This document shows, one piece after another, positions 1 to 54,908 of a stretch of 54,908 nt of DNA. Position numbers and translations under genes: made by a program. The stretch is taken from positions 1 to 54,908 of the IMG/VR virus record IMGVR_UViG_3300021197_001056. One strand, written 5' to 3'. Position 1 is the stretch's first letter, and each line of letters begins with the position of its first letter. The notes under the pieces are model-generated. The model did not search any database and had not been told where the DNA came from. It saw only the letters and a program-made list of their open reading frames with translations. This stretch comes from a virus (Duplodnaviria > Caudoviricetes).

Positions 1-2
1 CC

Positions 3-98
3 GTATCAATTAAAAATCCTTATTATAACAATAAATCTTACACAGACAAAGTTATGAATAAGTCTATAGATGATATGATTAAAGATAAAGATAGATGA
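3..98 (+). CDS. 3' end of a hypothetical protein (truncated at window edge)
   Basis: Open frame VSIKNPYYNNKSYTDKVMNKSIDDMIKDKDR ends in TGA 96-98, overlapping ATG 95 (ATGA coupling). Confidence 0.6.
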   Translation, partial: VSIKNPYYNNKSYTDKVMNKSIDDMIKDKDR

Positions 99-958
99 AT
101 AAAAATACTCCTATACTTAGAAAAAATTTAGATGAAGGTGTGCTAGGTGAAGCTAATATAGATGGAAGTATATTTATAGATAAGTCTGTTAAAAAAGGTA
201 GTCAGCAAGAGAAGGATATAATAGCTCATGAAAGTTTCCACACTAAGCAAATGAAAAGCGGGTTGTTGTCTTATGACGACAACAGTATTACATATAAGGG
301 TAAAAAGTACGAAAGAAAAGATGGTGCCATAAAGTACAATGGTAAGTTTTATAAAGAGGGTAGCGAAATGTTTCCTTGGGAGCAAGACGCGAATGAAGCT
401 ATAACCAGTGATTACTTTAAAGATTACGATTATTCGGAGCTTAAAAAAGTTAAACCACCTAATAGTAATTCTTATGATTGCATGTTAGAGGTTAAAGCTT
501 TAAATAAAATACCTTTAAACAAAGACTTCGTTAAGAAGCATGATGACATTGAGCAAGCGTTCAAAGATTTAATTAGCAAGAAAAAAATAAAGGACTACGA
601 TGAGACTATAGCTGCTGAATTAATAAAGAAATCCGCGCCTATAATATTAGATTTGAAAAATTACTTCAATAGGTCTAGACCAAAGGATATGGCTGTTAAA
701 ATGAATATCTCTATGCAAGATATAGAAATGGATTCTATGAAAACTATGTCTTACCCGTCTGGCCACTCAGCTCAAGCTTTCTTAATAGCTGGTGTGTTAG
801 GTGATCAATATCCTAGTAAAAAAAAAGATTTTAAAAGATTAGCTAAAAAAATATCTTATAGCAGGAGGGTTGCTCACGCTCACTATAAGAGTGATAGTAA
901 GTTTGGTGAGCTTCTAGGGAAATCAATGTACAAGCATATTAAAAACAAACAATCATGA
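95..958 (+). CDS. Fusion of an N-terminal HExxH zincin-like domain and a C-terminal PAP2/acid phosphatase domain
   Basis: IAHESFH motif; all three PAP2 motifs present: KNYFNRSRP, SYPSGH, SRRVAHAHYKSD. Confidence 0.8.
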   Translation: MNKNTPILRKNLDEGVLGEANIDGSIFIDKSVKKGSQQEKDIIAHESFHTKQMKSGLLSYDDNSITYKGKKYERKDGAIKYNGKFYKEGSEMFPWEQDANEAITSDYFKDYDYSELKKVKPPNSNSYDCMLEVKALNKIPLNKDFVKKHDDIEQAFKDLISKKKIKDYDETIAAELIKKSAPIILDLKNYFNRSRPKDMAVKMNISMQDIEMDSMKTMSYPSGHSAQAFLIAGVLGDQYPSKKKDFKRLAKKISYSRRVAHAHYKSDSKFGELLGKSMYKHIKNKQS

Positions 959-1296
959 TGAAAAAAACTCCTGCCAAAATGGCAAAAAAGTCTCCAGCAA
1001 AGATGATGAAAAAATCTCCTGCTAAAAAAGCTTTAAAAGGTAAACAAGGTAGTTTACCGAAAGAATTAAAAGATGCTATACTTGCTTCTCCCGGCAAGAT
1101 GTTAAAACCGTCAGCGTTGAAAATGATGAAAAAGTCTCCAGCTAAAATGGTAAAAAAATCTTCTACTAAAGTTAACAACATGAAGAACAAGACCACTGAG
1201 GAAAAGGCTCATAATAAAGCTGCTAGAAAAACTGAAGGATCTAGACTTAGACAAGGCGCTAGAAGACTTGTAAATAAGATTAAGAAAAAGAAATAA
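955..1296 (+). CDS. Highly basic Lys-rich protein with KKSPAKM repeats (histone H1-like, putative DNA-condensing/internal protein)
   Basis: KKTPAKM, KKSPAKM, KKSPAKK, SPGKM, KKSPAKM repeats. Confidence 0.6.
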   Translation: MMKKTPAKMAKKSPAKMMKKSPAKKALKGKQGSLPKELKDAILASPGKMLKPSALKMMKKSPAKMVKKSSTKVNNMKNKTTEEKAHNKAARKTEGSRLRQGARRLVNKIKKKK

Positions 1297-1688
1297 TGGG
1301 GTTCCTGCAGAAAGTGTTATCCTCTGGAGCAGGCAAGCTTATTAAGGACGTTGGCGGAGTCTTAGACGACCTCACCACTTCTAAAGAAGAAAAGTTAGCT
1401 GCACAGCATAAGATAAAAGAATTAATATCTAACCATGAGTTAGAGATGCAAAAGCAGGTGACTAATCGTTGGGAAGCAGACATGAAGTCTGATTCTTGGT
1501 TATCAAAGAACGTTAGACCACTAGTGCTTATGTTTTTAGTTGTATCAACAGTATTAATGATATTCATTGACGCTGGTGTTATAGCTTTTGATGTAGAACA
1601 AAAGTGGACTGATTTATTACAATTAGTATTAATAACAGTGATAGGAGCCTACTTCGGAGGACGTTCACTAGAAAAAACAAAAAAGTAA
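1296..1688 (+). CDS. Holin (3TM/GTA-holin-like family)
   Basis: RWEADMKSDSWLSKNVRP followed by two hydrophobic helices and a YFGGRSLEK tail, typical of this holin family. Confidence 0.75.
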   Translation: MGFLQKVLSSGAGKLIKDVGGVLDDLTTSKEEKLAAQHKIKELISNHELEMQKQVTNRWEADMKSDSWLSKNVRPLVLMFLVVSTVLMIFIDAGVIAFDVEQKWTDLLQLVLITVIGAYFGGRSLEKTKK

Positions 1689-1701
1689 ATTAAATTTTAT
1701 T

Positions 1702-1989
1702 ATGGAAGCAACAAAAGAGAAAATTATCGATTTAAAGCCTAAAGCAGAAAAAATAACTGAAGAGGAGTTGGGTAAATTACAGAATGTAGTAAATAGAATA
1801 AATTCAACTCAATTTAGAATAGGTCAGTTAGAATCTCAAAAGCATGAAATGCTACATCAACATTCACAGTTACAAGGTCAAGTAGTAAAACTTCAAAATG
1901 ATTTAAACGAAAGTTATGGAACTTTTGACGTAAACTTAGACGATGGTACTATCAACTATCCAGAGAAAGATGGAGAATCACGTGATTAG
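1702..1989 (+). CDS. Hypothetical coiled-coil protein
   Basis: Gln/Leu heptad helix; ATTATG start context. Confidence 0.6.
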   Translation: MEATKEKIIDLKPKAEKITEEELGKLQNVVNRINSTQFRIGQLESQKHEMLHQHSQLQGQVVKLQNDLNESYGTFDVNLDDGTINYPEKDGESRD

Positions 1990-2194
1990 AAAGATCACTG
2001 TAGGTAAAGACTATAAGAACGATGCCATGCATTATTCTGTTGGTCAAGACGTTTACGGTGGTCATACGATATGTGATATATTAGAGGAAGATACTAAGTA
2101 CTCTATTTACATCAGGAAGAAGGATGTTGTTATTCCTTGGAAGGATTTCAATAAAAACATGGCAATATCAGTTGAATATAATTTAAACTACTGA
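1970..2194 (+). CDS. Hypothetical protein
   Basis: ORF track 1943..2194; second Met (1970) reduces the overlap; stop overlaps the next start (TGATG). Confidence 0.6.
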   Translation: MENHVIRKITVGKDYKNDAMHYSVGQDVYGGHTICDILEEDTKYSIYIRKKDVVIPWKDFNKNMAISVEYNLNY

Positions 2195-2796
2195 TGAAAC
2201 CGTTATATGACTATATAATAAAACCCTCGGGGGATAGGTATAATAATTCTGTAGAAGTAGAGGATGGTAAAAGCTTAATATTAAATACTGAAATATTCAA
2301 TCATGGATATATTAACCGTAAAGCTATTATTATCTCTACTCCTATTAATAATGTACATAACTTACAGGAAGGCCAAGAAGTCATAGTTCATCATAACATA
2401 TTTAGAAGATGGCACAACGTTAAGGGTGTAGAAAAAAATAGCAAAGGATTTTTAAACGAAAACGAGTACTTAGCTAATCCTGATCAGATATACATGTATA
2501 AAACGCTAGATTGGGAATGCATTAATGGTTACACATTTGTAAAGCCGTTGAAAAATAAAGATAAATTTTCTATAGAAGTAGAAAGACCTTTGGTTGGTAT
2601 AGTTAAGTATTCTGACGGCACGTTTCTCCCTACGCAATTAGTTGGGTTTAGACCTAGTAGTGAATTTGAGTTTACTATAGACGGGGAAAGATTATACAGA
2701 GTTATGAATAATTTTATTACAATTGAATATGAATACCAAGGAGACGAAAAAGAATATAATCCAAGCTGGGCGGAGAGCAGTAGAAGAGTTAATTAA
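2194..2796 (+). CDS. GroES/co-chaperonin-like protein (apparently two tandem GroES-like folds)
   Basis: MKPLYDYIIKP...LQEGQEVIVHH and YTFVKPL...GIVKY...EFTIDGERLYRV echo GroES strand patterns; lies directly upstream of the packaging genes. Confidence 0.5.
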   Translation: MKPLYDYIIKPSGDRYNNSVEVEDGKSLILNTEIFNHGYINRKAIIISTPINNVHNLQEGQEVIVHHNIFRRWHNVKGVEKNSKGFLNENEYLANPDQIYMYKTLDWECINGYTFVKPLKNKDKFSIEVERPLVGIVKYSDGTFLPTQLVGFRPSSEFEFTIDGERLYRVMNNFITIEYEYQGDEKEYNPSWAESSRRVN

Positions 2797-3004
2797 AGTA
2801 GCTAAAGAACCTATTGTAGATTCTGATGATGATATATCAGCAGATAGATTAAAGAACGCTGCAGCCACTAAGAAGCTAGCTATATTTGATGCTTTTGAAA
2901 TTTTAACTCGAATAGAGGAAGAAGAAAGAGTGTTGAATGATCTAGATAAACCTAAAGATAGTAAACCTAAATTTCAAGGGTTTGCGGAAGGAAGAAGTAA
3001 ATAA
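2729..3004 (+). CDS. Putative terminase small subunit
   Basis: Small helical protein directly upstream of, and coupled (TAATG) to, the large terminase. Confidence 0.5.
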   Translation: MNTKETKKNIIQAGRRAVEELIKVAKEPIVDSDDDISADRLKNAAATKKLAIFDAFEILTRIEEEERVLNDLDKPKDSKPKFQGFAEGRSK

Positions 3005-5232
3005 TGTACGAACAGTCACTATACAAAGTAATTGAACCAGTAAAGCTAACCACTATTAATAGACTTAATAAGGGTAAGAAATGGAAGTATGGTTACAATA
3101 AGGAAAGTGATGTAATAGTTATATCTAAATCTGGGCAAGTAGGTGAAATACTTGATATACAAGGGTTGAAGATAGCTTTACCTAAAGTACCTAAAGATGT
3201 ATTCAGTTGCTCTAAGAAGAAGAGTGAGCAGAAGTGGAGAAAGTTTAGTACACCGGAAGTTTTCAAGAAAATTAAAACTAGGTTTGACTGGGTAGATTAT
3301 CCTGAAGAATTCAAACAAGCCCACTATGGATATATAGATCAAGAGTTTGATAGAAGAGAGAATGGGTTTTGGTTTATGAACAACGGTATTCCAACATACA
3401 TACCTGGTAGTTACTATATGTACCTACAATGGAGTAAGATTGATGTTGGTGCTCCAGATTTTAGAGAGGCCAATAGATTGTTTTTTATATTTTGGGAAGC
3501 GTGTAAAGCTGATCAGAGATGTTATGGGATGTGTTATTTAAAGAATAGACGTTCTGGTTTCTCATTTATGAGTTCAGCTGAAACCGTTAATTTAGCCACT
3601 CTCGCAGGTGATAGTAGATTTGGAGTGTTATCGAAAAGTGGAGCTGATGCTAAAAAAATGTTTACGGATAAGATAGTACCTATAAGTATTAACTATCCGT
3701 TTTTCTTTAAGCCTATACAAGATGGTATGGATCGCCCGAAGTCAGAGCTAGCTTACCGTGTACCAGCTAAAAAGTTTACTCGTAGAAAAATGGGTCTTCA
3801 TGAAGAGCAGGATGATATGGAAGGTCTTGATACTACTATTGACTGGAAAAACACTGGTGACAACAGTTATGATGGGGAAAAGCTTTCTTTATTAGTTCAC
3901 GATGAAAGTGGTAAATGGGAAAGACCTGATAATATACTACACAACTGGAGAGTTACAAAAACCTGCTTGAGGTTAGGTGGTAGAATAGTTGGTAAATGCA
4001 TGATGGGTTCAACTTCGAATGCGTTAGACAAAGGTGGTGATAACTTTAAAAAATTATTTTATGATTCAGATGTATCAAGACGAAATAGAAATGGTCAGAC
4101 AAAATCTGGTTTATATTCTTTGTTTATCCCAATGGAATGGAACTATGAAGGATTTATTGATGAGTTCGGACTTCCAGTATTTGATACACCAAGCAATGAC
4201 AGGCGAGGACCTCATGGTGCATTAATAGACATTGGTGTTGTTGATTATTGGGAGAACGAGGTCGATGGTTTAAAAGGTGATCAAGATGCGTTAAACGAAT
4301 TTTACAGGCAATTTCCTAGAACAGAAGAACATGCCTTCAGAGATGAGACTAAAAACTCATTATTCAACCTTGTCAAGATTTACGAACAGATCGATTATAA
4401 TGAGGGTAACAGAAACTCTTCCGTGCTAACTACTGGAAACTTTCAATGGGTTAATGGTGTTAAAGATAGTCAAGTTGTTTTTAGCCCTAATCCCAACGGT
4501 AGATTTAAAGTTAGCTGGGTACCAGGTAGTAAGTTGCAGAATAATGTAATAATAAAGAACGGTATTAAGCATCCTGGTAACGAGCATATGGGTGCGTTTG
4601 GTTGTGATAGTTATGATATATCTGGAACGGTAGACGGTAAAGGTTCTAAAGGAGCTTTGCACGGGTTAACTAAATTCAGTATGGAGGATGCTCCTGCTAA
4701 CACTTTCTTTTTAGAATACCTAGCTCGACCACAAACTGCAGAGACATTTTTTGAAGATGTTTTAATGGCTATCGTATTTTATGGTATGCCAATACTAGCA
4801 GAAAACAACAAGCCTAGATTATTATATTATTTACGAAGAAGAGGTTACAGAGGTTTTAGTATGAACCGCCCTGACAAGATATGGAATAAATTATCTGTAG
4901 CTGAAAAAGAAGTTGGTGGTATACCAAACTCTAGTGAAGATATAAAACAGGCTCACGCAGCAGCAATAGAAATGTACATTAACGATCATGTAGGTTTGCT
5001 TCAAGATGGTACTTACGGTACTATGTATTTTAACGAGACGTTAAACGATTGGAGTAGATTTGACATAACTAAAAGAACAAAGCATGATGCTTCCATTAGT
5101 ACTGGTTTAGCTATCATGGCTTGTAACAGGCATTTATATAGACCAAATCCAGAATACAAAAGAGAACCACTTAACATTTCTATATCTAAATATAAAAACG
5201 TAGGTTTTAATTCAACAATAATAAAAAAATAA
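3004..5232 (+). CDS. terL: Terminase large subunit
   Basis: Walker A-like LKNRRSGFS, Walker B LLVHDESGK, motif III MMGST, RNase H-fold nuclease GCDSYD...ILAENN...HDASIS; upstream of portal. Confidence 0.92.
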   Translation: MYEQSLYKVIEPVKLTTINRLNKGKKWKYGYNKESDVIVISKSGQVGEILDIQGLKIALPKVPKDVFSCSKKKSEQKWRKFSTPEVFKKIKTRFDWVDYPEEFKQAHYGYIDQEFDRRENGFWFMNNGIPTYIPGSYYMYLQWSKIDVGAPDFREANRLFFIFWEACKADQRCYGMCYLKNRRSGFSFMSSAETVNLATLAGDSRFGVLSKSGADAKKMFTDKIVPISINYPFFFKPIQDGMDRPKSELAYRVPAKKFTRRKMGLHEEQDDMEGLDTTIDWKNTGDNSYDGEKLSLLVHDESGKWERPDNILHNWRVTKTCLRLGGRIVGKCMMGSTSNALDKGGDNFKKLFYDSDVSRRNRNGQTKSGLYSLFIPMEWNYEGFIDEFGLPVFDTPSNDRRGPHGALIDIGVVDYWENEVDGLKGDQDALNEFYRQFPRTEEHAFRDETKNSLFNLVKIYEQIDYNEGNRNSSVLTTGNFQWVNGVKDSQVVFSPNPNGRFKVSWVPGSKLQNNVIIKNGIKHPGNEHMGAFGCDSYDISGTVDGKGSKGALHGLTKFSMEDAPANTFFLEYLARPQTAETFFEDVLMAIVFYGMPILAENNKPRLLYYLRRRGYRGFSMNRPDKIWNKLSVAEKEVGGIPNSSEDIKQAHAAAIEMYINDHVGLLQDGTYGTMYFNETLNDWSRFDITKRTKHDASISTGLAIMACNRHLYRPNPEYKREPLNISISKYKNVGFNSTIIKK

Positions 5233-5235
5233 ATT

Positions 5236-7641
5236 ATGGCAGAGTCTGCGATAAAGAATTTTCCTTCTCAAGCAGTTAGTGACTTAGAGAAGATGACATA
5301 CGAGTATGGTTTGAAGGTTGGTAGAGCTATAGAACACGAGTGGTTCAGTAGTTCAAATGGTAAGTATTTAAACTCTAAAAACAACTTTCACAAACTTAGA
5401 TTGTACGCTAGAGGTGAACAGCCTATACAAAAGTATAAAGATGAGTTGTCTATCAACGGTGACTTAAGCTACTTAAATTTAGATTGGAAACCTGTACCTA
5501 TAATACCTAAGTTTGTAGATATTGTTGTGAATGGTATGGCTCAAAGAGCTTACGACGTTAAAGCTTACTCACAGGACAGCTATGGTATCAGCCAAAGAAC
5601 TGAGTACATGGAGTCTATATTAAAAGATATGAGATCTAAAAGGTTTAATGACACCGTGCAGTCTTCCATGGGTATTGATCTTTATGAAAACAATCCAGAA
5701 GATTTACCTGACACTGAAGAAGAATTAGCTTTACACATGCAGCTAGATTACAAGCAGGCTGTTGAGTTAGCTGAAGAGCAGGCTATAAATGTTTTAATGG
5801 AAGGTAGTAAGTTTGATTTAACTAAAAGAAGATGTCTTTACGACTTAACAACTATAGGTATTGGAGCAGTTAAGACTACGTTTGACTGGAGTGACGGGGC
5901 TAAAGTTGAATACGTTGACCCAGCTAACTTAGTTTACTCTTATACTGAGTCGCCTTACTTTGATGATATATACTACGTTGGTGAAGTTAAAGAAGTTCCA
6001 ATAAATGAGTTGGTAAAGCAGTTTCCTGAACTTACAGAAGAAGACGTTAAGGATTTAGTAGAAGGTCCTAGAAGCTCAATAAAAAGCTACAACAATAACA
6101 ATAGCAATAGAGATAGAAACAAAGTAAACGTACTTTATTTTAATTATAAAACTCATAAAAATAACACTTATAAAGTAAAAGAATTAAGCACTGGTGCTGA
6201 AAGAGTAATAGAGAAAGATGATACTTTTAATCCTCCTGCTGATATGGAAGGAAACTTTATGAAACTTGAAAGAGTGATGGAGTGCTTGTATGAAGGTGTG
6301 TTAATACTAGGTACTGACAAGCTACTTAAATGGGAGATGGCTAAAAACATGATGCGTACTAAGTCTAACTTTGATAAAGTTAAAATGAACTATAGTATAG
6401 TAGCACCTAGAATGTATCAAGGTAAAATAGAATCCACTGTTGGTAGAATAACTGGATTTGCTGATATGATACAGTTGACCCACTTGAAGTTGCAGCAAGT
6501 GTTGTCACGCATGGTACCTGATGGTGTTTATTTAGATGCGGATGGTTTAGCTGAAGTTGATCTTGGTAACGGAACTAACTATAATCCACAGGAAGCTTTA
6601 AACATGTTTTTTCAAACTGGTTCTGTTATAGGTAGATCTTTCACTTCTGAAGGAGATCAAAACCCTGGTAAAATACCTATTCAACAAATACAAAATGGTG
6701 CTGCAGGTGGGAAACTACAGAGTTTAATACAGACTTATAATTACTATTTGCAAATGATTCGAGACGTCACCGGACTAAACGAGTCTAGAGACGCATCTAC
6801 TCCTGATAAAAATTCTTTAGTTGGTATACAGAAAATAGCAGCCGCTAATTCTAACACCGCTACTAGGCATATATTACAATCTATGTTGTTGCTTGCTACT
6901 GAATCAGCTGAAGCTTTATCGTTAAGAATATCTGATATTATAGAGTACTCACCAACAAGAGAAGCTTTTATACAATCTATTGGCGCTCATAACGTAGCAA
7001 CATTAGATGAAATGAGTGATTTGCATCTTTATGATTTTGGTATATTTATAGAGTTAATGCCGGATGATGAGGAAAAACAAATACTTGAAAACAATATACA
7101 GCAAGCTTTATCTCAAAAAATAATAGATCTAGACGATGCTATAGATCTTAGAGAAATTCGTAACGTAAAGCTAGCTAATCAACTGTTAAAAATAAGAAGA
7201 CAGAGAAAGCTAGAAAGAGATCAAGCTATGCAACAACAAAATATTCAAGCTCAATCTCAAGCTAACCAACAAGCACAGCAAGCGGCGGCGCAAGCTGAAA
7301 TACAAAAGAATCAAGCTAAAGCTCAAATAGATATGAAACTAGAGCAGCAGAAGAATGATTTGAAAATGCAATTTTTAGAAAGAGAAGCTGCTGTTAAGAA
7401 AGAGTTAATGGATCACGAGATGCATATAAACATGCAGCTAAATGGTATAGAAAATAAAGTCTTAATGGGTAGAGACGCTATGAAAGAGGCTGGTCAAGAC
7501 CGTAGGCTAGATAAACAAGCAGCTAATAAAGCGCAGGAGATGGCGCAAAAAAATCAGGGTGAATCACTTAAAAGGTTTGAGTCATCAGGTAATGATGTAG
7601 TAGGAGGCGGAATCGGTTTAGAGCGGTTCGATCCTAAATAA
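5236..7641 (+). CDS. Portal protein
   Basis: 801 aa directly after terL; PIIPKFVDIVV and IRDVTGLNESRDAS motifs; Gln-rich C-terminal coiled-coil barrel typical of podovirus/crAss-like portals. Confidence 0.85.
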   Translation: MAESAIKNFPSQAVSDLEKMTYEYGLKVGRAIEHEWFSSSNGKYLNSKNNFHKLRLYARGEQPIQKYKDELSINGDLSYLNLDWKPVPIIPKFVDIVVNGMAQRAYDVKAYSQDSYGISQRTEYMESILKDMRSKRFNDTVQSSMGIDLYENNPEDLPDTEEELALHMQLDYKQAVELAEEQAINVLMEGSKFDLTKRRCLYDLTTIGIGAVKTTFDWSDGAKVEYVDPANLVYSYTESPYFDDIYYVGEVKEVPINELVKQFPELTEEDVKDLVEGPRSSIKSYNNNNSNRDRNKVNVLYFNYKTHKNNTYKVKELSTGAERVIEKDDTFNPPADMEGNFMKLERVMECLYEGVLILGTDKLLKWEMAKNMMRTKSNFDKVKMNYSIVAPRMYQGKIESTVGRITGFADMIQLTHLKLQQVLSRMVPDGVYLDADGLAEVDLGNGTNYNPQEALNMFFQTGSVIGRSFTSEGDQNPGKIPIQQIQNGAAGGKLQSLIQTYNYYLQMIRDVTGLNESRDASTPDKNSLVGIQKIAAANSNTATRHILQSMLLLATESAEALSLRISDIIEYSPTREAFIQSIGAHNVATLDEMSDLHLYDFGIFIELMPDDEEKQILENNIQQALSQKIIDLDDAIDLREIRNVKLANQLLKIRRQRKLERDQAMQQQNIQAQSQANQQAQQAAAQAEIQKNQAKAQIDMKLEQQKNDLKMQFLEREAAVKKELMDHEMHINMQLNGIENKVLMGRDAMKEAGQDRRLDKQAANKAQEMAQKNQGESLKRFESSGNDVVGGGIGLERFDPK

Positions 7642-7662
7642 TTAATTATATAATATTTTATT

Positions 7663-8844
7663 ATGGCAGAAGAAAAAAAAGACGCAGTTGAAGAAACTGT
7701 AGAGCAAACCATCGAAAACACTATCGATGAATCAAAATTTGAAAGCGCTGGAGATGATAGCGTTATCAAAGTAGATTTGAATAAACCTCCAACCAATGAA
7801 ACTACAGAAACAGAAGCTAACACAGCAGGAATGGTGGGACGCGATGAAACCATCGACGCCTCACAAGAACAAGAAAAGGTACAACCGCAAGGAGAAGTAC
7901 AAGAAACAGAAACACCAGTATTAGAAGAGGTAGTTGATTCAACGCCTAACACTAAGGAAGCACAAGATTTACAAAATCAAGTAGAACAAGCTGCTGTAGA
8001 TTCTATATCATCTGGAACCCCTTTACCTGAAAATATTCAAAAATTGATACAATTTATGAATGAAACTGGTGGAGATGTAAATGATTACGTAACTTTAAAT
8101 AGAGATTTAACAAAGTTAGATGATTCAGAGATACTAGACGAGTATTATAGTAAGACTAAATCTCATCTTTCACCATCAGAAAGAAGCTTTTTATTAGAAG
8201 ATAAGTTTGGTTTTGATGAAGACATGGAGGATGAGCGTACAATAAAATCAAAAAAAATTGCCTTAAAAGAGCAAGTTGCCGAGGCAAGATCCTACTTAGA
8301 CGGGCAAAAGTCTAAATATTATGAAGAAATTAAAGCTGGAAGTAAACTCACACCCGAGCAACAAAAGGCAGTTGATTTTTTCAATCGTTACAATAAAGAG
8401 TCTGAAAAGACTAAGAGTCGTAACGCTACCGTTAACAAGGATTTTTTACATAAAACTAATAACTTATTTAACGACGAATTCAAAGGTTTTGATTATGACG
8501 TCGGAGATAAGAAATACAGGTTTAATGTTAAGAATGTAGACAACGTCAAGCAAAGCCAAAGCGATTTAAATAATTTTCTTGGGGAGCACCTAAAGGATGA
8601 TGGTTTTGAAAACGCTAAAGGTTATCACAAATCTATATTTACAGCAATGAATGCAGACGCTATAGCTCAACATTTTTATGAGCAAGGAAAAGCAGACGCA
8701 ATTAAAGATGCTGTAGCTAAAGGTAAGAATATTGACGTTAATCCTAGAGGAACTCACGGAAGTGAGCAAACTGGTGGGATGAAAGTTAGAGTACTAGGTG
8801 AGGATTCTAATGATTTCAAATTCAAAATTAGAAAAAGAAAATAA
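7663..8844 (+). CDS. Putative capsid scaffold/assembly protein
   Basis: Very acidic disordered N-terminus and basic C-terminus; lies between portal and capsid. Confidence 0.6.
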   Translation: MAEEKKDAVEETVEQTIENTIDESKFESAGDDSVIKVDLNKPPTNETTETEANTAGMVGRDETIDASQEQEKVQPQGEVQETETPVLEEVVDSTPNTKEAQDLQNQVEQAAVDSISSGTPLPENIQKLIQFMNETGGDVNDYVTLNRDLTKLDDSEILDEYYSKTKSHLSPSERSFLLEDKFGFDEDMEDERTIKSKKIALKEQVAEARSYLDGQKSKYYEEIKAGSKLTPEQQKAVDFFNRYNKESEKTKSRNATVNKDFLHKTNNLFNDEFKGFDYDVGDKKYRFNVKNVDNVKQSQSDLNNFLGEHLKDDGFENAKGYHKSIFTAMNADAIAQHFYEQGKADAIKDAVAKGKNIDVNPRGTHGSEQTGGMKVRVLGEDSNDFKFKIRKRK

Positions 8845-8866
8845 TTAATCTTTAAATTAAAAAATT

Positions 8867-10372
8867 ATGGCAATTACAAATGGTGCGTTGTTAAATAAAG
8901 TTCCTTCTGCTCAGCAGCAAACTTTAGCTAGCAACTACATTGACTTCGCAGGCGGTTCAACCGGTTGGGAGCAACAATATTTACCAGACCTAATGGAAAA
9001 AGAAGCTGAGGTTTTCGGACAGAGAACTATTTCAGGTTTCTTAGCTCAAGTAGGTGCTGAAGAGGCAATGACAGCTGATCAAGTTGTATGGTCTGAACAA
9101 GGTAGATTACATTTATCTTACGTTGGTACAGTAGCTACTGCTGGTGATACTAACGGAACTTTTACTGTAGTAACTGATATTGATGGTTCTGCTAATGGGG
9201 AAAATGGTTTTGCTGTAGCGAATCACGGTGTTCGTGTTAACGACGTAGTGCTTATAGCTACCGCTGGTATAGTTACTAAATGTTTAGTAGTTGAAACTCC
9301 AGCTTCAGCAGTTATAACTGTTGAGCCTTACGATAAAGCTGATTTAACTGGTCATGCTACAACTGGTAGTGGATCTGTTTTATTAGTAGTAGGTTCTGAA
9401 TATGGTAAAGGTCAATCTTACAGTGATATTACTGGTACTGCTGCTGCAGACAAAAGAACCGCTTTACAGCCGACTTTTAAGTCTTACAGTAACAAGCCAA
9501 TCATCATGAAAGATTACTACGAAGTATCTGGATCTGATGCATCTCAAATTGGTTGGGTTGAAGTTACTGGTGAAGAAGGTCAAAACGGTTACTTATGGTA
9601 TTTGAAAGCTGAAGGTGATACTCGCGCTAGATTCACGGACTATTTAGAAATGTCTATGCTTGAAGCTGAGAAAACAGCAGCTGATTCTATTGTTGGTTTT
9701 GCGGACGGACAAATCCGTGGTGCTGCTGATGGTGGTGCTGGTTCTGCTGGTTCTGAAGGCTTGTTTGCTGCTATCGAATCTAGAGGTAATGTTACTTCTG
9801 GTATTTCTGGTGTTAACGCTGCTACTGACTTAGCTGAGTTTGATGCTATACTAGCAGAGTTTGACAAGCAAGGTGCTATTGAAGAAAACATGTTATTCTT
9901 AAATAGAGCTTCGTCTCTAGCTATTGATGATATGTTAGCTTCTATGAATTCTTACGGAGCTGGTGGTACTTCTTACGGAGTGTTTGACAACGACGAAGAT
10001 ATGGCTTTAAACTTAGGTTTTTCTGGTTTCAGAAGAGGTTCTTACGACTTCTACAAATCTGACTTTAGATATTTAAACGACAAGGCTACTCGTGGTGAAA
10101 TAAACAGAGTTGCTGGATCTGCAGCTATTCGTGGTGTTATTATTCCTGCAGGTACTTCAAGTGTTTATGATCAAAGTTTAGGTAAAAACCTTAAACGTCC
10201 GTTCTTACACGTGAGATATAGAGCTTCACAAACTGATGACCGAAGAATGAAAACTTGGGTTACTGGTTCTGTTGGTGCTGCTACATCTGCTTTAGATGCA
10301 ATGCAATTACACTTCTTATCTGAAAGATGTTTAGTTACTCAAGGTGCTAACAACTTTATGTTAATGAAGTAG
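8867..10372 (+). CDS. Major capsid protein (HK97 fold, crAss-like size)
   Basis: 501 aa, Ala/Gly rich, strongly biased codons (GCT, GGT, ACT), follows the scaffold gene and is followed by a strong terminator. Confidence 0.85.
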   Translation: MAITNGALLNKVPSAQQQTLASNYIDFAGGSTGWEQQYLPDLMEKEAEVFGQRTISGFLAQVGAEEAMTADQVVWSEQGRLHLSYVGTVATAGDTNGTFTVVTDIDGSANGENGFAVANHGVRVNDVVLIATAGIVTKCLVVETPASAVITVEPYDKADLTGHATTGSGSVLLVVGSEYGKGQSYSDITGTAAADKRTALQPTFKSYSNKPIIMKDYYEVSGSDASQIGWVEVTGEEGQNGYLWYLKAEGDTRARFTDYLEMSMLEAEKTAADSIVGFADGQIRGAADGGAGSAGSEGLFAAIESRGNVTSGISGVNAATDLAEFDAILAEFDKQGAIEENMLFLNRASSLAIDDMLASMNSYGAGGTSYGVFDNDEDMALNLGFSGFRRGSYDFYKSDFRYLNDKATRGEINRVAGSAAIRGVIIPAGTSSVYDQSLGKNLKRPFLHVRYRASQTDDRRMKTWVTGSVGAATSALDAMQLHFLSERCLVTQGANNFMLMK

Positions 10373-10383
10373 TATTTATACTT

Positions 10384-10416
10384 AGATCGAGGCTTCGGCC
10401 TCGGTCTTATTTTTTT
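10384..10416 (+). terminator. Intrinsic terminator after the major capsid gene
   Basis: Stem AGATCGAGGC / GCCTCGGTCT with a C-UUCG-G tetraloop, then TATTTTTTT. Confidence 0.9.
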
Positions 10417-10436
10417 AATTTTTATTATATTATATT

Positions 10437-11288
10437 ATGGCTAAAAAGCAAACAAAAGCAAAAGCAACTGAAGTAGTTGTTGAGCAAGAAGCTGTTGAAG
10501 TATTAGAACAGCAAGTCGAAGTTAAAAAACCTACTAGAGTTGAAAAAACAAATAAAACTTTAAGTGACGGTTGGGAACTAAAAGATAGAATCTATAAACT
10601 AAAAGGAAGTAAAAAACCTTTATCAAGATCTGTTAGATCAGCAAACATACACTGGTTTGACGAAGAGAAAGGTTACGAAAGAGAGTTAAAGTATACTTCT
10701 AATCAAAGAACACCTTTTGTTGATGAAATGGTTGGTGATCAAAGAATGGAGCATATTGTTTTTAGAAACGGTATGTTAATTGTAGAAAAGCAAAAAGTAG
10801 TATTACAAAAGCTTTTATCTTTATATCACCCAGATACAGGTGTCTTATTCTACGAAGAAAAACCAGTTGCTAACGCAGTCAATGAAATTGAATGGTTAGA
10901 GATGGAGATTGAAGCTCTTAACGCTGCTAGAGATATAGATATAGATTTAGCTGAAGCTGTTATGCGTGTAGAAGTTGGATCTAAGGTGTCAGACATGAGT
11001 TCTAAGGAGCTTAGACGAGACTTACTATTATACGCTAAAAGAAACCCTGAACTGTTCTTAGAGTTGGTTAATGACGATAATGTACAGTTGAGAAACTTCG
11101 GTATTAAAGCAACTGAACTAAACATTATAAAGTTATCATCAGATCAAAGAACTTTCACTTGGGGTACTAATGGTAGAAAACTTATGACAGTTCCGTTTGA
11201 CGAACACCCATACTCCGCGCTTGCACAGTGGTTTAAAACTGATGAAGGTATGGAAGTATACACTAATATAGAGAAGCGGTTATCATAA
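10437..11288 (+). CDS. Conserved hypothetical protein downstream of the capsid gene
   Basis: 283-aa ORF with phage codon usage and ATTATG start. Confidence 0.7.
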   Translation: MAKKQTKAKATEVVVEQEAVEVLEQQVEVKKPTRVEKTNKTLSDGWELKDRIYKLKGSKKPLSRSVRSANIHWFDEEKGYERELKYTSNQRTPFVDEMVGDQRMEHIVFRNGMLIVEKQKVVLQKLLSLYHPDTGVLFYEEKPVANAVNEIEWLEMEIEALNAARDIDIDLAEAVMRVEVGSKVSDMSSKELRRDLLLYAKRNPELFLELVNDDNVQLRNFGIKATELNIIKLSSDQRTFTWGTNGRKLMTVPFDEHPYSALAQWFKTDEGMEVYTNIEKRLS

Positions 11289-11296
11289 CCGTTTCT
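11272..11296 (+). other. RNA hairpin spanning the stop codon of 10437..11288
   Basis: AGAAGCGGTT / AACCGTTTCT 10-bp stem (one G-U); weak U tract. Confidence 0.45.
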
Positions 11297-11317
11297 TATA
11301 ATACTAAATAAGCACAA

Positions 11318-11352
11318 ACCCTAATCCTTAAACTTTAGACCTTAATTCATAA
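11318..11352 (+). repeat. Five degenerate 7-nt tandem repeats, consensus WCCTTAA
   Basis: ACCCTAA TCCTTAA ACTTTAG ACCTTAA TTCATAA. Confidence 0.55.
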
Positions 11353-11385
11353 ACAATTATTTATTAATCATTAAACATTTAAAAA

Positions 11386-11745
11386 ATGGAAAGATACTTA
11401 ATCTTTAACGAGCAAGGCACCGCTGCTTCAGTTGGTGATGCTGCTCATGACACTGCTTGTTGGCCATTGTCTAGGTTTTTAGGTTTTACAAACTTAGATG
11501 GTACTTCAACTGAAGTTTACGCTTTATTCAGAAGTTTATCAGAGCCTGATAACCCAGCTTCCGCGGATCACGTAAAATTTACTATTACCGATAATAAGCA
11601 TATGGATGCTATTAAGGCTATAGTTAGACAAATCAATGCGCATCCGAACTCTGATGGTGCTATTGTTGTGTATGATGAAGCCGCTGGTATTTCGCCTTCT
11701 TCTCTTATTACTGGTATAGAAGTAGAAGTTAGAAACGCATCGTAA
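11386..11745 (+). CDS. Small structural protein, paralog A (capsid decoration/auxiliary candidate)
   Basis: N-terminus MERYLIFNEQGTAASVGDAAHDTACWP is clearly homologous to the next gene. Confidence 0.65.
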   Translation: MERYLIFNEQGTAASVGDAAHDTACWPLSRFLGFTNLDGTSTEVYALFRSLSEPDNPASADHVKFTITDNKHMDAIKAIVRQINAHPNSDGAIVVYDEAAGISPSSLITGIEVEVRNAS

Positions 11746-11779
11746 TTTAGAAATTATTAATATTTAAAAACAAAAAAAA

Positions 11780-12145
11780 ATGGAAAGATTTGTTTTAGTA
11801 AACGAACAAGCAACAGCTGCTAGTGTTGGTGATACGTCACATGATGTTGCATGTTGGCCTGTTAGTAATTTCTTAGGATTTACAGACGAGAGCACAACTT
11901 CAACTGAATTAACATTAATGTTTAAACCAATGGAAGAGTCTATTGGTTCTGATCCAGATGGTAATGATAATGTAGTATTAACTATTACTGATAATCAACA
12001 GGTAAAAGTTATGCAGGATATTATAGCCGTTTTTAATGGTCATAAACATAAAGATGGTGTTATCGTTTTAGGTGATGCCGCAACTGGTGAATATTTAACT
12101 AGTGACATAACTGGTGTTGTTGTAACCGTACAGTCAGCTGCTTAA
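11780..12145 (+). CDS. Small structural protein, paralog B
   Basis: MERFVLVNEQATAASVGDTSHDVACWP; shares FLGFT, TITDN and DGxIV with paralog A. Confidence 0.65.
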   Translation: MERFVLVNEQATAASVGDTSHDVACWPVSNFLGFTDESTTSTELTLMFKPMEESIGSDPDGNDNVVLTITDNQQVKVMQDIIAVFNGHKHKDGVIVLGDAATGEYLTSDITGVVVTVQSAA

Positions 12146-12165
12146 TCACTAAGTAACTTAATATT

Positions 12166-12197
12166 AATAGCCATCCTTTCGGGTGGCTATTTTTTTT
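12166..12197 (+). terminator. Intrinsic terminator
   Basis: AATAGCCATCC-TTTC-GGGTGGCTATT stem-loop followed by a T run. Confidence 0.88.
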
Positions 12198-12224
12198 ACC
12201 CTATACTAACTCCTCGCTTTACTA

Positions 12225-12238
12225 TGTAACTATATTAA
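12225..12238 (+). promoter_or_regulatory. Putative phage late-promoter motif, copy 1
   Basis: TGTAACTATATTAA directly after a terminator; similar words at 26062 and 38116. Confidence 0.45.
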
Positions 12239-12254
12239 AGTAAAATAGAATGCT

Positions 12255-12416
12255 ATGAAATCAAAAGGATTAGGAGACTCAATAGAAAAATTCACTAAGT
12301 TTACCGGAATAAAAACTTTAGCTCACTTAGCTACTAGTTTTGTAGGTAAAAAAGATTGTGGATGTAATAAGAGGAAGAACTGGTTGAACAAACAGTTCCC
12401 TTATAAAATAGATTAA
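12255..12416 (+). CDS. Small basic CGC-motif protein (53 aa, absent from ORF track)
   Basis: MKSKGLGDSIEKFTKFTGIKTLAHLATSFVGKKDCGCNKRKNWLNKQFPYKID*; fills the gap and stops 1 nt before the next ATG. Confidence 0.75.
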   Translation: MKSKGLGDSIEKFTKFTGIKTLAHLATSFVGKKDCGCNKRKNWLNKQFPYKID

Positions 12417-12417
12417 T

Positions 12418-13182
12418 ATGTCTGTATCAATAGATAACGTTTATCAACAAGTTTTAGTTATAGCAAACAAAGAGCAGAGAGGTTATATAGCACCTCAAGA
12501 GTTTAATCTGTTTGCTAGGAAAGCTCAAAACGAAATATTCGAAAGTACTTTTCAGGATTACAAAGATGCTTACTTAAATTCAGAACAGTTTTTAGGTCAG
12601 CATAACAGTCTTTTCATGCTTAAAGAAAAGATGAATCATTTTAAAGTAGAAGACAATGCTGTATCTGTTTCTTCAGCTGTGGGTACTATCACGTTAACCG
12701 CTGGTCACTCTGTTTACTGGATTGAAAATGTACACGACTTAGATGGTCAACACGTGTTTGAAGAAGTAACAAAGCAAGAGTTTAACTACTTGAAAGACTA
12801 CTTCAGTGACCACGCTTTTCCTTTAAACGTAGATAATATAGTACTTTCAGGTAACTTAAAGTTTGTTTCTAAAAATTCTTTTTATAGAAAGTCTGATGGT
12901 ACTTTGGCCTTCTATCCTTTAGCTAGTTCTGGCATTACTCCACTAGTAGATTTTGTAAGACCAATAACAGATTTTGATGATCCTAAGTGGGGTTATGTAG
13001 TTGTTAATAATAAAGCTTTATATAACTCTAACGCTTCTAAAAACTTTGTATTACATTCTTCAGAGGAAAGTTCTCTTGTTAATAAAATATTAGAACTAGC
13101 TGGAATCTCTATGACGGATCCAGCTCTAATACAATCCGCAGTAACAAACGAACAAATGAATAAAGCTGATAAAAATAATTAA
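12418..13182 (+). CDS. Putative tail ring/adaptor protein, paralog 1
   Basis: NKEQRGYIAPQEFNLFARKAQ...LHSSEESSLVNKILELAGIS; position between capsid and muzzle genes. Confidence 0.6.
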   Translation: MSVSIDNVYQQVLVIANKEQRGYIAPQEFNLFARKAQNEIFESTFQDYKDAYLNSEQFLGQHNSLFMLKEKMNHFKVEDNAVSVSSAVGTITLTAGHSVYWIENVHDLDGQHVFEEVTKQEFNYLKDYFSDHAFPLNVDNIVLSGNLKFVSKNSFYRKSDGTLAFYPLASSGITPLVDFVRPITDFDDPKWGYVVVNNKALYNSNASKNFVLHSSEESSLVNKILELAGISMTDPALIQSAVTNEQMNKADKNN

Positions 13183-13184
13183 CT

Positions 13185-13925
13185 ATGGCTATAGATGTAA
13201 ATGAAGTATATAAGGAAGTTATAAATGCTGTCAAAAACGACAACATTGAGAAGGCTAGTGCAATGACTAAAGACTCTATTGTAGCTAAGAATACTCCAAG
13301 ACCTTATGTAACACCAGCAGAGTTTAATATATTAGCTAAGAGAGCTCAGGAGGATATATTTGAAAACACTGTTCATGATTTTAAACAAGCTTGGCTTGTT
13401 GGTGACAAAAGAAACGCTGAACTTATAAGGGAAAGGTTAAGCCCGTTTATACTTGAAGACGCTGACGTCAATAAGTCTACTGGGGCTGTGGGTAGTTCAC
13501 CGTATTGGATTATAAAAGTTTATGACGTGGGTAATAGCGTTTACTATGAAGAAGTTGATATAGATTACTTTAACAAAGTGAAAGCCTTCGCTAGTGCGAA
13601 AGCATTCTTCCCTTCGTCATCTCCAAAGCATCACATATACTATAGAAAAGATACTAGTACTGTGATCTTTCATCCAACGCCTACTGTCAACCCTGACGCT
13701 GATATTGTTATTTTCCCATCAACTCCTGCGTGGAACTCTAGTCACTCTGATGGTACTATAACTTACAGCTCAGGCGATAGTACAGATTTTGATTTACACA
13801 AATCAGAAAGAGGGACGTTAGTAAATAAAATATTAGAGTTAGCTGGAATATCATATAGAGATCAAGCTTTAGCTGATCTATCTCTTAGAAATGAATCCAC
13901 AAATACGGAAGATAAAATTCAATAA
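13185..13925 (+). CDS. Putative tail ring/adaptor protein, paralog 2
   Basis: YVTPAEFNILAKRAQEDIFE...LHKSERGTLVNKILELAGIS, homologous to the preceding gene. Confidence 0.6.
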   Translation: MAIDVNEVYKEVINAVKNDNIEKASAMTKDSIVAKNTPRPYVTPAEFNILAKRAQEDIFENTVHDFKQAWLVGDKRNAELIRERLSPFILEDADVNKSTGAVGSSPYWIIKVYDVGNSVYYEEVDIDYFNKVKAFASAKAFFPSSSPKHHIYYRKDTSTVIFHPTPTVNPDADIVIFPSTPAWNSSHSDGTITYSSGDSTDFDLHKSERGTLVNKILELAGISYRDQALADLSLRNESTNTEDKIQ

Positions 13926-13927
13926 TT

Positions 13928-14851
13928 ATGGGGTTATTAGACGGTACAACACAAAAATCATATTACGAAGGGCTTACAAAAAACAAAGGTAATTATCAGT
14001 TTGTATCACTTAGCGATATAATAAACTCCTTTATGTTAATATACACTGGTGATGGTAAGATAATAAATAAAGCCAATATTATGGATGTTCAGTTTCACGG
14101 TATGAGAGCTATACAAGAATTATCATACGATGTTCTAAGATCTCACAAAGCTTATGAGCAAGAAGTTCCCGCGACATTAGTTATGCCTTTACCGCAAGAT
14201 TACGTTAACTATACTAAAATTGTTAGAGTAGATTCTAATGGTATAGAAAAACCTATATATCCTACAGGTAAAACGTCTAATCCGTTCCCTATAAAACAAA
14301 GTGCGGATGGTTCTTACGATTTTGATAGTGGTACTATTTTAGTATCAGCAGTAGGTCAAGGACCTACAACTAGTGAGACCGCTAACAACCCCCACACTTC
14401 AGATACTCGTGATAAGTTTGGTTCTATACCATCTTCTAATTCTAATCAAGATTACGACGCTTTGGACCATAACAGAGTTGACAATAGAGGTAGAAGATAC
14501 GGTTTAGATCCACAGCACGCACAACAGAACGGGACGTTTTATATAGATAAAGCAACTGGCTTTATTCACTTTAGTTCAGACCTCTCGGGAACAAGAGTGA
14601 CATTGAAATATATTAGTGATGGTTTAGGTACCAATGACGAAATGGTAGTGCATAAGTTCTGTGAAGAAGCTGTGTATAAACATATAATGTACGGATTAGT
14701 TTCAAGTAGATCAAATATACCAGAAGGTGTGGTGCAACGATTTAAGAGAGAGAAGTTTGCAGAAACTAGAAAAGCTAAGATTAGACTTTCTAATATTAAG
14801 ATGGAGGAGTTCACACAAGTGTTGAAAGGATTAAGCAAACCTATTAAGTAA
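13928..14851 (+). CDS. Putative tail ring/tube structural protein
   Basis: LPQDYVNYTKI and LKYISDG motifs typical of podovirus tubular/adaptor proteins; synteny. Confidence 0.55.
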   Translation: MGLLDGTTQKSYYEGLTKNKGNYQFVSLSDIINSFMLIYTGDGKIINKANIMDVQFHGMRAIQELSYDVLRSHKAYEQEVPATLVMPLPQDYVNYTKIVRVDSNGIEKPIYPTGKTSNPFPIKQSADGSYDFDSGTILVSAVGQGPTTSETANNPHTSDTRDKFGSIPSSNSNQDYDALDHNRVDNRGRRYGLDPQHAQQNGTFYIDKATGFIHFSSDLSGTRVTLKYISDGLGTNDEMVVHKFCEEAVYKHIMYGLVSSRSNIPEGVVQRFKREKFAETRKAKIRLSNIKMEEFTQVLKGLSKPIK

Positions 14852-14856
14852 TAAGT

Positions 14857-17800
14857 ATGGCTCGATTAACAAAAACTTTCCAAGCAGGAAAGATGAATAA
14901 AGATCTTGATGAAAGATTGCTTCCTCAAGGTCAATATAGAGATGCTATGAACATAGAGGTAACCACGTCAGATGGTAGTGACGTTGGTGTAGTACAATCT
15001 ATACGTGGTAATAAAAAGTTGCCATCTTATAATGAAGTGAGTGACCCTGTAGCTGCCACAGTTAACCACAATGGTGTAACTAGTAAAGTTGTAGGATCTG
15101 TATCTGATGATAAAACTAACTCTTGTTATTTCTTTATAGCATCTCCAGAGTTTGGCTTTAGACCTATGGGTGAAGAGCCAAAGGTTTTTAAGGATATGAT
15201 TGTGAAATATGATAGTGTATCTAAAAAAATACATCCAGTTTTAACTGATATACTTAGATACGAAACTCCTAACGTTTTCTTAATAGAAGAAGGTCAGGGT
15301 TTTGATTTTATATCATTTAATGATGAGAATAAAGAAAATATTAAAGACAATATTAGACCTGGCATGGTCGCTAAAGCGTTTGATGCGGTTACATCTACTA
15401 CCTTTGACTTTAACTTTGCTTTAGATTATCCTACTAGTCAAGAGATGGGTAATGGGCTTGTAGTTATAGAAGTAGATGAATATGCTAATAGAATATATTT
15501 TGATAGAGTAATACCTAACACACCAGCAGAAGACTCGTCTAGTATAACTAATGATAAAATATCTCACTGGATTTTTACTCACCCAGAACCTGTATTACAA
15601 TTTCAAGAGTTTCTTAGTAGTAATGAAACAGCTTATGTTCAGGGTTTTGAATCAAGAATAGAAAACAAACAGATAACGGGTATAAATATAGTAGACAACT
15701 TGTTGCTATGGACTGACGGGCTTTCGGAACCTAAGAAAGTTAATATAGATAGATTAACTAATGGTTTGGGAAAAAATATTCCTAGATTTTCAACACATTC
15801 TAAAAACTTAGCAAGAGACCCTTATAGTGATAATCCTAAACAATTAAAAACGTTATCACAAATAGAAGATCCTGGCAACTATTTAGGATTAGGCGTTATT
15901 GATACTATAACTAGAGATCATATAACGGTAATAAAAAAAGCCCCAAGAAACGCTGTTAAATTAATAATGAGTAATTCATCTACTTCTATAGACGGAACGG
16001 CTACTACTGCTAATTGTACTCATGACTTTGTTAATGTATACCCTGGTTCAGAAGCTCAAGGTGTCGCTATTTCAGAAAATTTTGTAGAGGGTTCCGAGCT
16101 AGTTTTTACAGCTATGAATAATGCTTATGCTTCAGTTAGGGCTTCTGTTACTTCTGTAAACAACAATGTATACACGTTAGACGTGCACAGTGTTAACAAC
16201 AACATAACATACTCTCAAGTTGGTGAATATGTTAGTTGGCATGTTAGCTTAATACAAACAGACCCAATGTTTAGCGATAAAATAGGTAGATTTTCGTATA
16301 GATATAAATATTACGATAACGAGTGCTCAACATTTGCGCCATGGTCTGAGTTGGCTTTTTTACCTTCAAAATACGATTATACACCTATTAAAGGTTATAA
16401 TCTTGGTATGACTAATAACCTAAGAAAACTTAGAGTTGTTGATTTTGTAAATGAGTACGTGTCTAGACCTGACGACGTTAAAGAAATAGATATATTATTT
16501 AAAGATACTACCTCTCCAAATGTATACGTTGTAAAAACTATAAAAAGAGGTAAAGACTTTGAGTGGCACAATATGTTAGGTACGTCTACTGGATTTGATG
16601 GTAGCGGTGCTAAAGGTGTTCTTGATATAACAACTGAGATGATTCATAGAACACTTGAGTCTTCTCAAATATTAAGAGCTTGGGACAATGTACCTATAAC
16701 AGCTAAGGCTCAAGAAGTTACTGGAAATAGATTAGTGTACGCTAACTACGAGCAAGGTTATGATGTTATAAACGATATAGTTGTAGATAGTCAAGTAATC
16801 ACTACTCACCATCCGGGAATAGACAATGAAGACCTTTCTTTAAGTCCGTTCAAGTCTTTAAAGTCCATGAGAAAGTATAAGCTAGGAGTTGTATTTGGTG
16901 ATAAGTACGGTAGAGAAACGCCTGTAATTGGAGTCGGTGGTTCTTACAATGAAGAGTTTGAAGTTGATCCTGAAACTTTAGAACCTAACTCTAGTTCAGA
17001 AAACTATGTGCACGAAAGTTTTACTGTAAAGAAAGATAAGTGCGCTAGATTAAATAAAATAAAAGCAAAGTTAAAATGGGGCGGTGGTAATAGTAATGCT
17101 GAGCCAGAGCCCTGGATGGATTACTACAAGTTTTATATAAAAGAGACTTCCAACGAGTATTATAATTTAGTTATGGATCGTTGGTACAATAATGACGATG
17201 GTACTATATGGATTTCTTTTTCTTCTGCTGACAGAAACAAGGTTGATGAGGATACATATTTAATATTAAAGAAAGCTCATGACTCACAAACACCAGTACT
17301 AAACGACGATGCCAAGTATAAGGTGTTATCTATAAGCAACGAAGCCCCTGATTATATTAAAAAGGTCGATAAAATCATAGGGGTTACACCTTTAGATATG
17401 ACTGCTAATGTAAACTTAAGCGAATTACTTAGCGCTCAAATCGTTGGTGAAAGCTGGCTTGGTAGCGGAATTGGTGCGATAGCGAGTGGTGCTAGGTCGT
17501 TTGAAGGTGTAGGATGGGCTAGAATAAAAGGAGTCTCAGCTGGAGCTACACCATCAGAAGTGTTATACTCGGAATGGAGAAGAGTGTCTAATATAAACGC
17601 TCAATCTTACTCTGTGTCAGTAACAGAACCTTGGGGACTAAGAGCTGATATGGAAACGGATTATGGGTTTGGTGATGGTGCAAGTGTTGATTATTTTGTT
17701 GAAGTAAAAGATTCTGTAATTGAAAACAAACCAGAATTTGATGGTAAGTTTTTTGTAAAAATACACAAAGATAGTACATTAGAACAACAGGTAACTATAC

Positions 17801-20800
17801 AGTCAGGTAGTGACATAACTTATTCAGCGGAATTAATAGCTGATGTTGGTTATATATACACTGGTGGTAATTTCGGGTTTTTACAAAACCCAGCTGATCA
17901 AGGTGCTATATACAGAGGTGACTACTCTACTATCGCAACACCAGTACCTAACAATGGTGTTAATGACTATACGGATTATAGCTGGGGTTATACTGGGTTT
18001 TCCGAACCTTTAAACAACTCGGAAACTGGCGTGCCTGGTATGTATGCCCAAGCACATTACGGCTGTGACTTGATAACTAGTTCTAATACGAATATGTATC
18101 AGTATGGGTTAATTAGAGATTACTGGGAAGACTACTGGACAGGTTCAACATATGGGGTTGACACTGCTAATAGATGGTTTATTGACCATGCTGGATTTAC
18201 AAAGCCAAACTTCCAAGACCCATCAGCTGAATGGGAACACGCTTACAATCAAGGTATATTCCATACTAACATAGAAGAAATTGGGACGTTGATTGTTTTA
18301 ACTGCTTTTGCTGGTGTTTTAAACAGTAACTTTCAAATTGATCTTGGAGCAAGTGGAAATATAGCCGCTGGCATAATTCCGCAAAATAAAAACACCATAA
18401 TGTTTAGTCACGTTGGTACTGGTTATGGTACTCCTGATGCTGAATTTAAACAGAAGATGACAACTATAGGTCAAAGGTTTAGATTTAAAGCAGACCCTGG
18501 TATGCAAGGTGATCCTATAATATATGAAGTTTGGGCAGTTATTCATAACAACACGAGATCTAGTTACAAAGGTGTTGGGACTTTTAACGGTACCCCAGAG
18601 GGCGTTGGTCCTTACTGTCAAGGTTGTCAAGAAGAAGGTACAGTTGGATCTAGTTGGGCTTGTAAAAGAAAAAGTTTTGTTATATTCTTTAAGCAAACCA
18701 ATAACGATTATCAAGGGCTTGATACTAGTGTTTGGGATCCTAGAAGTGCTGTTAAGCATGATGGTAGTAGTAGTCTTAAAATAGAGTTAGTATCAGCAGC
18801 TGACACTAGTCAATACATTACAACTGTTAACAATATTGATAATGCTATATTTGAAACCGAACCTAAAGAAGATGTAGGTTTAGATTTATATTATGAGGCT
18901 TCAGATGCTATACCATTAAACTTAAATACTAGTACTATAGAAAGCTATATACCTTTGTTTTCTAAAGTTAAAGCTATACAGTCACCAAGCAACACTGCAA
19001 ACATGTATGCTGGTCATTCTTACAATAAAGTGCCTGCTGATGGGATGAACGTTAGTAGTATAGCAAGAGATGTGGTTGGGATCGGAGATGGCGGAATTGA
19101 AGCGATTCCTATACCACTACGTTTAGGCGATAAGTTAGAATTTGAAAGACCTGACGGTACAATAAACTGTGCGTATATTACTGACTATTGGCAACCTATA
19201 CGAAAATCATCCAACTCTAATACTAATAAAAGTAGATATGAAAAATCTACCGTCTATGAGGATGTAGAGTTTCATTTAACCGCAGGGCCTCAGGAAGAAA
19301 GAAAACTTATAATACCGCTAACAACTCTAGGTGGTGTAGATCAATCACGTATTGTAGGTGATATTGATCTTGGTTTTAACCCAGACAGTAATGTAAATTA
19401 TATATGGAAACTAGAAGGCCCAGCGGCTATATCATTAATGGGATTACCTAGTGATAGTCATTTCATTACCGGTAAAGATAACAATATAAACTCTGTAAGT
19501 TTTAATGGAATAGCATTATTTTCAAATTGGGTTTTACCTGAGTCTATAGTTATTCACAATAACACTCTGGATGAGAACGGTAATTTAACTCCATTTTCCT
19601 CTTTCTTTCTTACTTCAGAATCAAGTAGCGCTCAAGTATTTAAAGCTAAAATAACAAGGATAACAGGGTATTATAGACTGGATGACAAGGTGTATGATAC
19701 TACAACTGTGTTACCTTGGTTTAACTGCTATTCTTTTGGAAATGGATTAGAGTCCAATAGAATAAAAGATGATTACAACGCACCGTTTATAAATAATGGT
19801 TTTAAAGTTTCAACTACTTTAGATTCTTATGGTAAAGAGTTTAGAAGTAATGGATTGATACATTCTGGTATATATAATTCAACAAGCGGTGTGAACATGC
19901 TTAATCAATTTAATATGGCAGAGCCTATAACTAAGGATGTTAACCCTTCTTATGGTCCTATACAAGTATTAAAAAGTAGAGATACTAATTTAGTTACTTT
20001 CTGCGAAGACAAAGTGCTACAAATACTAGCTAACAAAGATGCATTATTTAACGCTGACGGTAGTTCTAATTTAGTTTCAACTAATACAGTTCTTGGTAAC
20101 ACCAAAGCTTTTGTTGGAGATTACGGTATATCAAACAATCCTGAGTCACTAGCTGTTGATGGGTATAGAATGTACTTTGTTGATAAACACAGAAATAAAG
20201 TGTTGAGATTGTCACAAGACGGATTAACTGTTATATCAGACTTAGGCATGAAGAGTTGGTTTAGGGACAACTTGCTAAACTCTACTACTATACTTGGTAC
20301 TTTTGATACTGTAAAAGGAAATTACAATATATCAAACTATAGAAATAACTGGACTGTATCGTTCAACGAAAGAAATAAAGGTTGGACTAGTTTTAAGAGT
20401 TTTGTAGCAGATAACGGTTTATCTATAAACGCAGATTACTTAACGTCCAAGGACGGTGACTTATATTTACACCATGTTATAAACAATGGTGATGGACCAG
20501 CGTCAGGGGAGTTTTACGATGAAAAGCAGAATGCTAGTGTGACTATGATATTTAATGATCAACCTAGTATAATAAAAAGTTTCAAAGCTATAAGTTACGA
20601 AGGTACTCAAGCTAGGGTTAAAGAGTTTGTTACTAACATAGCTGTAGATGTTAATGGAAACTTTATATCTAGTGATGGTTTAAATAACGAGGTTAGTGAC
20701 GGTAACTATTACAACTTAGGAAATAAAAACGGTTGGTTTGTTGATCTTATGGAAACCGATGTTGAAGAAATAGAAGTTATAGATTTTCAAAACAAAGAAG

Positions 20801-21774
20801 GTAAATGGTTTACAAACATAGTCGGTAAACCATCGGTTAATGAAGATGAATTAGATTTAAGTGGTCTTCCAACTTCTAACTTTTCTATACAAGGTATCGG
20901 TATAGCATCTAGTATTGAGTCAAGTCCAATACCAGGTTGTATGAGTCCATGTGCTAGTAATTATAATCCTTTAGCTACCACTGATAACGGTAGTTGCGTT
21001 GATAATAATGTCTATGATTGTATGGATCCTTTGTATCAAAACTATAACCCTAATGCAACTATAGATCAAACGAGCTGTGAAGATGTAACTAGCAAATGCT
21101 CAGATCTACATGTCTTAGGTTGTAATGTAGCTTTAAATCTTGCCGGTACTAGAGCAGATGGTGTTAGCCAGTATACTTTTACAACAGCTATAAACGATAA
21201 TCCTCTTGTTACTAAAGATAATGGTGACTGTATAGAGCAAATTGATGGATGTACGAACCCATGGTCTTCTAATTACAATGCGTCTGCTAATTTTGATGAT
21301 GGTACGTGTGTAGAGGTTATTTATGGATGTAAAGATCCAGATGCTTCTAACTACAACCCAGACGCTCAACACAACGCGGTTAATGTTAATGCAAATGGTG
21401 ATCTTTATGGCAATCCTTGCGTATTCGTAGGTTGTATGTTAGAAAATTCTACTAATTACATAGGTATACAGGAGGACGGAACATATCTTTCTTGGGATAG
21501 CTTTACTAGTAGTAAAATAGTACAACACTTTAGTAGCGCTTCAAACCAGTATGTTGATTGGCCTGCTTTTTATAAACCTTGTGATTACGCTGTGGGTGTA
21601 GAATATGATAGTGGTGAAGTGCAATTCCTTGATGAAGCTGACCATAGTTGCTGTGATCTTATTGTTGAAGGTTGTATGGATCCAACAGCTGTAAATTATA
21701 ATCCTGGTGCAAATGTTGATGATGGTACTTGTTCATACTCAGGTCCAACAAATATATTTATTGATGAAATTTAA
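14857..21774 (+). CDS. Tail stabilisation/muzzle (nozzle)-like protein with C-terminal Cys-rich repeats
   Basis: N-terminal GKMNKDLDERLLPQGQYRDAMNI and propeller-like YGISNNPES...YFVD...LRLSQDGLTVISDLGM...WTSFKSF segments, as in P22 gp10/crAss muzzle-like proteins. Confidence 0.7.
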   Translation: MARLTKTFQAGKMNKDLDERLLPQGQYRDAMNIEVTTSDGSDVGVVQSIRGNKKLPSYNEVSDPVAATVNHNGVTSKVVGSVSDDKTNSCYFFIASPEFGFRPMGEEPKVFKDMIVKYDSVSKKIHPVLTDILRYETPNVFLIEEGQGFDFISFNDENKENIKDNIRPGMVAKAFDAVTSTTFDFNFALDYPTSQEMGNGLVVIEVDEYANRIYFDRVIPNTPAEDSSSITNDKISHWIFTHPEPVLQFQEFLSSNETAYVQGFESRIENKQITGINIVDNLLLWTDGLSEPKKVNIDRLTNGLGKNIPRFSTHSKNLARDPYSDNPKQLKTLSQIEDPGNYLGLGVIDTITRDHITVIKKAPRNAVKLIMSNSSTSIDGTATTANCTHDFVNVYPGSEAQGVAISENFVEGSELVFTAMNNAYASVRASVTSVNNNVYTLDVHSVNNNITYSQVGEYVSWHVSLIQTDPMFSDKIGRFSYRYKYYDNECSTFAPWSELAFLPSKYDYTPIKGYNLGMTNNLRKLRVVDFVNEYVSRPDDVKEIDILFKDTTSPNVYVVKTIKRGKDFEWHNMLGTSTGFDGSGAKGVLDITTEMIHRTLESSQILRAWDNVPITAKAQEVTGNRLVYANYEQGYDVINDIVVDSQVITTHHPGIDNEDLSLSPFKSLKSMRKYKLGVVFGDKYGRETPVIGVGGSYNEEFEVDPETLEPNSSSENYVHESFTVKKDKCARLNKIKAKLKWGGGNSNAEPEPWMDYYKFYIKETSNEYYNLVMDRWYNNDDGTIWISFSSADRNKVDEDTYLILKKAHDSQTPVLNDDAKYKVLSISNEAPDYIKKVDKIIGVTPLDMTANVNLSELLSAQIVGESWLGSGIGAIASGARSFEGVGWARIKGVSAGATPSEVLYSEWRRVSNINAQSYSVSVTEPWGLRADMETDYGFGDGASVDYFVEVKDSVIENKPEFDGKFFVKIHKDSTLEQQVTIQSGSDITYSAELIADVGYIYTGGNFGFLQNPADQGAIYRGDYSTIATPVPNNGVNDYTDYSWGYTGFSEPLNNSETGVPGMYAQAHYGCDLITSSNTNMYQYGLIRDYWEDYWTGSTYGVDTANRWFIDHAGFTKPNFQDPSAEWEHAYNQGIFHTNIEEIGTLIVLTAFAGVLNSNFQIDLGASGNIAAGIIPQNKNTIMFSHVGTGYGTPDAEFKQKMTTIGQRFRFKADPGMQGDPIIYEVWAVIHNNTRSSYKGVGTFNGTPEGVGPYCQGCQEEGTVGSSWACKRKSFVIFFKQTNNDYQGLDTSVWDPRSAVKHDGSSSLKIELVSAADTSQYITTVNNIDNAIFETEPKEDVGLDLYYEASDAIPLNLNTSTIESYIPLFSKVKAIQSPSNTANMYAGHSYNKVPADGMNVSSIARDVVGIGDGGIEAIPIPLRLGDKLEFERPDGTINCAYITDYWQPIRKSSNSNTNKSRYEKSTVYEDVEFHLTAGPQEERKLIIPLTTLGGVDQSRIVGDIDLGFNPDSNVNYIWKLEGPAAISLMGLPSDSHFITGKDNNINSVSFNGIALFSNWVLPESIVIHNNTLDENGNLTPFSSFFLTSESSSAQVFKAKITRITGYYRLDDKVYDTTTVLPWFNCYSFGNGLESNRIKDDYNAPFINNGFKVSTTLDSYGKEFRSNGLIHSGIYNSTSGVNMLNQFNMAEPITKDVNPSYGPIQVLKSRDTNLVTFCEDKVLQILANKDALFNADGSSNLVSTNTVLGNTKAFVGDYGISNNPESLAVDGYRMYFVDKHRNKVLRLSQDGLTVISDLGMKSWFRDNLLNSTTILGTFDTVKGNYNISNYRNNWTVSFNERNKGWTSFKSFVADNGLSINADYLTSKDGDLYLHHVINNGDGPASGEFYDEKQNASVTMIFNDQPSIIKSFKAISYEGTQARVKEFVTNIAVDVNGNFISSDGLNNEVSDGNYYNLGNKNGWFVDLMETDVEEIEVIDFQNKEGKWFTNIVGKPSVNEDELDLSGLPTSNFSIQGIGIASSIESSPIPGCMSPCASNYNPLATTDNGSCVDNNVYDCMDPLYQNYNPNATIDQTSCEDVTSKCSDLHVLGCNVALNLAGTRADGVSQYTFTTAINDNPLVTKDNGDCIEQIDGCTNPWSSNYNASANFDDGTCVEVIYGCKDPDASNYNPDAQHNAVNVNANGDLYGNPCVFVGCMLENSTNYIGIQEDGTYLSWDSFTSSKIVQHFSSASNQYVDWPAFYKPCDYAVGVEYDSGEVQFLDEADHSCCDLIVEGCMDPTAVNYNPGANVDDGTCSYSGPTNIFIDEI
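20935..21735 (+). repeat. GC(M/T)DPxAxNYNPxAxxDDGxC protein repeats in the muzzle C-terminus
   Basis: GCMSPCASNYNPLATTDNGSC, DCMDPLYQNYNPNA, GCTNPWSSNYNASANFDDGTC, GCKDPDASNYNPDA, GCMDPTAVNYNPGANVDDGTC. Confidence 0.85.
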
Positions 21775-21785
21775 AATAAAAATAT

Positions 21786-24700
21786 ATGTCTAATATTTTA
21801 AACGCTAAAATTGTAGATAGTTTCAAAGTAGATGGAACTGCTTCAAACCCAGACTTTAGTACTTTTTCTTCTGAAACCGTGGCGGCTGATTCTACAACCG
21901 AAAATCCTGATTATGATTTTACGGGTATGTATCAAAGCGCTGAAACTGGAGTGTTAATTAAAGTAAACTTTGGAGATTACAACGATGTTGCAGCTGGGTT
22001 TGGTACGACATATTTTCACGGGCAAAATGACACTTTTGGTGATGGTGCAATAGAAAGTTTTGGTGGCGCTTTTTTTATAAAAGCAAACGACGGTTATACT
22101 GTAGCAGCGGCAAATTATAAATGGAACTCGGGCAATGTAGAAGCTATAACGTCTGATGGTACACTTTCTAGTAATGTTATTGATGATATAGAGTTTTATG
22201 ATACAACACAAGGTGGGGCAGAAGGCAATAGAGTAGGAATTATTGTAAGGTGGAAAGATACTTTTAAAATACCAACTGGTACTGGTAACTACGTTGTAAT
22301 GATAGACATCATGGACGATCCTGGCGCTCAGTTAGCAGGCACTATGTTTACAACCTTAGCTATAGTTAACGATTTTGCAGACTGTTTTGCTCAGCAATAC
22401 AACTCTGAAGCTGGAACATTTGGAACAATACCTTCCGGGATAGATGGTGATAATTTTCCACTAAATGTCAAGGAGTTTGATCAAAGTCAATGGGATGAAG
22501 CTTTTCATAGGAGAAAACCTTTAAAATATCGTGGTGTGGTTAGCAATCCTCACGGTAGCGATATAAATATTGAAAGCGTTACATTCACTCCAGCCACAGA
22601 TATTGCAACAGGAAATGATGTTTTCTTTTTTGACACTAGAGAGTTCCACACTGGTGGTGAAGCGCGCCCTAGTGCGGTTATTAACTCAGAAGCGTATGGA
22701 GTCAATGCTGCAGGCTCAGGTACTGTTAATGGTAGTCATTTCACCGACCATCCTTTATTTAATGGTACTAGAAAAGATGTTATATACGTAGGTGCTACTG
22801 TACAGGAGGGTGTGTCTGTAAAGTTAGGTACTATAAAGCTAAAGCTACAACAAGATATTTATAGTGTAAAAGATAAATCTAATGGCGAGCTGGCGATGAT
22901 GGGCCCTGGTACGGCTCTTAGTGTTGGTGCATTTGCTCCTGAAGATGAAGGTTGGTATAGTGGTCAAGTAGAGTACAATGGTAGAACTAATGGGTGGCAT
23001 AGCAAGTATAATGTTAACTCAGATGTTGAAAACTTTATGACGTATGCTGGTGCTGGTATAGGTAATTTTGAGTGGCGTCCGGGTGGATACACTGGACTTG
23101 TACCTTCAGGTAGAGTTGACCCTAGTAACACGGATTCAAGTGACGATAATGACTACTTACTTGGCGCAGAGGATTACACACCTGGTGAGACCCTTCCTAG
23201 TCAAAGTAGAGCAATATTACCTGATCTTGGTTATTGGCACACTCTTAAAGAATTCTTAACAAGCCAAGATGAAATGCTACCTCTGTACGAATCGCCTTAT
23301 ACATACACTCCTTTTGGGCACCCTGGTTATGACTTAACGGGGATGGCTGGACCTTTACTAGATACAGGTAGTACTGTTCTTGCCGCTATGGATAATGATG
23401 ACACGTACATAGACTTAGAGCAAGATATAAACGAGTACCTGGCTAATCATGAAATATTGGATTTTGTCAACGGTAGCCCAACACCATTTATTCTTAACAA
23501 AATGTATCGTTCTTTAAGTTATTGGACTAAAGCTCTCTATATAGGAGCGGATTTACATCCTTGGGCTTTCTTCCCCAACTTTGGTAATGGCTCTTTAGCA
23601 TACGATAGTAGCTCAACACCTACTAGTGGTTCTCAGATTATAAACATGATATCTCCTGGCGTGCAGTACGGTGGTACGGTAGTGAATAGATTTACACTTG
23701 ATAATTTTGTGCTTAGGCCGTGGGCTCATACTCACGACACCCTTAATGCTGGGGAAGGTTATCCAAGTGTAATAGGCCTTATTGAATCAGCGTCAGCTCC
23801 AGATAGTCTTACTTTAGATGGTTCTGAAGGGTGGGCCTTTATACAGGCGTGGCACTCAACATTTAGTTATCTTGAGAATTACTACAGAGAAGTAAGTTTT
23901 GATATTTATTATACACACACAGTTGGAGCTAGTGAAGATCTTGGTGGATCCCCGGGTGTAGACGTAGGGTTCAATGTTGATGGTACACAGGGTGCAAATA
24001 TGAGTATGGTTGATCCATTTGGTTATGAGACTGATAATAATTCATCCAACGCCGCCTATACCCAATATGCAGGCCCATGGTCATTTAGCGGTTCTGAGCA
24101 AATGGTTGGGTTGAGTTGTAATATAAAATGGGATTACATACCTTGGAAAACTGCTATTGATCTTGGAGCACCATTTTTTTCAGAAAACTTACTTTCAGAA
24201 GGTGGTAGATCATTAAGAAAATCTACTAGTGTATCCGCACCAAGTGCAAACACACTGAGTGTAAATTCTGCAAAAGAAATTAGAGAAGTTAATCTCAGCC
24301 TTGGATCAACTCTTGGGTCTGCTGAAGAAGAAATTATTGGACCTGGAGGTATAAGTCACGACGCTGATGCCACAGTACAAGTAGTTGGCGACAAGGGAGC
24401 TAAATTTGAAATTTCGTTTCTAAAGAAAAATGAGGTTGCTTATAGTGCCGGCGATGACGAAGATACTGATCTGTCAAACCCAAGATCTGCGGGTGGCGAA
24501 TCATTGGTTGATAAAATTCTTGATGGAGGAGAATATGAATTTTTAGATGAAAAAACTCTTTATACTATACCAAAAGATGGAAGCGTTACATTAAAAATAC
24601 CAACTATTGAACCTTTTACTAAAGATAAGGGTTGGGTAGAGTTTGCGTTGTCAGTAAGGCCAAGACCAACAAACCATGTAGAAGAATCTGATACTGATAT

Positions 24701-25679
24701 AGGTGTTGATGATACTCCATCGGAAGATTTAAAAACAGATTTAGTTTGTTATAGTGAGTTAGATACTTTGCCTCTTGGTTCCATATATCACCAAACATTG
24801 GATCACGGTTCACTACCAGGCTGCGATAGAACCGAAGTATATATGGTTTATCCACCTGGATATTTTAGTCTAAATGAAAATGATGTAAGCATGCTTGATG
24901 GGATTGTCACAGGACAAATTGGAAACAATACAACTACTGTTATAAGAAGCACGGCTAAAAAAGTAGGTGACACGCTGTTAAGCCCAAATAGCTCAAATGC
25001 AATACTAACCAAGCGCATTTTTCAACTACCTTATGTTAGCATAGGCTTTACAGCTACTAAAGATTCAGATTGGATCTATGAGTCAGGTAAAAATATAAGC
25101 GACATATCAACATTTGGTTTTAAGACCAAAAACGTAGGTAAGCCTTTTGGGTTTGTTAAAGATATAACCTTTATACCGGATAGTGAAAAAAGTGTTTCGT
25201 TTGATATAAGAGTTAAGAAGACTGGTACCTTCTCTTTGAAAGAAGATATTCTTGACGAGTTTATAGAATTACAGCAAGCGTCTTATAATAATAGCACTAA
25301 CATAGATCACCCACGAAGATTTGATGTTGCCGTGGGTATGATTGTTATTGGTGATGGTATTCCAGTTGGGGCCACTGTAACTAGTGTAACAAGCAGTACA
25401 AGATTTGTTATCAGCTCCAGCACTACAGGTGGCGAGTTAAAAGGTAAAACACTTAGCTTGAAAGTGCCGGGACTTACAGAAACTTTATTTGAGCCATTAG
25501 TAAAAGGTAATAACGAAGTGGTTCAATTCACAAAGCTAACCGCTCATGTTGGGAACGGTCTATCTAACACAGACAATGATTATGCTACTTTTACTGGTAG
25601 AATAACTTACATTAAGTTCGGTAGACAATCTCAAACTTTCAATGTAGATTTAACTAAAATATTCGAACATACAGTATAA
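21786..25679 (+). CDS. Large acidic Gly/Ser/Thr-rich virion (tail-associated) protein
   Basis: 1297 aa in the tail module; VAVGMIVIGDGIPVGATVTSV beta-barrel motif near the C-terminus is common in phage tail proteins. Confidence 0.55.
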   Translation: MSNILNAKIVDSFKVDGTASNPDFSTFSSETVAADSTTENPDYDFTGMYQSAETGVLIKVNFGDYNDVAAGFGTTYFHGQNDTFGDGAIESFGGAFFIKANDGYTVAAANYKWNSGNVEAITSDGTLSSNVIDDIEFYDTTQGGAEGNRVGIIVRWKDTFKIPTGTGNYVVMIDIMDDPGAQLAGTMFTTLAIVNDFADCFAQQYNSEAGTFGTIPSGIDGDNFPLNVKEFDQSQWDEAFHRRKPLKYRGVVSNPHGSDINIESVTFTPATDIATGNDVFFFDTREFHTGGEARPSAVINSEAYGVNAAGSGTVNGSHFTDHPLFNGTRKDVIYVGATVQEGVSVKLGTIKLKLQQDIYSVKDKSNGELAMMGPGTALSVGAFAPEDEGWYSGQVEYNGRTNGWHSKYNVNSDVENFMTYAGAGIGNFEWRPGGYTGLVPSGRVDPSNTDSSDDNDYLLGAEDYTPGETLPSQSRAILPDLGYWHTLKEFLTSQDEMLPLYESPYTYTPFGHPGYDLTGMAGPLLDTGSTVLAAMDNDDTYIDLEQDINEYLANHEILDFVNGSPTPFILNKMYRSLSYWTKALYIGADLHPWAFFPNFGNGSLAYDSSSTPTSGSQIINMISPGVQYGGTVVNRFTLDNFVLRPWAHTHDTLNAGEGYPSVIGLIESASAPDSLTLDGSEGWAFIQAWHSTFSYLENYYREVSFDIYYTHTVGASEDLGGSPGVDVGFNVDGTQGANMSMVDPFGYETDNNSSNAAYTQYAGPWSFSGSEQMVGLSCNIKWDYIPWKTAIDLGAPFFSENLLSEGGRSLRKSTSVSAPSANTLSVNSAKEIREVNLSLGSTLGSAEEEIIGPGGISHDADATVQVVGDKGAKFEISFLKKNEVAYSAGDDEDTDLSNPRSAGGESLVDKILDGGEYEFLDEKTLYTIPKDGSVTLKIPTIEPFTKDKGWVEFALSVRPRPTNHVEESDTDIGVDDTPSEDLKTDLVCYSELDTLPLGSIYHQTLDHGSLPGCDRTEVYMVYPPGYFSLNENDVSMLDGIVTGQIGNNTTTVIRSTAKKVGDTLLSPNSSNAILTKRIFQLPYVSIGFTATKDSDWIYESGKNISDISTFGFKTKNVGKPFGFVKDITFIPDSEKSVSFDIRVKKTGTFSLKEDILDEFIELQQASYNNSTNIDHPRRFDVAVGMIVIGDGIPVGATVTSVTSSTRFVISSSTTGGELKGKTLSLKVPGLTETLFEPLVKGNNEVVQFTKLTAHVGNGLSNTDNDYATFTGRITYIKFGRQSQTFNVDLTKIFEHTV

Positions 25680-25684
25680 AAGAT

Positions 25685-26050
25685 ATGCCAAATTTAGATT
25701 TATTTTTCGACAACGACATAAACATATCAGCTCAAGTAGGTGATATAGCGTATTTCGCTTCAACCTCTTCTGTTAGTGAATTTAAGACTAGTGAAATTAT
25801 TAATAACCTGGGTAGTATAGTATCAATTACTTACGATACAACATCAGAAAAATATAAAGTAGTGGTGCAAGTAGCTACTGGCACAGTGTACCCAAATACT
25901 AGCACTGATTTTATAATGTTTAGTAAAAGTAATGTAGTTAATTCATCATCAGCTTTAGGTTACTACTCTGAGGTTAAGTTTGAAAACGATTCTGATGAAG
26001 AGTTTGAATTATATTCTGTAAGTCTTGAAGTTGCTGAGAGTAGTAAATAA
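25685..26050 (+). CDS. Hypothetical structural protein
   Basis: 121 aa; LGYYSEVKFEN...ELYSV C-terminus; last gene of the tail block. Confidence 0.6.
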   Translation: MPNLDLFFDNDINISAQVGDIAYFASTSSVSEFKTSEIINNLGSIVSITYDTTSEKYKVVVQVATGTVYPNTSTDFIMFSKSNVVNSSSALGYYSEVKFENDSDEEFELYSVSLEVAESSK

Positions 26051-26061
26051 AACGCTACAAC

Positions 26062-26075
26062 TGTGATTATATTAA
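26062..26075 (+). promoter_or_regulatory. Putative phage late-promoter motif, copy 2
   Basis: TGTGATTATATTAA in the intergenic gap before the ejection-protein block. Confidence 0.45.
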
Positions 26076-26102
26076 TGAATTAATAATTTTAAATAAAACA
26101 AT

Positions 26103-27416
26103 ATGGGGTTTTTAGGTGACGTAAAAGATTTTCTTCTTGGAACAGATCCTGGTATGGAGATGTATGATCAGGCTAATCAAGCCGCTTCAGATTTAAGTAA
26201 TATAAGTTTTAGTAATCCATTTGCTAATATGCAAAATACCTACTCTGGTATGTCTAATCCTTATGCTGGTCTAACTAATCAATATGAAGGTTTAACCAAT
26301 ACGATGTCTGGACTAGAAAGTCAGTACAGCGGGTTAACAAATCAGTATTCTGGTCTGACTAACACAATGTCTGGTTTGACCAACACTATGTCTGGTTTGA
26401 CTAACACAATGTCTAACCTACCAAATCAATATGAAGGTATGGAAAATACCATGGAAGACTTAACGGTAGACACTAAGCAGGCAGAGTTTGAAGCGCAGCA
26501 AGGTCAGCAGCAAAGAGCAAACATAATGGCTAACATGAAGCAGTCCGCTGGTGGTAGTGGTGTTGCAGCTTTAGCTCAACAGATGGCTGAGTCAGGTCAG
26601 TTAGCCTCTCAAAAAGCTTCAGCTAGTATAGGTCAACAAGAGTCTGCTAATGAAAGATTAAAAGCACAAGAAGCTGGTAGAATACAAGGATTAAAAAGAG
26701 GTGAGCAAAGCAGGTTAGATACCGCATCCGCTCAACAAGCTGGACAACTACAAATGTCTGAAGCACAGATGGCTGGTAATTTACAAATGTCTGAAGCCCA
26801 ACAAGCGAATGCTTTACAGATGGCTCAAGCGCAGGGTGGTACTCAGTTGCAGATGGCTCAAGCAGGCGATTTAGCTTCTCTACAAATGGCTGGAGCGCAA
26901 CAGGGAAATCAACTACAAATGGCACAAGCACAAGGAGCGACTGGTTTAGATATGGCTCAAGCAGGTTTTGGCGGTCAAGCTTTAATGGCTGAGGCTGGAG
27001 CTGGTATGGATATACAAAACATGCAAGCGCAAGGTAATCAATGGCAACAAGGAATGGAATTTAACCAAGCAAACGCAGTCATGCAAAATGCTGCAGGCAT
27101 AGCAGGATCACAGGCTGCCGCGGGTGTAGGAGGAACAACAGGGTTTTTAGAATCCGCTGCTCAAATCGCTGGTGCCTTTGTAACTGGTGGAGGAAGTGAC
27201 AGAAGAATGAAAGAGAACATAAGCATTGTAGGTAAATCACCTAACGGAATAAATATATACACATTCGAATATAAAGATAAAAATTGGGGTGATGGATTAT
27301 TCCAAGGAGTAATGTCTGATGATATACCTAAGGAAGCTGTCATCAAAGCCTATGTTGGTGGTTATGATTTTGTTGATTACTCTAAGTTAGATGTAGAATT
27401 TAAAAGAATTAAATAA
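26103..27416 (+). CDS. Putative ejection/pilot protein with C-terminal Peptidase S74-like (intramolecular chaperone) domain
   Basis: Gln/Ala/Gly-rich helical repeats; GG-SDRRMKENI...NIYTFEY...GVMS...VDYSKL matches the S74 autocleavage domain. Confidence 0.7.
   Translation: MGFLGDVKDFLLGTDPGMEMYDQANQAASDLSNISFSNPFANMQNTYSGMSNPYAGLTNQYEGLTNTMSGLESQYSGLTNQYSGLTNTMSGLTNTMSGLTNTMSNLPNQYEGMENTMEDLTVDTKQAEFEAQQGQQQRANIMANMKQSAGGSGVAALAQQMAESGQLASQKASASIGQQESANERLKAQEAGRIQGLKRGEQSRLDTASAQQAGQLQMSEAQMAGNLQMSEAQQANALQMAQAQGGTQLQMAQAGDLASLQMAGAQQGNQLQMAQAQGATGLDMAQAGFGGQALMAEAGAGMDIQNMQAQGNQWQQGMEFNQANAVMQNAAGIAGSQAAAGVGGTTGFLESAAQIAGAFVTGGGSDRRMKENISIVGKSPNGINIYTFEYKDKNWGDGLFQGVMSDDIPKEAVIKAYVGGYDFVDYSKLDVEFKRIK
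26349..26411 (+). repeat. Three near-identical 21-nt tandem repeats (SGLTNTM) within a longer heptad array
   Basis: TCTGGTCTGACTAACACAATG / TCTGGTTTGACCAACACTATG / TCTGGTTTGACTAACACAATG. Confidence 0.9.
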
Positions 27417-28420
27417 TGGAGTATTCCGTAGATCAAAGCATTAATGAAGGTGCTGATGAAATATTACAACCTCAAGGTGAGTTATCTAACAACGATTCTG
27501 CTTTAGTAAGATCTGTTTTAGAAACAGACCCTAGCTTTCAACCGTTATTTTTAGATGGCGATAAGGGTCAACAGTCAGAATCATTAAATAATGTCACTAA
27601 ACTTAGCAATCAAGTAAATAATTATAAAACTCATCGAAAGACTAATGCTAATTTATGGGCTAACCAAAATACGCCAAATAAAACGTTAAAAGCAAATGGG
27701 TATTCTATAGGTCTACAGGATGATGACGAAGCCAGATTGATCCTTGGAAGTCACAATAGTAACGCGGCAATGGGATTTGCTAGTAGAGTTGATGAGAACG
27801 GTGAATACTTAGGTTTTGATATTGGTTTTAGTAATCCAGACGGTTCTACTATGTCTTCAAAAGAAGCTAGCGAGTTGTCTAAAAAGTTTTTAGTTGACAC
27901 TGGTAGTGCTAAAAAAATAAATGAATTAAGAAATATGGCGAGTGATTTAGCTAGAAACGGATCGCACGAAAGTTCTTTTGATGACACTATGATCAGAATG
28001 GCTGTTAGCAATGTAGTTAAAGCAGGTAATCAAATATCTCTTATTTACGATCCACTGGTAAAAGATTCTTCGCTTAGAGAAGATTTAATAACATCTGGTT
28101 ATTTATCTAATATTGACTACAGCTCTCTAGGTCTTACAGAGGAACAAATAGAAGTTTTAGACGCTGATGGTGATGGGAAGATCACAGTAAATGATGGGTT
28201 AAGTGAGGCTGATCAAATGTCTATAATAGACAACTTTATAAAAAATCCAGATTTAGAAAGAGAAAGAAATGAATTGATAACAGATTACTACACTCAGTTT
28301 ATTAGACAAGGTTGGGATTCACAACATCAACGGCATGTTAATAAATACAACGCTGCTCTGCAAAGAGTATCAGAGCAAAACAAACCTCAACCAGTAGTAC
28401 AAAAAAGAAGAATAGGGTAA
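27416..28420 (+). CDS. Putative internal virion/ejection protein with an EF-hand-like loop
   Basis: LDADGDGKITVND loop; lies between the pilot protein and the giant protein. Confidence 0.55.
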   Translation: MEYSVDQSINEGADEILQPQGELSNNDSALVRSVLETDPSFQPLFLDGDKGQQSESLNNVTKLSNQVNNYKTHRKTNANLWANQNTPNKTLKANGYSIGLQDDDEARLILGSHNSNAAMGFASRVDENGEYLGFDIGFSNPDGSTMSSKEASELSKKFLVDTGSAKKINELRNMASDLARNGSHESSFDDTMIRMAVSNVVKAGNQISLIYDPLVKDSSLREDLITSGYLSNIDYSSLGLTEEQIEVLDADGDGKITVNDGLSEADQMSIIDNFIKNPDLERERNELITDYYTQFIRQGWDSQHQRHVNKYNAALQRVSEQNKPQPVVQKRRIG

Positions 28421-28458
28421 ACAAATAAAAATAACGGGTAACTAACGAAACAGTAAAC

Positions 28459-31400
28459 ATGCTTGACATTATAAAGGAATACCAGTGGACTAATCCTGAA
28501 ACTGGATTAAAAGAGTTAATTGATGTAAATGTTAACTCAATAGAAGGTAAAAAGTGGTTAGAAAATGAAGGTGTAAATGCCATATTAACAAGCGCAGACA
28601 CTCCTGAAACGGGAAATCAAAGCGGCGATGCAACGGTAGATGCGAGTGCAACGTCAACAACTCCAGCATCAAATCAAGAGGTGGTTCAACCTCAAAACAA
28701 TCAACAAGAAAATACGGGATCAGCATCGGTAGATACTTCTTTGGATTCACAAAATCTAACTGAGGTAGTTAAACCTACTACAAAAGAAATGGATGAGTCG
28801 ACTAGACTCATGACAACTTATAAAAATGAAGATGAAAACTCTGAAGATTTTTATAATAGGATAACACCCCAGGTTACAACTAAAAAACAAAGTGTTGGTG
28901 GCGGACATGGAGCCGCTTATGACATGGAGGTTACTAATACCACTATTAATGGTATAACAAAGACAGATAATAGCTTAGGTGGATCTGCTTCATATTTGGA
29001 TATTAATGGTAATGAAGCTACTGATGATCAAATTAAAACATTTGAAGAGTTGTTTTTACTTAATCAGATACACAGCGAAGCTAACGAAATAAGATCTACA
29101 AAAGCTGGTGACTACTCAGAACTTTCAGATTCTGAAATAATAAATCAGCAAGGTGGAAAGTGGGATATATATAATAAAGAGCAAGAGGTTAGTGATAAAG
29201 TTCAATCAGAAATGAGAACTAACAAGCTAGATTCTAGTTTTGATTATGATTACCAATCTCATTTAGAGTGGGAACAACAGCAGTACGTAGATGGGCTTAC
29301 TAAACATTCAGCAGCTGAAAATGCTAAATTAAACACTCAGTACAATAAAGAGCGTCAAGCTGTAGCAAATGAAATACTACCAGTTATACAAGATCAAATA
29401 CAGCAAAAATATTCTGGACAATTAAAAGAGATTGAAACAGGGTTAGTAGATACTTATAATAAAAGGTTTGACGTTTATCAAAAATCTACCTTAGCTAGTT
29501 ATGAAAAGTTGGCAAAGAAAGCTAAAACTCAAAAAGAGATTGATAAAATAAATAGTGATTACCAAAGAGATTTAAAAGCATGGTGGGATGGGGAGCAACC
29601 AAAGCTTCAAGATGAATATAGCCGTTTAGTAAATGAGACTTATGGCGATGCAATGAAAAAAGATCTTAACTCTGCTCTAAATAATAATGAACAGATTGTA
29701 GCGTTAGACGAGTCTTGGCAAAGTGAGTTTGAGGAAGCTCAAAATAATATTTACGAAAATTACAAAAACAATTACAAACCAGAATCTAAACATTTTTCAG
29801 AAGAAGATTTTGAACGTATTAGCAGAGACTTAGATAAAGCAGGATTTGACGTAGCTAATAGCTCTGAAAAGAAATACATGCTTCAAAAGTACTTATCTAA
29901 TTTAGAAAAAGTTCAAGGTGGTACACCTGAAGATATAGAAGAAATAAAAAACGAGTTCTACGCACATTATTATGACAAGTTGGAAAGTCAACCAATTGTG
30001 GATGCTTCAGGTAAAGTAGTTATTGATGAGAAAACTGGTGAGCCTAAGACTGAGTTGACTCAGTTTGTAATGAAAGACATAGCCACAGCTACGCTGAACA
30101 ACGCTCAAGAGCTTTACGATAAGGAAATAAAGAAGTATAAGGAGATTAGATATGTTGACAAGCGATTAAGAGATGAGCCTGAAATTGTTATAACACCTGA
30201 ACAACAACTGTTTAAAGATAATCCAGGTTTAGAGCAGGCTATGAGATACTCTAGACAAATATTAGACAATCCAGAGAGTGCTCACCCAGCTGGGGCAGTC
30301 AACTTCTTTAGAGGTATGGGTTCTTTAGAGGGACACAAATACATACCGTTTGCTGGAGGTTTAATAGATCTTGGTAATTCGCTAGAAATAAAAGCGTTAG
30401 CTGATAAAGCCGCCGCTGGAGAAACAACTCCTATGGAGGATTCTGCTTTACAAATGTATTTGCTTAAAAATCAATCCGACGCTCAAGTTAGAAAATTATC
30501 TACAGCTTACAACGCTGGTGCTATGTTTGCTGAGTCTGCGCCATTTATGGCTGAAATGGTTATAACTAGTGGAGCTTTTAATACAACCAAACAGGTTGTT
30601 CAACAAGGTGTTAAAAAAGCTTTAACTAAGAGTATAGATAAAGTTGCTGGAACTCAAGTGGCGAAATCCTTACGGTTTAAAAAAGGCACTGGTAAAATGT
30701 TATTTGCCCCAAAAAATAATGCATATAAAGTTGTTGATAACGTTGGTGATGCTATTGGAGGTATATTAGCAACTGTAGCTCAGACAACCGCTAATCCTCA
30801 AAGATATTTGGCTGGTGCTATAGATAATATGACACCAGAAATGGCTTGGGCTTACACCAATAATGCTGATGATTTAATAAGTAAACTAGATCTTGACATC
30901 GCAGTAAAAGGTGAGGGTGACAGCTTTCCTAAAGCGTTTGCTAAATCTTTTGGTACTGCATGGTCTGAGTACGCTACGGAAAGAATGGGTTGGTTAGTAC
31001 CTGGTTTGGGTAAAGCAGGTTTAAAAAAGCTAGGTGTAACTCAAAGTCCTGAGTGGTTAAAAAGAGCTTCTTTAGGTAGATACTTAAGAAAGAATGGGCT
31101 TCATAAAACTGAGGCGATAAAACATTTCATCCAAACCCGTTCGGGTTGGAACGGCGTACTTGGGGAAATGTCTGAAGAATTTATGAACATACCATTATCC
31201 AACCTGATAAACGGTCATGATCTGACTGAGGGATTAGATTGGCCGAGCATTAAAGAGATGGGTATATCTATCTCTGCGGGTGGGCTTGCTTTTGGTGGTG
31301 GTACTATGTTGTATAATAAAGCCGCTGGAAACAAAGCGCCAGGTTATTATATAGACCTTCAAAGGTTCGAAAATGAAAAAGCCGCTATAGCCCATCTTAA

Positions 31401-34400
31401 AAAGATGAAGAAAAACGGCACGTTAAACGAAAATACTGACATAGAAATTACCAATGATTTTCAAGCTTATGACAACGTGTCTAAAGTACTTGAAGAGGCT
31501 GGGTTATCTAATGATATTATAAAAACAGGTGGTAGTGGAGTTAATGCTGGACATATTGCAGCCGCTGAAGTAGAGTTTATGAACGAGCTATCTCAAGAAG
31601 ATCGTAATGAACTTGAATCTATTGATGGTGAAATAAAAAAGTTAGAAGCTGATAAAGGAGATGTTAACCAAAGAGACAACACAGATCATAAAGAAGTACA
31701 TGCTATAAATGAGAATATAAAGAAATTAAACCGTAGAAGAGAATCTATACTAGAACCAGTAAAGGCAAAAGTTAAACAATTTAAAACTGATATTTACGAA
31801 AAGAAGTTAAATAATCTTAGAAAAATATTAGGTGAAGATAAGTATGACGAAGTAGTTACTGAAGCTAATAGTCAAGATGAAGTTAACGCAATGTTAGAGC
31901 AAGCTGTAGCTGAATCTAATGGTTTAACAAAGCAAGGTGATCAATGGGTTAACAATAAAGGTGAAGTAGTTGATATATCAGAAGCAGTTAAAAGCGGTCA
32001 AAATAAGCATGGTGGTTTTTATGTAGATGAGAACACTGGAAAGAAAAAGATATTCATAAATAGAGAAGCTTCATTAGGTGAGTCTGGAAATGTAGATGTT
32101 GGAAGTCACGAGTTTCTTCATTACTTCTTGTCGGAAACTTTACACCATCACCCAGAATTAAAACTAGCTTTTGGTAAAGCTCTACAAAGCCATGTGTTTA
32201 ATATAGACCCTAGACAAATACGTGATACTGGATTTAGAAATAGACTTATTGGTTACCAGAAAAGAGGTGATGTTGTGTCAATGGAAGAAACTCTAAACAT
32301 TCTTTCTGATGCTATGGCTAATGGTACTTATCAACATAACGAAACAGCTTTAACTAAGCTTGGCGATATAATAAGAAGAACCATGTCTAGCTTTGGAGTA
32401 CGCGTTAATTTTGGTAATGGTAGAGATGTATTCAACTTTATAAAAGATTACAATAAAGAATTTGAAAGTGGTAAGCTTAGTAAAGGTATGAAAGCTACCA
32501 TGAAGAAAGGTGTTAAGGTTAGTGGACAGATACAAGATCTAGCTGAGTCGGAACAGAAAAGATTAAAGACAGACGTAAAGGCTTTAAATAAAGGAATTAG
32601 AAAAGTAATTCCTGATTGGCAAGATTTATCTGTCCAAGAAGCTGTTGATGCAAGGATGGTATTCTCGGAGAGTGCGACAAAGAAAACACCTAAAGAATCT
32701 CCGTTGGAAGCTATAAATAAACTTTTACCGAAGAATATAAAAACAAATCAAGACTACCAAGACTTTACTCAAGACCAAAGAGAGTTTCCTAAACTGTACT
32801 CAGAGTTAATGCAACCAGGTGGAGTTATAAATAATTATATTCGATCTAGACAGACTAGCAAAGAAGAGGGCGATAAGATGCTTGATGAAGCTATGATGAG
32901 GTTAATAAATTTCAAACCTGAGAATAAAAGAAAAGATGGATCACCAGTTGGTATAGAAGGTTTTGGAGAGTTTATATTTGCTAATACTAGATTCGCTAAA
33001 CTAGTAGCTAAGAAAAAGCTATTTGAAGAATCTGAAGAGCTTAAAAGAAAAGTTTCTACAGACACCGAGCAAGCTAAACAAATTGCAGATACACCAACAC
33101 CTACTGATCAGGCACCAGCTAAAGGTGATAAAGCCCCGGTTAGAACTAATGTTCTTAAAGTAAGTGGAGTAGAGAGTAAAGCTGAAGATATAAAGAAGAT
33201 GGTTGACATCAAGGAAGGAGAGGACATTGACTTCAAAGGTGTGACTAGTAAGTATAGTGGTAAAGCCGCGGAAATGATATTTGGAGTTCCTGCTAGTAAA
33301 ATAACAGATCCTAAGAAAAACTTAACGTATGCTAAGAAGATAGTTGACGGTATACCAGAGCCTTCCGAAGCTGGTAATATACAAAAGTTTTACACTAGTA
33401 AAGATAACGTAAGAAAGCTTTTGAGAATACTTAAAAATAGTAACGTAACAAGTGAGCAAGCTTATGTTAATAAGATCGGAGAAAGTATTGATGTAGCTAG
33501 GGGTGTTACTGGTAGATCTATAGGTCTTAAAGGTGTTCCATTAAAATACTTTTTTGAACCCGTACTTACAGAGAAAGGTACAAGAGCTAGATCAAAAGGT
33601 TTAACTTCTCAAACACCTTTATGGAGATTGAAACCTAAGTTTAGAGGAAACGTGAGTAACGAGGTTGTCGCTGAGGTACAAAGAGATTTTGGTATAACAC
33701 CTACTGGTCAATTAAATAAATACGATAGAGGTATAGGGCAATTACTAAAAGGTATAGCCAACTACCAGGCTGATCAAACAGTTTTATCGGCTGCTCAAAG
33801 AAACTTAGAAGAAGCAAGAAGTAAAGCTGACGTTGAAGGTAAGAAAGCTATAGGTGAACAAATAGCAAATATAACGGCAGCTCAAAGTAAGTTAGCGTTT
33901 AGTGAGAACTTCTCGGAAGAGCAAGTTAAAGCTGCTGTAATGAATCAGAACGCTGTTGTAAGTACAAGTAAGCTACTTAAAATAGCAGGTTTACCAAATT
34001 ACTTAGCTGATAGAGCGGCTAAGGCAATCATAAAAAGATCTGATGGTAAAGAAGTAAAACACGTTGACTACAACTATATAGTAGCAAGAGAGGCTGGTAA
34101 AGAAGCTAGATCAGATAAAACTATAGGGGAAGAAGTTACTAGAATAACTCAAGCTCTACACAAAATGGATCCAGTATATTCTACCTTATTTAAAATAGGT
34201 ATGTCTAACGGTTGGGGTAAAAGCTTTTTTGGTGTTAACAGTAAGTTTGATGAGCTATCTAAAATACCTAAAGAAGAGTTGGAAGCATTACCTCCATTTC
34301 TTACTAGGTTTATGTATCATGAAAAAGAACTCTTAAACCCTAAGAGGGTAGTGGAAGAGAATGGTGAGATCTATTATATTGTTGGTAATTTAAAAAAGAA

Positions 34401-37400
34401 AGGCGAAAGTAAAAAACTTACTGCGAAAGAATTTTTAGAACTAGATAAACAAAAGTTAGATTTTCTAGAAAAAATGTTCGAAGATATTAAAAAGCATTTA
34501 AAGAAAAATCCTAACGACGCTTGGTTTTTTGCTAGGTGGGTTACTGACGCTAGTAGTAATCAAAGCTCTATATTTAGAACGTCAGCTCCAGTAATTGGAT
34601 TCTACTATAAAGATGGTAAACTACACTACAATGTTAAGTTAAGAGAAGAACATAGTACACCTCAAAATAATATTGGTACAATGTTCTTAGGCGCTGCGAT
34701 AAACGGTGAGTCAATATCGGATGTCGGCAAAGTGGCTAGAGCTTCTTTTGTTCAACTTTCTCTTACTCATGAACATGATGATATGCTTAAAGCCATTAAA
34801 GATAAGGATGGTAATATTATAAGGCAAAGCTTGGAGGCTAATATGCCTGATGAATATTGGAGCGAAGTTGTACCAAATATTCTTAATGGTAACTTGGATT
34901 GGTTAGATCTTGGTATGGCTGCTATGATTAGATATGCTAGAGCTGGGGTTAACTTAAATGAGTATATCGTACCTGGTTTAGGTAAGACTATAACGGAGTA
35001 TTTTGGGGTTGGAGTTGATATGTCTAAGTTAAACCCTAAGCAAGTTGAAGCTTTAGTTGAGATTCAAAATGATTTAATATCAGATATATTAACAGGTAAG
35101 ATAACTAGAAAAGTAGCTTCAGATCATATAGAAGCTTCAAGAAAATTAGATTTCAAGTCTAGTAAAGATGATATTAAAGCTTTAAAGAATTACAAGGTAG
35201 CTAAAGATAAGATAAGCGCTAGCATGAACGGTAAAACTAGAGGTATGTCTACGTTTGACTTTGACGAAACTCTTATTATAGGTGGTGATAATTTTGTGAT
35301 TGCTACCGATCCAGATACTGGACACGAAGTTAAAATAAGCTCTGAGCAATGGCCGGTTCAAGGACCTGAATTAGCCGCAGCAGGGTATAAGTTTGATTTC
35401 TCTGATTTTGCTAATGTGCGTGGTGGAAAGGAAGGACCATTACTTCAAAAGATGAAGAATCAAATAGAGAAGTATGGACCTAACAACGTATTTATATTAA
35501 CAGCTAGACAGCAAGCTTCGGCTGTGCCTATCCATAGATGGTTAAAGTCTAAAGGTATAAATATACCCTTGAGAAATATAACAGGTCTAGGTAAGAGCGA
35601 AGGATCTGCTAAAGCAGATTGGATGTTACAAAAGTATGCTGAAGGATATAACGACATGTACTTTGTTGATGATGCAATGTCTAACGTTAAAGCTGTTAAA
35701 GATGTACTAGATCAATTAGATATTAAATCTAAGGTTGTACAAGCTAAGATTAATTTTAGTGAAAGTGGTAGTGATACGTTTAACGAAATGTTAGATAGAA
35801 ATACTGGCGTACCTAAAGAGAAGATATTTTCTGATGCTCAAGCTAGATTAAGAGGTAAGAAAGCTGGAGGATTTAGATTTTTTGTTCCACCATCTGCTGA
35901 GGATTTTAAAGGTTTACTATACAACTTTTTAGGTAAAGGCAAACAAGGAGACGCTGACATGGCTTTCTTTAAAGAGCATTTGTTAGATCCATTTGCTAAA
36001 GGAATTCGTGATATAAATTCCACTAAGCAAAGAACATCTGAAGAGTATAAGGAACTTAGAAAGAAGATGCCTGAAGTAGCTAAGCGTTTAAATAAAAAAA
36101 TACCTAACTCTGACTACAGTGTTGGTGACGCTATGAGGGTGTATCTCTGGAGTAATAATGGAATAGAAATACCAGGTATCTCAGAGCAAGAGGTTTCATT
36201 TTTATCTGATCACATCAATGGAGATGGTAAACTAAAATCTTTTGCAGACGCTTTAGGTAAAATATCTAGATCTAAAAACGGTTATGTTAAGCCTGGTGAA
36301 AATTGGGTTGTTGGTAGTATAGCCTCTGATCTACATGAACAGACTAGCGAGGTGAATAGAGCTGAGTTATTATCTGAGTGGAAAGCTAATAGAGATATTA
36401 TATTCTCTCCTGAGAATATGAATAAAATAGAAGCCGTTTACGGTACAGACTTTAGAGATGCTCTAGAGAACATGCTAGAGCGTATGGAGACTGGTAGTAA
36501 CAGGACTACTGGTAAAAAAGATAAAGTTGTTAATAGTTTTATGGACTGGATAAATGGATCTGTAGGTGCTGTTATGTTCTTCAATACTAGGTCAGCAGTA
36601 CTACAAACTTTATCCATGGTTAACTTTATAAACTGGGGAGATAATAATATATTTCAAGCTGGTAAGGCTTTTGCTAACCAACCTCAATATTGGAAAGACT
36701 TTCTAACTCTGTTCAACTCAGATATGTTAAAGCAACGTAGAGCTGGTATGGCTATTGATGTTAACTTAGCTGAACTTAGTAACGCTGTTTCCAAGGCTAG
36801 TGGTAAAGAAAAAGCTAAAGCAGCTATTAGGTATTTACTTCAAATTGGTTTTACACCTACACAGATTGCGGATAGTTTTGCTATAGCAGCTGGTGGTTCT
36901 ACGTTTTATAGAAATAGAACAAACAAGTATATTAAAGAGGGATTGAGTCAAAAGGAAGCTGAAACTAAAGCTTTTGATGACTTTCAAGAGATAGCAGAGG
37001 AAACACAACAATCTTCTAGGCCTGATCTCATATCTCAACAACAGGCTGGTGCATTAGGTAGATTAGTGTTAGCATGGCAAAATACTCCAATGCAGTATAC
37101 TAGATTAACTAAGAAAGCAATATCAGATTTAGTTAACGGTAGAGGTGACTGGAAGCAAAACGTTTCAAGAATACTATACTACGGTGCAGCGCAAAATATT
37201 ATATTCGGTAGTTTGCAAACTGGCTTAGCTTTCTTAATGTTCGGTGGAGATGAAGATGAAGAGAAGACTAAAACTAAGACAACTCGTGTAGCTAATGGAG
37301 CTTTAGATACCTTACTAAGAGGTACGGGTGTTTATGGTGCTATGGCTTCTACTCTTAAGAACGTGATTATGAAATACGCTGACGAGAGAAAAAAGCCTTA

Positions 37401-38100
37401 CGGTAAAAGAGAGTTATCTAAAGTAGGCATCGAGGCTATGCAGTTATCTCCACCTATTGGTAGTAAAATTAGAAAGATTATGTCAGCTATCTATAGCTAT
37501 GAGTATAATTTGGGTGTACCAGAAAAAATAGGATGGAATATAAATAACCCTATACTAAATGTTATTAGTAGTGCTGTTGAAGCCGTAACTAACGTCCCAC
37601 TAGATAGAGGTGTTAGGAAAGCTCAAAATTTAGACGAAGCTATAAATGGTAATCACGAAATGTGGAAACGTGTAGCTTTGTTCTTAGGTTGGGATAAGTG
37701 GGGTTTAAGTATTAAAAATGAAGAGTTAGAAGAAGCAAAAGCAGAGGTTAAAGAAGAGAGAGCTGAAAAGAAAAAGAAAGAGAATGAAGCTAAGAAAGAA
37801 GAAAAGAAGAGGTTAAAAGAAGAAGAAAACGAAAAAGAAAAGAAAGAGAAGGAAGCTCAAGGTATCAAAGAGGTAAGATGTTCTGGTATTAAATCAAATG
37901 GTAAAAGATGTAGTATAAAAATAGAGACTAAAGAAAAAAAAGTTTTATGTGGTTATCATAAAACATATAAAGAAGGTGAAGCTAGTGATAGAGACGGTGA
38001 TGGGGTTAAAGAATATAGATGTACTGGCACAACTGGATCAGGTAAAAGGTGTAAGAATAGAACAGAAAGAACAAACAAGAAATGTTACGCACACCAGTAA
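28459..38100 (+). CDS. Giant multidomain (polyvalent) virion/ejection protein: zincin, HAD phosphatase and C-terminal CCCH fingers
   Basis: 3213 aa; HEFLH at 32107; HAD motifs FDFDET (35254), ILTAR, K, YFVDD; two C-x10-C-...-C-xx-H units at the C-terminus. Confidence 0.75.
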   Translation: MLDIIKEYQWTNPETGLKELIDVNVNSIEGKKWLENEGVNAILTSADTPETGNQSGDATVDASATSTTPASNQEVVQPQNNQQENTGSASVDTSLDSQNLTEVVKPTTKEMDESTRLMTTYKNEDENSEDFYNRITPQVTTKKQSVGGGHGAAYDMEVTNTTINGITKTDNSLGGSASYLDINGNEATDDQIKTFEELFLLNQIHSEANEIRSTKAGDYSELSDSEIINQQGGKWDIYNKEQEVSDKVQSEMRTNKLDSSFDYDYQSHLEWEQQQYVDGLTKHSAAENAKLNTQYNKERQAVANEILPVIQDQIQQKYSGQLKEIETGLVDTYNKRFDVYQKSTLASYEKLAKKAKTQKEIDKINSDYQRDLKAWWDGEQPKLQDEYSRLVNETYGDAMKKDLNSALNNNEQIVALDESWQSEFEEAQNNIYENYKNNYKPESKHFSEEDFERISRDLDKAGFDVANSSEKKYMLQKYLSNLEKVQGGTPEDIEEIKNEFYAHYYDKLESQPIVDASGKVVIDEKTGEPKTELTQFVMKDIATATLNNAQELYDKEIKKYKEIRYVDKRLRDEPEIVITPEQQLFKDNPGLEQAMRYSRQILDNPESAHPAGAVNFFRGMGSLEGHKYIPFAGGLIDLGNSLEIKALADKAAAGETTPMEDSALQMYLLKNQSDAQVRKLSTAYNAGAMFAESAPFMAEMVITSGAFNTTKQVVQQGVKKALTKSIDKVAGTQVAKSLRFKKGTGKMLFAPKNNAYKVVDNVGDAIGGILATVAQTTANPQRYLAGAIDNMTPEMAWAYTNNADDLISKLDLDIAVKGEGDSFPKAFAKSFGTAWSEYATERMGWLVPGLGKAGLKKLGVTQSPEWLKRASLGRYLRKNGLHKTEAIKHFIQTRSGWNGVLGEMSEEFMNIPLSNLINGHDLTEGLDWPSIKEMGISISAGGLAFGGGTMLYNKAAGNKAPGYYIDLQRFENEKAAIAHLKKMKKNGTLNENTDIEITNDFQAYDNVSKVLEEAGLSNDIIKTGGSGVNAGHIAAAEVEFMNELSQEDRNELESIDGEIKKLEADKGDVNQRDNTDHKEVHAINENIKKLNRRRESILEPVKAKVKQFKTDIYEKKLNNLRKILGEDKYDEVVTEANSQDEVNAMLEQAVAESNGLTKQGDQWVNNKGEVVDISEAVKSGQNKHGGFYVDENTGKKKIFINREASLGESGNVDVGSHEFLHYFLSETLHHHPELKLAFGKALQSHVFNIDPRQIRDTGFRNRLIGYQKRGDVVSMEETLNILSDAMANGTYQHNETALTKLGDIIRRTMSSFGVRVNFGNGRDVFNFIKDYNKEFESGKLSKGMKATMKKGVKVSGQIQDLAESEQKRLKTDVKALNKGIRKVIPDWQDLSVQEAVDARMVFSESATKKTPKESPLEAINKLLPKNIKTNQDYQDFTQDQREFPKLYSELMQPGGVINNYIRSRQTSKEEGDKMLDEAMMRLINFKPENKRKDGSPVGIEGFGEFIFANTRFAKLVAKKKLFEESEELKRKVSTDTEQAKQIADTPTPTDQAPAKGDKAPVRTNVLKVSGVESKAEDIKKMVDIKEGEDIDFKGVTSKYSGKAAEMIFGVPASKITDPKKNLTYAKKIVDGIPEPSEAGNIQKFYTSKDNVRKLLRILKNSNVTSEQAYVNKIGESIDVARGVTGRSIGLKGVPLKYFFEPVLTEKGTRARSKGLTSQTPLWRLKPKFRGNVSNEVVAEVQRDFGITPTGQLNKYDRGIGQLLKGIANYQADQTVLSAAQRNLEEARSKADVEGKKAIGEQIANITAAQSKLAFSENFSEEQVKAAVMNQNAVVSTSKLLKIAGLPNYLADRAAKAIIKRSDGKEVKHVDYNYIVAREAGKEARSDKTIGEEVTRITQALHKMDPVYSTLFKIGMSNGWGKSFFGVNSKFDELSKIPKEELEALPPFLTRFMYHEKELLNPKRVVEENGEIYYIVGNLKKKGESKKLTAKEFLELDKQKLDFLEKMFEDIKKHLKKNPNDAWFFARWVTDASSNQSSIFRTSAPVIGFYYKDGKLHYNVKLREEHSTPQNNIGTMFLGAAINGESISDVGKVARASFVQLSLTHEHDDMLKAIKDKDGNIIRQSLEANMPDEYWSEVVPNILNGNLDWLDLGMAAMIRYARAGVNLNEYIVPGLGKTITEYFGVGVDMSKLNPKQVEALVEIQNDLISDILTGKITRKVASDHIEASRKLDFKSSKDDIKALKNYKVAKDKISASMNGKTRGMSTFDFDETLIIGGDNFVIATDPDTGHEVKISSEQWPVQGPELAAAGYKFDFSDFANVRGGKEGPLLQKMKNQIEKYGPNNVFILTARQQASAVPIHRWLKSKGINIPLRNITGLGKSEGSAKADWMLQKYAEGYNDMYFVDDAMSNVKAVKDVLDQLDIKSKVVQAKINFSESGSDTFNEMLDRNTGVPKEKIFSDAQARLRGKKAGGFRFFVPPSAEDFKGLLYNFLGKGKQGDADMAFFKEHLLDPFAKGIRDINSTKQRTSEEYKELRKKMPEVAKRLNKKIPNSDYSVGDAMRVYLWSNNGIEIPGISEQEVSFLSDHINGDGKLKSFADALGKISRSKNGYVKPGENWVVGSIASDLHEQTSEVNRAELLSEWKANRDIIFSPENMNKIEAVYGTDFRDALENMLERMETGSNRTTGKKDKVVNSFMDWINGSVGAVMFFNTRSAVLQTLSMVNFINWGDNNIFQAGKAFANQPQYWKDFLTLFNSDMLKQRRAGMAIDVNLAELSNAVSKASGKEKAKAAIRYLLQIGFTPTQIADSFAIAAGGSTFYRNRTNKYIKEGLSQKEAETKAFDDFQEIAEETQQSSRPDLISQQQAGALGRLVLAWQNTPMQYTRLTKKAISDLVNGRGDWKQNVSRILYYGAAQNIIFGSLQTGLAFLMFGGDEDEEKTKTKTTRVANGALDTLLRGTGVYGAMASTLKNVIMKYADERKKPYGKRELSKVGIEAMQLSPPIGSKIRKIMSAIYSYEYNLGVPEKIGWNINNPILNVISSAVEAVTNVPLDRGVRKAQNLDEAINGNHEMWKRVALFLGWDKWGLSIKNEELEEAKAEVKEERAEKKKKENEAKKEEKKRLKEEENEKEKKEKEAQGIKEVRCSGIKSNGKRCSIKIETKEKKVLCGYHKTYKEGEASDRDGDGVKEYRCTGTTGSGKRCKNRTERTNKKCYAHQ

Positions 38101-38115
38101 ACTGTTTGTGTAGTG

Positions 38116-38129
38116 TGTAATATTATAAT
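38116..38129 (+). promoter_or_regulatory. Putative phage late-promoter motif, copy 3
   Basis: TGTAATATTATAAT in the gap after the giant gene. Confidence 0.35.
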
Positions 38130-38153
38130 ATAGACAATTAATAAATAAATATT

Positions 38154-38498
38154 ATGGGAATAAATTCAACAGAAGTCGCTTATAGCTTTGGACAAATGGG
38201 TAGTATACTTACGGTTCCAGCTGAAGATATTGTAACTTCAAACGATGTCGCAGGTAATGAAAACGCTGTTTTTGTAGCAATAACATTTCTCGAAGATACA
38301 GTTTTTGCTGATGCAGGGCTAATTGCTGAAGACCAAAAAAAGTACTTTGGTTCACAAGCAACATCCAGTAGTGGTATTGATATTAACGGTGGTATAGTTA
38401 CTGATGGTATTGTTTTTCCAAAAGGTATAACAGTTTATGGTAGATGGACTACAATAGATTTAACTTCTGGTAAAGTAATAGCTTATTTAGGTTACTAA
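38154..38498 (+). CDS. Small beta-rich structural protein
   Basis: FPKGITVYGRWTTIDLTSGKVIAY jelly-roll-like C-terminus. Confidence 0.55.
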   Translation: MGINSTEVAYSFGQMGSILTVPAEDIVTSNDVAGNENAVFVAITFLEDTVFADAGLIAEDQKKYFGSQATSSSGIDINGGIVTDGIVFPKGITVYGRWTTIDLTSGKVIAYLGY

Positions 38499-38499
38499 T

Positions 38500-39687
38500 A
38501 TGCTAGGGTTAGGTGGTTCATTAACATCTGGAGTTCCAGAGTCTAAGTATAGTATTGATTTTGATGGCAGTAACGATTACGTAGAGTTTCGTGACTGCGG
38601 TGCGGTTAAATCTATGTCGATGTGGTTTAATCCAGATACGAGTTTTAATAGTAGTAGTAGTGTTAAAAGGCTTTGTGGGTTTAGAGGTACGCTTGCAGAG
38701 AGTACAGACTATTTTGGCATATCATTAGGTTCTTCTACTGGTAATTTGACAGGAGAGGTTTTATGCGTTATGCCAGATGGTGCTTCAAGGACTGGAACTA
38801 CTAGAAATTTTACCGCTGGAGAGTGGTACCACTTAGTTATCTCTTGGAATGCTAGTAATAGTTACTTTGATATATACATAAACGGAGTTGCGGAAACTGA
38901 TTTAGACCATTCAACTCATACTTTAGCAGATTGGACTAACTTTAGATTAGCAAGAGTAGGTCAAAACAGCTCTCAATTTGCTGGTAAAATAACTGAGGTT
39001 GCTTTGTGGGATGTTACCTTGGATTCACAAGCTGTTACAGCTTTATATAATAATGGTTCGCCCGTAAACCCAACTATAGATAGAGGTGATTACGATAATA
39101 GTTCTAGTCTTTTAAGATACTTTAAGTGTGGTAATGGTGTGCTTGATGATATTAGTAATTCTCAATCAACAAGCTTTGAACAAGGAATTATAGTTGATCA
39201 GTCTGGGACTGTTAGTATAGACGCTGATCAGTCTGTAGCTATTAATACTACTAATTGGGAGACTGTACAAACTGGATCTACACCAGCTAATTTAAACGGG
39301 TTAACACCTGTTGGGGATGGTGTTATTACATTTGACGGTACTCAAACAGGGTTTTGTGGCGTTAGACCTAAATCTGGAGCTTGGAACAAAACAGTTGCAA
39401 CAGAGTTTTACAGAGTAGAAATGCACTATACTAGATCTGCTGGAGCAGTTCAGTTTAAAGCTTCTGGTGATGAAAGCACTGAGTCTGGATTATCTTTATC
39501 GAATGGAGCTGATGTATCGGTACAACAGATTGGTATAGGTTATATTAGAGCTAATCATACTAACTGGCAACTTACTTTTAGTTCAGAATTTGTTGGGACT
39601 ATTACTAAAGTTATTTTGCAAAAGATAACTCCAAACACTTCTGGAATAGTAAAAAACGGAGCACTTAAATCTTCATCAACACCTTAA
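38500..39687 (+). CDS. LamG/concanavalin A-like lectin domain protein (fibre/receptor-binding candidate)
   Basis: SIDFDGSNDYV, SMWFNP, GEWYHLVISWN, IYINGV, FAGKITEVALWDVTL, LYNNG. Confidence 0.8.
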   Translation: MLGLGGSLTSGVPESKYSIDFDGSNDYVEFRDCGAVKSMSMWFNPDTSFNSSSSVKRLCGFRGTLAESTDYFGISLGSSTGNLTGEVLCVMPDGASRTGTTRNFTAGEWYHLVISWNASNSYFDIYINGVAETDLDHSTHTLADWTNFRLARVGQNSSQFAGKITEVALWDVTLDSQAVTALYNNGSPVNPTIDRGDYDNSSSLLRYFKCGNGVLDDISNSQSTSFEQGIIVDQSGTVSIDADQSVAINTTNWETVQTGSTPANLNGLTPVGDGVITFDGTQTGFCGVRPKSGAWNKTVATEFYRVEMHYTRSAGAVQFKASGDESTESGLSLSNGADVSVQQIGIGYIRANHTNWQLTFSSEFVGTITKVILQKITPNTSGIVKNGALKSSSTP

Positions 39688-39688
39688 T

Positions 39689-39925
39689 ATGAGAAAATAC
39701 GTTATAATAGATAAAGAGGATGTAGACGATATTAATTTTTCTTACGTATTAGAGAATGGTAAAGATTCTTTAGTATACAATATTGATGGCACTAAAACTT
39801 TTGTGAAGTTTATTGGTGATACTCCATCTTTCTTAGAAGGAAAGGCTACTCTTACAAATGAAGAAATATTAACTATACTCAATAACCCTTCTAACGGTTG
39901 GGTAGAACAGAATGGAAATATTTAA
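39689..39925 (+). CDS. Hypothetical protein (partner of the lectin gene)
   Basis: 78-aa acidic ORF starting 1 nt after the previous stop. Confidence 0.6.
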   Translation: MRKYVIIDKEDVDDINFSYVLENGKDSLVYNIDGTKTFVKFIGDTPSFLEGKATLTNEEILTILNNPSNGWVEQNGNI

Positions 39926-40124
39926 GAACGATAACAATTGGAATGAGAAAGCTATAGTAGGATTTATAGCTTTTGCTATAATGTGTCTTATAATGATAGC
40001 TGACCTCGTTACAGGCTGGGTAGGAAGTGATTTAGTAATAAACGAATACGTCTACAACTCATTTGTATGGGTTGTTCTTGGTTCATTTGGAATCTCAGGC
40101 GTAGAAAAATTTGCAAAAAAATAA
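39912..40124 (+). CDS. Small two-TM membrane protein (holin-like candidate)
   Basis: Two hydrophobic helices; GSFGISGVEKFAKK tail. Confidence 0.6.
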   Translation: MEIFKNDNNWNEKAIVGFIAFAIMCLIMIADLVTGWVGSDLVINEYVYNSFVWVVLGSFGISGVEKFAKK

Positions 40125-40127
40125 GTT

Positions 40128-40259
40128 ATGGCATATAAAATGAAATCACCTTTAAAGTGCTGGGCAACACATAAAAAAGTAGGTATGAAAAAGTCTCCGT
40201 CTGGTAGAAAAAATAAAGATGGGAGTGTAAAAATGGTTAATGACTGTAAACCTAAGTAG
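40128..40259 (+). CDS. Small basic Cys-containing protein (43 aa, absent from ORF track)
   Basis: MAYKMKSPLKCWATHKKVGMKKSPSGRKNKDGSVKMVNDCKPK*; fills the gap with 3-nt spacers on both sides. Confidence 0.7.
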   Translation: MAYKMKSPLKCWATHKKVGMKKSPSGRKNKDGSVKMVNDCKPK

Positions 40260-40262
40260 ACT

Positions 40263-40622
40263 ATGGCTTACTTACAAAAAAACAACCCGTACAAAGTAAC
40301 CAGCTGTGGTAGGCGTAGAACGTTTATGCAGGGTGGAGATCCTGGAGATGACCGCACTAAAGATAACCCTTTCAAAAAGCTTAGAAAAACAACTAAGGGT
40401 AAAGGTAGAAATTTTAGAACCGCGGAAGAGGGTGCTGGTATGACAACTAAAGGCGTAGCTGCTTATAAAAGAGCTAACCCTGGTAGCAAACTTAAAACTG
40501 CTGTAACAGGCAAGGTTAAACCTGGTAGTAAAGCTGCAGGGCGTAGAAAGTCTTTCTGCGCTAGATCAAAGGGTTGGACCGGTGAAAGAGGTAAGGCCGC
40601 AAGAAGAAGATGGAAATGTTAA
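40263..40622 (+). CDS. Highly basic phage protein (RRKSFCAR...RWKC family)
   Basis: GMTTKGVAAYKRANPGSKLK...RRKSFCARS...RRRWKC, a motif recalled from many phage hypothetical proteins. Confidence 0.65.
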   Translation: MAYLQKNNPYKVTSCGRRRTFMQGGDPGDDRTKDNPFKKLRKTTKGKGRNFRTAEEGAGMTTKGVAAYKRANPGSKLKTAVTGKVKPGSKAAGRRKSFCARSKGWTGERGKAARRRWKC

Positions 40623-40637
40623 ATTAAATATATATAT

Positions 40638-42884
40638 ATGAGAAAAATACTTTTACTATTACTAATTGTGTCTGGTAGCTTAAACGCTCAAGACACTTTA
40701 TATGACTGCTTAGGATCTGATGTTACAGAAGTATCAGGTTGGTTGGGAGACGGATGGTGCGATGATGGAGCGTATACTTATAACGGTGTGCCAGTTTACT
40801 TCGACTGTGAAGAATTTAATTATGATGAAGGGGATTGTGAAGCGCCTATAGATACAGTACCTGGTTGTACTGATGTATTAGCTTTAAACTTCGTTCCTGA
40901 AGCAAACTTTAACGACGGTAGTTGTGAGTATCCTATATTCGGTTGCATCGACCCTGAAGCACCGAACTATAACCCTTGGGCAGAAGCAGATGATGGCAGC
41001 TGTGTTGGAATAAGTTGTTCTGACGGAGAGGCCAAAATTATTTTACAGCTAACACTAGATCAGTACCCGGGTGAGACTGGTTGGATTATAACTGGCCTAT
41101 CAAATGGTCAAGCTGTAGATAACGTAGTAGCTGGTGAGTACACATACGAGCAGGCTAATCAAACTATCGTATACGATATATGTATACCAGAAACTGGAGT
41201 TGAAATAATACTTAGCGACATATATGGAGATGGTATGGCTGGTTCACAGTGGGGTGGAACAGATGGTAATATAGTTGTACTTGGTGATGCGGAGCCTTGT
41301 GGTAGTTTAGATACTTTATGGGCTTTAGATTCTGCTGACTTTGGTAATGCAGCTTACTCTGGTCCTATATGGTTAGAGCAATGTGATGTTCCCTTAGTTG
41401 AGGGTTGCACAAATAATACTTATGTAGAGTTTAGCCCACAGGCTAACCTTGACGATGGTAGTTGTGAGACGTTGCATGCTTTAGGATGTGTAAACCCTAG
41501 TGCTTTCAACTATGATTCACTTGCTACATTGAATGCTATAATACCTACTTGTAACTACACTTTAATTATTGAAGATGATGGTGGTGACGGTTGGGGTGAT
41601 TGCTATATAGGTGTTGTGCAAGAAGATTCTATTCTTGGTACTTATACAATGGGACCTGGTCCTTACTCTCAAGAGTTTAACTTAGTATTAGAAACAGATA
41701 AACCAGTTAAGGTTTATTACTTTGAAATAGCTAACCCACAAACTCCTCCCGCTGAGGTTGCGTTTCAAACAATGCACAACTCGTTTAGATTAATAAATTC
41801 AGCTGGTGATATTACCCTACAAGGTGGTACGTATCCTTTTGCTGACAATGGTGGCGGGGCTTTACAATCTTATTCTCCTCCTTTCTGGCATATATATCAT
41901 GCACTACCTTTCTGTGGTGATTACTGTATACCTAAAGTGTATGGTTGTTTAGATGAGTCAGCTTTAAACTATAACGACTTAGCTAATACAGATGACGGTA
42001 GTTGTGTTGATGTAATTGTAGGATGTACAAATGAGTTAGCTTTCAACTATGATTCACTTGCTAACGTTGACAGTGGTGGATGTGTAGCTATAACTGTTGG
42101 GTGTATGGATGACTTTGCTTGGAACTACAACGCTTTAGCAAACGTGGCTGACGAGTCTTGTATATACTTTGGTTGTATGGATCCGGTTGCTGACAACTAC
42201 GATCCGCAAGCAAATGTAGACAACGGTAGTTGTTTTATAACTATATTAGGCTGTACAGATCCAGATGCGTTTAATTATAATGATCAGGCTAACACAGATG
42301 ACTTCTCTTGTATCCCAGTTGTTTATGGATGTCTTGATCCATTAGCATTCAATTGGGACTCTCTAGCTAACACAGATAACAATTCATGTATTGAGGTTGT
42401 AGAAGGATGTATGGATGGTGAAGCTTTTAATTATGATGTGTTCGCTAACACTGAGGATGGTGGATGTTTGTATGACGCTGGTTGTGTAGGTGAACCTGGT
42501 GATCCTTACTGGTTAAATGATTCTTGTTATGCTTGGGTTATTACTGTTGATCCATATTGTTGTAACAACGAGTGGGATCAGAAATGCCAACAACTATATT
42601 GGAGGTGTTATGAAGATAATGACATGGATGTTAGAGATTTAATGAGGTCTAACAGTGTTGCTATATGGCCTGTACCCGCTAAAGACATACTTAACATATT
42701 AACAAAGGAACCTGTAGATATTAAAGTTCATGATCTAACTGGTAAACTTGTTATACATGTTAAAGAAAAGTATACCAGCGAAGGGTTAAACCAACTAAAC
42801 GTATCTAACCTATCTAGTGGGGTATACAACTTTAGTATAACGTGTAATAATAATACTATAACTAGACAAGTTATTAAGCAATGA
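40638..42884 (+). CDS. Secreted Cys-rich repeat protein with T9SS type A C-terminal sorting domain
   Basis: Sec signal MRKILLLLLIVSGSLNA|Q; LNR-like WLGDGWCD...YDEGDC; about 11 GCxDxxAxNY repeats; CTD IWPVPAKDILNI...IKVHDLTGKLV...LNVSNLSSGVYNFSI...TRQVIKQ. Confidence 0.85.
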   Translation: MRKILLLLLIVSGSLNAQDTLYDCLGSDVTEVSGWLGDGWCDDGAYTYNGVPVYFDCEEFNYDEGDCEAPIDTVPGCTDVLALNFVPEANFNDGSCEYPIFGCIDPEAPNYNPWAEADDGSCVGISCSDGEAKIILQLTLDQYPGETGWIITGLSNGQAVDNVVAGEYTYEQANQTIVYDICIPETGVEIILSDIYGDGMAGSQWGGTDGNIVVLGDAEPCGSLDTLWALDSADFGNAAYSGPIWLEQCDVPLVEGCTNNTYVEFSPQANLDDGSCETLHALGCVNPSAFNYDSLATLNAIIPTCNYTLIIEDDGGDGWGDCYIGVVQEDSILGTYTMGPGPYSQEFNLVLETDKPVKVYYFEIANPQTPPAEVAFQTMHNSFRLINSAGDITLQGGTYPFADNGGGALQSYSPPFWHIYHALPFCGDYCIPKVYGCLDESALNYNDLANTDDGSCVDVIVGCTNELAFNYDSLANVDSGGCVAITVGCMDDFAWNYNALANVADESCIYFGCMDPVADNYDPQANVDNGSCFITILGCTDPDAFNYNDQANTDDFSCIPVVYGCLDPLAFNWDSLANTDNNSCIEVVEGCMDGEAFNYDVFANTEDGGCLYDAGCVGEPGDPYWLNDSCYAWVITVDPYCCNNEWDQKCQQLYWRCYEDNDMDVRDLMRSNSVAIWPVPAKDILNILTKEPVDIKVHDLTGKLVIHVKEKYTSEGLNQLNVSNLSSGVYNFSITCNNNTITRQVIKQ

Positions 42885-43963
42885 TAGAAAAAAATAAAGC
42901 TTTACTGTATCAATTGTTAAGTGCAGTAGGATTAGTAGTAGTATTTAGTTTTTTATTTATAGCTTTGACTCAAAGCTGTAATGCTCAAGGTAGAATACTA
43001 AAATACTCAACGTTTTATACCGCTATAAACGGTGGTACATCATTATCAGACGATCAAGTATGGTCGATAACATCAGGTCAGCTAGAAGAGGATGTCATTG
43101 AAACTCCATTTGATTATACCTTATCTATAGGTTTAAGAAAAATTAAGAGATTCGGATACGAGAACAGGGCAAATACATTTTATAATGGTACTGAAAATTC
43201 ATACTCAGACGCAGCGACATTAGGTCGGTTAGATGGTTTCGAATATTTATTTGAAACTGATCTTGTGAGGAGGTTAGGCGTTCATTATGTAAACCATAAT
43301 CACTTTGTAAGATATGTTGCAGATAAGTGGGTAGCTAAAGTAGCGTACTTAGAAGATGGCTTTGCTGATATTAAATACTTTGAGGCATCTCAGAGATACA
43401 GAAAACAAATTGGTGAGGGTAAGTTATCTTTTAATATAGGTACTGTTCAGAGATTAGCTGAGCCTTACGGGTTTGATCCGCTAGCTGATTGGGTGTTAGA
43501 TAATGGTACACTACATTACACGTACTTAGCATTACAAGAAGGTTACAACATAACACTTGACGGAATGTATTACTCACCTGACGGCACATTAGTGGCTGAT
43601 AACCAAGCTGTGTGGGAGGAAGTTGTTATACCTGGAGTTATAGACGACTACGTTGAGAGCCAAAGAAGCAATTTGTCTAGTATCGTTGAATACTCTACAG
43701 TTATAGGTTTAGACTACTACCACTTTACAAAAGACTTTTGGTTTCACACTTGGGGAAACTTACTACCTTATCATTTAGATACAGATAATAAATACTCTTA
43801 CCACAAACTTAATAATGGACAGTGGGTTGATTACTCAGCTGGTTTAATATTTGGTTACAGATTTAACAAGAGCTTAGGATGTTTTGTTGAGGGGAAGTAT
43901 AATAAGTATTGGAATAGAAAATGGCACAACTTTAGTGTTGGAATTAATTACGTAATATTTTAG
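42881..43963 (+). CDS. Putative outer-membrane beta-barrel protein
   Basis: Signal peptide ending CNA|Q; Tyr/Trp-rich amphipathic strands; terminal FSVGINYVIF beta-signal ending in Phe. Confidence 0.65.
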   Translation: MIEKNKALLYQLLSAVGLVVVFSFLFIALTQSCNAQGRILKYSTFYTAINGGTSLSDDQVWSITSGQLEEDVIETPFDYTLSIGLRKIKRFGYENRANTFYNGTENSYSDAATLGRLDGFEYLFETDLVRRLGVHYVNHNHFVRYVADKWVAKVAYLEDGFADIKYFEASQRYRKQIGEGKLSFNIGTVQRLAEPYGFDPLADWVLDNGTLHYTYLALQEGYNITLDGMYYSPDGTLVADNQAVWEEVVIPGVIDDYVESQRSNLSSIVEYSTVIGLDYYHFTKDFWFHTWGNLLPYHLDTDNKYSYHKLNNGQWVDYSAGLIFGYRFNKSLGCFVEGKYNKYWNRKWHNFSVGINYVIF

Positions 43964-43965
43964 AC

Positions 43966-44334
43966 ATGTATAAACAAAAAGGAATTGATTTTGGTGTTGG
44001 TACTGGAAGCTCACCATTAAACAAAAACGGTGACCCAAAGAAAAAGAAAAGCTTTGACTTAAAAGGTTATGTTAAAGGAGAGCAAGGTTACATCCCTGAT
44101 TACAAAGGTAAACCTACTAGGCAAGCAGCTAATGAAAGTACACTTTTAAATCCTAAGAGTTCTGACGAACGTCTTTCTGACCAAATGGATACAAAAGAAA
44201 CAGTTAGATTAAGAGGTGAGCAAATAGCAAGAGATAAAGCTGGTAAGAAAACTTCAAAAGCAGAAGCTGCTCATTTAAAATCCTATTTAGATAAGGATAA
44301 AAAAGTAAGACCGAATCGAAAAGATAGATACTAA
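43966..44334 (+). CDS. Basic hypothetical protein
   Basis: MYKQKG...SSPLNK N-terminus; Lys rich. Confidence 0.6.
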   Translation: MYKQKGIDFGVGTGSSPLNKNGDPKKKKSFDLKGYVKGEQGYIPDYKGKPTRQAANESTLLNPKSSDERLSDQMDTKETVRLRGEQIARDKAGKKTSKAEAAHLKSYLDKDKKVRPNRKDRY

Positions 44335-44618
44335 TGACAAAAGAATTAAACGAAGATACATCAGTACAGGTAAGCATAAAAACTTTAGCTGGTATAGGTG
44401 TTGTTATGGCAGCTGTAATTAGTGGTTGGTTCGTACTACAAGGAGATATAGCAGAGGCTAAGAAATTACCTTTACCTCCAGACCCTGAAATAACACGCAT
44501 GGAGTATGACATGAAAGATCAACTGATAAGGCAAACTATAATGTCGACACAAGAAGACGTTACTGATATTAAAAATCAGATGATAAGAATGGAAGATAAG
44601 ATAGACAAACTAAAATAG
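44334..44618 (+). CDS. Single-TM protein with C-terminal coiled coil
   Basis: LAGIGVVMAAVISGWFVL helix, PLPPDP linker, heptad C-terminus. Confidence 0.65.
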   Translation: MTKELNEDTSVQVSIKTLAGIGVVMAAVISGWFVLQGDIAEAKKLPLPPDPEITRMEYDMKDQLIRQTIMSTQEDVTDIKNQMIRMEDKIDKLK

Positions 44619-44623
44619 TATGT

Positions 44624-44986
44624 ATGATAAAATTACTTACGTTGTTAGCTTTTATAACGCTAGATGCATACGCACAGTATGTACCTGAGCGTAATGCTAA
44701 AAATGTAAGTAGAGTTTTATCCGCAGCCTCTGAATTTGCTTTAGCGCAAGACAAGCAACTACATATGGGAGCTTGTTACTTTTTAAGTTCTATCACCTCA
44801 GCTGTGGTGTATAATAAGACTAGAAATAAAAAAAAGGCTAGCGTATATGGGTTTGGTATAGCTATGTTAGCCGGTATCGCAAAAGAAGTATACGACATTA
44901 ACCACGGTCACTCAGATATAAATGATATACTAGCAAATACTATAGGATCTAGTTTAGGTGTTGTAACAATTAGAATAACATTATGA
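44624..44986 (+). CDS. Exported/membrane protein, YfiM/VanZ-like (DKxxH...KExxD...D...N)
   Basis: Signal AYA|Q; QDKQLH, GIAKEVYD, DILANTIG. Confidence 0.6.
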   Translation: MIKLLTLLAFITLDAYAQYVPERNAKNVSRVLSAASEFALAQDKQLHMGACYFLSSITSAVVYNKTRNKKKASVYGFGIAMLAGIAKEVYDINHGHSDINDILANTIGSSLGVVTIRITL

Positions 44987-45321
44987 GAAAATTAATTTTA
45001 CTATTATCAATATTAACTACAACATGTTTTGCACAAGATTTTCCTAGTGGTTTAGTAGTTGTAGAGTTCAACGCTAGCTTTAACAAATCTAACGAGGTAC
45101 AGTGGTTATCTAAACTATCCGACTGTAAAGTTCAAAGAGTGGATATATCAGCAGATTCTAGATGGTCAAGTGAATACAAAATAGTAGTAGTGCCTACGTT
45201 AGTTGTATTTAATAACAACGAAGAAGCAAAAAGATTTCAAGCAAACATCATGATGACAATGGAGGCTACTCGTAGAGAGGTTCAGGAGTCAATTGATGAA
45301 ATTACAATGGAAGCATTTTAA
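44983..45321 (+). CDS. Exported thioredoxin-fold protein lacking CxxC
   Basis: Signal CFA|Q; VVVEFNASFN in place of FxAxWCxxC; RVDI; YKIVVVPTLVVFNNNEEAKRF (cis-Pro loop). Confidence 0.7.
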   Translation: MRKLILLLSILTTTCFAQDFPSGLVVVEFNASFNKSNEVQWLSKLSDCKVQRVDISADSRWSSEYKIVVVPTLVVFNNNEEAKRFQANIMMTMEATRREVQESIDEITMEAF

Positions 45322-45334
45322 ATTAAATTAAATT

Positions 45335-45592
45335 ATGACAAATAAAAGATTAAACGAAGTAAAAGTAATTGTGCTATGTATTGTCATAGCATTTTTTCTT
45401 ATGTTTAGCGTAAAAGCTGAAGCACAAACAAATCACGTAGTAGATACTGTTAAGTATCAATACTTTGATTTAAAAGAAAGACCTATAAGAAATAGTTTCT
45501 TTGCAGAAAAAAATATGGGTTGGAGGATGTGGATGTTGGCTGATGATGGTATAAGAAAAAGAAAAGTCTGGATAGACACTATAAAAAAATAA
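45335..45592 (+). CDS. Small exported protein
   Basis: Hydrophobic signal ending AEA|Q. Confidence 0.6.
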   Translation: MTNKRLNEVKVIVLCIVIAFFLMFSVKAEAQTNHVVDTVKYQYFDLKERPIRNSFFAEKNMGWRMWMLADDGIRKRKVWIDTIKK

Positions 45593-47554
45593 ATGAAGTG
45601 GATAGGTCAACATATATGGGATTTTATATCTAGGTTTCGTCAAGAAGTTTATTTAGAGGAAGTCAATAACCCAGGCACTGACACTGATAAGTTTTTAGTA
45701 GTTAGCTCTAGTGATGGTAAGGTGGGTTATAGAACTGGTTCAAACGTTTTATCAGATATTGGTGCAGCATCTTCAGCTTCTGATATAACTGGTGTAACAG
45801 CTGGTGATGGTCTTACAGGTGGGGGTGCTAGCGGAGGTGTTACTTTAGCGGTGGGAGCTGGTACGGGTATTGACGTAGCTGCAGACACTATATCAGTAGA
45901 TGTCTCTGACTTTATGACTAACGGTGTTGACAATAGAATAGTTACAGCCACTGGAGCTGATGGTATGAATGCTGAAGCTAAATTTACTTTTGATGGTACA
46001 GATTTACTTTTAGATTCAACCGGTAGTTTGGGTACTTATGGTAGCAATGTTTTACATTTAAAAAATAGTAACGCTAGCATTGGTGGTCCAGGTATAAGAT
46101 TTCAAAAGATTGGTAAAACTGGAGCTGATGCAGATCTTATAGGACAAATAAACTTCCAAGCTTTAAATGACGCAGATGAGTTAACAACATTCGCTCAAGT
46201 GCAAGCTAAGATTGGTGACGCAAGCGATGGAGCAGAGACTGGTCAATTAATATTAGGTGCTAATACTACGTTGGTTGGTAACGTAACGGGTAATGCTTCA
46301 GGCTCTTCTGGGTCATGTACTGGTAATGCTGCAACATCTACTACCGCTACTAATGTTGTTGTTACTGATGATGAAAATACTAACGTTGATCATGCAATAA
46401 CATTTGTCAACGACTTGGATGGTAGTACCAGCGTAGGTCTAGAATCAGACGGTGATTTCCATTACAACCCTTCTACTGGTGGAGTAACAGCCACTTTATT
46501 CTCAGGCGCTTTAACCGGTAATGCAGATACAGCTACAAATTTAACAACAGGGGATAAAACTTTAGCTGGTATTATTACTGCAAAAGCTTACGTTGTTGAG
46601 GGTAATAGAAATATAACACCAAGTGGTAATGGAGTAGGGCTTCATCTTGATACTAATGATTACACAGATACTAGTACTTCTGCTTCAGGTACAGCTAGCC
46701 TGTTTAATTATGCAACAATTGAAAATCCTAGACTACTGGCTACAAACTCATCTGTAACAACTACAACCGCTTCTACAGTTTTTATAAAAGGAGCACCATT
46801 AGCAAGTACAAATCAAACTATTAGTAAGGCTTACGCTCTTTATGTTAATGATGGAGATGCTTATTTTGGAGCAAATATAATTGCTGGAAACAATCGTATT
46901 AAAGATGATGATGGTGTAACCTGCATAACGTTTGACTCTAGTGGTAACACTACTATAGCTAACACACTTAATGCTACATTAACAGGTAATGTAACTGGTA
47001 ATGCTTCTGGTTCATCAGGTTCTTGTACGGGTCAAGCAGCTACTGTAGCTACAATAGCAGGGCTAGCACCTAACACAGCTACAACGGCTGCTGCACAACC
47101 CAATATAACATCTCTTCATTCAAGTATTGCAATAACAAAGCAGGTTAAGGTAACTTTAAGTACAGCAGATTGCAATGCTTTACATACCACGCCAATAGAA
47201 TTAGTAGCAGCTCAAGGAGCTGATACAGTTATAGTTCCTACAGGTGGTATGATAAGAGTTGATAGAGCGTTAACACAAGGTCAATCTTCGGCAGATGTAA
47301 ACTTTCATTATGCAGATAAAGAACCTGGTACTACTGGACAGTCTTCTGTTGCTCATTATAGAAGATTTATGTATAATGAATCTGGAGATAGAGTGTTTCA
47401 TATAAGCCCAGCGTTTTTTTATCAAGAAGTATCTCAGAATTTAACTGATGACGTAAACAAAGCATTAGAGGTTTCTGTTGACTCAGCATTTACAAATAAT
47501 TGTTTTACTAGCATAGATATTTATTTAACATATAACGTATTTGATATTTCATAA
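45593..47554 (+). CDS. Tail fibre/spike-like protein
   Basis: Thr/Gly/Ala rich; ITGVTAGDGLTGGG; repeated GNVTGNASGSSGSCTG (46277 and 46985). Confidence 0.7.
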   Translation: MKWIGQHIWDFISRFRQEVYLEEVNNPGTDTDKFLVVSSSDGKVGYRTGSNVLSDIGAASSASDITGVTAGDGLTGGGASGGVTLAVGAGTGIDVAADTISVDVSDFMTNGVDNRIVTATGADGMNAEAKFTFDGTDLLLDSTGSLGTYGSNVLHLKNSNASIGGPGIRFQKIGKTGADADLIGQINFQALNDADELTTFAQVQAKIGDASDGAETGQLILGANTTLVGNVTGNASGSSGSCTGNAATSTTATNVVVTDDENTNVDHAITFVNDLDGSTSVGLESDGDFHYNPSTGGVTATLFSGALTGNADTATNLTTGDKTLAGIITAKAYVVEGNRNITPSGNGVGLHLDTNDYTDTSTSASGTASLFNYATIENPRLLATNSSVTTTTASTVFIKGAPLASTNQTISKAYALYVNDGDAYFGANIIAGNNRIKDDDGVTCITFDSSGNTTIANTLNATLTGNVTGNASGSSGSCTGQAATVATIAGLAPNTATTAAAQPNITSLHSSIAITKQVKVTLSTADCNALHTTPIELVAAQGADTVIVPTGGMIRVDRALTQGQSSADVNFHYADKEPGTTGQSSVAHYRRFMYNESGDRVFHISPAFFYQEVSQNLTDDVNKALEVSVDSAFTNNCFTSIDIYLTYNVFDIS

Positions 47555-47556
47555 TT

Positions 47557-47883
47557 ATGGCATTAGCAAATAAAAAACACGAAAGATTTTTTTCAACTAA
47601 AGGTTCTGACGCAGATAAAGTATCTACTTCTAAACTAGCCGAAGTAAAAGACTTATGGGATAAAGATGTGGCTAATGGAGGTAATTTAAACGTATTAAAT
47701 GATCCAAACTTAGGACCTTTACTATATCAAATGCAACAAATGCAAGATGAGTTAGATGAGCTTAGGAGATACATAACAAGTAGCGAAATAGCTCCAGCAA
47801 TAGATGCTTCAGCTTTACCAACATCGGCCCCTAGAACTAGTGGGTTATTATATAATAGTAAAGGAACAGTAAAAGTATCTTAG
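47557..47883 (+). CDS. Hypothetical protein (short coiled coil plus fibre-like tip)
   Basis: LPTSAPRTSGLLYNSKGTVKVS C-terminal motif, common in trimeric fibre proteins. Confidence 0.55.
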   Translation: MALANKKHERFFSTKGSDADKVSTSKLAEVKDLWDKDVANGGNLNVLNDPNLGPLLYQMQQMQDELDELRRYITSSEIAPAIDASALPTSAPRTSGLLYNSKGTVKVS

Positions 47884-47884
47884 C

Positions 47885-48247
47885 ATGAGTAAATTTACAA
47901 ATATTTCAACCGCTACCACAACAACAATACTACAAGCTAGCGATCATGCTTTAAGTAGTGCTAACAGTTTAGTGGGTTCAAAGTTCTTTAGTGTAAATAA
48001 AATATCAATAACTAACTATAGCCAGAGAGATGCTAAGGTAGTTTTATATCAACATGGTCAAACTGTTAATAGCGTTACATATGATGATTATTACATTATA
48101 GGTGATGCAAACTTGGACATTGGTATAAAAATACCGGGTGGAGTTACTTTAGTTTTAGACGACCCTTTTACTATAAATTTAATTACTCATATATTAAAAA
48201 TAACAAATTCAGGAACCGATCCTGCTTTAACAATAAGAATAGATTAA
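47885..48247 (+). CDS. Hypothetical beta-rich protein
   Basis: 120-aa ORF coupled to the endolysin (TAATG). Confidence 0.55.
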   Translation: MSKFTNISTATTTTILQASDHALSSANSLVGSKFFSVNKISITNYSQRDAKVVLYQHGQTVNSVTYDDYYIIGDANLDIGIKIPGGVTLVLDDPFTINLITHILKITNSGTDPALTIRID

Positions 48248-48705
48248 TGAGACTAAGCAAAAATTTTACGTTATCAGAAATAACAAAAAGTAACACAGCT
48301 AAAAGACTAGGTATAAATAATGCGCCGGATAAAGAACACCTTAAAAATATGCAAATTCTTATTAGAGATCTTATACAGCCTATGCGTGACGATCTTGGTC
48401 CTATCAGGATTACTAGTGGTTACCGTAACCCAACACTCAATCGCACCATTGGTGGATCTACTAAAAGCCAACACTGTAAAGGTCAGGCAGTGGATATACA
48501 ATTCTGGGAGAAGGGTGAAATGTGTAATAAAAAAATCTATGACTGGGTTCTCAAACAAGGGATAGAGTTTGATCAAATGATCAACGAATTTGATTTTGCT
48601 TGGATACATATATCACTTAGACCAGATGATAAAAACCGTAAGGTAGTTTTAGAGGCATACAAAGATAATGACGGAGATACAGCTTACAAGGTAGCTGACG
48701 TTTAA
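48247..48705 (+). CDS. Endolysin, peptidase M15 (Zn D-Ala-D-Ala peptidase fold)
   Basis: LSKNFTLSE, ITSGYR, SQHCKGQAVDI, WIHIS zinc ligands. Confidence 0.88.
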   Translation: MRLSKNFTLSEITKSNTAKRLGINNAPDKEHLKNMQILIRDLIQPMRDDLGPIRITSGYRNPTLNRTIGGSTKSQHCKGQAVDIQFWEKGEMCNKKIYDWVLKQGIEFDQMINEFDFAWIHISLRPDDKNRKVVLEAYKDNDGDTAYKVADV

Positions 48706-48720
48706 TTTTATACTATTATA

Positions 48721-49377
48721 TTGGAGAATAAAAATAAAAAACCACCGAAAGGTAATATCAAGTTTAATATAACTTTATCTGAAGAACAAAAGAGAGCTAA
48801 GGAAAACATAATTAATCATGCTTATAGTTTCGTTGTTGGTAAAGCTGGTAGTGGTAAAACACTATTAGCAGTTCAGATAGGTTTAGATATGTACTTTAAA
48901 AGACAGTACAACAAAATTGTTATTACTAGACCAACTGTTTCAACAGAAGATAATGGATTCTTACCTGGTACAGAAAAAGAAAAGCTAGAGCCTTGGCTTG
49001 TGCCTATTATGTCAAACATGAGAAAGGTTTATAATAAACCTGAAAAAATAAAAACCATGGTAGACAGCGAAGATATAGAGTTAGTATCACTAACTCACTT
49101 TAGAGGTAGAACATTTGACAGCTCCGTGGTTATAGTAGATGAATTTCAGAATCTTACTAAAGCACAATTACGCATGGCATTAGGTAGATTAGGTAAAAAC
49201 TCTGTAATGATATTCTGTGGGGATAACCAACAAGTGGACCTCAAAGATTCATTTAATTCTGCTATAGACGATATAGCTAAAATGGAACAAAGTAAGCATG
49301 TATGTAAGATTGTTTTAGAAGACAATCATAGACATAAAGCGATAGATGAAGTATTAAAATTATTAACTGGCTACTAA
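48721..49377 (+). CDS. phoH: PhoH-family ATPase
   Basis: GKAGSGKT, ITRP, GFLPG, RGRTF, VDEFQN, RLG, GDNQQVD; TTG start. Confidence 0.92.
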   Translation: MENKNKKPPKGNIKFNITLSEEQKRAKENIINHAYSFVVGKAGSGKTLLAVQIGLDMYFKRQYNKIVITRPTVSTEDNGFLPGTEKEKLEPWLVPIMSNMRKVYNKPEKIKTMVDSEDIELVSLTHFRGRTFDSSVVIVDEFQNLTKAQLRMALGRLGKNSVMIFCGDNQQVDLKDSFNSAIDDIAKMEQSKHVCKIVLEDNHRHKAIDEVLKLLTGY

Positions 49378-49387
49378 ATAAATAAAC

Positions 49388-49759
49388 ATGGCAAATTTAA
49401 CACCTAGACTTACATTAACAGGTACAGCAGCAAGCTTCGGTTCTGCAGTAAACTTATCGGTAGACGATCTACTGGTCGTAGGAGCACCGTTTTCAGGTGT
49501 TTCTAGAATTTCAATAGCAACTAGCATACAAGATATATCTAGTGACTTAACAACATCTCAAGCGGCACACACTTTTGTGTACTTAAAGAACACGGATGGC
49601 ACTAACATTATAACAATATCAACTGGTGGTTCTGTTGGGTTTGCTACGTTGAATCCAGGAGAGTTTATGTTCTTACCATTAAAAGGTACAGTAGGTTTAA
49701 AAGCTACAGCTAACACGGCTCCTTGCATTTTAGAATACGCATACTTTACTAGATCATAA
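49388..49759 (+). CDS. Small beta-rich hypothetical (likely structural) protein
   Basis: FVYLKNTD...TLNPGEFMFLP motif. Confidence 0.55.
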   Translation: MANLTPRLTLTGTAASFGSAVNLSVDDLLVVGAPFSGVSRISIATSIQDISSDLTTSQAAHTFVYLKNTDGTNIITISTGGSVGFATLNPGEFMFLPLKGTVGLKATANTAPCILEYAYFTRS

Positions 49760-49804
49760 TAAAAAAAAAGGGGATAACTATTTAGCTATCCCCTTTATTT
49801 TTTT
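49758..49804. terminator. Bidirectional intrinsic terminator between convergent gene arms
   Basis: A9-GGGGATA...TATCCCC-TTTATTTTTTT; T tracts on both strands. Confidence 0.88.
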
Positions 49805-49815
49805 ATACGTATTGG

Positions 49816-51681
49816 TTATGCTATTTCACAAGCATTACCAACACAAGCTAACTGATCTTTCAGATCGGTGTTATCATCAAGCTCTACAACTTTAGATAAA
49901 TCTATTTGGTGTAGGGCTTTTACCATTTCCTCATATTTCTCTTTCGTTATATCTTCAAAAGGTGCTTGAGTGTAAGTACCGCCATCATAAGGCAAAACAG
50001 ATAAACCGTTGTAGTTGTTTCTATTTGCCCACATCCATTCGCCAGCCTTTCCCCAGTCAGTATCTTTCAACGACACGGTTGCAGAAACATTATGAGTATT
50101 ACTACCGTGCCTGTGACCTTCTCTCACCCATTCAGTTGCTACTTTCTTTACACGCTCAAGTAAGTCCATAGCAGACTCAGTTCTAATAATAGAGCCTTCA
50201 GGTGCTTTTTGAGGTATACTAATAATAGCTGTATCATGAGGTCTAAAGTAATCATCCTCTAATATCTCAGGATGGCTATTATTTAGATACGAATATATAG
50301 CCTCGTTTTTCCCTACGCGCAGTCTACGGACATAATAATCATTATGCCATGCATGAATACCCGATGACGTTCCGAGGACCAGAGATGTCGTCCCTGCAGG
50401 TTTTACAGTTGTGCATCGCGCTGATTTATTTATACCTATTATCTTGGCTACCCTTGCGTTTTCTGCTTTGACTATATTTGCACCTTCCTTCATATCCATT
50501 TGGAGCACAGCGGCACTCCCTATCCCTGTCATTGACACACCTATAAGAGCGTCTCTTTCTGTTGTCTCTTTCCATACTTCTCTTAAATAATGAAAGTCAG
50601 TGTAACCGGCTTGTAACGTACCAATAAAGGCAGCGGCACACACTCGTGAATTAAAATCTTCTTGTGACTCAACGTCCGACACGTTAACTTCACATAGATT
50701 ACAAAACTGAAAAGGTCGTAGTGCTATTTCGCAGCAAGGGTTAGTACCCCAAGATTTATCGTTGTTAAGGTATATACCAGGTTCACCACAGCCTGATAGC
50801 TCTACACGTTTCCATAGATCAAAGAAAAACTCTTCAGTTATTTTATGTCTCATTAATACAGCAGAGTTATTAGCTCTACCTCGTTGAGGGTTTGTTTCCC
50901 ACCAGTCGCCAGACTTACAAGCTATCATCTCTTCATCATCAGCAGAGAATAAAGATATAAGAGCTGCTCTACGTATACCGCCAGCTAGTACAGCATCGGC
51001 AATGTGACACACAACGTCATGAGCCTGTATTGAGGTTAGCTTAGTACCTTCGTCACAAGCATCAAGTATACCTTGAACCTTGGTTAAGCACTCTTTTAAT
51101 GGTTGTGGACCAGGCGCTTTACCACCAGATGTCACAAGTCTTGCACCTTTAGGTCGTATGTCAGAGTAATCAAACTCTATTTTAGATGATCGCTTATCAC
51201 CCATATAAGACTTAGCTAGTACTTTTACTGCATCGGCCCAACCTTCAATTGAATCACCAATAACAAAACGTCTAGTACGTTTTACGTGCGGTTTTATAAT
51301 GTCAGGTAGTTGTTTGATATTGTGTTTCTGTACTGAATAACCTACACCACAACCTGATAATAATAAGAACATTGTTTCAGAGAAACTATCGATATGATCG
51401 ATCGGTAAGAACGAACAGTTATATAGTCTATTTGGTGATATTTCAATTGGCTTACCACCGAATTGTAGACTACGCATTGAAGGTAAAACCTTTTTAGCAT
51501 AAACAAATTCGTAGTTTGTTTTTATTTCATCTTCTAGTTTAGGGTACTTCTTGATGTGCATATTCATGTTACGCGTTACAAGCTCTTCCCAAGTTTCCCT
51601 TCTGTTTAGCTCTGGGATATACTTAGCATATTTCATGTGTACTGTAATGTCGGATAGTATATCCTTACTCGTGTGTGTCAT
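49816..51681 (-). CDS. nrdJ: Class II (adenosylcobalamin-dependent) ribonucleotide reductase, monomeric RTPR-like
   Basis: LYNCSF, GGIRRAALI, GEPG, GTNPCCEI, FCNL, VKPAGTTS and C-terminal CVGNAC redox pair; no beta-subunit gene nearby. Confidence 0.9.
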   Translation of the reverse strand: MTHTSKDILSDITVHMKYAKYIPELNRRETWEELVTRNMNMHIKKYPKLEDEIKTNYEFVYAKKVLPSMRSLQFGGKPIEISPNRLYNCSFLPIDHIDSFSETMFLLLSGCGVGYSVQKHNIKQLPDIIKPHVKRTRRFVIGDSIEGWADAVKVLAKSYMGDKRSSKIEFDYSDIRPKGARLVTSGGKAPGPQPLKECLTKVQGILDACDEGTKLTSIQAHDVVCHIADAVLAGGIRRAALISLFSADDEEMIACKSGDWWETNPQRGRANNSAVLMRHKITEEFFFDLWKRVELSGCGEPGIYLNNDKSWGTNPCCEIALRPFQFCNLCEVNVSDVESQEDFNSRVCAAAFIGTLQAGYTDFHYLREVWKETTERDALIGVSMTGIGSAAVLQMDMKEGANIVKAENARVAKIIGINKSARCTTVKPAGTTSLVLGTSSGIHAWHNDYYVRRLRVGKNEAIYSYLNNSHPEILEDDYFRPHDTAIISIPQKAPEGSIIRTESAMDLLERVKKVATEWVREGHRHGSNTHNVSATVSLKDTDWGKAGEWMWANRNNYNGLSVLPYDGGTYTQAPFEDITKEKYEEMVKALHQIDLSKVVELDDNTDLKDQLACVGNACEIA

Positions 51682-51823
51682 CGATTTCTCTTTCTATTGT
51701 TAAACATATATCTATAAACGGTAAATATAAAACGTGATTTTCTATAGTTTTCTCTATATAGGATCTAAACCCAAGTAGTACACCTGGATATAATCCTAAA
51801 CTTATTTCCCAACCTGTTATCAT
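51665..51823 (-). CDS. Small hypothetical protein (52 aa, absent from ORF track)
   Basis: MITGWEISLGLYPGVLLGFRSYIEKTIENHVLYLPFIDICLTIEREIDDTHE*; ATGA overlap with the upstream endonuclease. Confidence 0.7.
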   Translation of the reverse strand: MITGWEISLGLYPGVLLGFRSYIEKTIENHVLYLPFIDICLTIEREIDDTHE

Positions 51824-52281
51824 TTATTTCTTTTTTCTAAAATTATTTGAATTACTTTATCACACTCTTTTTGATTTTGAGGCTTATATAAGGTTACATT
51901 AGGAAATTGATTCATAACTAATCTCTTGAATAATTTCCACCGCATAGGAAAACTTTCGTTTGCTCTACCCTTTGTTTCTATTATAAAATCTGTACCAATA
52001 AAATCAGGAGTGTATTTAATAGGTAGTATACGCTTACAACCTCTGTTGACTAATTCACCCTTTCCGTTAGATTGTCTTTCGTACACTTCGTTTTCAAAAT
52101 AAAAACCATCTAGTAAAACAAAAGTCTCTCCTTCGTACTTAACTTTAACATTAGCCTCTTTAAGAGCTTTATACATATACTTCTCAAGCCCGGAGGCGAA
52201 GGTGATCCCATCATAGGTCACCTTCTTTGATCTCACCGGACCTCTGTGTTTAGTTTTCCGACGTGTTGTCATAAGTATCAT
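51820..52281 (-). CDS. PD-(D/E)xK endonuclease, T7 endonuclease I-like
   Basis: FASGLE, KYEGE, YTPDF, IIETKG motifs. Confidence 0.8.
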   Translation of the reverse strand: MILMTTRRKTKHRGPVRSKKVTYDGITFASGLEKYMYKALKEANVKVKYEGETFVLLDGFYFENEVYERQSNGKGELVNRGCKRILPIKYTPDFIGTDFIIETKGRANESFPMRWKLFKRLVMNQFPNVTLYKPQNQKECDKVIQIILEKRNK

Positions 52282-52567
52282 CGTATTTAATGTTATCTAC
52301 ACGTTGCATCTGATCTTGCATTTGTTCACGTGCAGCTTGAATATACAAGATTGCATCCATTAATTCCTCTTGTACATCGTTTAGATAACCTAACAAGTCT
52401 TTATGACCGCCAGTACGTTCGTCGTGTAGTGTACGACCATACTTTTCATAACCTACGTCTGATCTACGTAAAAACTTGTCACAAACATTTTCTACTACAG
52501 GGTCTCTAAACTTCATTGTTCTAGTTGTTTTACCACTCATTGAATCCATAATTTCTCTACTGCTCAT
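52250..52567 (-). CDS. Small all-alpha NTP-pyrophosphatase-like protein
   Basis: RSDVGYEKYGRTL...QEELMDAILY (ExxD helix of the MazG-like fold). Confidence 0.5.
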   Translation of the reverse strand: MSSREIMDSMSGKTTRTMKFRDPVVENVCDKFLRRSDVGYEKYGRTLHDERTGGHKDLLGYLNDVQEELMDAILYIQAAREQMQDQMQRVDNIKYDDTYDNTSEN

Positions 52568-53368
52568 TTATAATGTGTTTTTTACAAAAGTTCCATTCAT
52601 CATTTTACCTGTACGTTTTGATATAGTTTCATAAGCGTTTTCTATACAGTCTTCTATATCTAACTTTTCTAGTTTAGCTAGATTAGTTAATACAACAACC
52701 ATATCGCCAATTGCATCTATAATCTCTGGTTTATCATTCTTAAGTAATGCCTCAGCTAATTCACCAGCTTCTTCCATTAATTTAACGTATTGAGTTTTAG
52801 AATCACCGTGATCATATATACCACGTTCGTATGCCCAACGTCTAATCTTCGTAAACATAGCACTATTTGATAATTGCTTGTCTATATTTTCCTCAGTTAT
52901 ACCGCTAAAGCGTGTACTAGCTGATTTAAAGTTAGACATTGCTTTGTTGTATACATAACAACGATCTTCATTAAACTGAGATGTAACAGCATGCTTCATT
53001 ATCCAGTTTACTAAATCATTATCCAACTCGTGGCGAGTAAAGCCAGTTTGTATAATCATACCTATGTTATCCATAAGTCGACCTTTTAACTTATTTAAAG
53101 GTACTGGAAATGTTGTAGTCTGCTCTGTTATATTTATTCTCATATGATCTTTATTAGGGTTTAATTGTTTATAAAGGGTTTCGTCTACACGATAACCGTG
53201 ACTTCTCTGTAATTCAATCTCACGATGCGATATATAATCTATATCGTCAGATTCTTCTAGTATTTCATATTCACTAGGACCATAACCCTGCTGAGTTTCT
53301 ACCCTATGCTTAGGATCGAGGGTTACACCGATCTTTTTACCGGGTATGTGGTATAATTTATACTTCAT
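52568..53368 (-). CDS. MazG-like nucleotide pyrophosphohydrolase with N-terminal GIY-YIG-like domain
   Basis: C-terminal KLMEEAGELAEA...DAIGD...AYETISKRTG; N-terminal YKLYHIPGKKIGVT...R...REIELQ. Confidence 0.75.
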   Translation of the reverse strand: MKYKLYHIPGKKIGVTLDPKHRVETQQGYGPSEYEILEESDDIDYISHREIELQRSHGYRVDETLYKQLNPNKDHMRINITEQTTTFPVPLNKLKGRLMDNIGMIIQTGFTRHELDNDLVNWIMKHAVTSQFNEDRCYVYNKAMSNFKSASTRFSGITEENIDKQLSNSAMFTKIRRWAYERGIYDHGDSKTQYVKLMEEAGELAEALLKNDKPEIIDAIGDMVVVLTNLAKLEKLDIEDCIENAYETISKRTGKMMNGTFVKNTL

Positions 53369-54006
53369 ATTTTATCGTTATATAAGTGCATGTTGTGTGC
53401 GTGGTGATAATACCAACCAATCTCAATACCTAGCATTGATGCCACTAACTCTTGTAGCAACGAAAACTGGTATTGATCATTGCAAAAACCATACCATAGA
53501 TCGTTAGATCGCATATACACTGACATACATAGTAAGCCATCAATTATAGTAAACTGTACCGCATAAGTACAAGGTGTATCATGCTCATACATATGCATTT
53601 CTTTACCGTCGTATATACTTATAGCGGCTTGCCTTGTGTCTTTTTCATCGCGAAGTATGTTTATGACTTTAGCTAGTTGATCTTCACGCATCCATTGCCA
53701 ACCGTAGTTAGAGTTTACGCAACCATCTTCATTAGCCATACGTTTCCATATTTCAGGTATCTTACCGTATATTTCACCTAGTTTTTCAATACTGCGATCG
53801 CCAGACAAATACCATTGCCATTCAGCTTCAGCATAATCAAAACTCCATTTACGCTCTGGGTTTGTTATCTGCCTTAAAGACGGGTTTTCTAAATAAAACC
53901 CTACGTTGAAGAGGGCTTTAGTATCACCAAATGGTATGCCATGTTGTAGTATACGATCATGGAGGTATTCGTAAGCTTCATCTGCATGTTCAAATCTATT
54001 TCTCAT
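53365..54006 (-). CDS. Thymidylate-synthase-fold enzyme, most like dCMP hydroxymethylase (T4 gp42 type)
   Basis: EWQWY, IW...NSNYGW, TRQA, PCTYAVQF, MRSNDLWYGFCND with Asp at the base-specificity position; ATG 54006 preferred over track start 54045. Confidence 0.75.
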   Translation of the reverse strand: MRNRFEHADEAYEYLHDRILQHGIPFGDTKALFNVGFYLENPSLRQITNPERKWSFDYAEAEWQWYLSGDRSIEKLGEIYGKIPEIWKRMANEDGCVNSNYGWQWMREDQLAKVINILRDEKDTRQAAISIYDGKEMHMYEHDTPCTYAVQFTIIDGLLCMSVYMRSNDLWYGFCNDQYQFSLLQELVASMLGIEIGWYYHHAHNMHLYNDKI

Positions 54007-54265
54007 TATTTTTGTTCTTATCATAGTAATATTTACAGTACTCATACATTTTAGTTAATGCCTCAACACCTTCATAAGTATTAGGGTCTACCGTAACTTT
54101 TTCATTCATAGTTATTTCAACTAACCATTTACCAGAATTACTCCAGTCAGGTAATACACATATACCTATACTATTATTTACACACCAAGCCCAAGCGTTG
54201 TATTGCTCTTTACTTGGATGTAGATACGGTGCTTTGCGGGAGGGTGCTTTCTTCTTCTTAAACAT
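53996..54265 (-). CDS. Hypothetical protein
   Basis: ORF track 53996..54277; ATG 54265 overlaps the helicase stop (TAATG). Confidence 0.6.
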   Translation of the reverse strand: MFKKKKAPSRKAPYLHPSKEQYNAWAWCVNNSIGICVLPDWSNSGKWLVEITMNEKVTVDPNTYEGVEALTKMYEYCKYYYDKNKNNEK

Positions 54266-54906
54266 TATTTCTCCCAAGGCATTGGCTCGTTCTGCATTGT
54301 ATCAGTAGCTAAAGGTATATAACTACCAGACTTGGGCTCCCAATTGAAATGCGCTTCAGCACCATTTTCACCTAAGTTCTGGAACTTAACCTTTAACACT
54401 TTTGCTTTTACAGTCTTAGCCTCGTAATCTCTATGAACTAGAAGACCGTGATAACTAGCATCGTACCATTCACCACCACCTTTAATGTTATACATAGTTG
54501 GTTCTTCAATCTTACCATCTTTGTCTTTATACATCTTAGTAGGGTGAGCTACTACGATAACTAATACATCGAACTTTTTAGCGAATACTTCGATCTTAGT
54601 TAAATATTCCATTGTATATCTGTTAACGTCTTCTGTTTTACAGTTTGTATCTCTAACTTTATTATAAGGATCGATAACAAGACATTTAATACCTTTACGT
54701 TTAACTAGCTCGCCGCCTTTAGTTAAGACTTCGTCTAGTGTGTATCTATCCATATCTATAAAGAAGTAGTTGTCATTAACGTGATCAGTAACCTGTTTCC
54801 ATTTACTAGTACCGACATCAGCTTTTGTAGGCATACCTTCCCAAGTTTTACGCATTAATTTATGCGCATGTAAATAGTTAGGTTTGTTCTCAGGAGATGC
54901 ATAAGC
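54265..54906 (-). CDS. C-terminal part of a DnaB/T7 gp4/Twinkle-like (primase-)helicase, truncated at window edge
   Basis: LVIDPYN (Walker B), VVAHPTK, IKGGGEW, LKVKF; frame is open to the window end (AYASPENKP...). Confidence 0.85.
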   Translation of the reverse strand, partial: AYASPENKPNYLHAHKLMRKTWEGMPTKADVGTSKWKQVTDHVNDNYFFIDMDRYTLDEVLTKGGELVKRKGIKCLVIDPYNKVRDTNCKTEDVNRYTMEYLTKIEVFAKKFDVLVIVVAHPTKMYKDKDGKIEEPTMYNIKGGGEWYDASYHGLLVHRDYEAKTVKAKVLKVKFQNLGENGAEAHFNWEPKSGSYIPLATDTMQNEPMPWEK

Positions 54907-54908
54907 TG

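Follow-up and report, generated by a model that had tools for sequence, protein, structure and literature searches.

A large phage-only family of predicted type IX secretion cargo proteins encoded among the lysis genes of a probable marine flavobacterial phage

[quoted passage not shown] Host cargo proteins such as NucA and RemA of F. johnsoniae and RgpB of P. gingivalis consist of a leader, a passenger and a CTD of about 75 residues. Phage-encoded cargo of this type has already been published: the sections of Bellas et al. (2020, Nat Commun, PMC7468147) considered here describe a Cryophage that encodes T9SS type A cargo, propose that the host system is hijacked, and report the cargo to be highly variable between phage variants. 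The Cryophage cargos carry enzyme or toxin-like domains (endoglucanase, GH39, PA14) and belong to a freshwater or glacial phage. Likewise, the sections of de Jonge et al. (2019, PMC6949934) considered here describe gut phage contigs (crAss-BACON cluster 2) with ORFs bearing T9SS sorting domains, one of them with carbohydrate-binding-type repeats; there the BACON repeats lie near head genes, and those sections propose no function and describe neither a barrel partner nor a lysis context.

This study analysed a cargo gene on a 54,908-nucleotide virus record (the window, meaning the whole stretch of DNA that was analysed), and the presence of terminase, portal and virion genes on that record agrees with its original designation as a phage gene. 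The window resembles the Cryophage and crAss-BACON cases in that T9SS sorting domains (of type A in Cryophage) are encoded by what is probably likewise a Bacteroidota phage. It differs from Cryophage in that the cargo is predicted to be a non-catalytic Cys-repeat fibre from a very large marine family, located at a fixed site beside a barrel, coiled-coil and thioredoxin-fold (Trx-fold) trio and lysis genes; both cases are sequence-based. What is new here is therefore not phage T9SS cargo as such, but a large, unnamed, phage-only and non-catalytic family among lysis genes, although the supplementary gene lists of Bellas et al. (2020) or of a 2026 preprint (bioRxiv 10.64898/2026.10.24.761521) could include its members.

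The cargo gene (40638..42884; this and all features below are on the plus strand) starts with ATG and encodes 748 aa, comprising a Sec leader, a Cys-rich non-catalytic passenger and a type A CTD. The original prediction of a complete T9SS type A substrate with these three parts is borne out by sequence and fold evidence, and all of the motifs it named are found at the expected positions in the ORF: WLGDGWCD at residue 35, DIYGDG at 194, DDGGDG at 313, DPYCC at 638 and WDQKC at 646, followed within the CTD by WPVP at 677, DLTGK at 699, SGVY at 727 and the terminal VIKQ. By sequence inspection, the signal peptide (residues 1-17; 40638..40688) reads MRKILLLLLIVSGSLNA and is followed by QD after a predicted LNA/Q cleavage point. 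Similar leaders occur in nearly all complete homologues, and Gln18 at position +1 is invariant in 43/43 sequences, fitting the Q-rule for Bacteroidetes, by which signal peptidase I leaders usually have Gln at +1 (as given in the sections of PMC5837995 and PMC10653852 considered here).

The CTD (residues 676-748; 42663..42881) occupies the extreme C-terminus. Scored on the two models that had been suggested for it, it exceeds both cut-offs: Por_Secre_tail (PF18962) gives 47.6 bits against a cut-off of 27, with residues 676-746 aligned to profile positions 1-74 of 75, and TIGR04183 gives 43 bits against 23 over positions 1-72 of 72; a six-frame search returned the CTD at 52.3 bits. The family consensus reads YPNP, confirming that WPVP in the window copy is a replacement. 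AlphaFold2 predicts seven strands (block pLDDT about 73-89), and the family profile matches the solved CTD chains 8glk_D (2.4e-7), 8glj_D and 5hfs. In Foldseek comparisons, the CTD model aligns with 8glk_D at TM 0.79 and rmsd 2.4 A (probability 1.00), with further matches at probability 1.00 to 8gl6_D (TM 0.75), 8qb1 (TM 0.68), 7pq4 (TM 0.63) and 5m11; the model superimposes on the CTDs of NucA, RemA, mirolase, RgpB and PorZ. The solved CTDs compared for NucA, RemA and RgpB (8glk_D, 8gl6_D and 7pq4) span TM 0.63-0.79. The window cargo thus shares the leader, passenger and CTD arrangement of these host proteins, and differs from them in being virus-encoded, in having no full-length cellular homologue found and in carrying WPVP for YPNP.

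It could be argued that the CTD is merely an Ig-like fold and that the protein decorates the virion, forms a fibre or stays in the periplasm, with no T9SS export. DUF3244-type Ig domains are among the top fold matches of the CTD, and PF18962 is detected (E<=0.001) in 38/43 complete family ORFs, while the other five end instead in some 45 residues without a fit to any known CTD model, which suggests that some members may not use T9SS. Additionally, the Cys-loop repeat type of the cargo recurs at the C-terminus (20782..21744) of a 2,305-aa protein of the virion block; a BLASTP comparison of the cargo with all window ORFs gave E 1.2e-19 and 37% identity across 191 aa. Over its first ~2,000 residues, the 2,305-aa protein matches entries named 'virion structural protein' from the Flavobacterium elemo phages and from Cellulophaga phages phi38:1, phi40:1 and Calle. 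Against this reading, assembly into virions in the cytoplasm cannot be reconciled with a conserved Sec leader and its invariant Gln+1, the CTD scores 20 bits over both cut-offs with the whole model covered, and the cargo has no match to any PHROG structural family, its gene lying outside the virion block and among exported proteins. An Ig-like domain unconnected with T9SS is consequently regarded as highly improbable, and the product is very probably a genuine, phage-made type A cargo of the host T9SS, as judged from its sequence.

The phage genes point to a probable host group. A total of 87 terminase relatives were found, and all 86 whose host genus is named come from phages of Flavobacterium, Cellulophaga, Tenacibaculum or Maribacter, suggesting marine Flavobacteriia as the likely host group. 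SprA_N was detected in 100/101 genomes sampled from a Flavobacteriales-type order around a Crocinitomicaceae MAG and in 0/14 control genomes. Since the terminase relatives infect Flavobacteriia and SprA_N is present in 100 of these 101 genomes, a gene that bears a CTD is best read as using the T9SS of the host; the hijack of that system proposed in the original prediction is upheld to this extent, export itself being predicted. Host contamination or a chimeric contig was ruled out by the conserved gene order of 58 viral loci and by complete genomes with terminal repeats that hold the cargo gene. Searches of 50,697 deposited phage genomes with the cargo, the barrel and the base module plus CTD (megablast or tblastn) gave one weak repeat match and otherwise none; therefore, no cultured carrier is known. 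A sigma-70 promoter scan, using a pattern that is not of the Bacteroidota type, found 31 sites against 45.5 in shuffled sequence, i.e., fewer, and the sole strong terminator is at 49767-49796; by these sigma-70 and terminator scans, the cassette is not marked off by a promoter or terminator signal.

The passenger holds 39 of the 40 Cys of the cargo and is very acidic. Its recurrent element is a 21-residue loop, GC.D..A.NY...AN.D.GSC, with ten clear copies and one degenerate copy. The head begins with an N-terminal 4-Cys module, GDGWCD...FNYDEGDC (40689..40847), recognised by motif and variable or absent in distant members: identity ranges from 23 to 92%, and the module is essentially absent (<=3 aligned residues) in four rows of the alignment. 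LNR modules have six Cys, three disulfides and bind Ca. The LNR/Notch-like identity originally suggested for the N-terminal module did not hold: no PF00066 match was obtained at E<=1, none was reported for any of the 43 members (E<=0.001), residues 18-70 contain four Cys with pLDDT <50 (AlphaFold2 modelled residues 12-73 below this value), and the likeness is at the motif level only.

Following two Cys-loop repeats located with a regex map (residues 71-125; 40848..41012), AlphaFold2 predicts two beta-sandwiches, in agreement with the two beta domains proposed earlier. Domain 1 (residues 126-250; 41013..41387; block pLDDT about 74-89) and domain 2 (residues 301-430, with a DDGGDGW loop; 41538..41927; block pLDDT about 55-86, dipping at residues 365-369 and 402-416) are separated by two Cys-loop repeats, one of them degenerate (residues 251-300; 41388..41537). 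D194, G197, D198 and G199 in the domain 1 loop are invariant in 43 sequences, as are D313, G318 and W319 in domain 2; the loops, originally described as Ca-type, are putative Ca-binding sites. A profile of the core of the two beta domains found nothing significant among PDB sequences, and Foldseek returned only low-probability C2-like and collagen-binding-like matches for these domains. The stalk (residues 431-612; 41928..42473) comprises seven Cys-loop repeats modelled as short beta hairpins (block pLDDT about 55-83), and is followed by a helical 6-Cys base module, PYWLND.CYAWVI.VDPYCCNNEWD..C (residues 613-660; 42474..42617). Conservation within the family peaks in the base (mean column conservation 0.80), which has 56-92% identity to the window copy in all 42 other rows, whereas the identity of the variable head falls to about 30%. 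The base motif also occurs in tandem within extracellular Cys-rich proteins of Myxococcota and Bacteroidota.

Outside the CTD, the cargo has no Pfam, NCBIfam or PHROG match and no catalytic domain was detected. The remaining accessory modules are ordered as a variable head (the N-terminal Cys module and the two beta-sandwiches), a Cys-loop stalk and a helical base. This chain of accessory modules, lacking a catalytic domain, most likely represents a displayed binding protein or fibre, and the cargo is probably a non-enzymatic binding protein. A different possibility is that the protein is released and binds algal or particle polysaccharide or host exopolymer, acting as an auxiliary 'adhesin' that keeps cells or progeny on the substrate. 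Its modules are those of host secreted enzymes: a module of domain 1 plus repeat (profile positions about 2-172) is found in 388/401 Flavobacteriales genomes, and in seven scanned host proteins with this module it was a C-terminal appendage on three reprolysins, the other four being one lysyl oxidase, one PAD, one sortilin/BNR protein and one without a Pfam match. Release would also be compatible with a type A CTD, and single family members carry extra modules (MAM in one, CBM48-like in two). However, the window copy has no carbohydrate-binding family match in Pfam or NCBIfam, and a conserved base beside the CTD is more like an anchoring element than the end of a soluble protein, making a released adhesin unlikely compared with a binding protein displayed on the cell.

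The distribution of the family is also that of a phage gene. In total, 2,828 proteins match at E<=0.001 among the candidates scored, and full-length or near full-length relatives were identified at 58 viral loci, with full-length members found only on viral contigs. A pattern scan of the genomes of 185,579 species returned only partial relatives at <=33% identity and no full-length cellular homologue. The cargo family is present in several unrelated phage lineages. In one record, the terminase is 79% identical and the cargo only 34% identical, as expected for a surface-interaction gene. Comparison with a 653-aa fibre-like protein gave 85% identity for the fibre and 61% for the cargo at one locus (L012), and 40% and 84%, respectively, at another (L002); cargo similarity does not track that of the fibre-like protein, which argues weakly against co-evolution of the two.

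The cargo gene has a holin-like gene on one side and an M15 endolysin gene on the other, and stands directly 5' of the barrel, g94 and Trx-fold trio. The 70-aa upstream protein (39912..40124) is holin-like by size and topology only, with two hydrophobic helices (stretches 14-30 and 50-64); it has close relatives at 87-98% identity, is encoded in 41/58 cargo loci and matches no family. Downstream, the ATG of a phage-only, predicted 360-aa outer-membrane beta-barrel (42881..43963), with a leader and the C-terminal sequence ...NYVIF, overlaps the cargo stop codon. The AlphaFold2 model of the barrel (pLDDT 73.6, pTM 0.65) has about 14 strands, and its best Foldseek matches are all outer-membrane barrels (NanC at E 2e-6). 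No Pfam, NCBIfam or PHROG family was found for it, its profile matched nothing significant among PDB sequences, and it was detected in 0/401 Flavobacteriales genomes, with a positive control at 1.3e-190. The whole barrel family falls into 417 representative clusters; for three of its distant representatives (P0375, P0291, P0321), no viral locus was obtained. A PorP/SprF or PorV/FadL-like identity was rejected, as neither the window barrel nor ten distant representatives had a corresponding Pfam or NCBIfam match; the top Foldseek matches are generic barrels (NanC, FapF, autotransporter), with FadL only at rank 44. When the barrel (residues 36-360) was modelled together with residues 586-748 of the cargo, which hold its base and CTD, the scores of 0.00, 0.55 and 0.01 spoke neither for nor against a complex.

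The second member of the trio, g94 (44334..44618), is a 94-aa membrane protein with an N-terminal hydrophobic helix at residues 17-35 and a helical/coiled-coil tail, present in 53/58 cargo loci and 73/80 cargo-less barrel loci. A 120-aa YfiM/DUF2279-like exported protein (44624..44986), encoded at some loci only and hence optional, matches PF10043 (E 1e-5) and NF008028 (E 5e-6), both below cut-off, as well as phrog_26616 'lipoprotein'. The third member is an exported, inactive 112-aa Trx-fold protein (44983..45321) with weak Thioredoxin matches (PF00085 at 22.6 against 23.5 bits, with TIGR01068 also below cut-off); it has a leader, lacks CxxC in the window copy and in 12 orthologues, and is encoded in 52/58 cargo loci and 71/80 cargo-less barrel loci. 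The M15 peptidase endolysin (48247..48705; PF08291 at 65.8 bits, phrog_894 endolysin at 5.5e-37) directly follows the Trx-fold gene on most related contigs, and in the window a fibre-like block lies between them; it was found in 38/58 cargo loci, usually 1.7-2.3 kb past the cargo gene.

Such surroundings raise the question of whether the cargo, the barrel, g94 and the Trx-fold protein form a lysis device that breaches the outer membrane in place of spanins. Like the lambda Rz/Rz1 spanins, the neighbours pair a small inner-membrane helical protein with an outer-membrane partner beside holin and endolysin genes, and by inspection the topology of g94 fits an i-spanin. Unlike Rz/Rz1, the outer-membrane partner is the 360-aa barrel rather than a small lipoprotein, and a Trx-fold protein is added. 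No small lipobox o-spanin was seen beside g94 at the locus, and a two-component spanin identity for the neighbours was rejected because this type of lipoprotein is missing; the same gap would be consistent with a device that replaces spanins, as would the overlap of the cargo stop with the barrel start and the position between holin-like and endolysin genes. The barrel was found in 52/58 cargo-sampled loci and, conversely, the cargo in 139/147 barrel-sampled loci near the window barrel (78/80 + 61/67), none of the eight exceptions having DNA on both sides. This co-occurrence in one branch may reflect a single inheritance event, however, and it does not extend further: a CTD or base module was found in 0/80 divergent-barrel loci, where the HMM positive controls worked, g94 (73), the Trx-fold gene (71) and the endolysin (33/80, often beside the barrel) being retained. 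As a general rule, a barrel that is the dedicated partner of the cargo and always found with it is ruled out by these loci. Because the trio stands at divergent-barrel loci of which 80/80 lack a CTD or base protein, its function does not need the cargo, and on gene content the cargo appears as an add-on to one branch of the trio. A small 9-Cys exported protein beside cargo-less barrels was considered as half a CTD and rejected (hhalign probability 3%, 18 columns), and a PDB profile search with it gave no CTD match. With a fast-varying head that would be unexpected for a lysis part, a role of the cargo in lysis has only a small chance of being correct.

The preferred explanation is that a marine flavobacterial phage exports a surface binding or masking protein by T9SS, and taken as a whole this is considered somewhat probable. 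In the proposed pathway, the leader would take the cargo through Sec, signal peptidase I would cleave past LNA to expose Gln18, and the passenger, once periplasmic, would fold and form as many as about 19 disulfides; the host SprA/PorV translocon would then recognise the type A CTD of 73 residues, the cargo would reach the cell surface with removal of the CTD, and the mature protein would be kept on the surface or released. There it may serve in late surface remodelling or masking, as do lambda Lom, T5 Llp or Cor; infected cells and debris would thereby no longer adsorb progeny or rival phages. T5 Llp and Cor are phage surface-remodelling and exclusion proteins and, with Lom, resemble the proposed cargo in being phage proteins in or on the outer membrane of the infected cell for which masking has been proposed or shown. 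Classical exclusion genes act early, in contrast to the cargo gene, which gene order places, presumably, among the late genes. In the sections considered of the 2026 preprint (bioRxiv 10.64898/2026.10.24.761521), Lom-LamB masking is cited, huge phages are reported to encode outer-membrane barrels, phage beta-barrels are described as common, and 'T9SS' or 'type IX' has 0 occurrences. None of the Lom, Llp, Cor or huge-phage barrel proteins is known to travel via T9SS, unlike the predicted route of the window cargo. A masking or anti-adsorption role, taken by itself, is put forward tentatively.

A more elaborate arrangement, regarded as rather improbable, would make the cargo the surface subunit of a phage-built, envelope-spanning assembly of g94, the Trx-fold adaptor, the barrel and the T9SS-delivered fibre. 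Because the fibre has the Cys-loop module of the virion protein, it would in that arrangement occupy or mask the ligand bound by the virion, with progeny spared adsorption to infected cells and debris or rival phages excluded; it would also be the first phage structure known to assemble via T9SS. The original prediction had further raised saturation of the translocon, in which abundant phage cargo jams T9SS, so that cells no longer glide or present their own surface proteins. What makes this plausible is that the cargo is bulky, rich in disulfides and equipped with a genuine CTD; in the parts of the literature considered, Flavobacterium phage resistance maps to gliding and T9SS genes, tying these genes to phage sensitivity. 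However, the sequence has no feature that separates jamming from ordinary cargo, a decoy would not need a variable, multi-domain passenger of 660 residues, and the conserved head domains argue for a passenger function of its own, leaving saturation very unlikely beside export of a functional surface protein.

Because the cargo family is abundant and present in several unrelated phage lineages, it offers a good test case for the published phage-T9SS idea, and its CTD (residues 661-748) could be used as it stands to assay secretion in a model flavobacterium. Marine flavobacteria are major degraders of algal polysaccharides. If phages routinely export proteins via T9SS, infected marine flavobacteria would bear virus-specified surfaces, which would alter adsorption, superinfection and particle attachment.

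The cargo gene (40638-42884, + strand, ATG start) encodes a 748-aa protein and is a phage gene. The window is the entire IMG/VR virus record, linear and ~84% complete, and it carries genes for a large terminase (phrog_6681, 3e-169), a portal (8e-137), virion structural proteins and a ribonucleotide reductase. The terminase matched 87 deposited phage records, 86 of which bear the host names Flavobacterium (68), Cellulophaga (15), Tenacibaculum (2) or Maribacter (1), with an unclassified Caudoviricetes record as the remaining one. [quoted passage not shown] A search of 50,697 deposited phage genome records found none with the cargo gene, the barrel encoded next to it, or the combination of the cargo's base (the small helical 6-Cys module) and C-terminal domain (CTD).

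The original prediction of a complete T9SS substrate with a type A CTD was borne out by the profile searches. The last 73 residues scored 47.6 bits against Pfam Por_Secre_tail (cut-off 27), spanning profile positions 1-74 of 75, and 43 bits against TIGR04183 (cut-off 23) with the whole model covered; the other 675 residues had no match in Pfam, NCBIfam or PHROG. An AlphaFold2 model built from 43 family sequences resembles a string of beads (pTM 0.32) in which the individual domains are folded, with block pLDDT values of ~74-89 for beta-sandwich 1, ~55-86 for beta-sandwich 2 and ~73-89 for the 7-strand CTD. In Foldseek comparisons, the CTD matched the solved T9SS CTDs of NucA, RemA, mirolase, RgpB and PorZ at probability 1.00, including the translocon-bound NucA CTD 8glk_D (TM 0.79, rmsd 2.4 A) and the RemA CTD 8gl6_D (TM 0.75), and the cargo-family profile recovered 8glk_D, 8glj_D and gingipain CTD chains from sequence alone. 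The two beta-domains gave low-probability matches only, to tandem C2-like and collagen-binding-like folds.

The motifs previously claimed from the sequence were all found, each where expected; the naming of the N-terminal module as LNR/Notch-like did not hold, as PF00066 had no match at E<=1 in the cargo and was not reported for any of 43 relatives. LNR modules contain six cysteines; the N-terminal stretch of the cargo has four, and it was modelled at pLDDT <50. The leader is predicted to end at LNA-Q, Gln18 is invariant in 43/43 aligned family members, and A-Q was also read in the leaders of the barrel, Trx-fold and YfiM-like neighbours. The predicted leader ends and the invariant Gln18 agree with the 'Q-rule' described for Bacteroidetes signal peptidase I substrates (PMC5837995 and PMC10653852); a paper on P. 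gingivalis phages makes the same argument for phage proteins. Of the cargo's 40 cysteines, 39 lie ahead of the CTD, and the 21-residue loop GC.D..A.NY...AN.D.GSC is present in ten clear copies and one degenerate copy. The protein is strongly acidic, the seven-repeat stalk alone holding 32 D+E vs 1 K+R.

Parts of the passenger have counterparts in host genomes. With the beta1-beta2 core profile, 388 of the 401 Flavobacteriales genomes sampled gave matches, frequently more than one each (best E 6e-30), and these matches span only profile positions ~2-172, corresponding to beta-domain 1 and the next Cys loop. The seven host proteins that were looked at comprised three reprolysin-type metalloproteases, a lysyl oxidase with PKD domains, a PAD-type deiminase, a sortilin/BNR protein and one protein with no Pfam match; six have a leader-like N-terminus. 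In most of these proteins the beta1 module follows the catalytic part, whereas in the lysyl oxidase it is N-terminal, and the proteins end in a dockerin-like, Cys-bracketed tail, not PF18962. This short tail reads GC..C..D.N.DG.V...D.L..L..FG..C in most of the host Flavobacteriales proteins (L077-L084, e.g. L083:3927-6725, minus strand). Beta-domain 1 and the Cys loops thus belong to the accessory, non-catalytic parts of host extracellular proteins; the phage cargo is built only of such modules, with a MAM domain (one) or a CBM48-like domain (two) added in single family members. It is this composition that leads us to read the passenger as a putative binding protein or fibre rather than an enzyme.

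The cargo family is large, and all full-length members found are viral. A word-indexed search that scored 7,999 candidates returned 2,828 relatives at E<=0.001; among the best 120, PF18962 was found in 119 and the only name was 'hypothetical protein'. The IMG/VR scan yielded 58 loci with relatives at 34-93% identity. A scan of 185,579 prokaryotic species (one genome per species), which relies on exact peptide patterns and is insensitive to distant relatives, gave eight matches, all partial. Two of these, giant proteins 4,464 and 4,593 aa long, have repeats in common with the cargo at 33% identity, and several others are Myxococcota and Saprospiraceae proteins with only the DPYCCNNEWD..C unit in common. 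The giant proteins (L060:2018-15409 and L061:2240-16018) come from two Bacteroidota MAGs, one of them Crocinitomicaceae, contain 327 and 343 cysteines and consist largely of Cys-loop repeats of the cargo type; their ends are similar to the dockerin-like host tail.

Within the family, 43 complete viral cargo ORFs were compared, and a further homologue (L047:9593-12394) was left out of the alignment for its internal stop; its C-terminus is unlike a CTD, and pseudogenisation or a sequencing error may be the explanation. PF18962 was detected at E<=0.001 in 38 of the 43. Five ORFs (L043, L048, L050, L054 and L058), which we take to be the five failing PF18962, have a tail of ~45 residues (..TDLLGRP....NKLL.YIYSDGS..KKLIKK) without any NCBIfam match and hence no type A, B or C sorting model. 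The order of the cargo and barrel genes differs among the five, with the barrel upstream in L043, L048, L054 and L058 and downstream in L050. The most conserved block of the family is the base, located just before the CTD, where every row is 56-92% identical to the window; identity in the head (the N-terminal module and both beta-domains) falls to ~30%.

The Cys-loop repeats recur in the same phage. BLASTP of the cargo against all window ORFs located them at the C-terminal end (~20782-21744) of a 2,305-aa protein at 14857-21774 (E 1.2e-19, 37% identity over 191 aa). Over its first ~2,000 residues, this protein is matched by proteins that carry the annotation 'virion structural protein' in elemo phages of Flavobacterium and in the Cellulophaga phages phi38:1, phi40:1 and Calle; the repeat-bearing end lies outside those matches. 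Therefore, a secreted cargo and a virion protein of one phage have a module in common, which would fit the two meeting the same surface or ligand. Another large protein after the virion genes (3,213 aa, 28459-38100) has two Cys/His-rich motifs, C.G....GKRC......C..H, at its C-terminal end behind a Lys/Glu-rich stretch; it is probably a virion protein, either internal or ejected.

The cargo is embedded in a recurrent cassette. Among the 58 cargo loci, a 70-aa protein with two hydrophobic helices (39912-40124) is found in 41, the 360-aa barrel (42881-43963, its ATG overlapping the cargo stop codon) in 52, the 94-aa protein g94, in which a single N-terminal helix precedes a helical tail (44334-44618), in 53, an exported thioredoxin (Trx) fold without CxxC (44983-45321) in 52, and an M15 endolysin (48247-48705; PF08291, 65.8 bits; phrog_894) in 38. 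The window has an insertion ahead of the endolysin, made up of a fibre-like 653-aa gene and small ORFs. Of the six cargo loci without a barrel, three lie on contigs that stop within the cargo gene and one is probably cut upstream; in L056 and L059, the barrel is absent from the DNA available. The cargo-barrel pair has a small, very basic protein on either side: a 119-aa DUF6321 protein (40263-40622), whose gene precedes the cargo in many other loci as well, and an unassigned 122-aa protein (43966-44334) found in the window only. No promoter or terminator signal of the cassette's own was found; a strong terminator at 49767-49796 closes the long + strand block.

The barrel model is a ~14-strand outer-membrane barrel (pLDDT 73.6, pTM 0.65), the best structural matches of which are all outer-membrane barrels (NanC, FapF, autotransporter and invasin domains); the protein has a leader and ends in NYVIF. 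Neither it nor 10 of its weakest-scoring full-length relatives belongs to a Pfam, NCBIfam or PHROG family. In the Atlas, the clusters nearest to it are 100% viral. Searched exhaustively with a profile, 1.84 billion representatives gave 417 clusters at E<=0.001, and the barrel was found in 0 of 401 Flavobacteriales genomes, with a control search on the window's own record at 1.3e-190. Phage genomes of at least three kinds carry the cassette: in 10 cassette records, the terminase was 51-90% identical to that of the window in four, gave only a 24%-identical match in one and had no match in five, the latter including genomes of 110-156 kb, two rated 100% complete. One record pairs a terminase 79% identical to that of the window with a cargo only 34% identical; therefore, the cargo is either swapped or fast-evolving.

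Loci sampled from the barrel side separate the cargo from its neighbours. In the 80 loci nearest the window barrel (57-84% identity), the cargo family was present in 78, the two exceptions having <=65 nt of upstream DNA; in 67 further loci seeded from a divergent barrel member it was present in 61, all six exceptions lacking DNA on one side. These samples, like the loci found through the cargo, suggested the barrel as the cargo's fixed partner; as a general rule, this was ruled out by 80 loci from intermediate-distance representatives (barrels recognised at 1e-49 to 1e-93): a CTD or base-module match was found in 0 of 80, and the same HMMs matched the CTD in 49-78 loci and the base module in 55-76 across the three cargo-linked samples. 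The cargo-less loci retain g94 (73), the Trx fold (71), the M15 endolysin (33) and the 70-aa protein (25). Therefore, what stays constant is the trio of barrel, g94 and Trx fold; the cargo is an add-on, confined to one trio branch, the window's own. Within that branch the cargo-barrel coupling is complete, and it may reflect a single acquisition. The existence of trios without cargo also weakens the reading of the cargo as a lysis helper.

Small exported proteins were observed in the cargo-less cassettes. In 45 of the 80 (L229-L308), a protein of 148-310 aa with at least seven cysteines adjoins the barrel (e.g. L247:9047-9763, L246:9019-9489, L260:8981-9424), starting ...C..CA...G.YCGDD..NWT and ending ...YNLNGQ.I....G.YIE.GKIKYK.K. 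This tail looks like a type A CTD by eye; profile-profile comparison with hhalign gave a probability of 3%, which does not show a relation. Some cassettes encode an exported protein of ~181 aa between the Trx-fold gene and the endolysin (L283:3237-3788, with four cysteines; same position in L287, L290, L294, L298 and L308) that matches the cargo head profile weakly (1e-4 to 1e-5).

Phage-encoded T9SS cargo as such is already published. Bellas et al. 2020 (PMC7468147) report three T9SS type A genes in 'Cryophage', with the phage presumably hijacking the host system, and de Jonge et al. 2019 (PMC6949934) report T9SS sorting-domain ORFs on gut phage contigs. The literature on T9SS and phages and on phage-encoded barrels did not yield the specific combination beyond those papers; a 2026 preprint on phage envelope proteins (bioRxiv 10.64898/2026.10.24.761521) counts 1,603 phage barrels and does not mention T9SS. 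Supplementary gene tables of Bellas et al. or of this preprint may list the family. What appears to be new here is the family itself: large, unnamed and phage-only, it consists of T9SS cargo that is putatively enzyme-free and has a fixed place next to an envelope trio linked to lysis.

The computed basis for a T9SS cargo consists of a Q-rule Sec-type leader, a full type A CTD in sequence and fold, a non-catalytic modular passenger and a phage with relatives on T9SS-bearing hosts. Expressed late, as gene order suggests, the cargo would be exported through Sec, form its disulfides in the periplasm, pass through the T9SS and lose its CTD, to be displayed on the infected cell or released from it. 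The earlier suggestion that the cargo jams the T9SS translocon found no support. The role that we prefer, tentatively and as a possibility short of a likely one, is surface masking or anti-adsorption, because a variable head is joined to a conserved base, the cargo is swapped between related phages, and a module is common to cargo and virion protein. This preference also draws on the reported link of T9SS or gliding genes to phage sensitivity in Flavobacterium and on the Lom-LamB precedent cited in the 2026 preprint; in this role, the cargo may mask the surface of the infected cell or counter phage adsorption to it.
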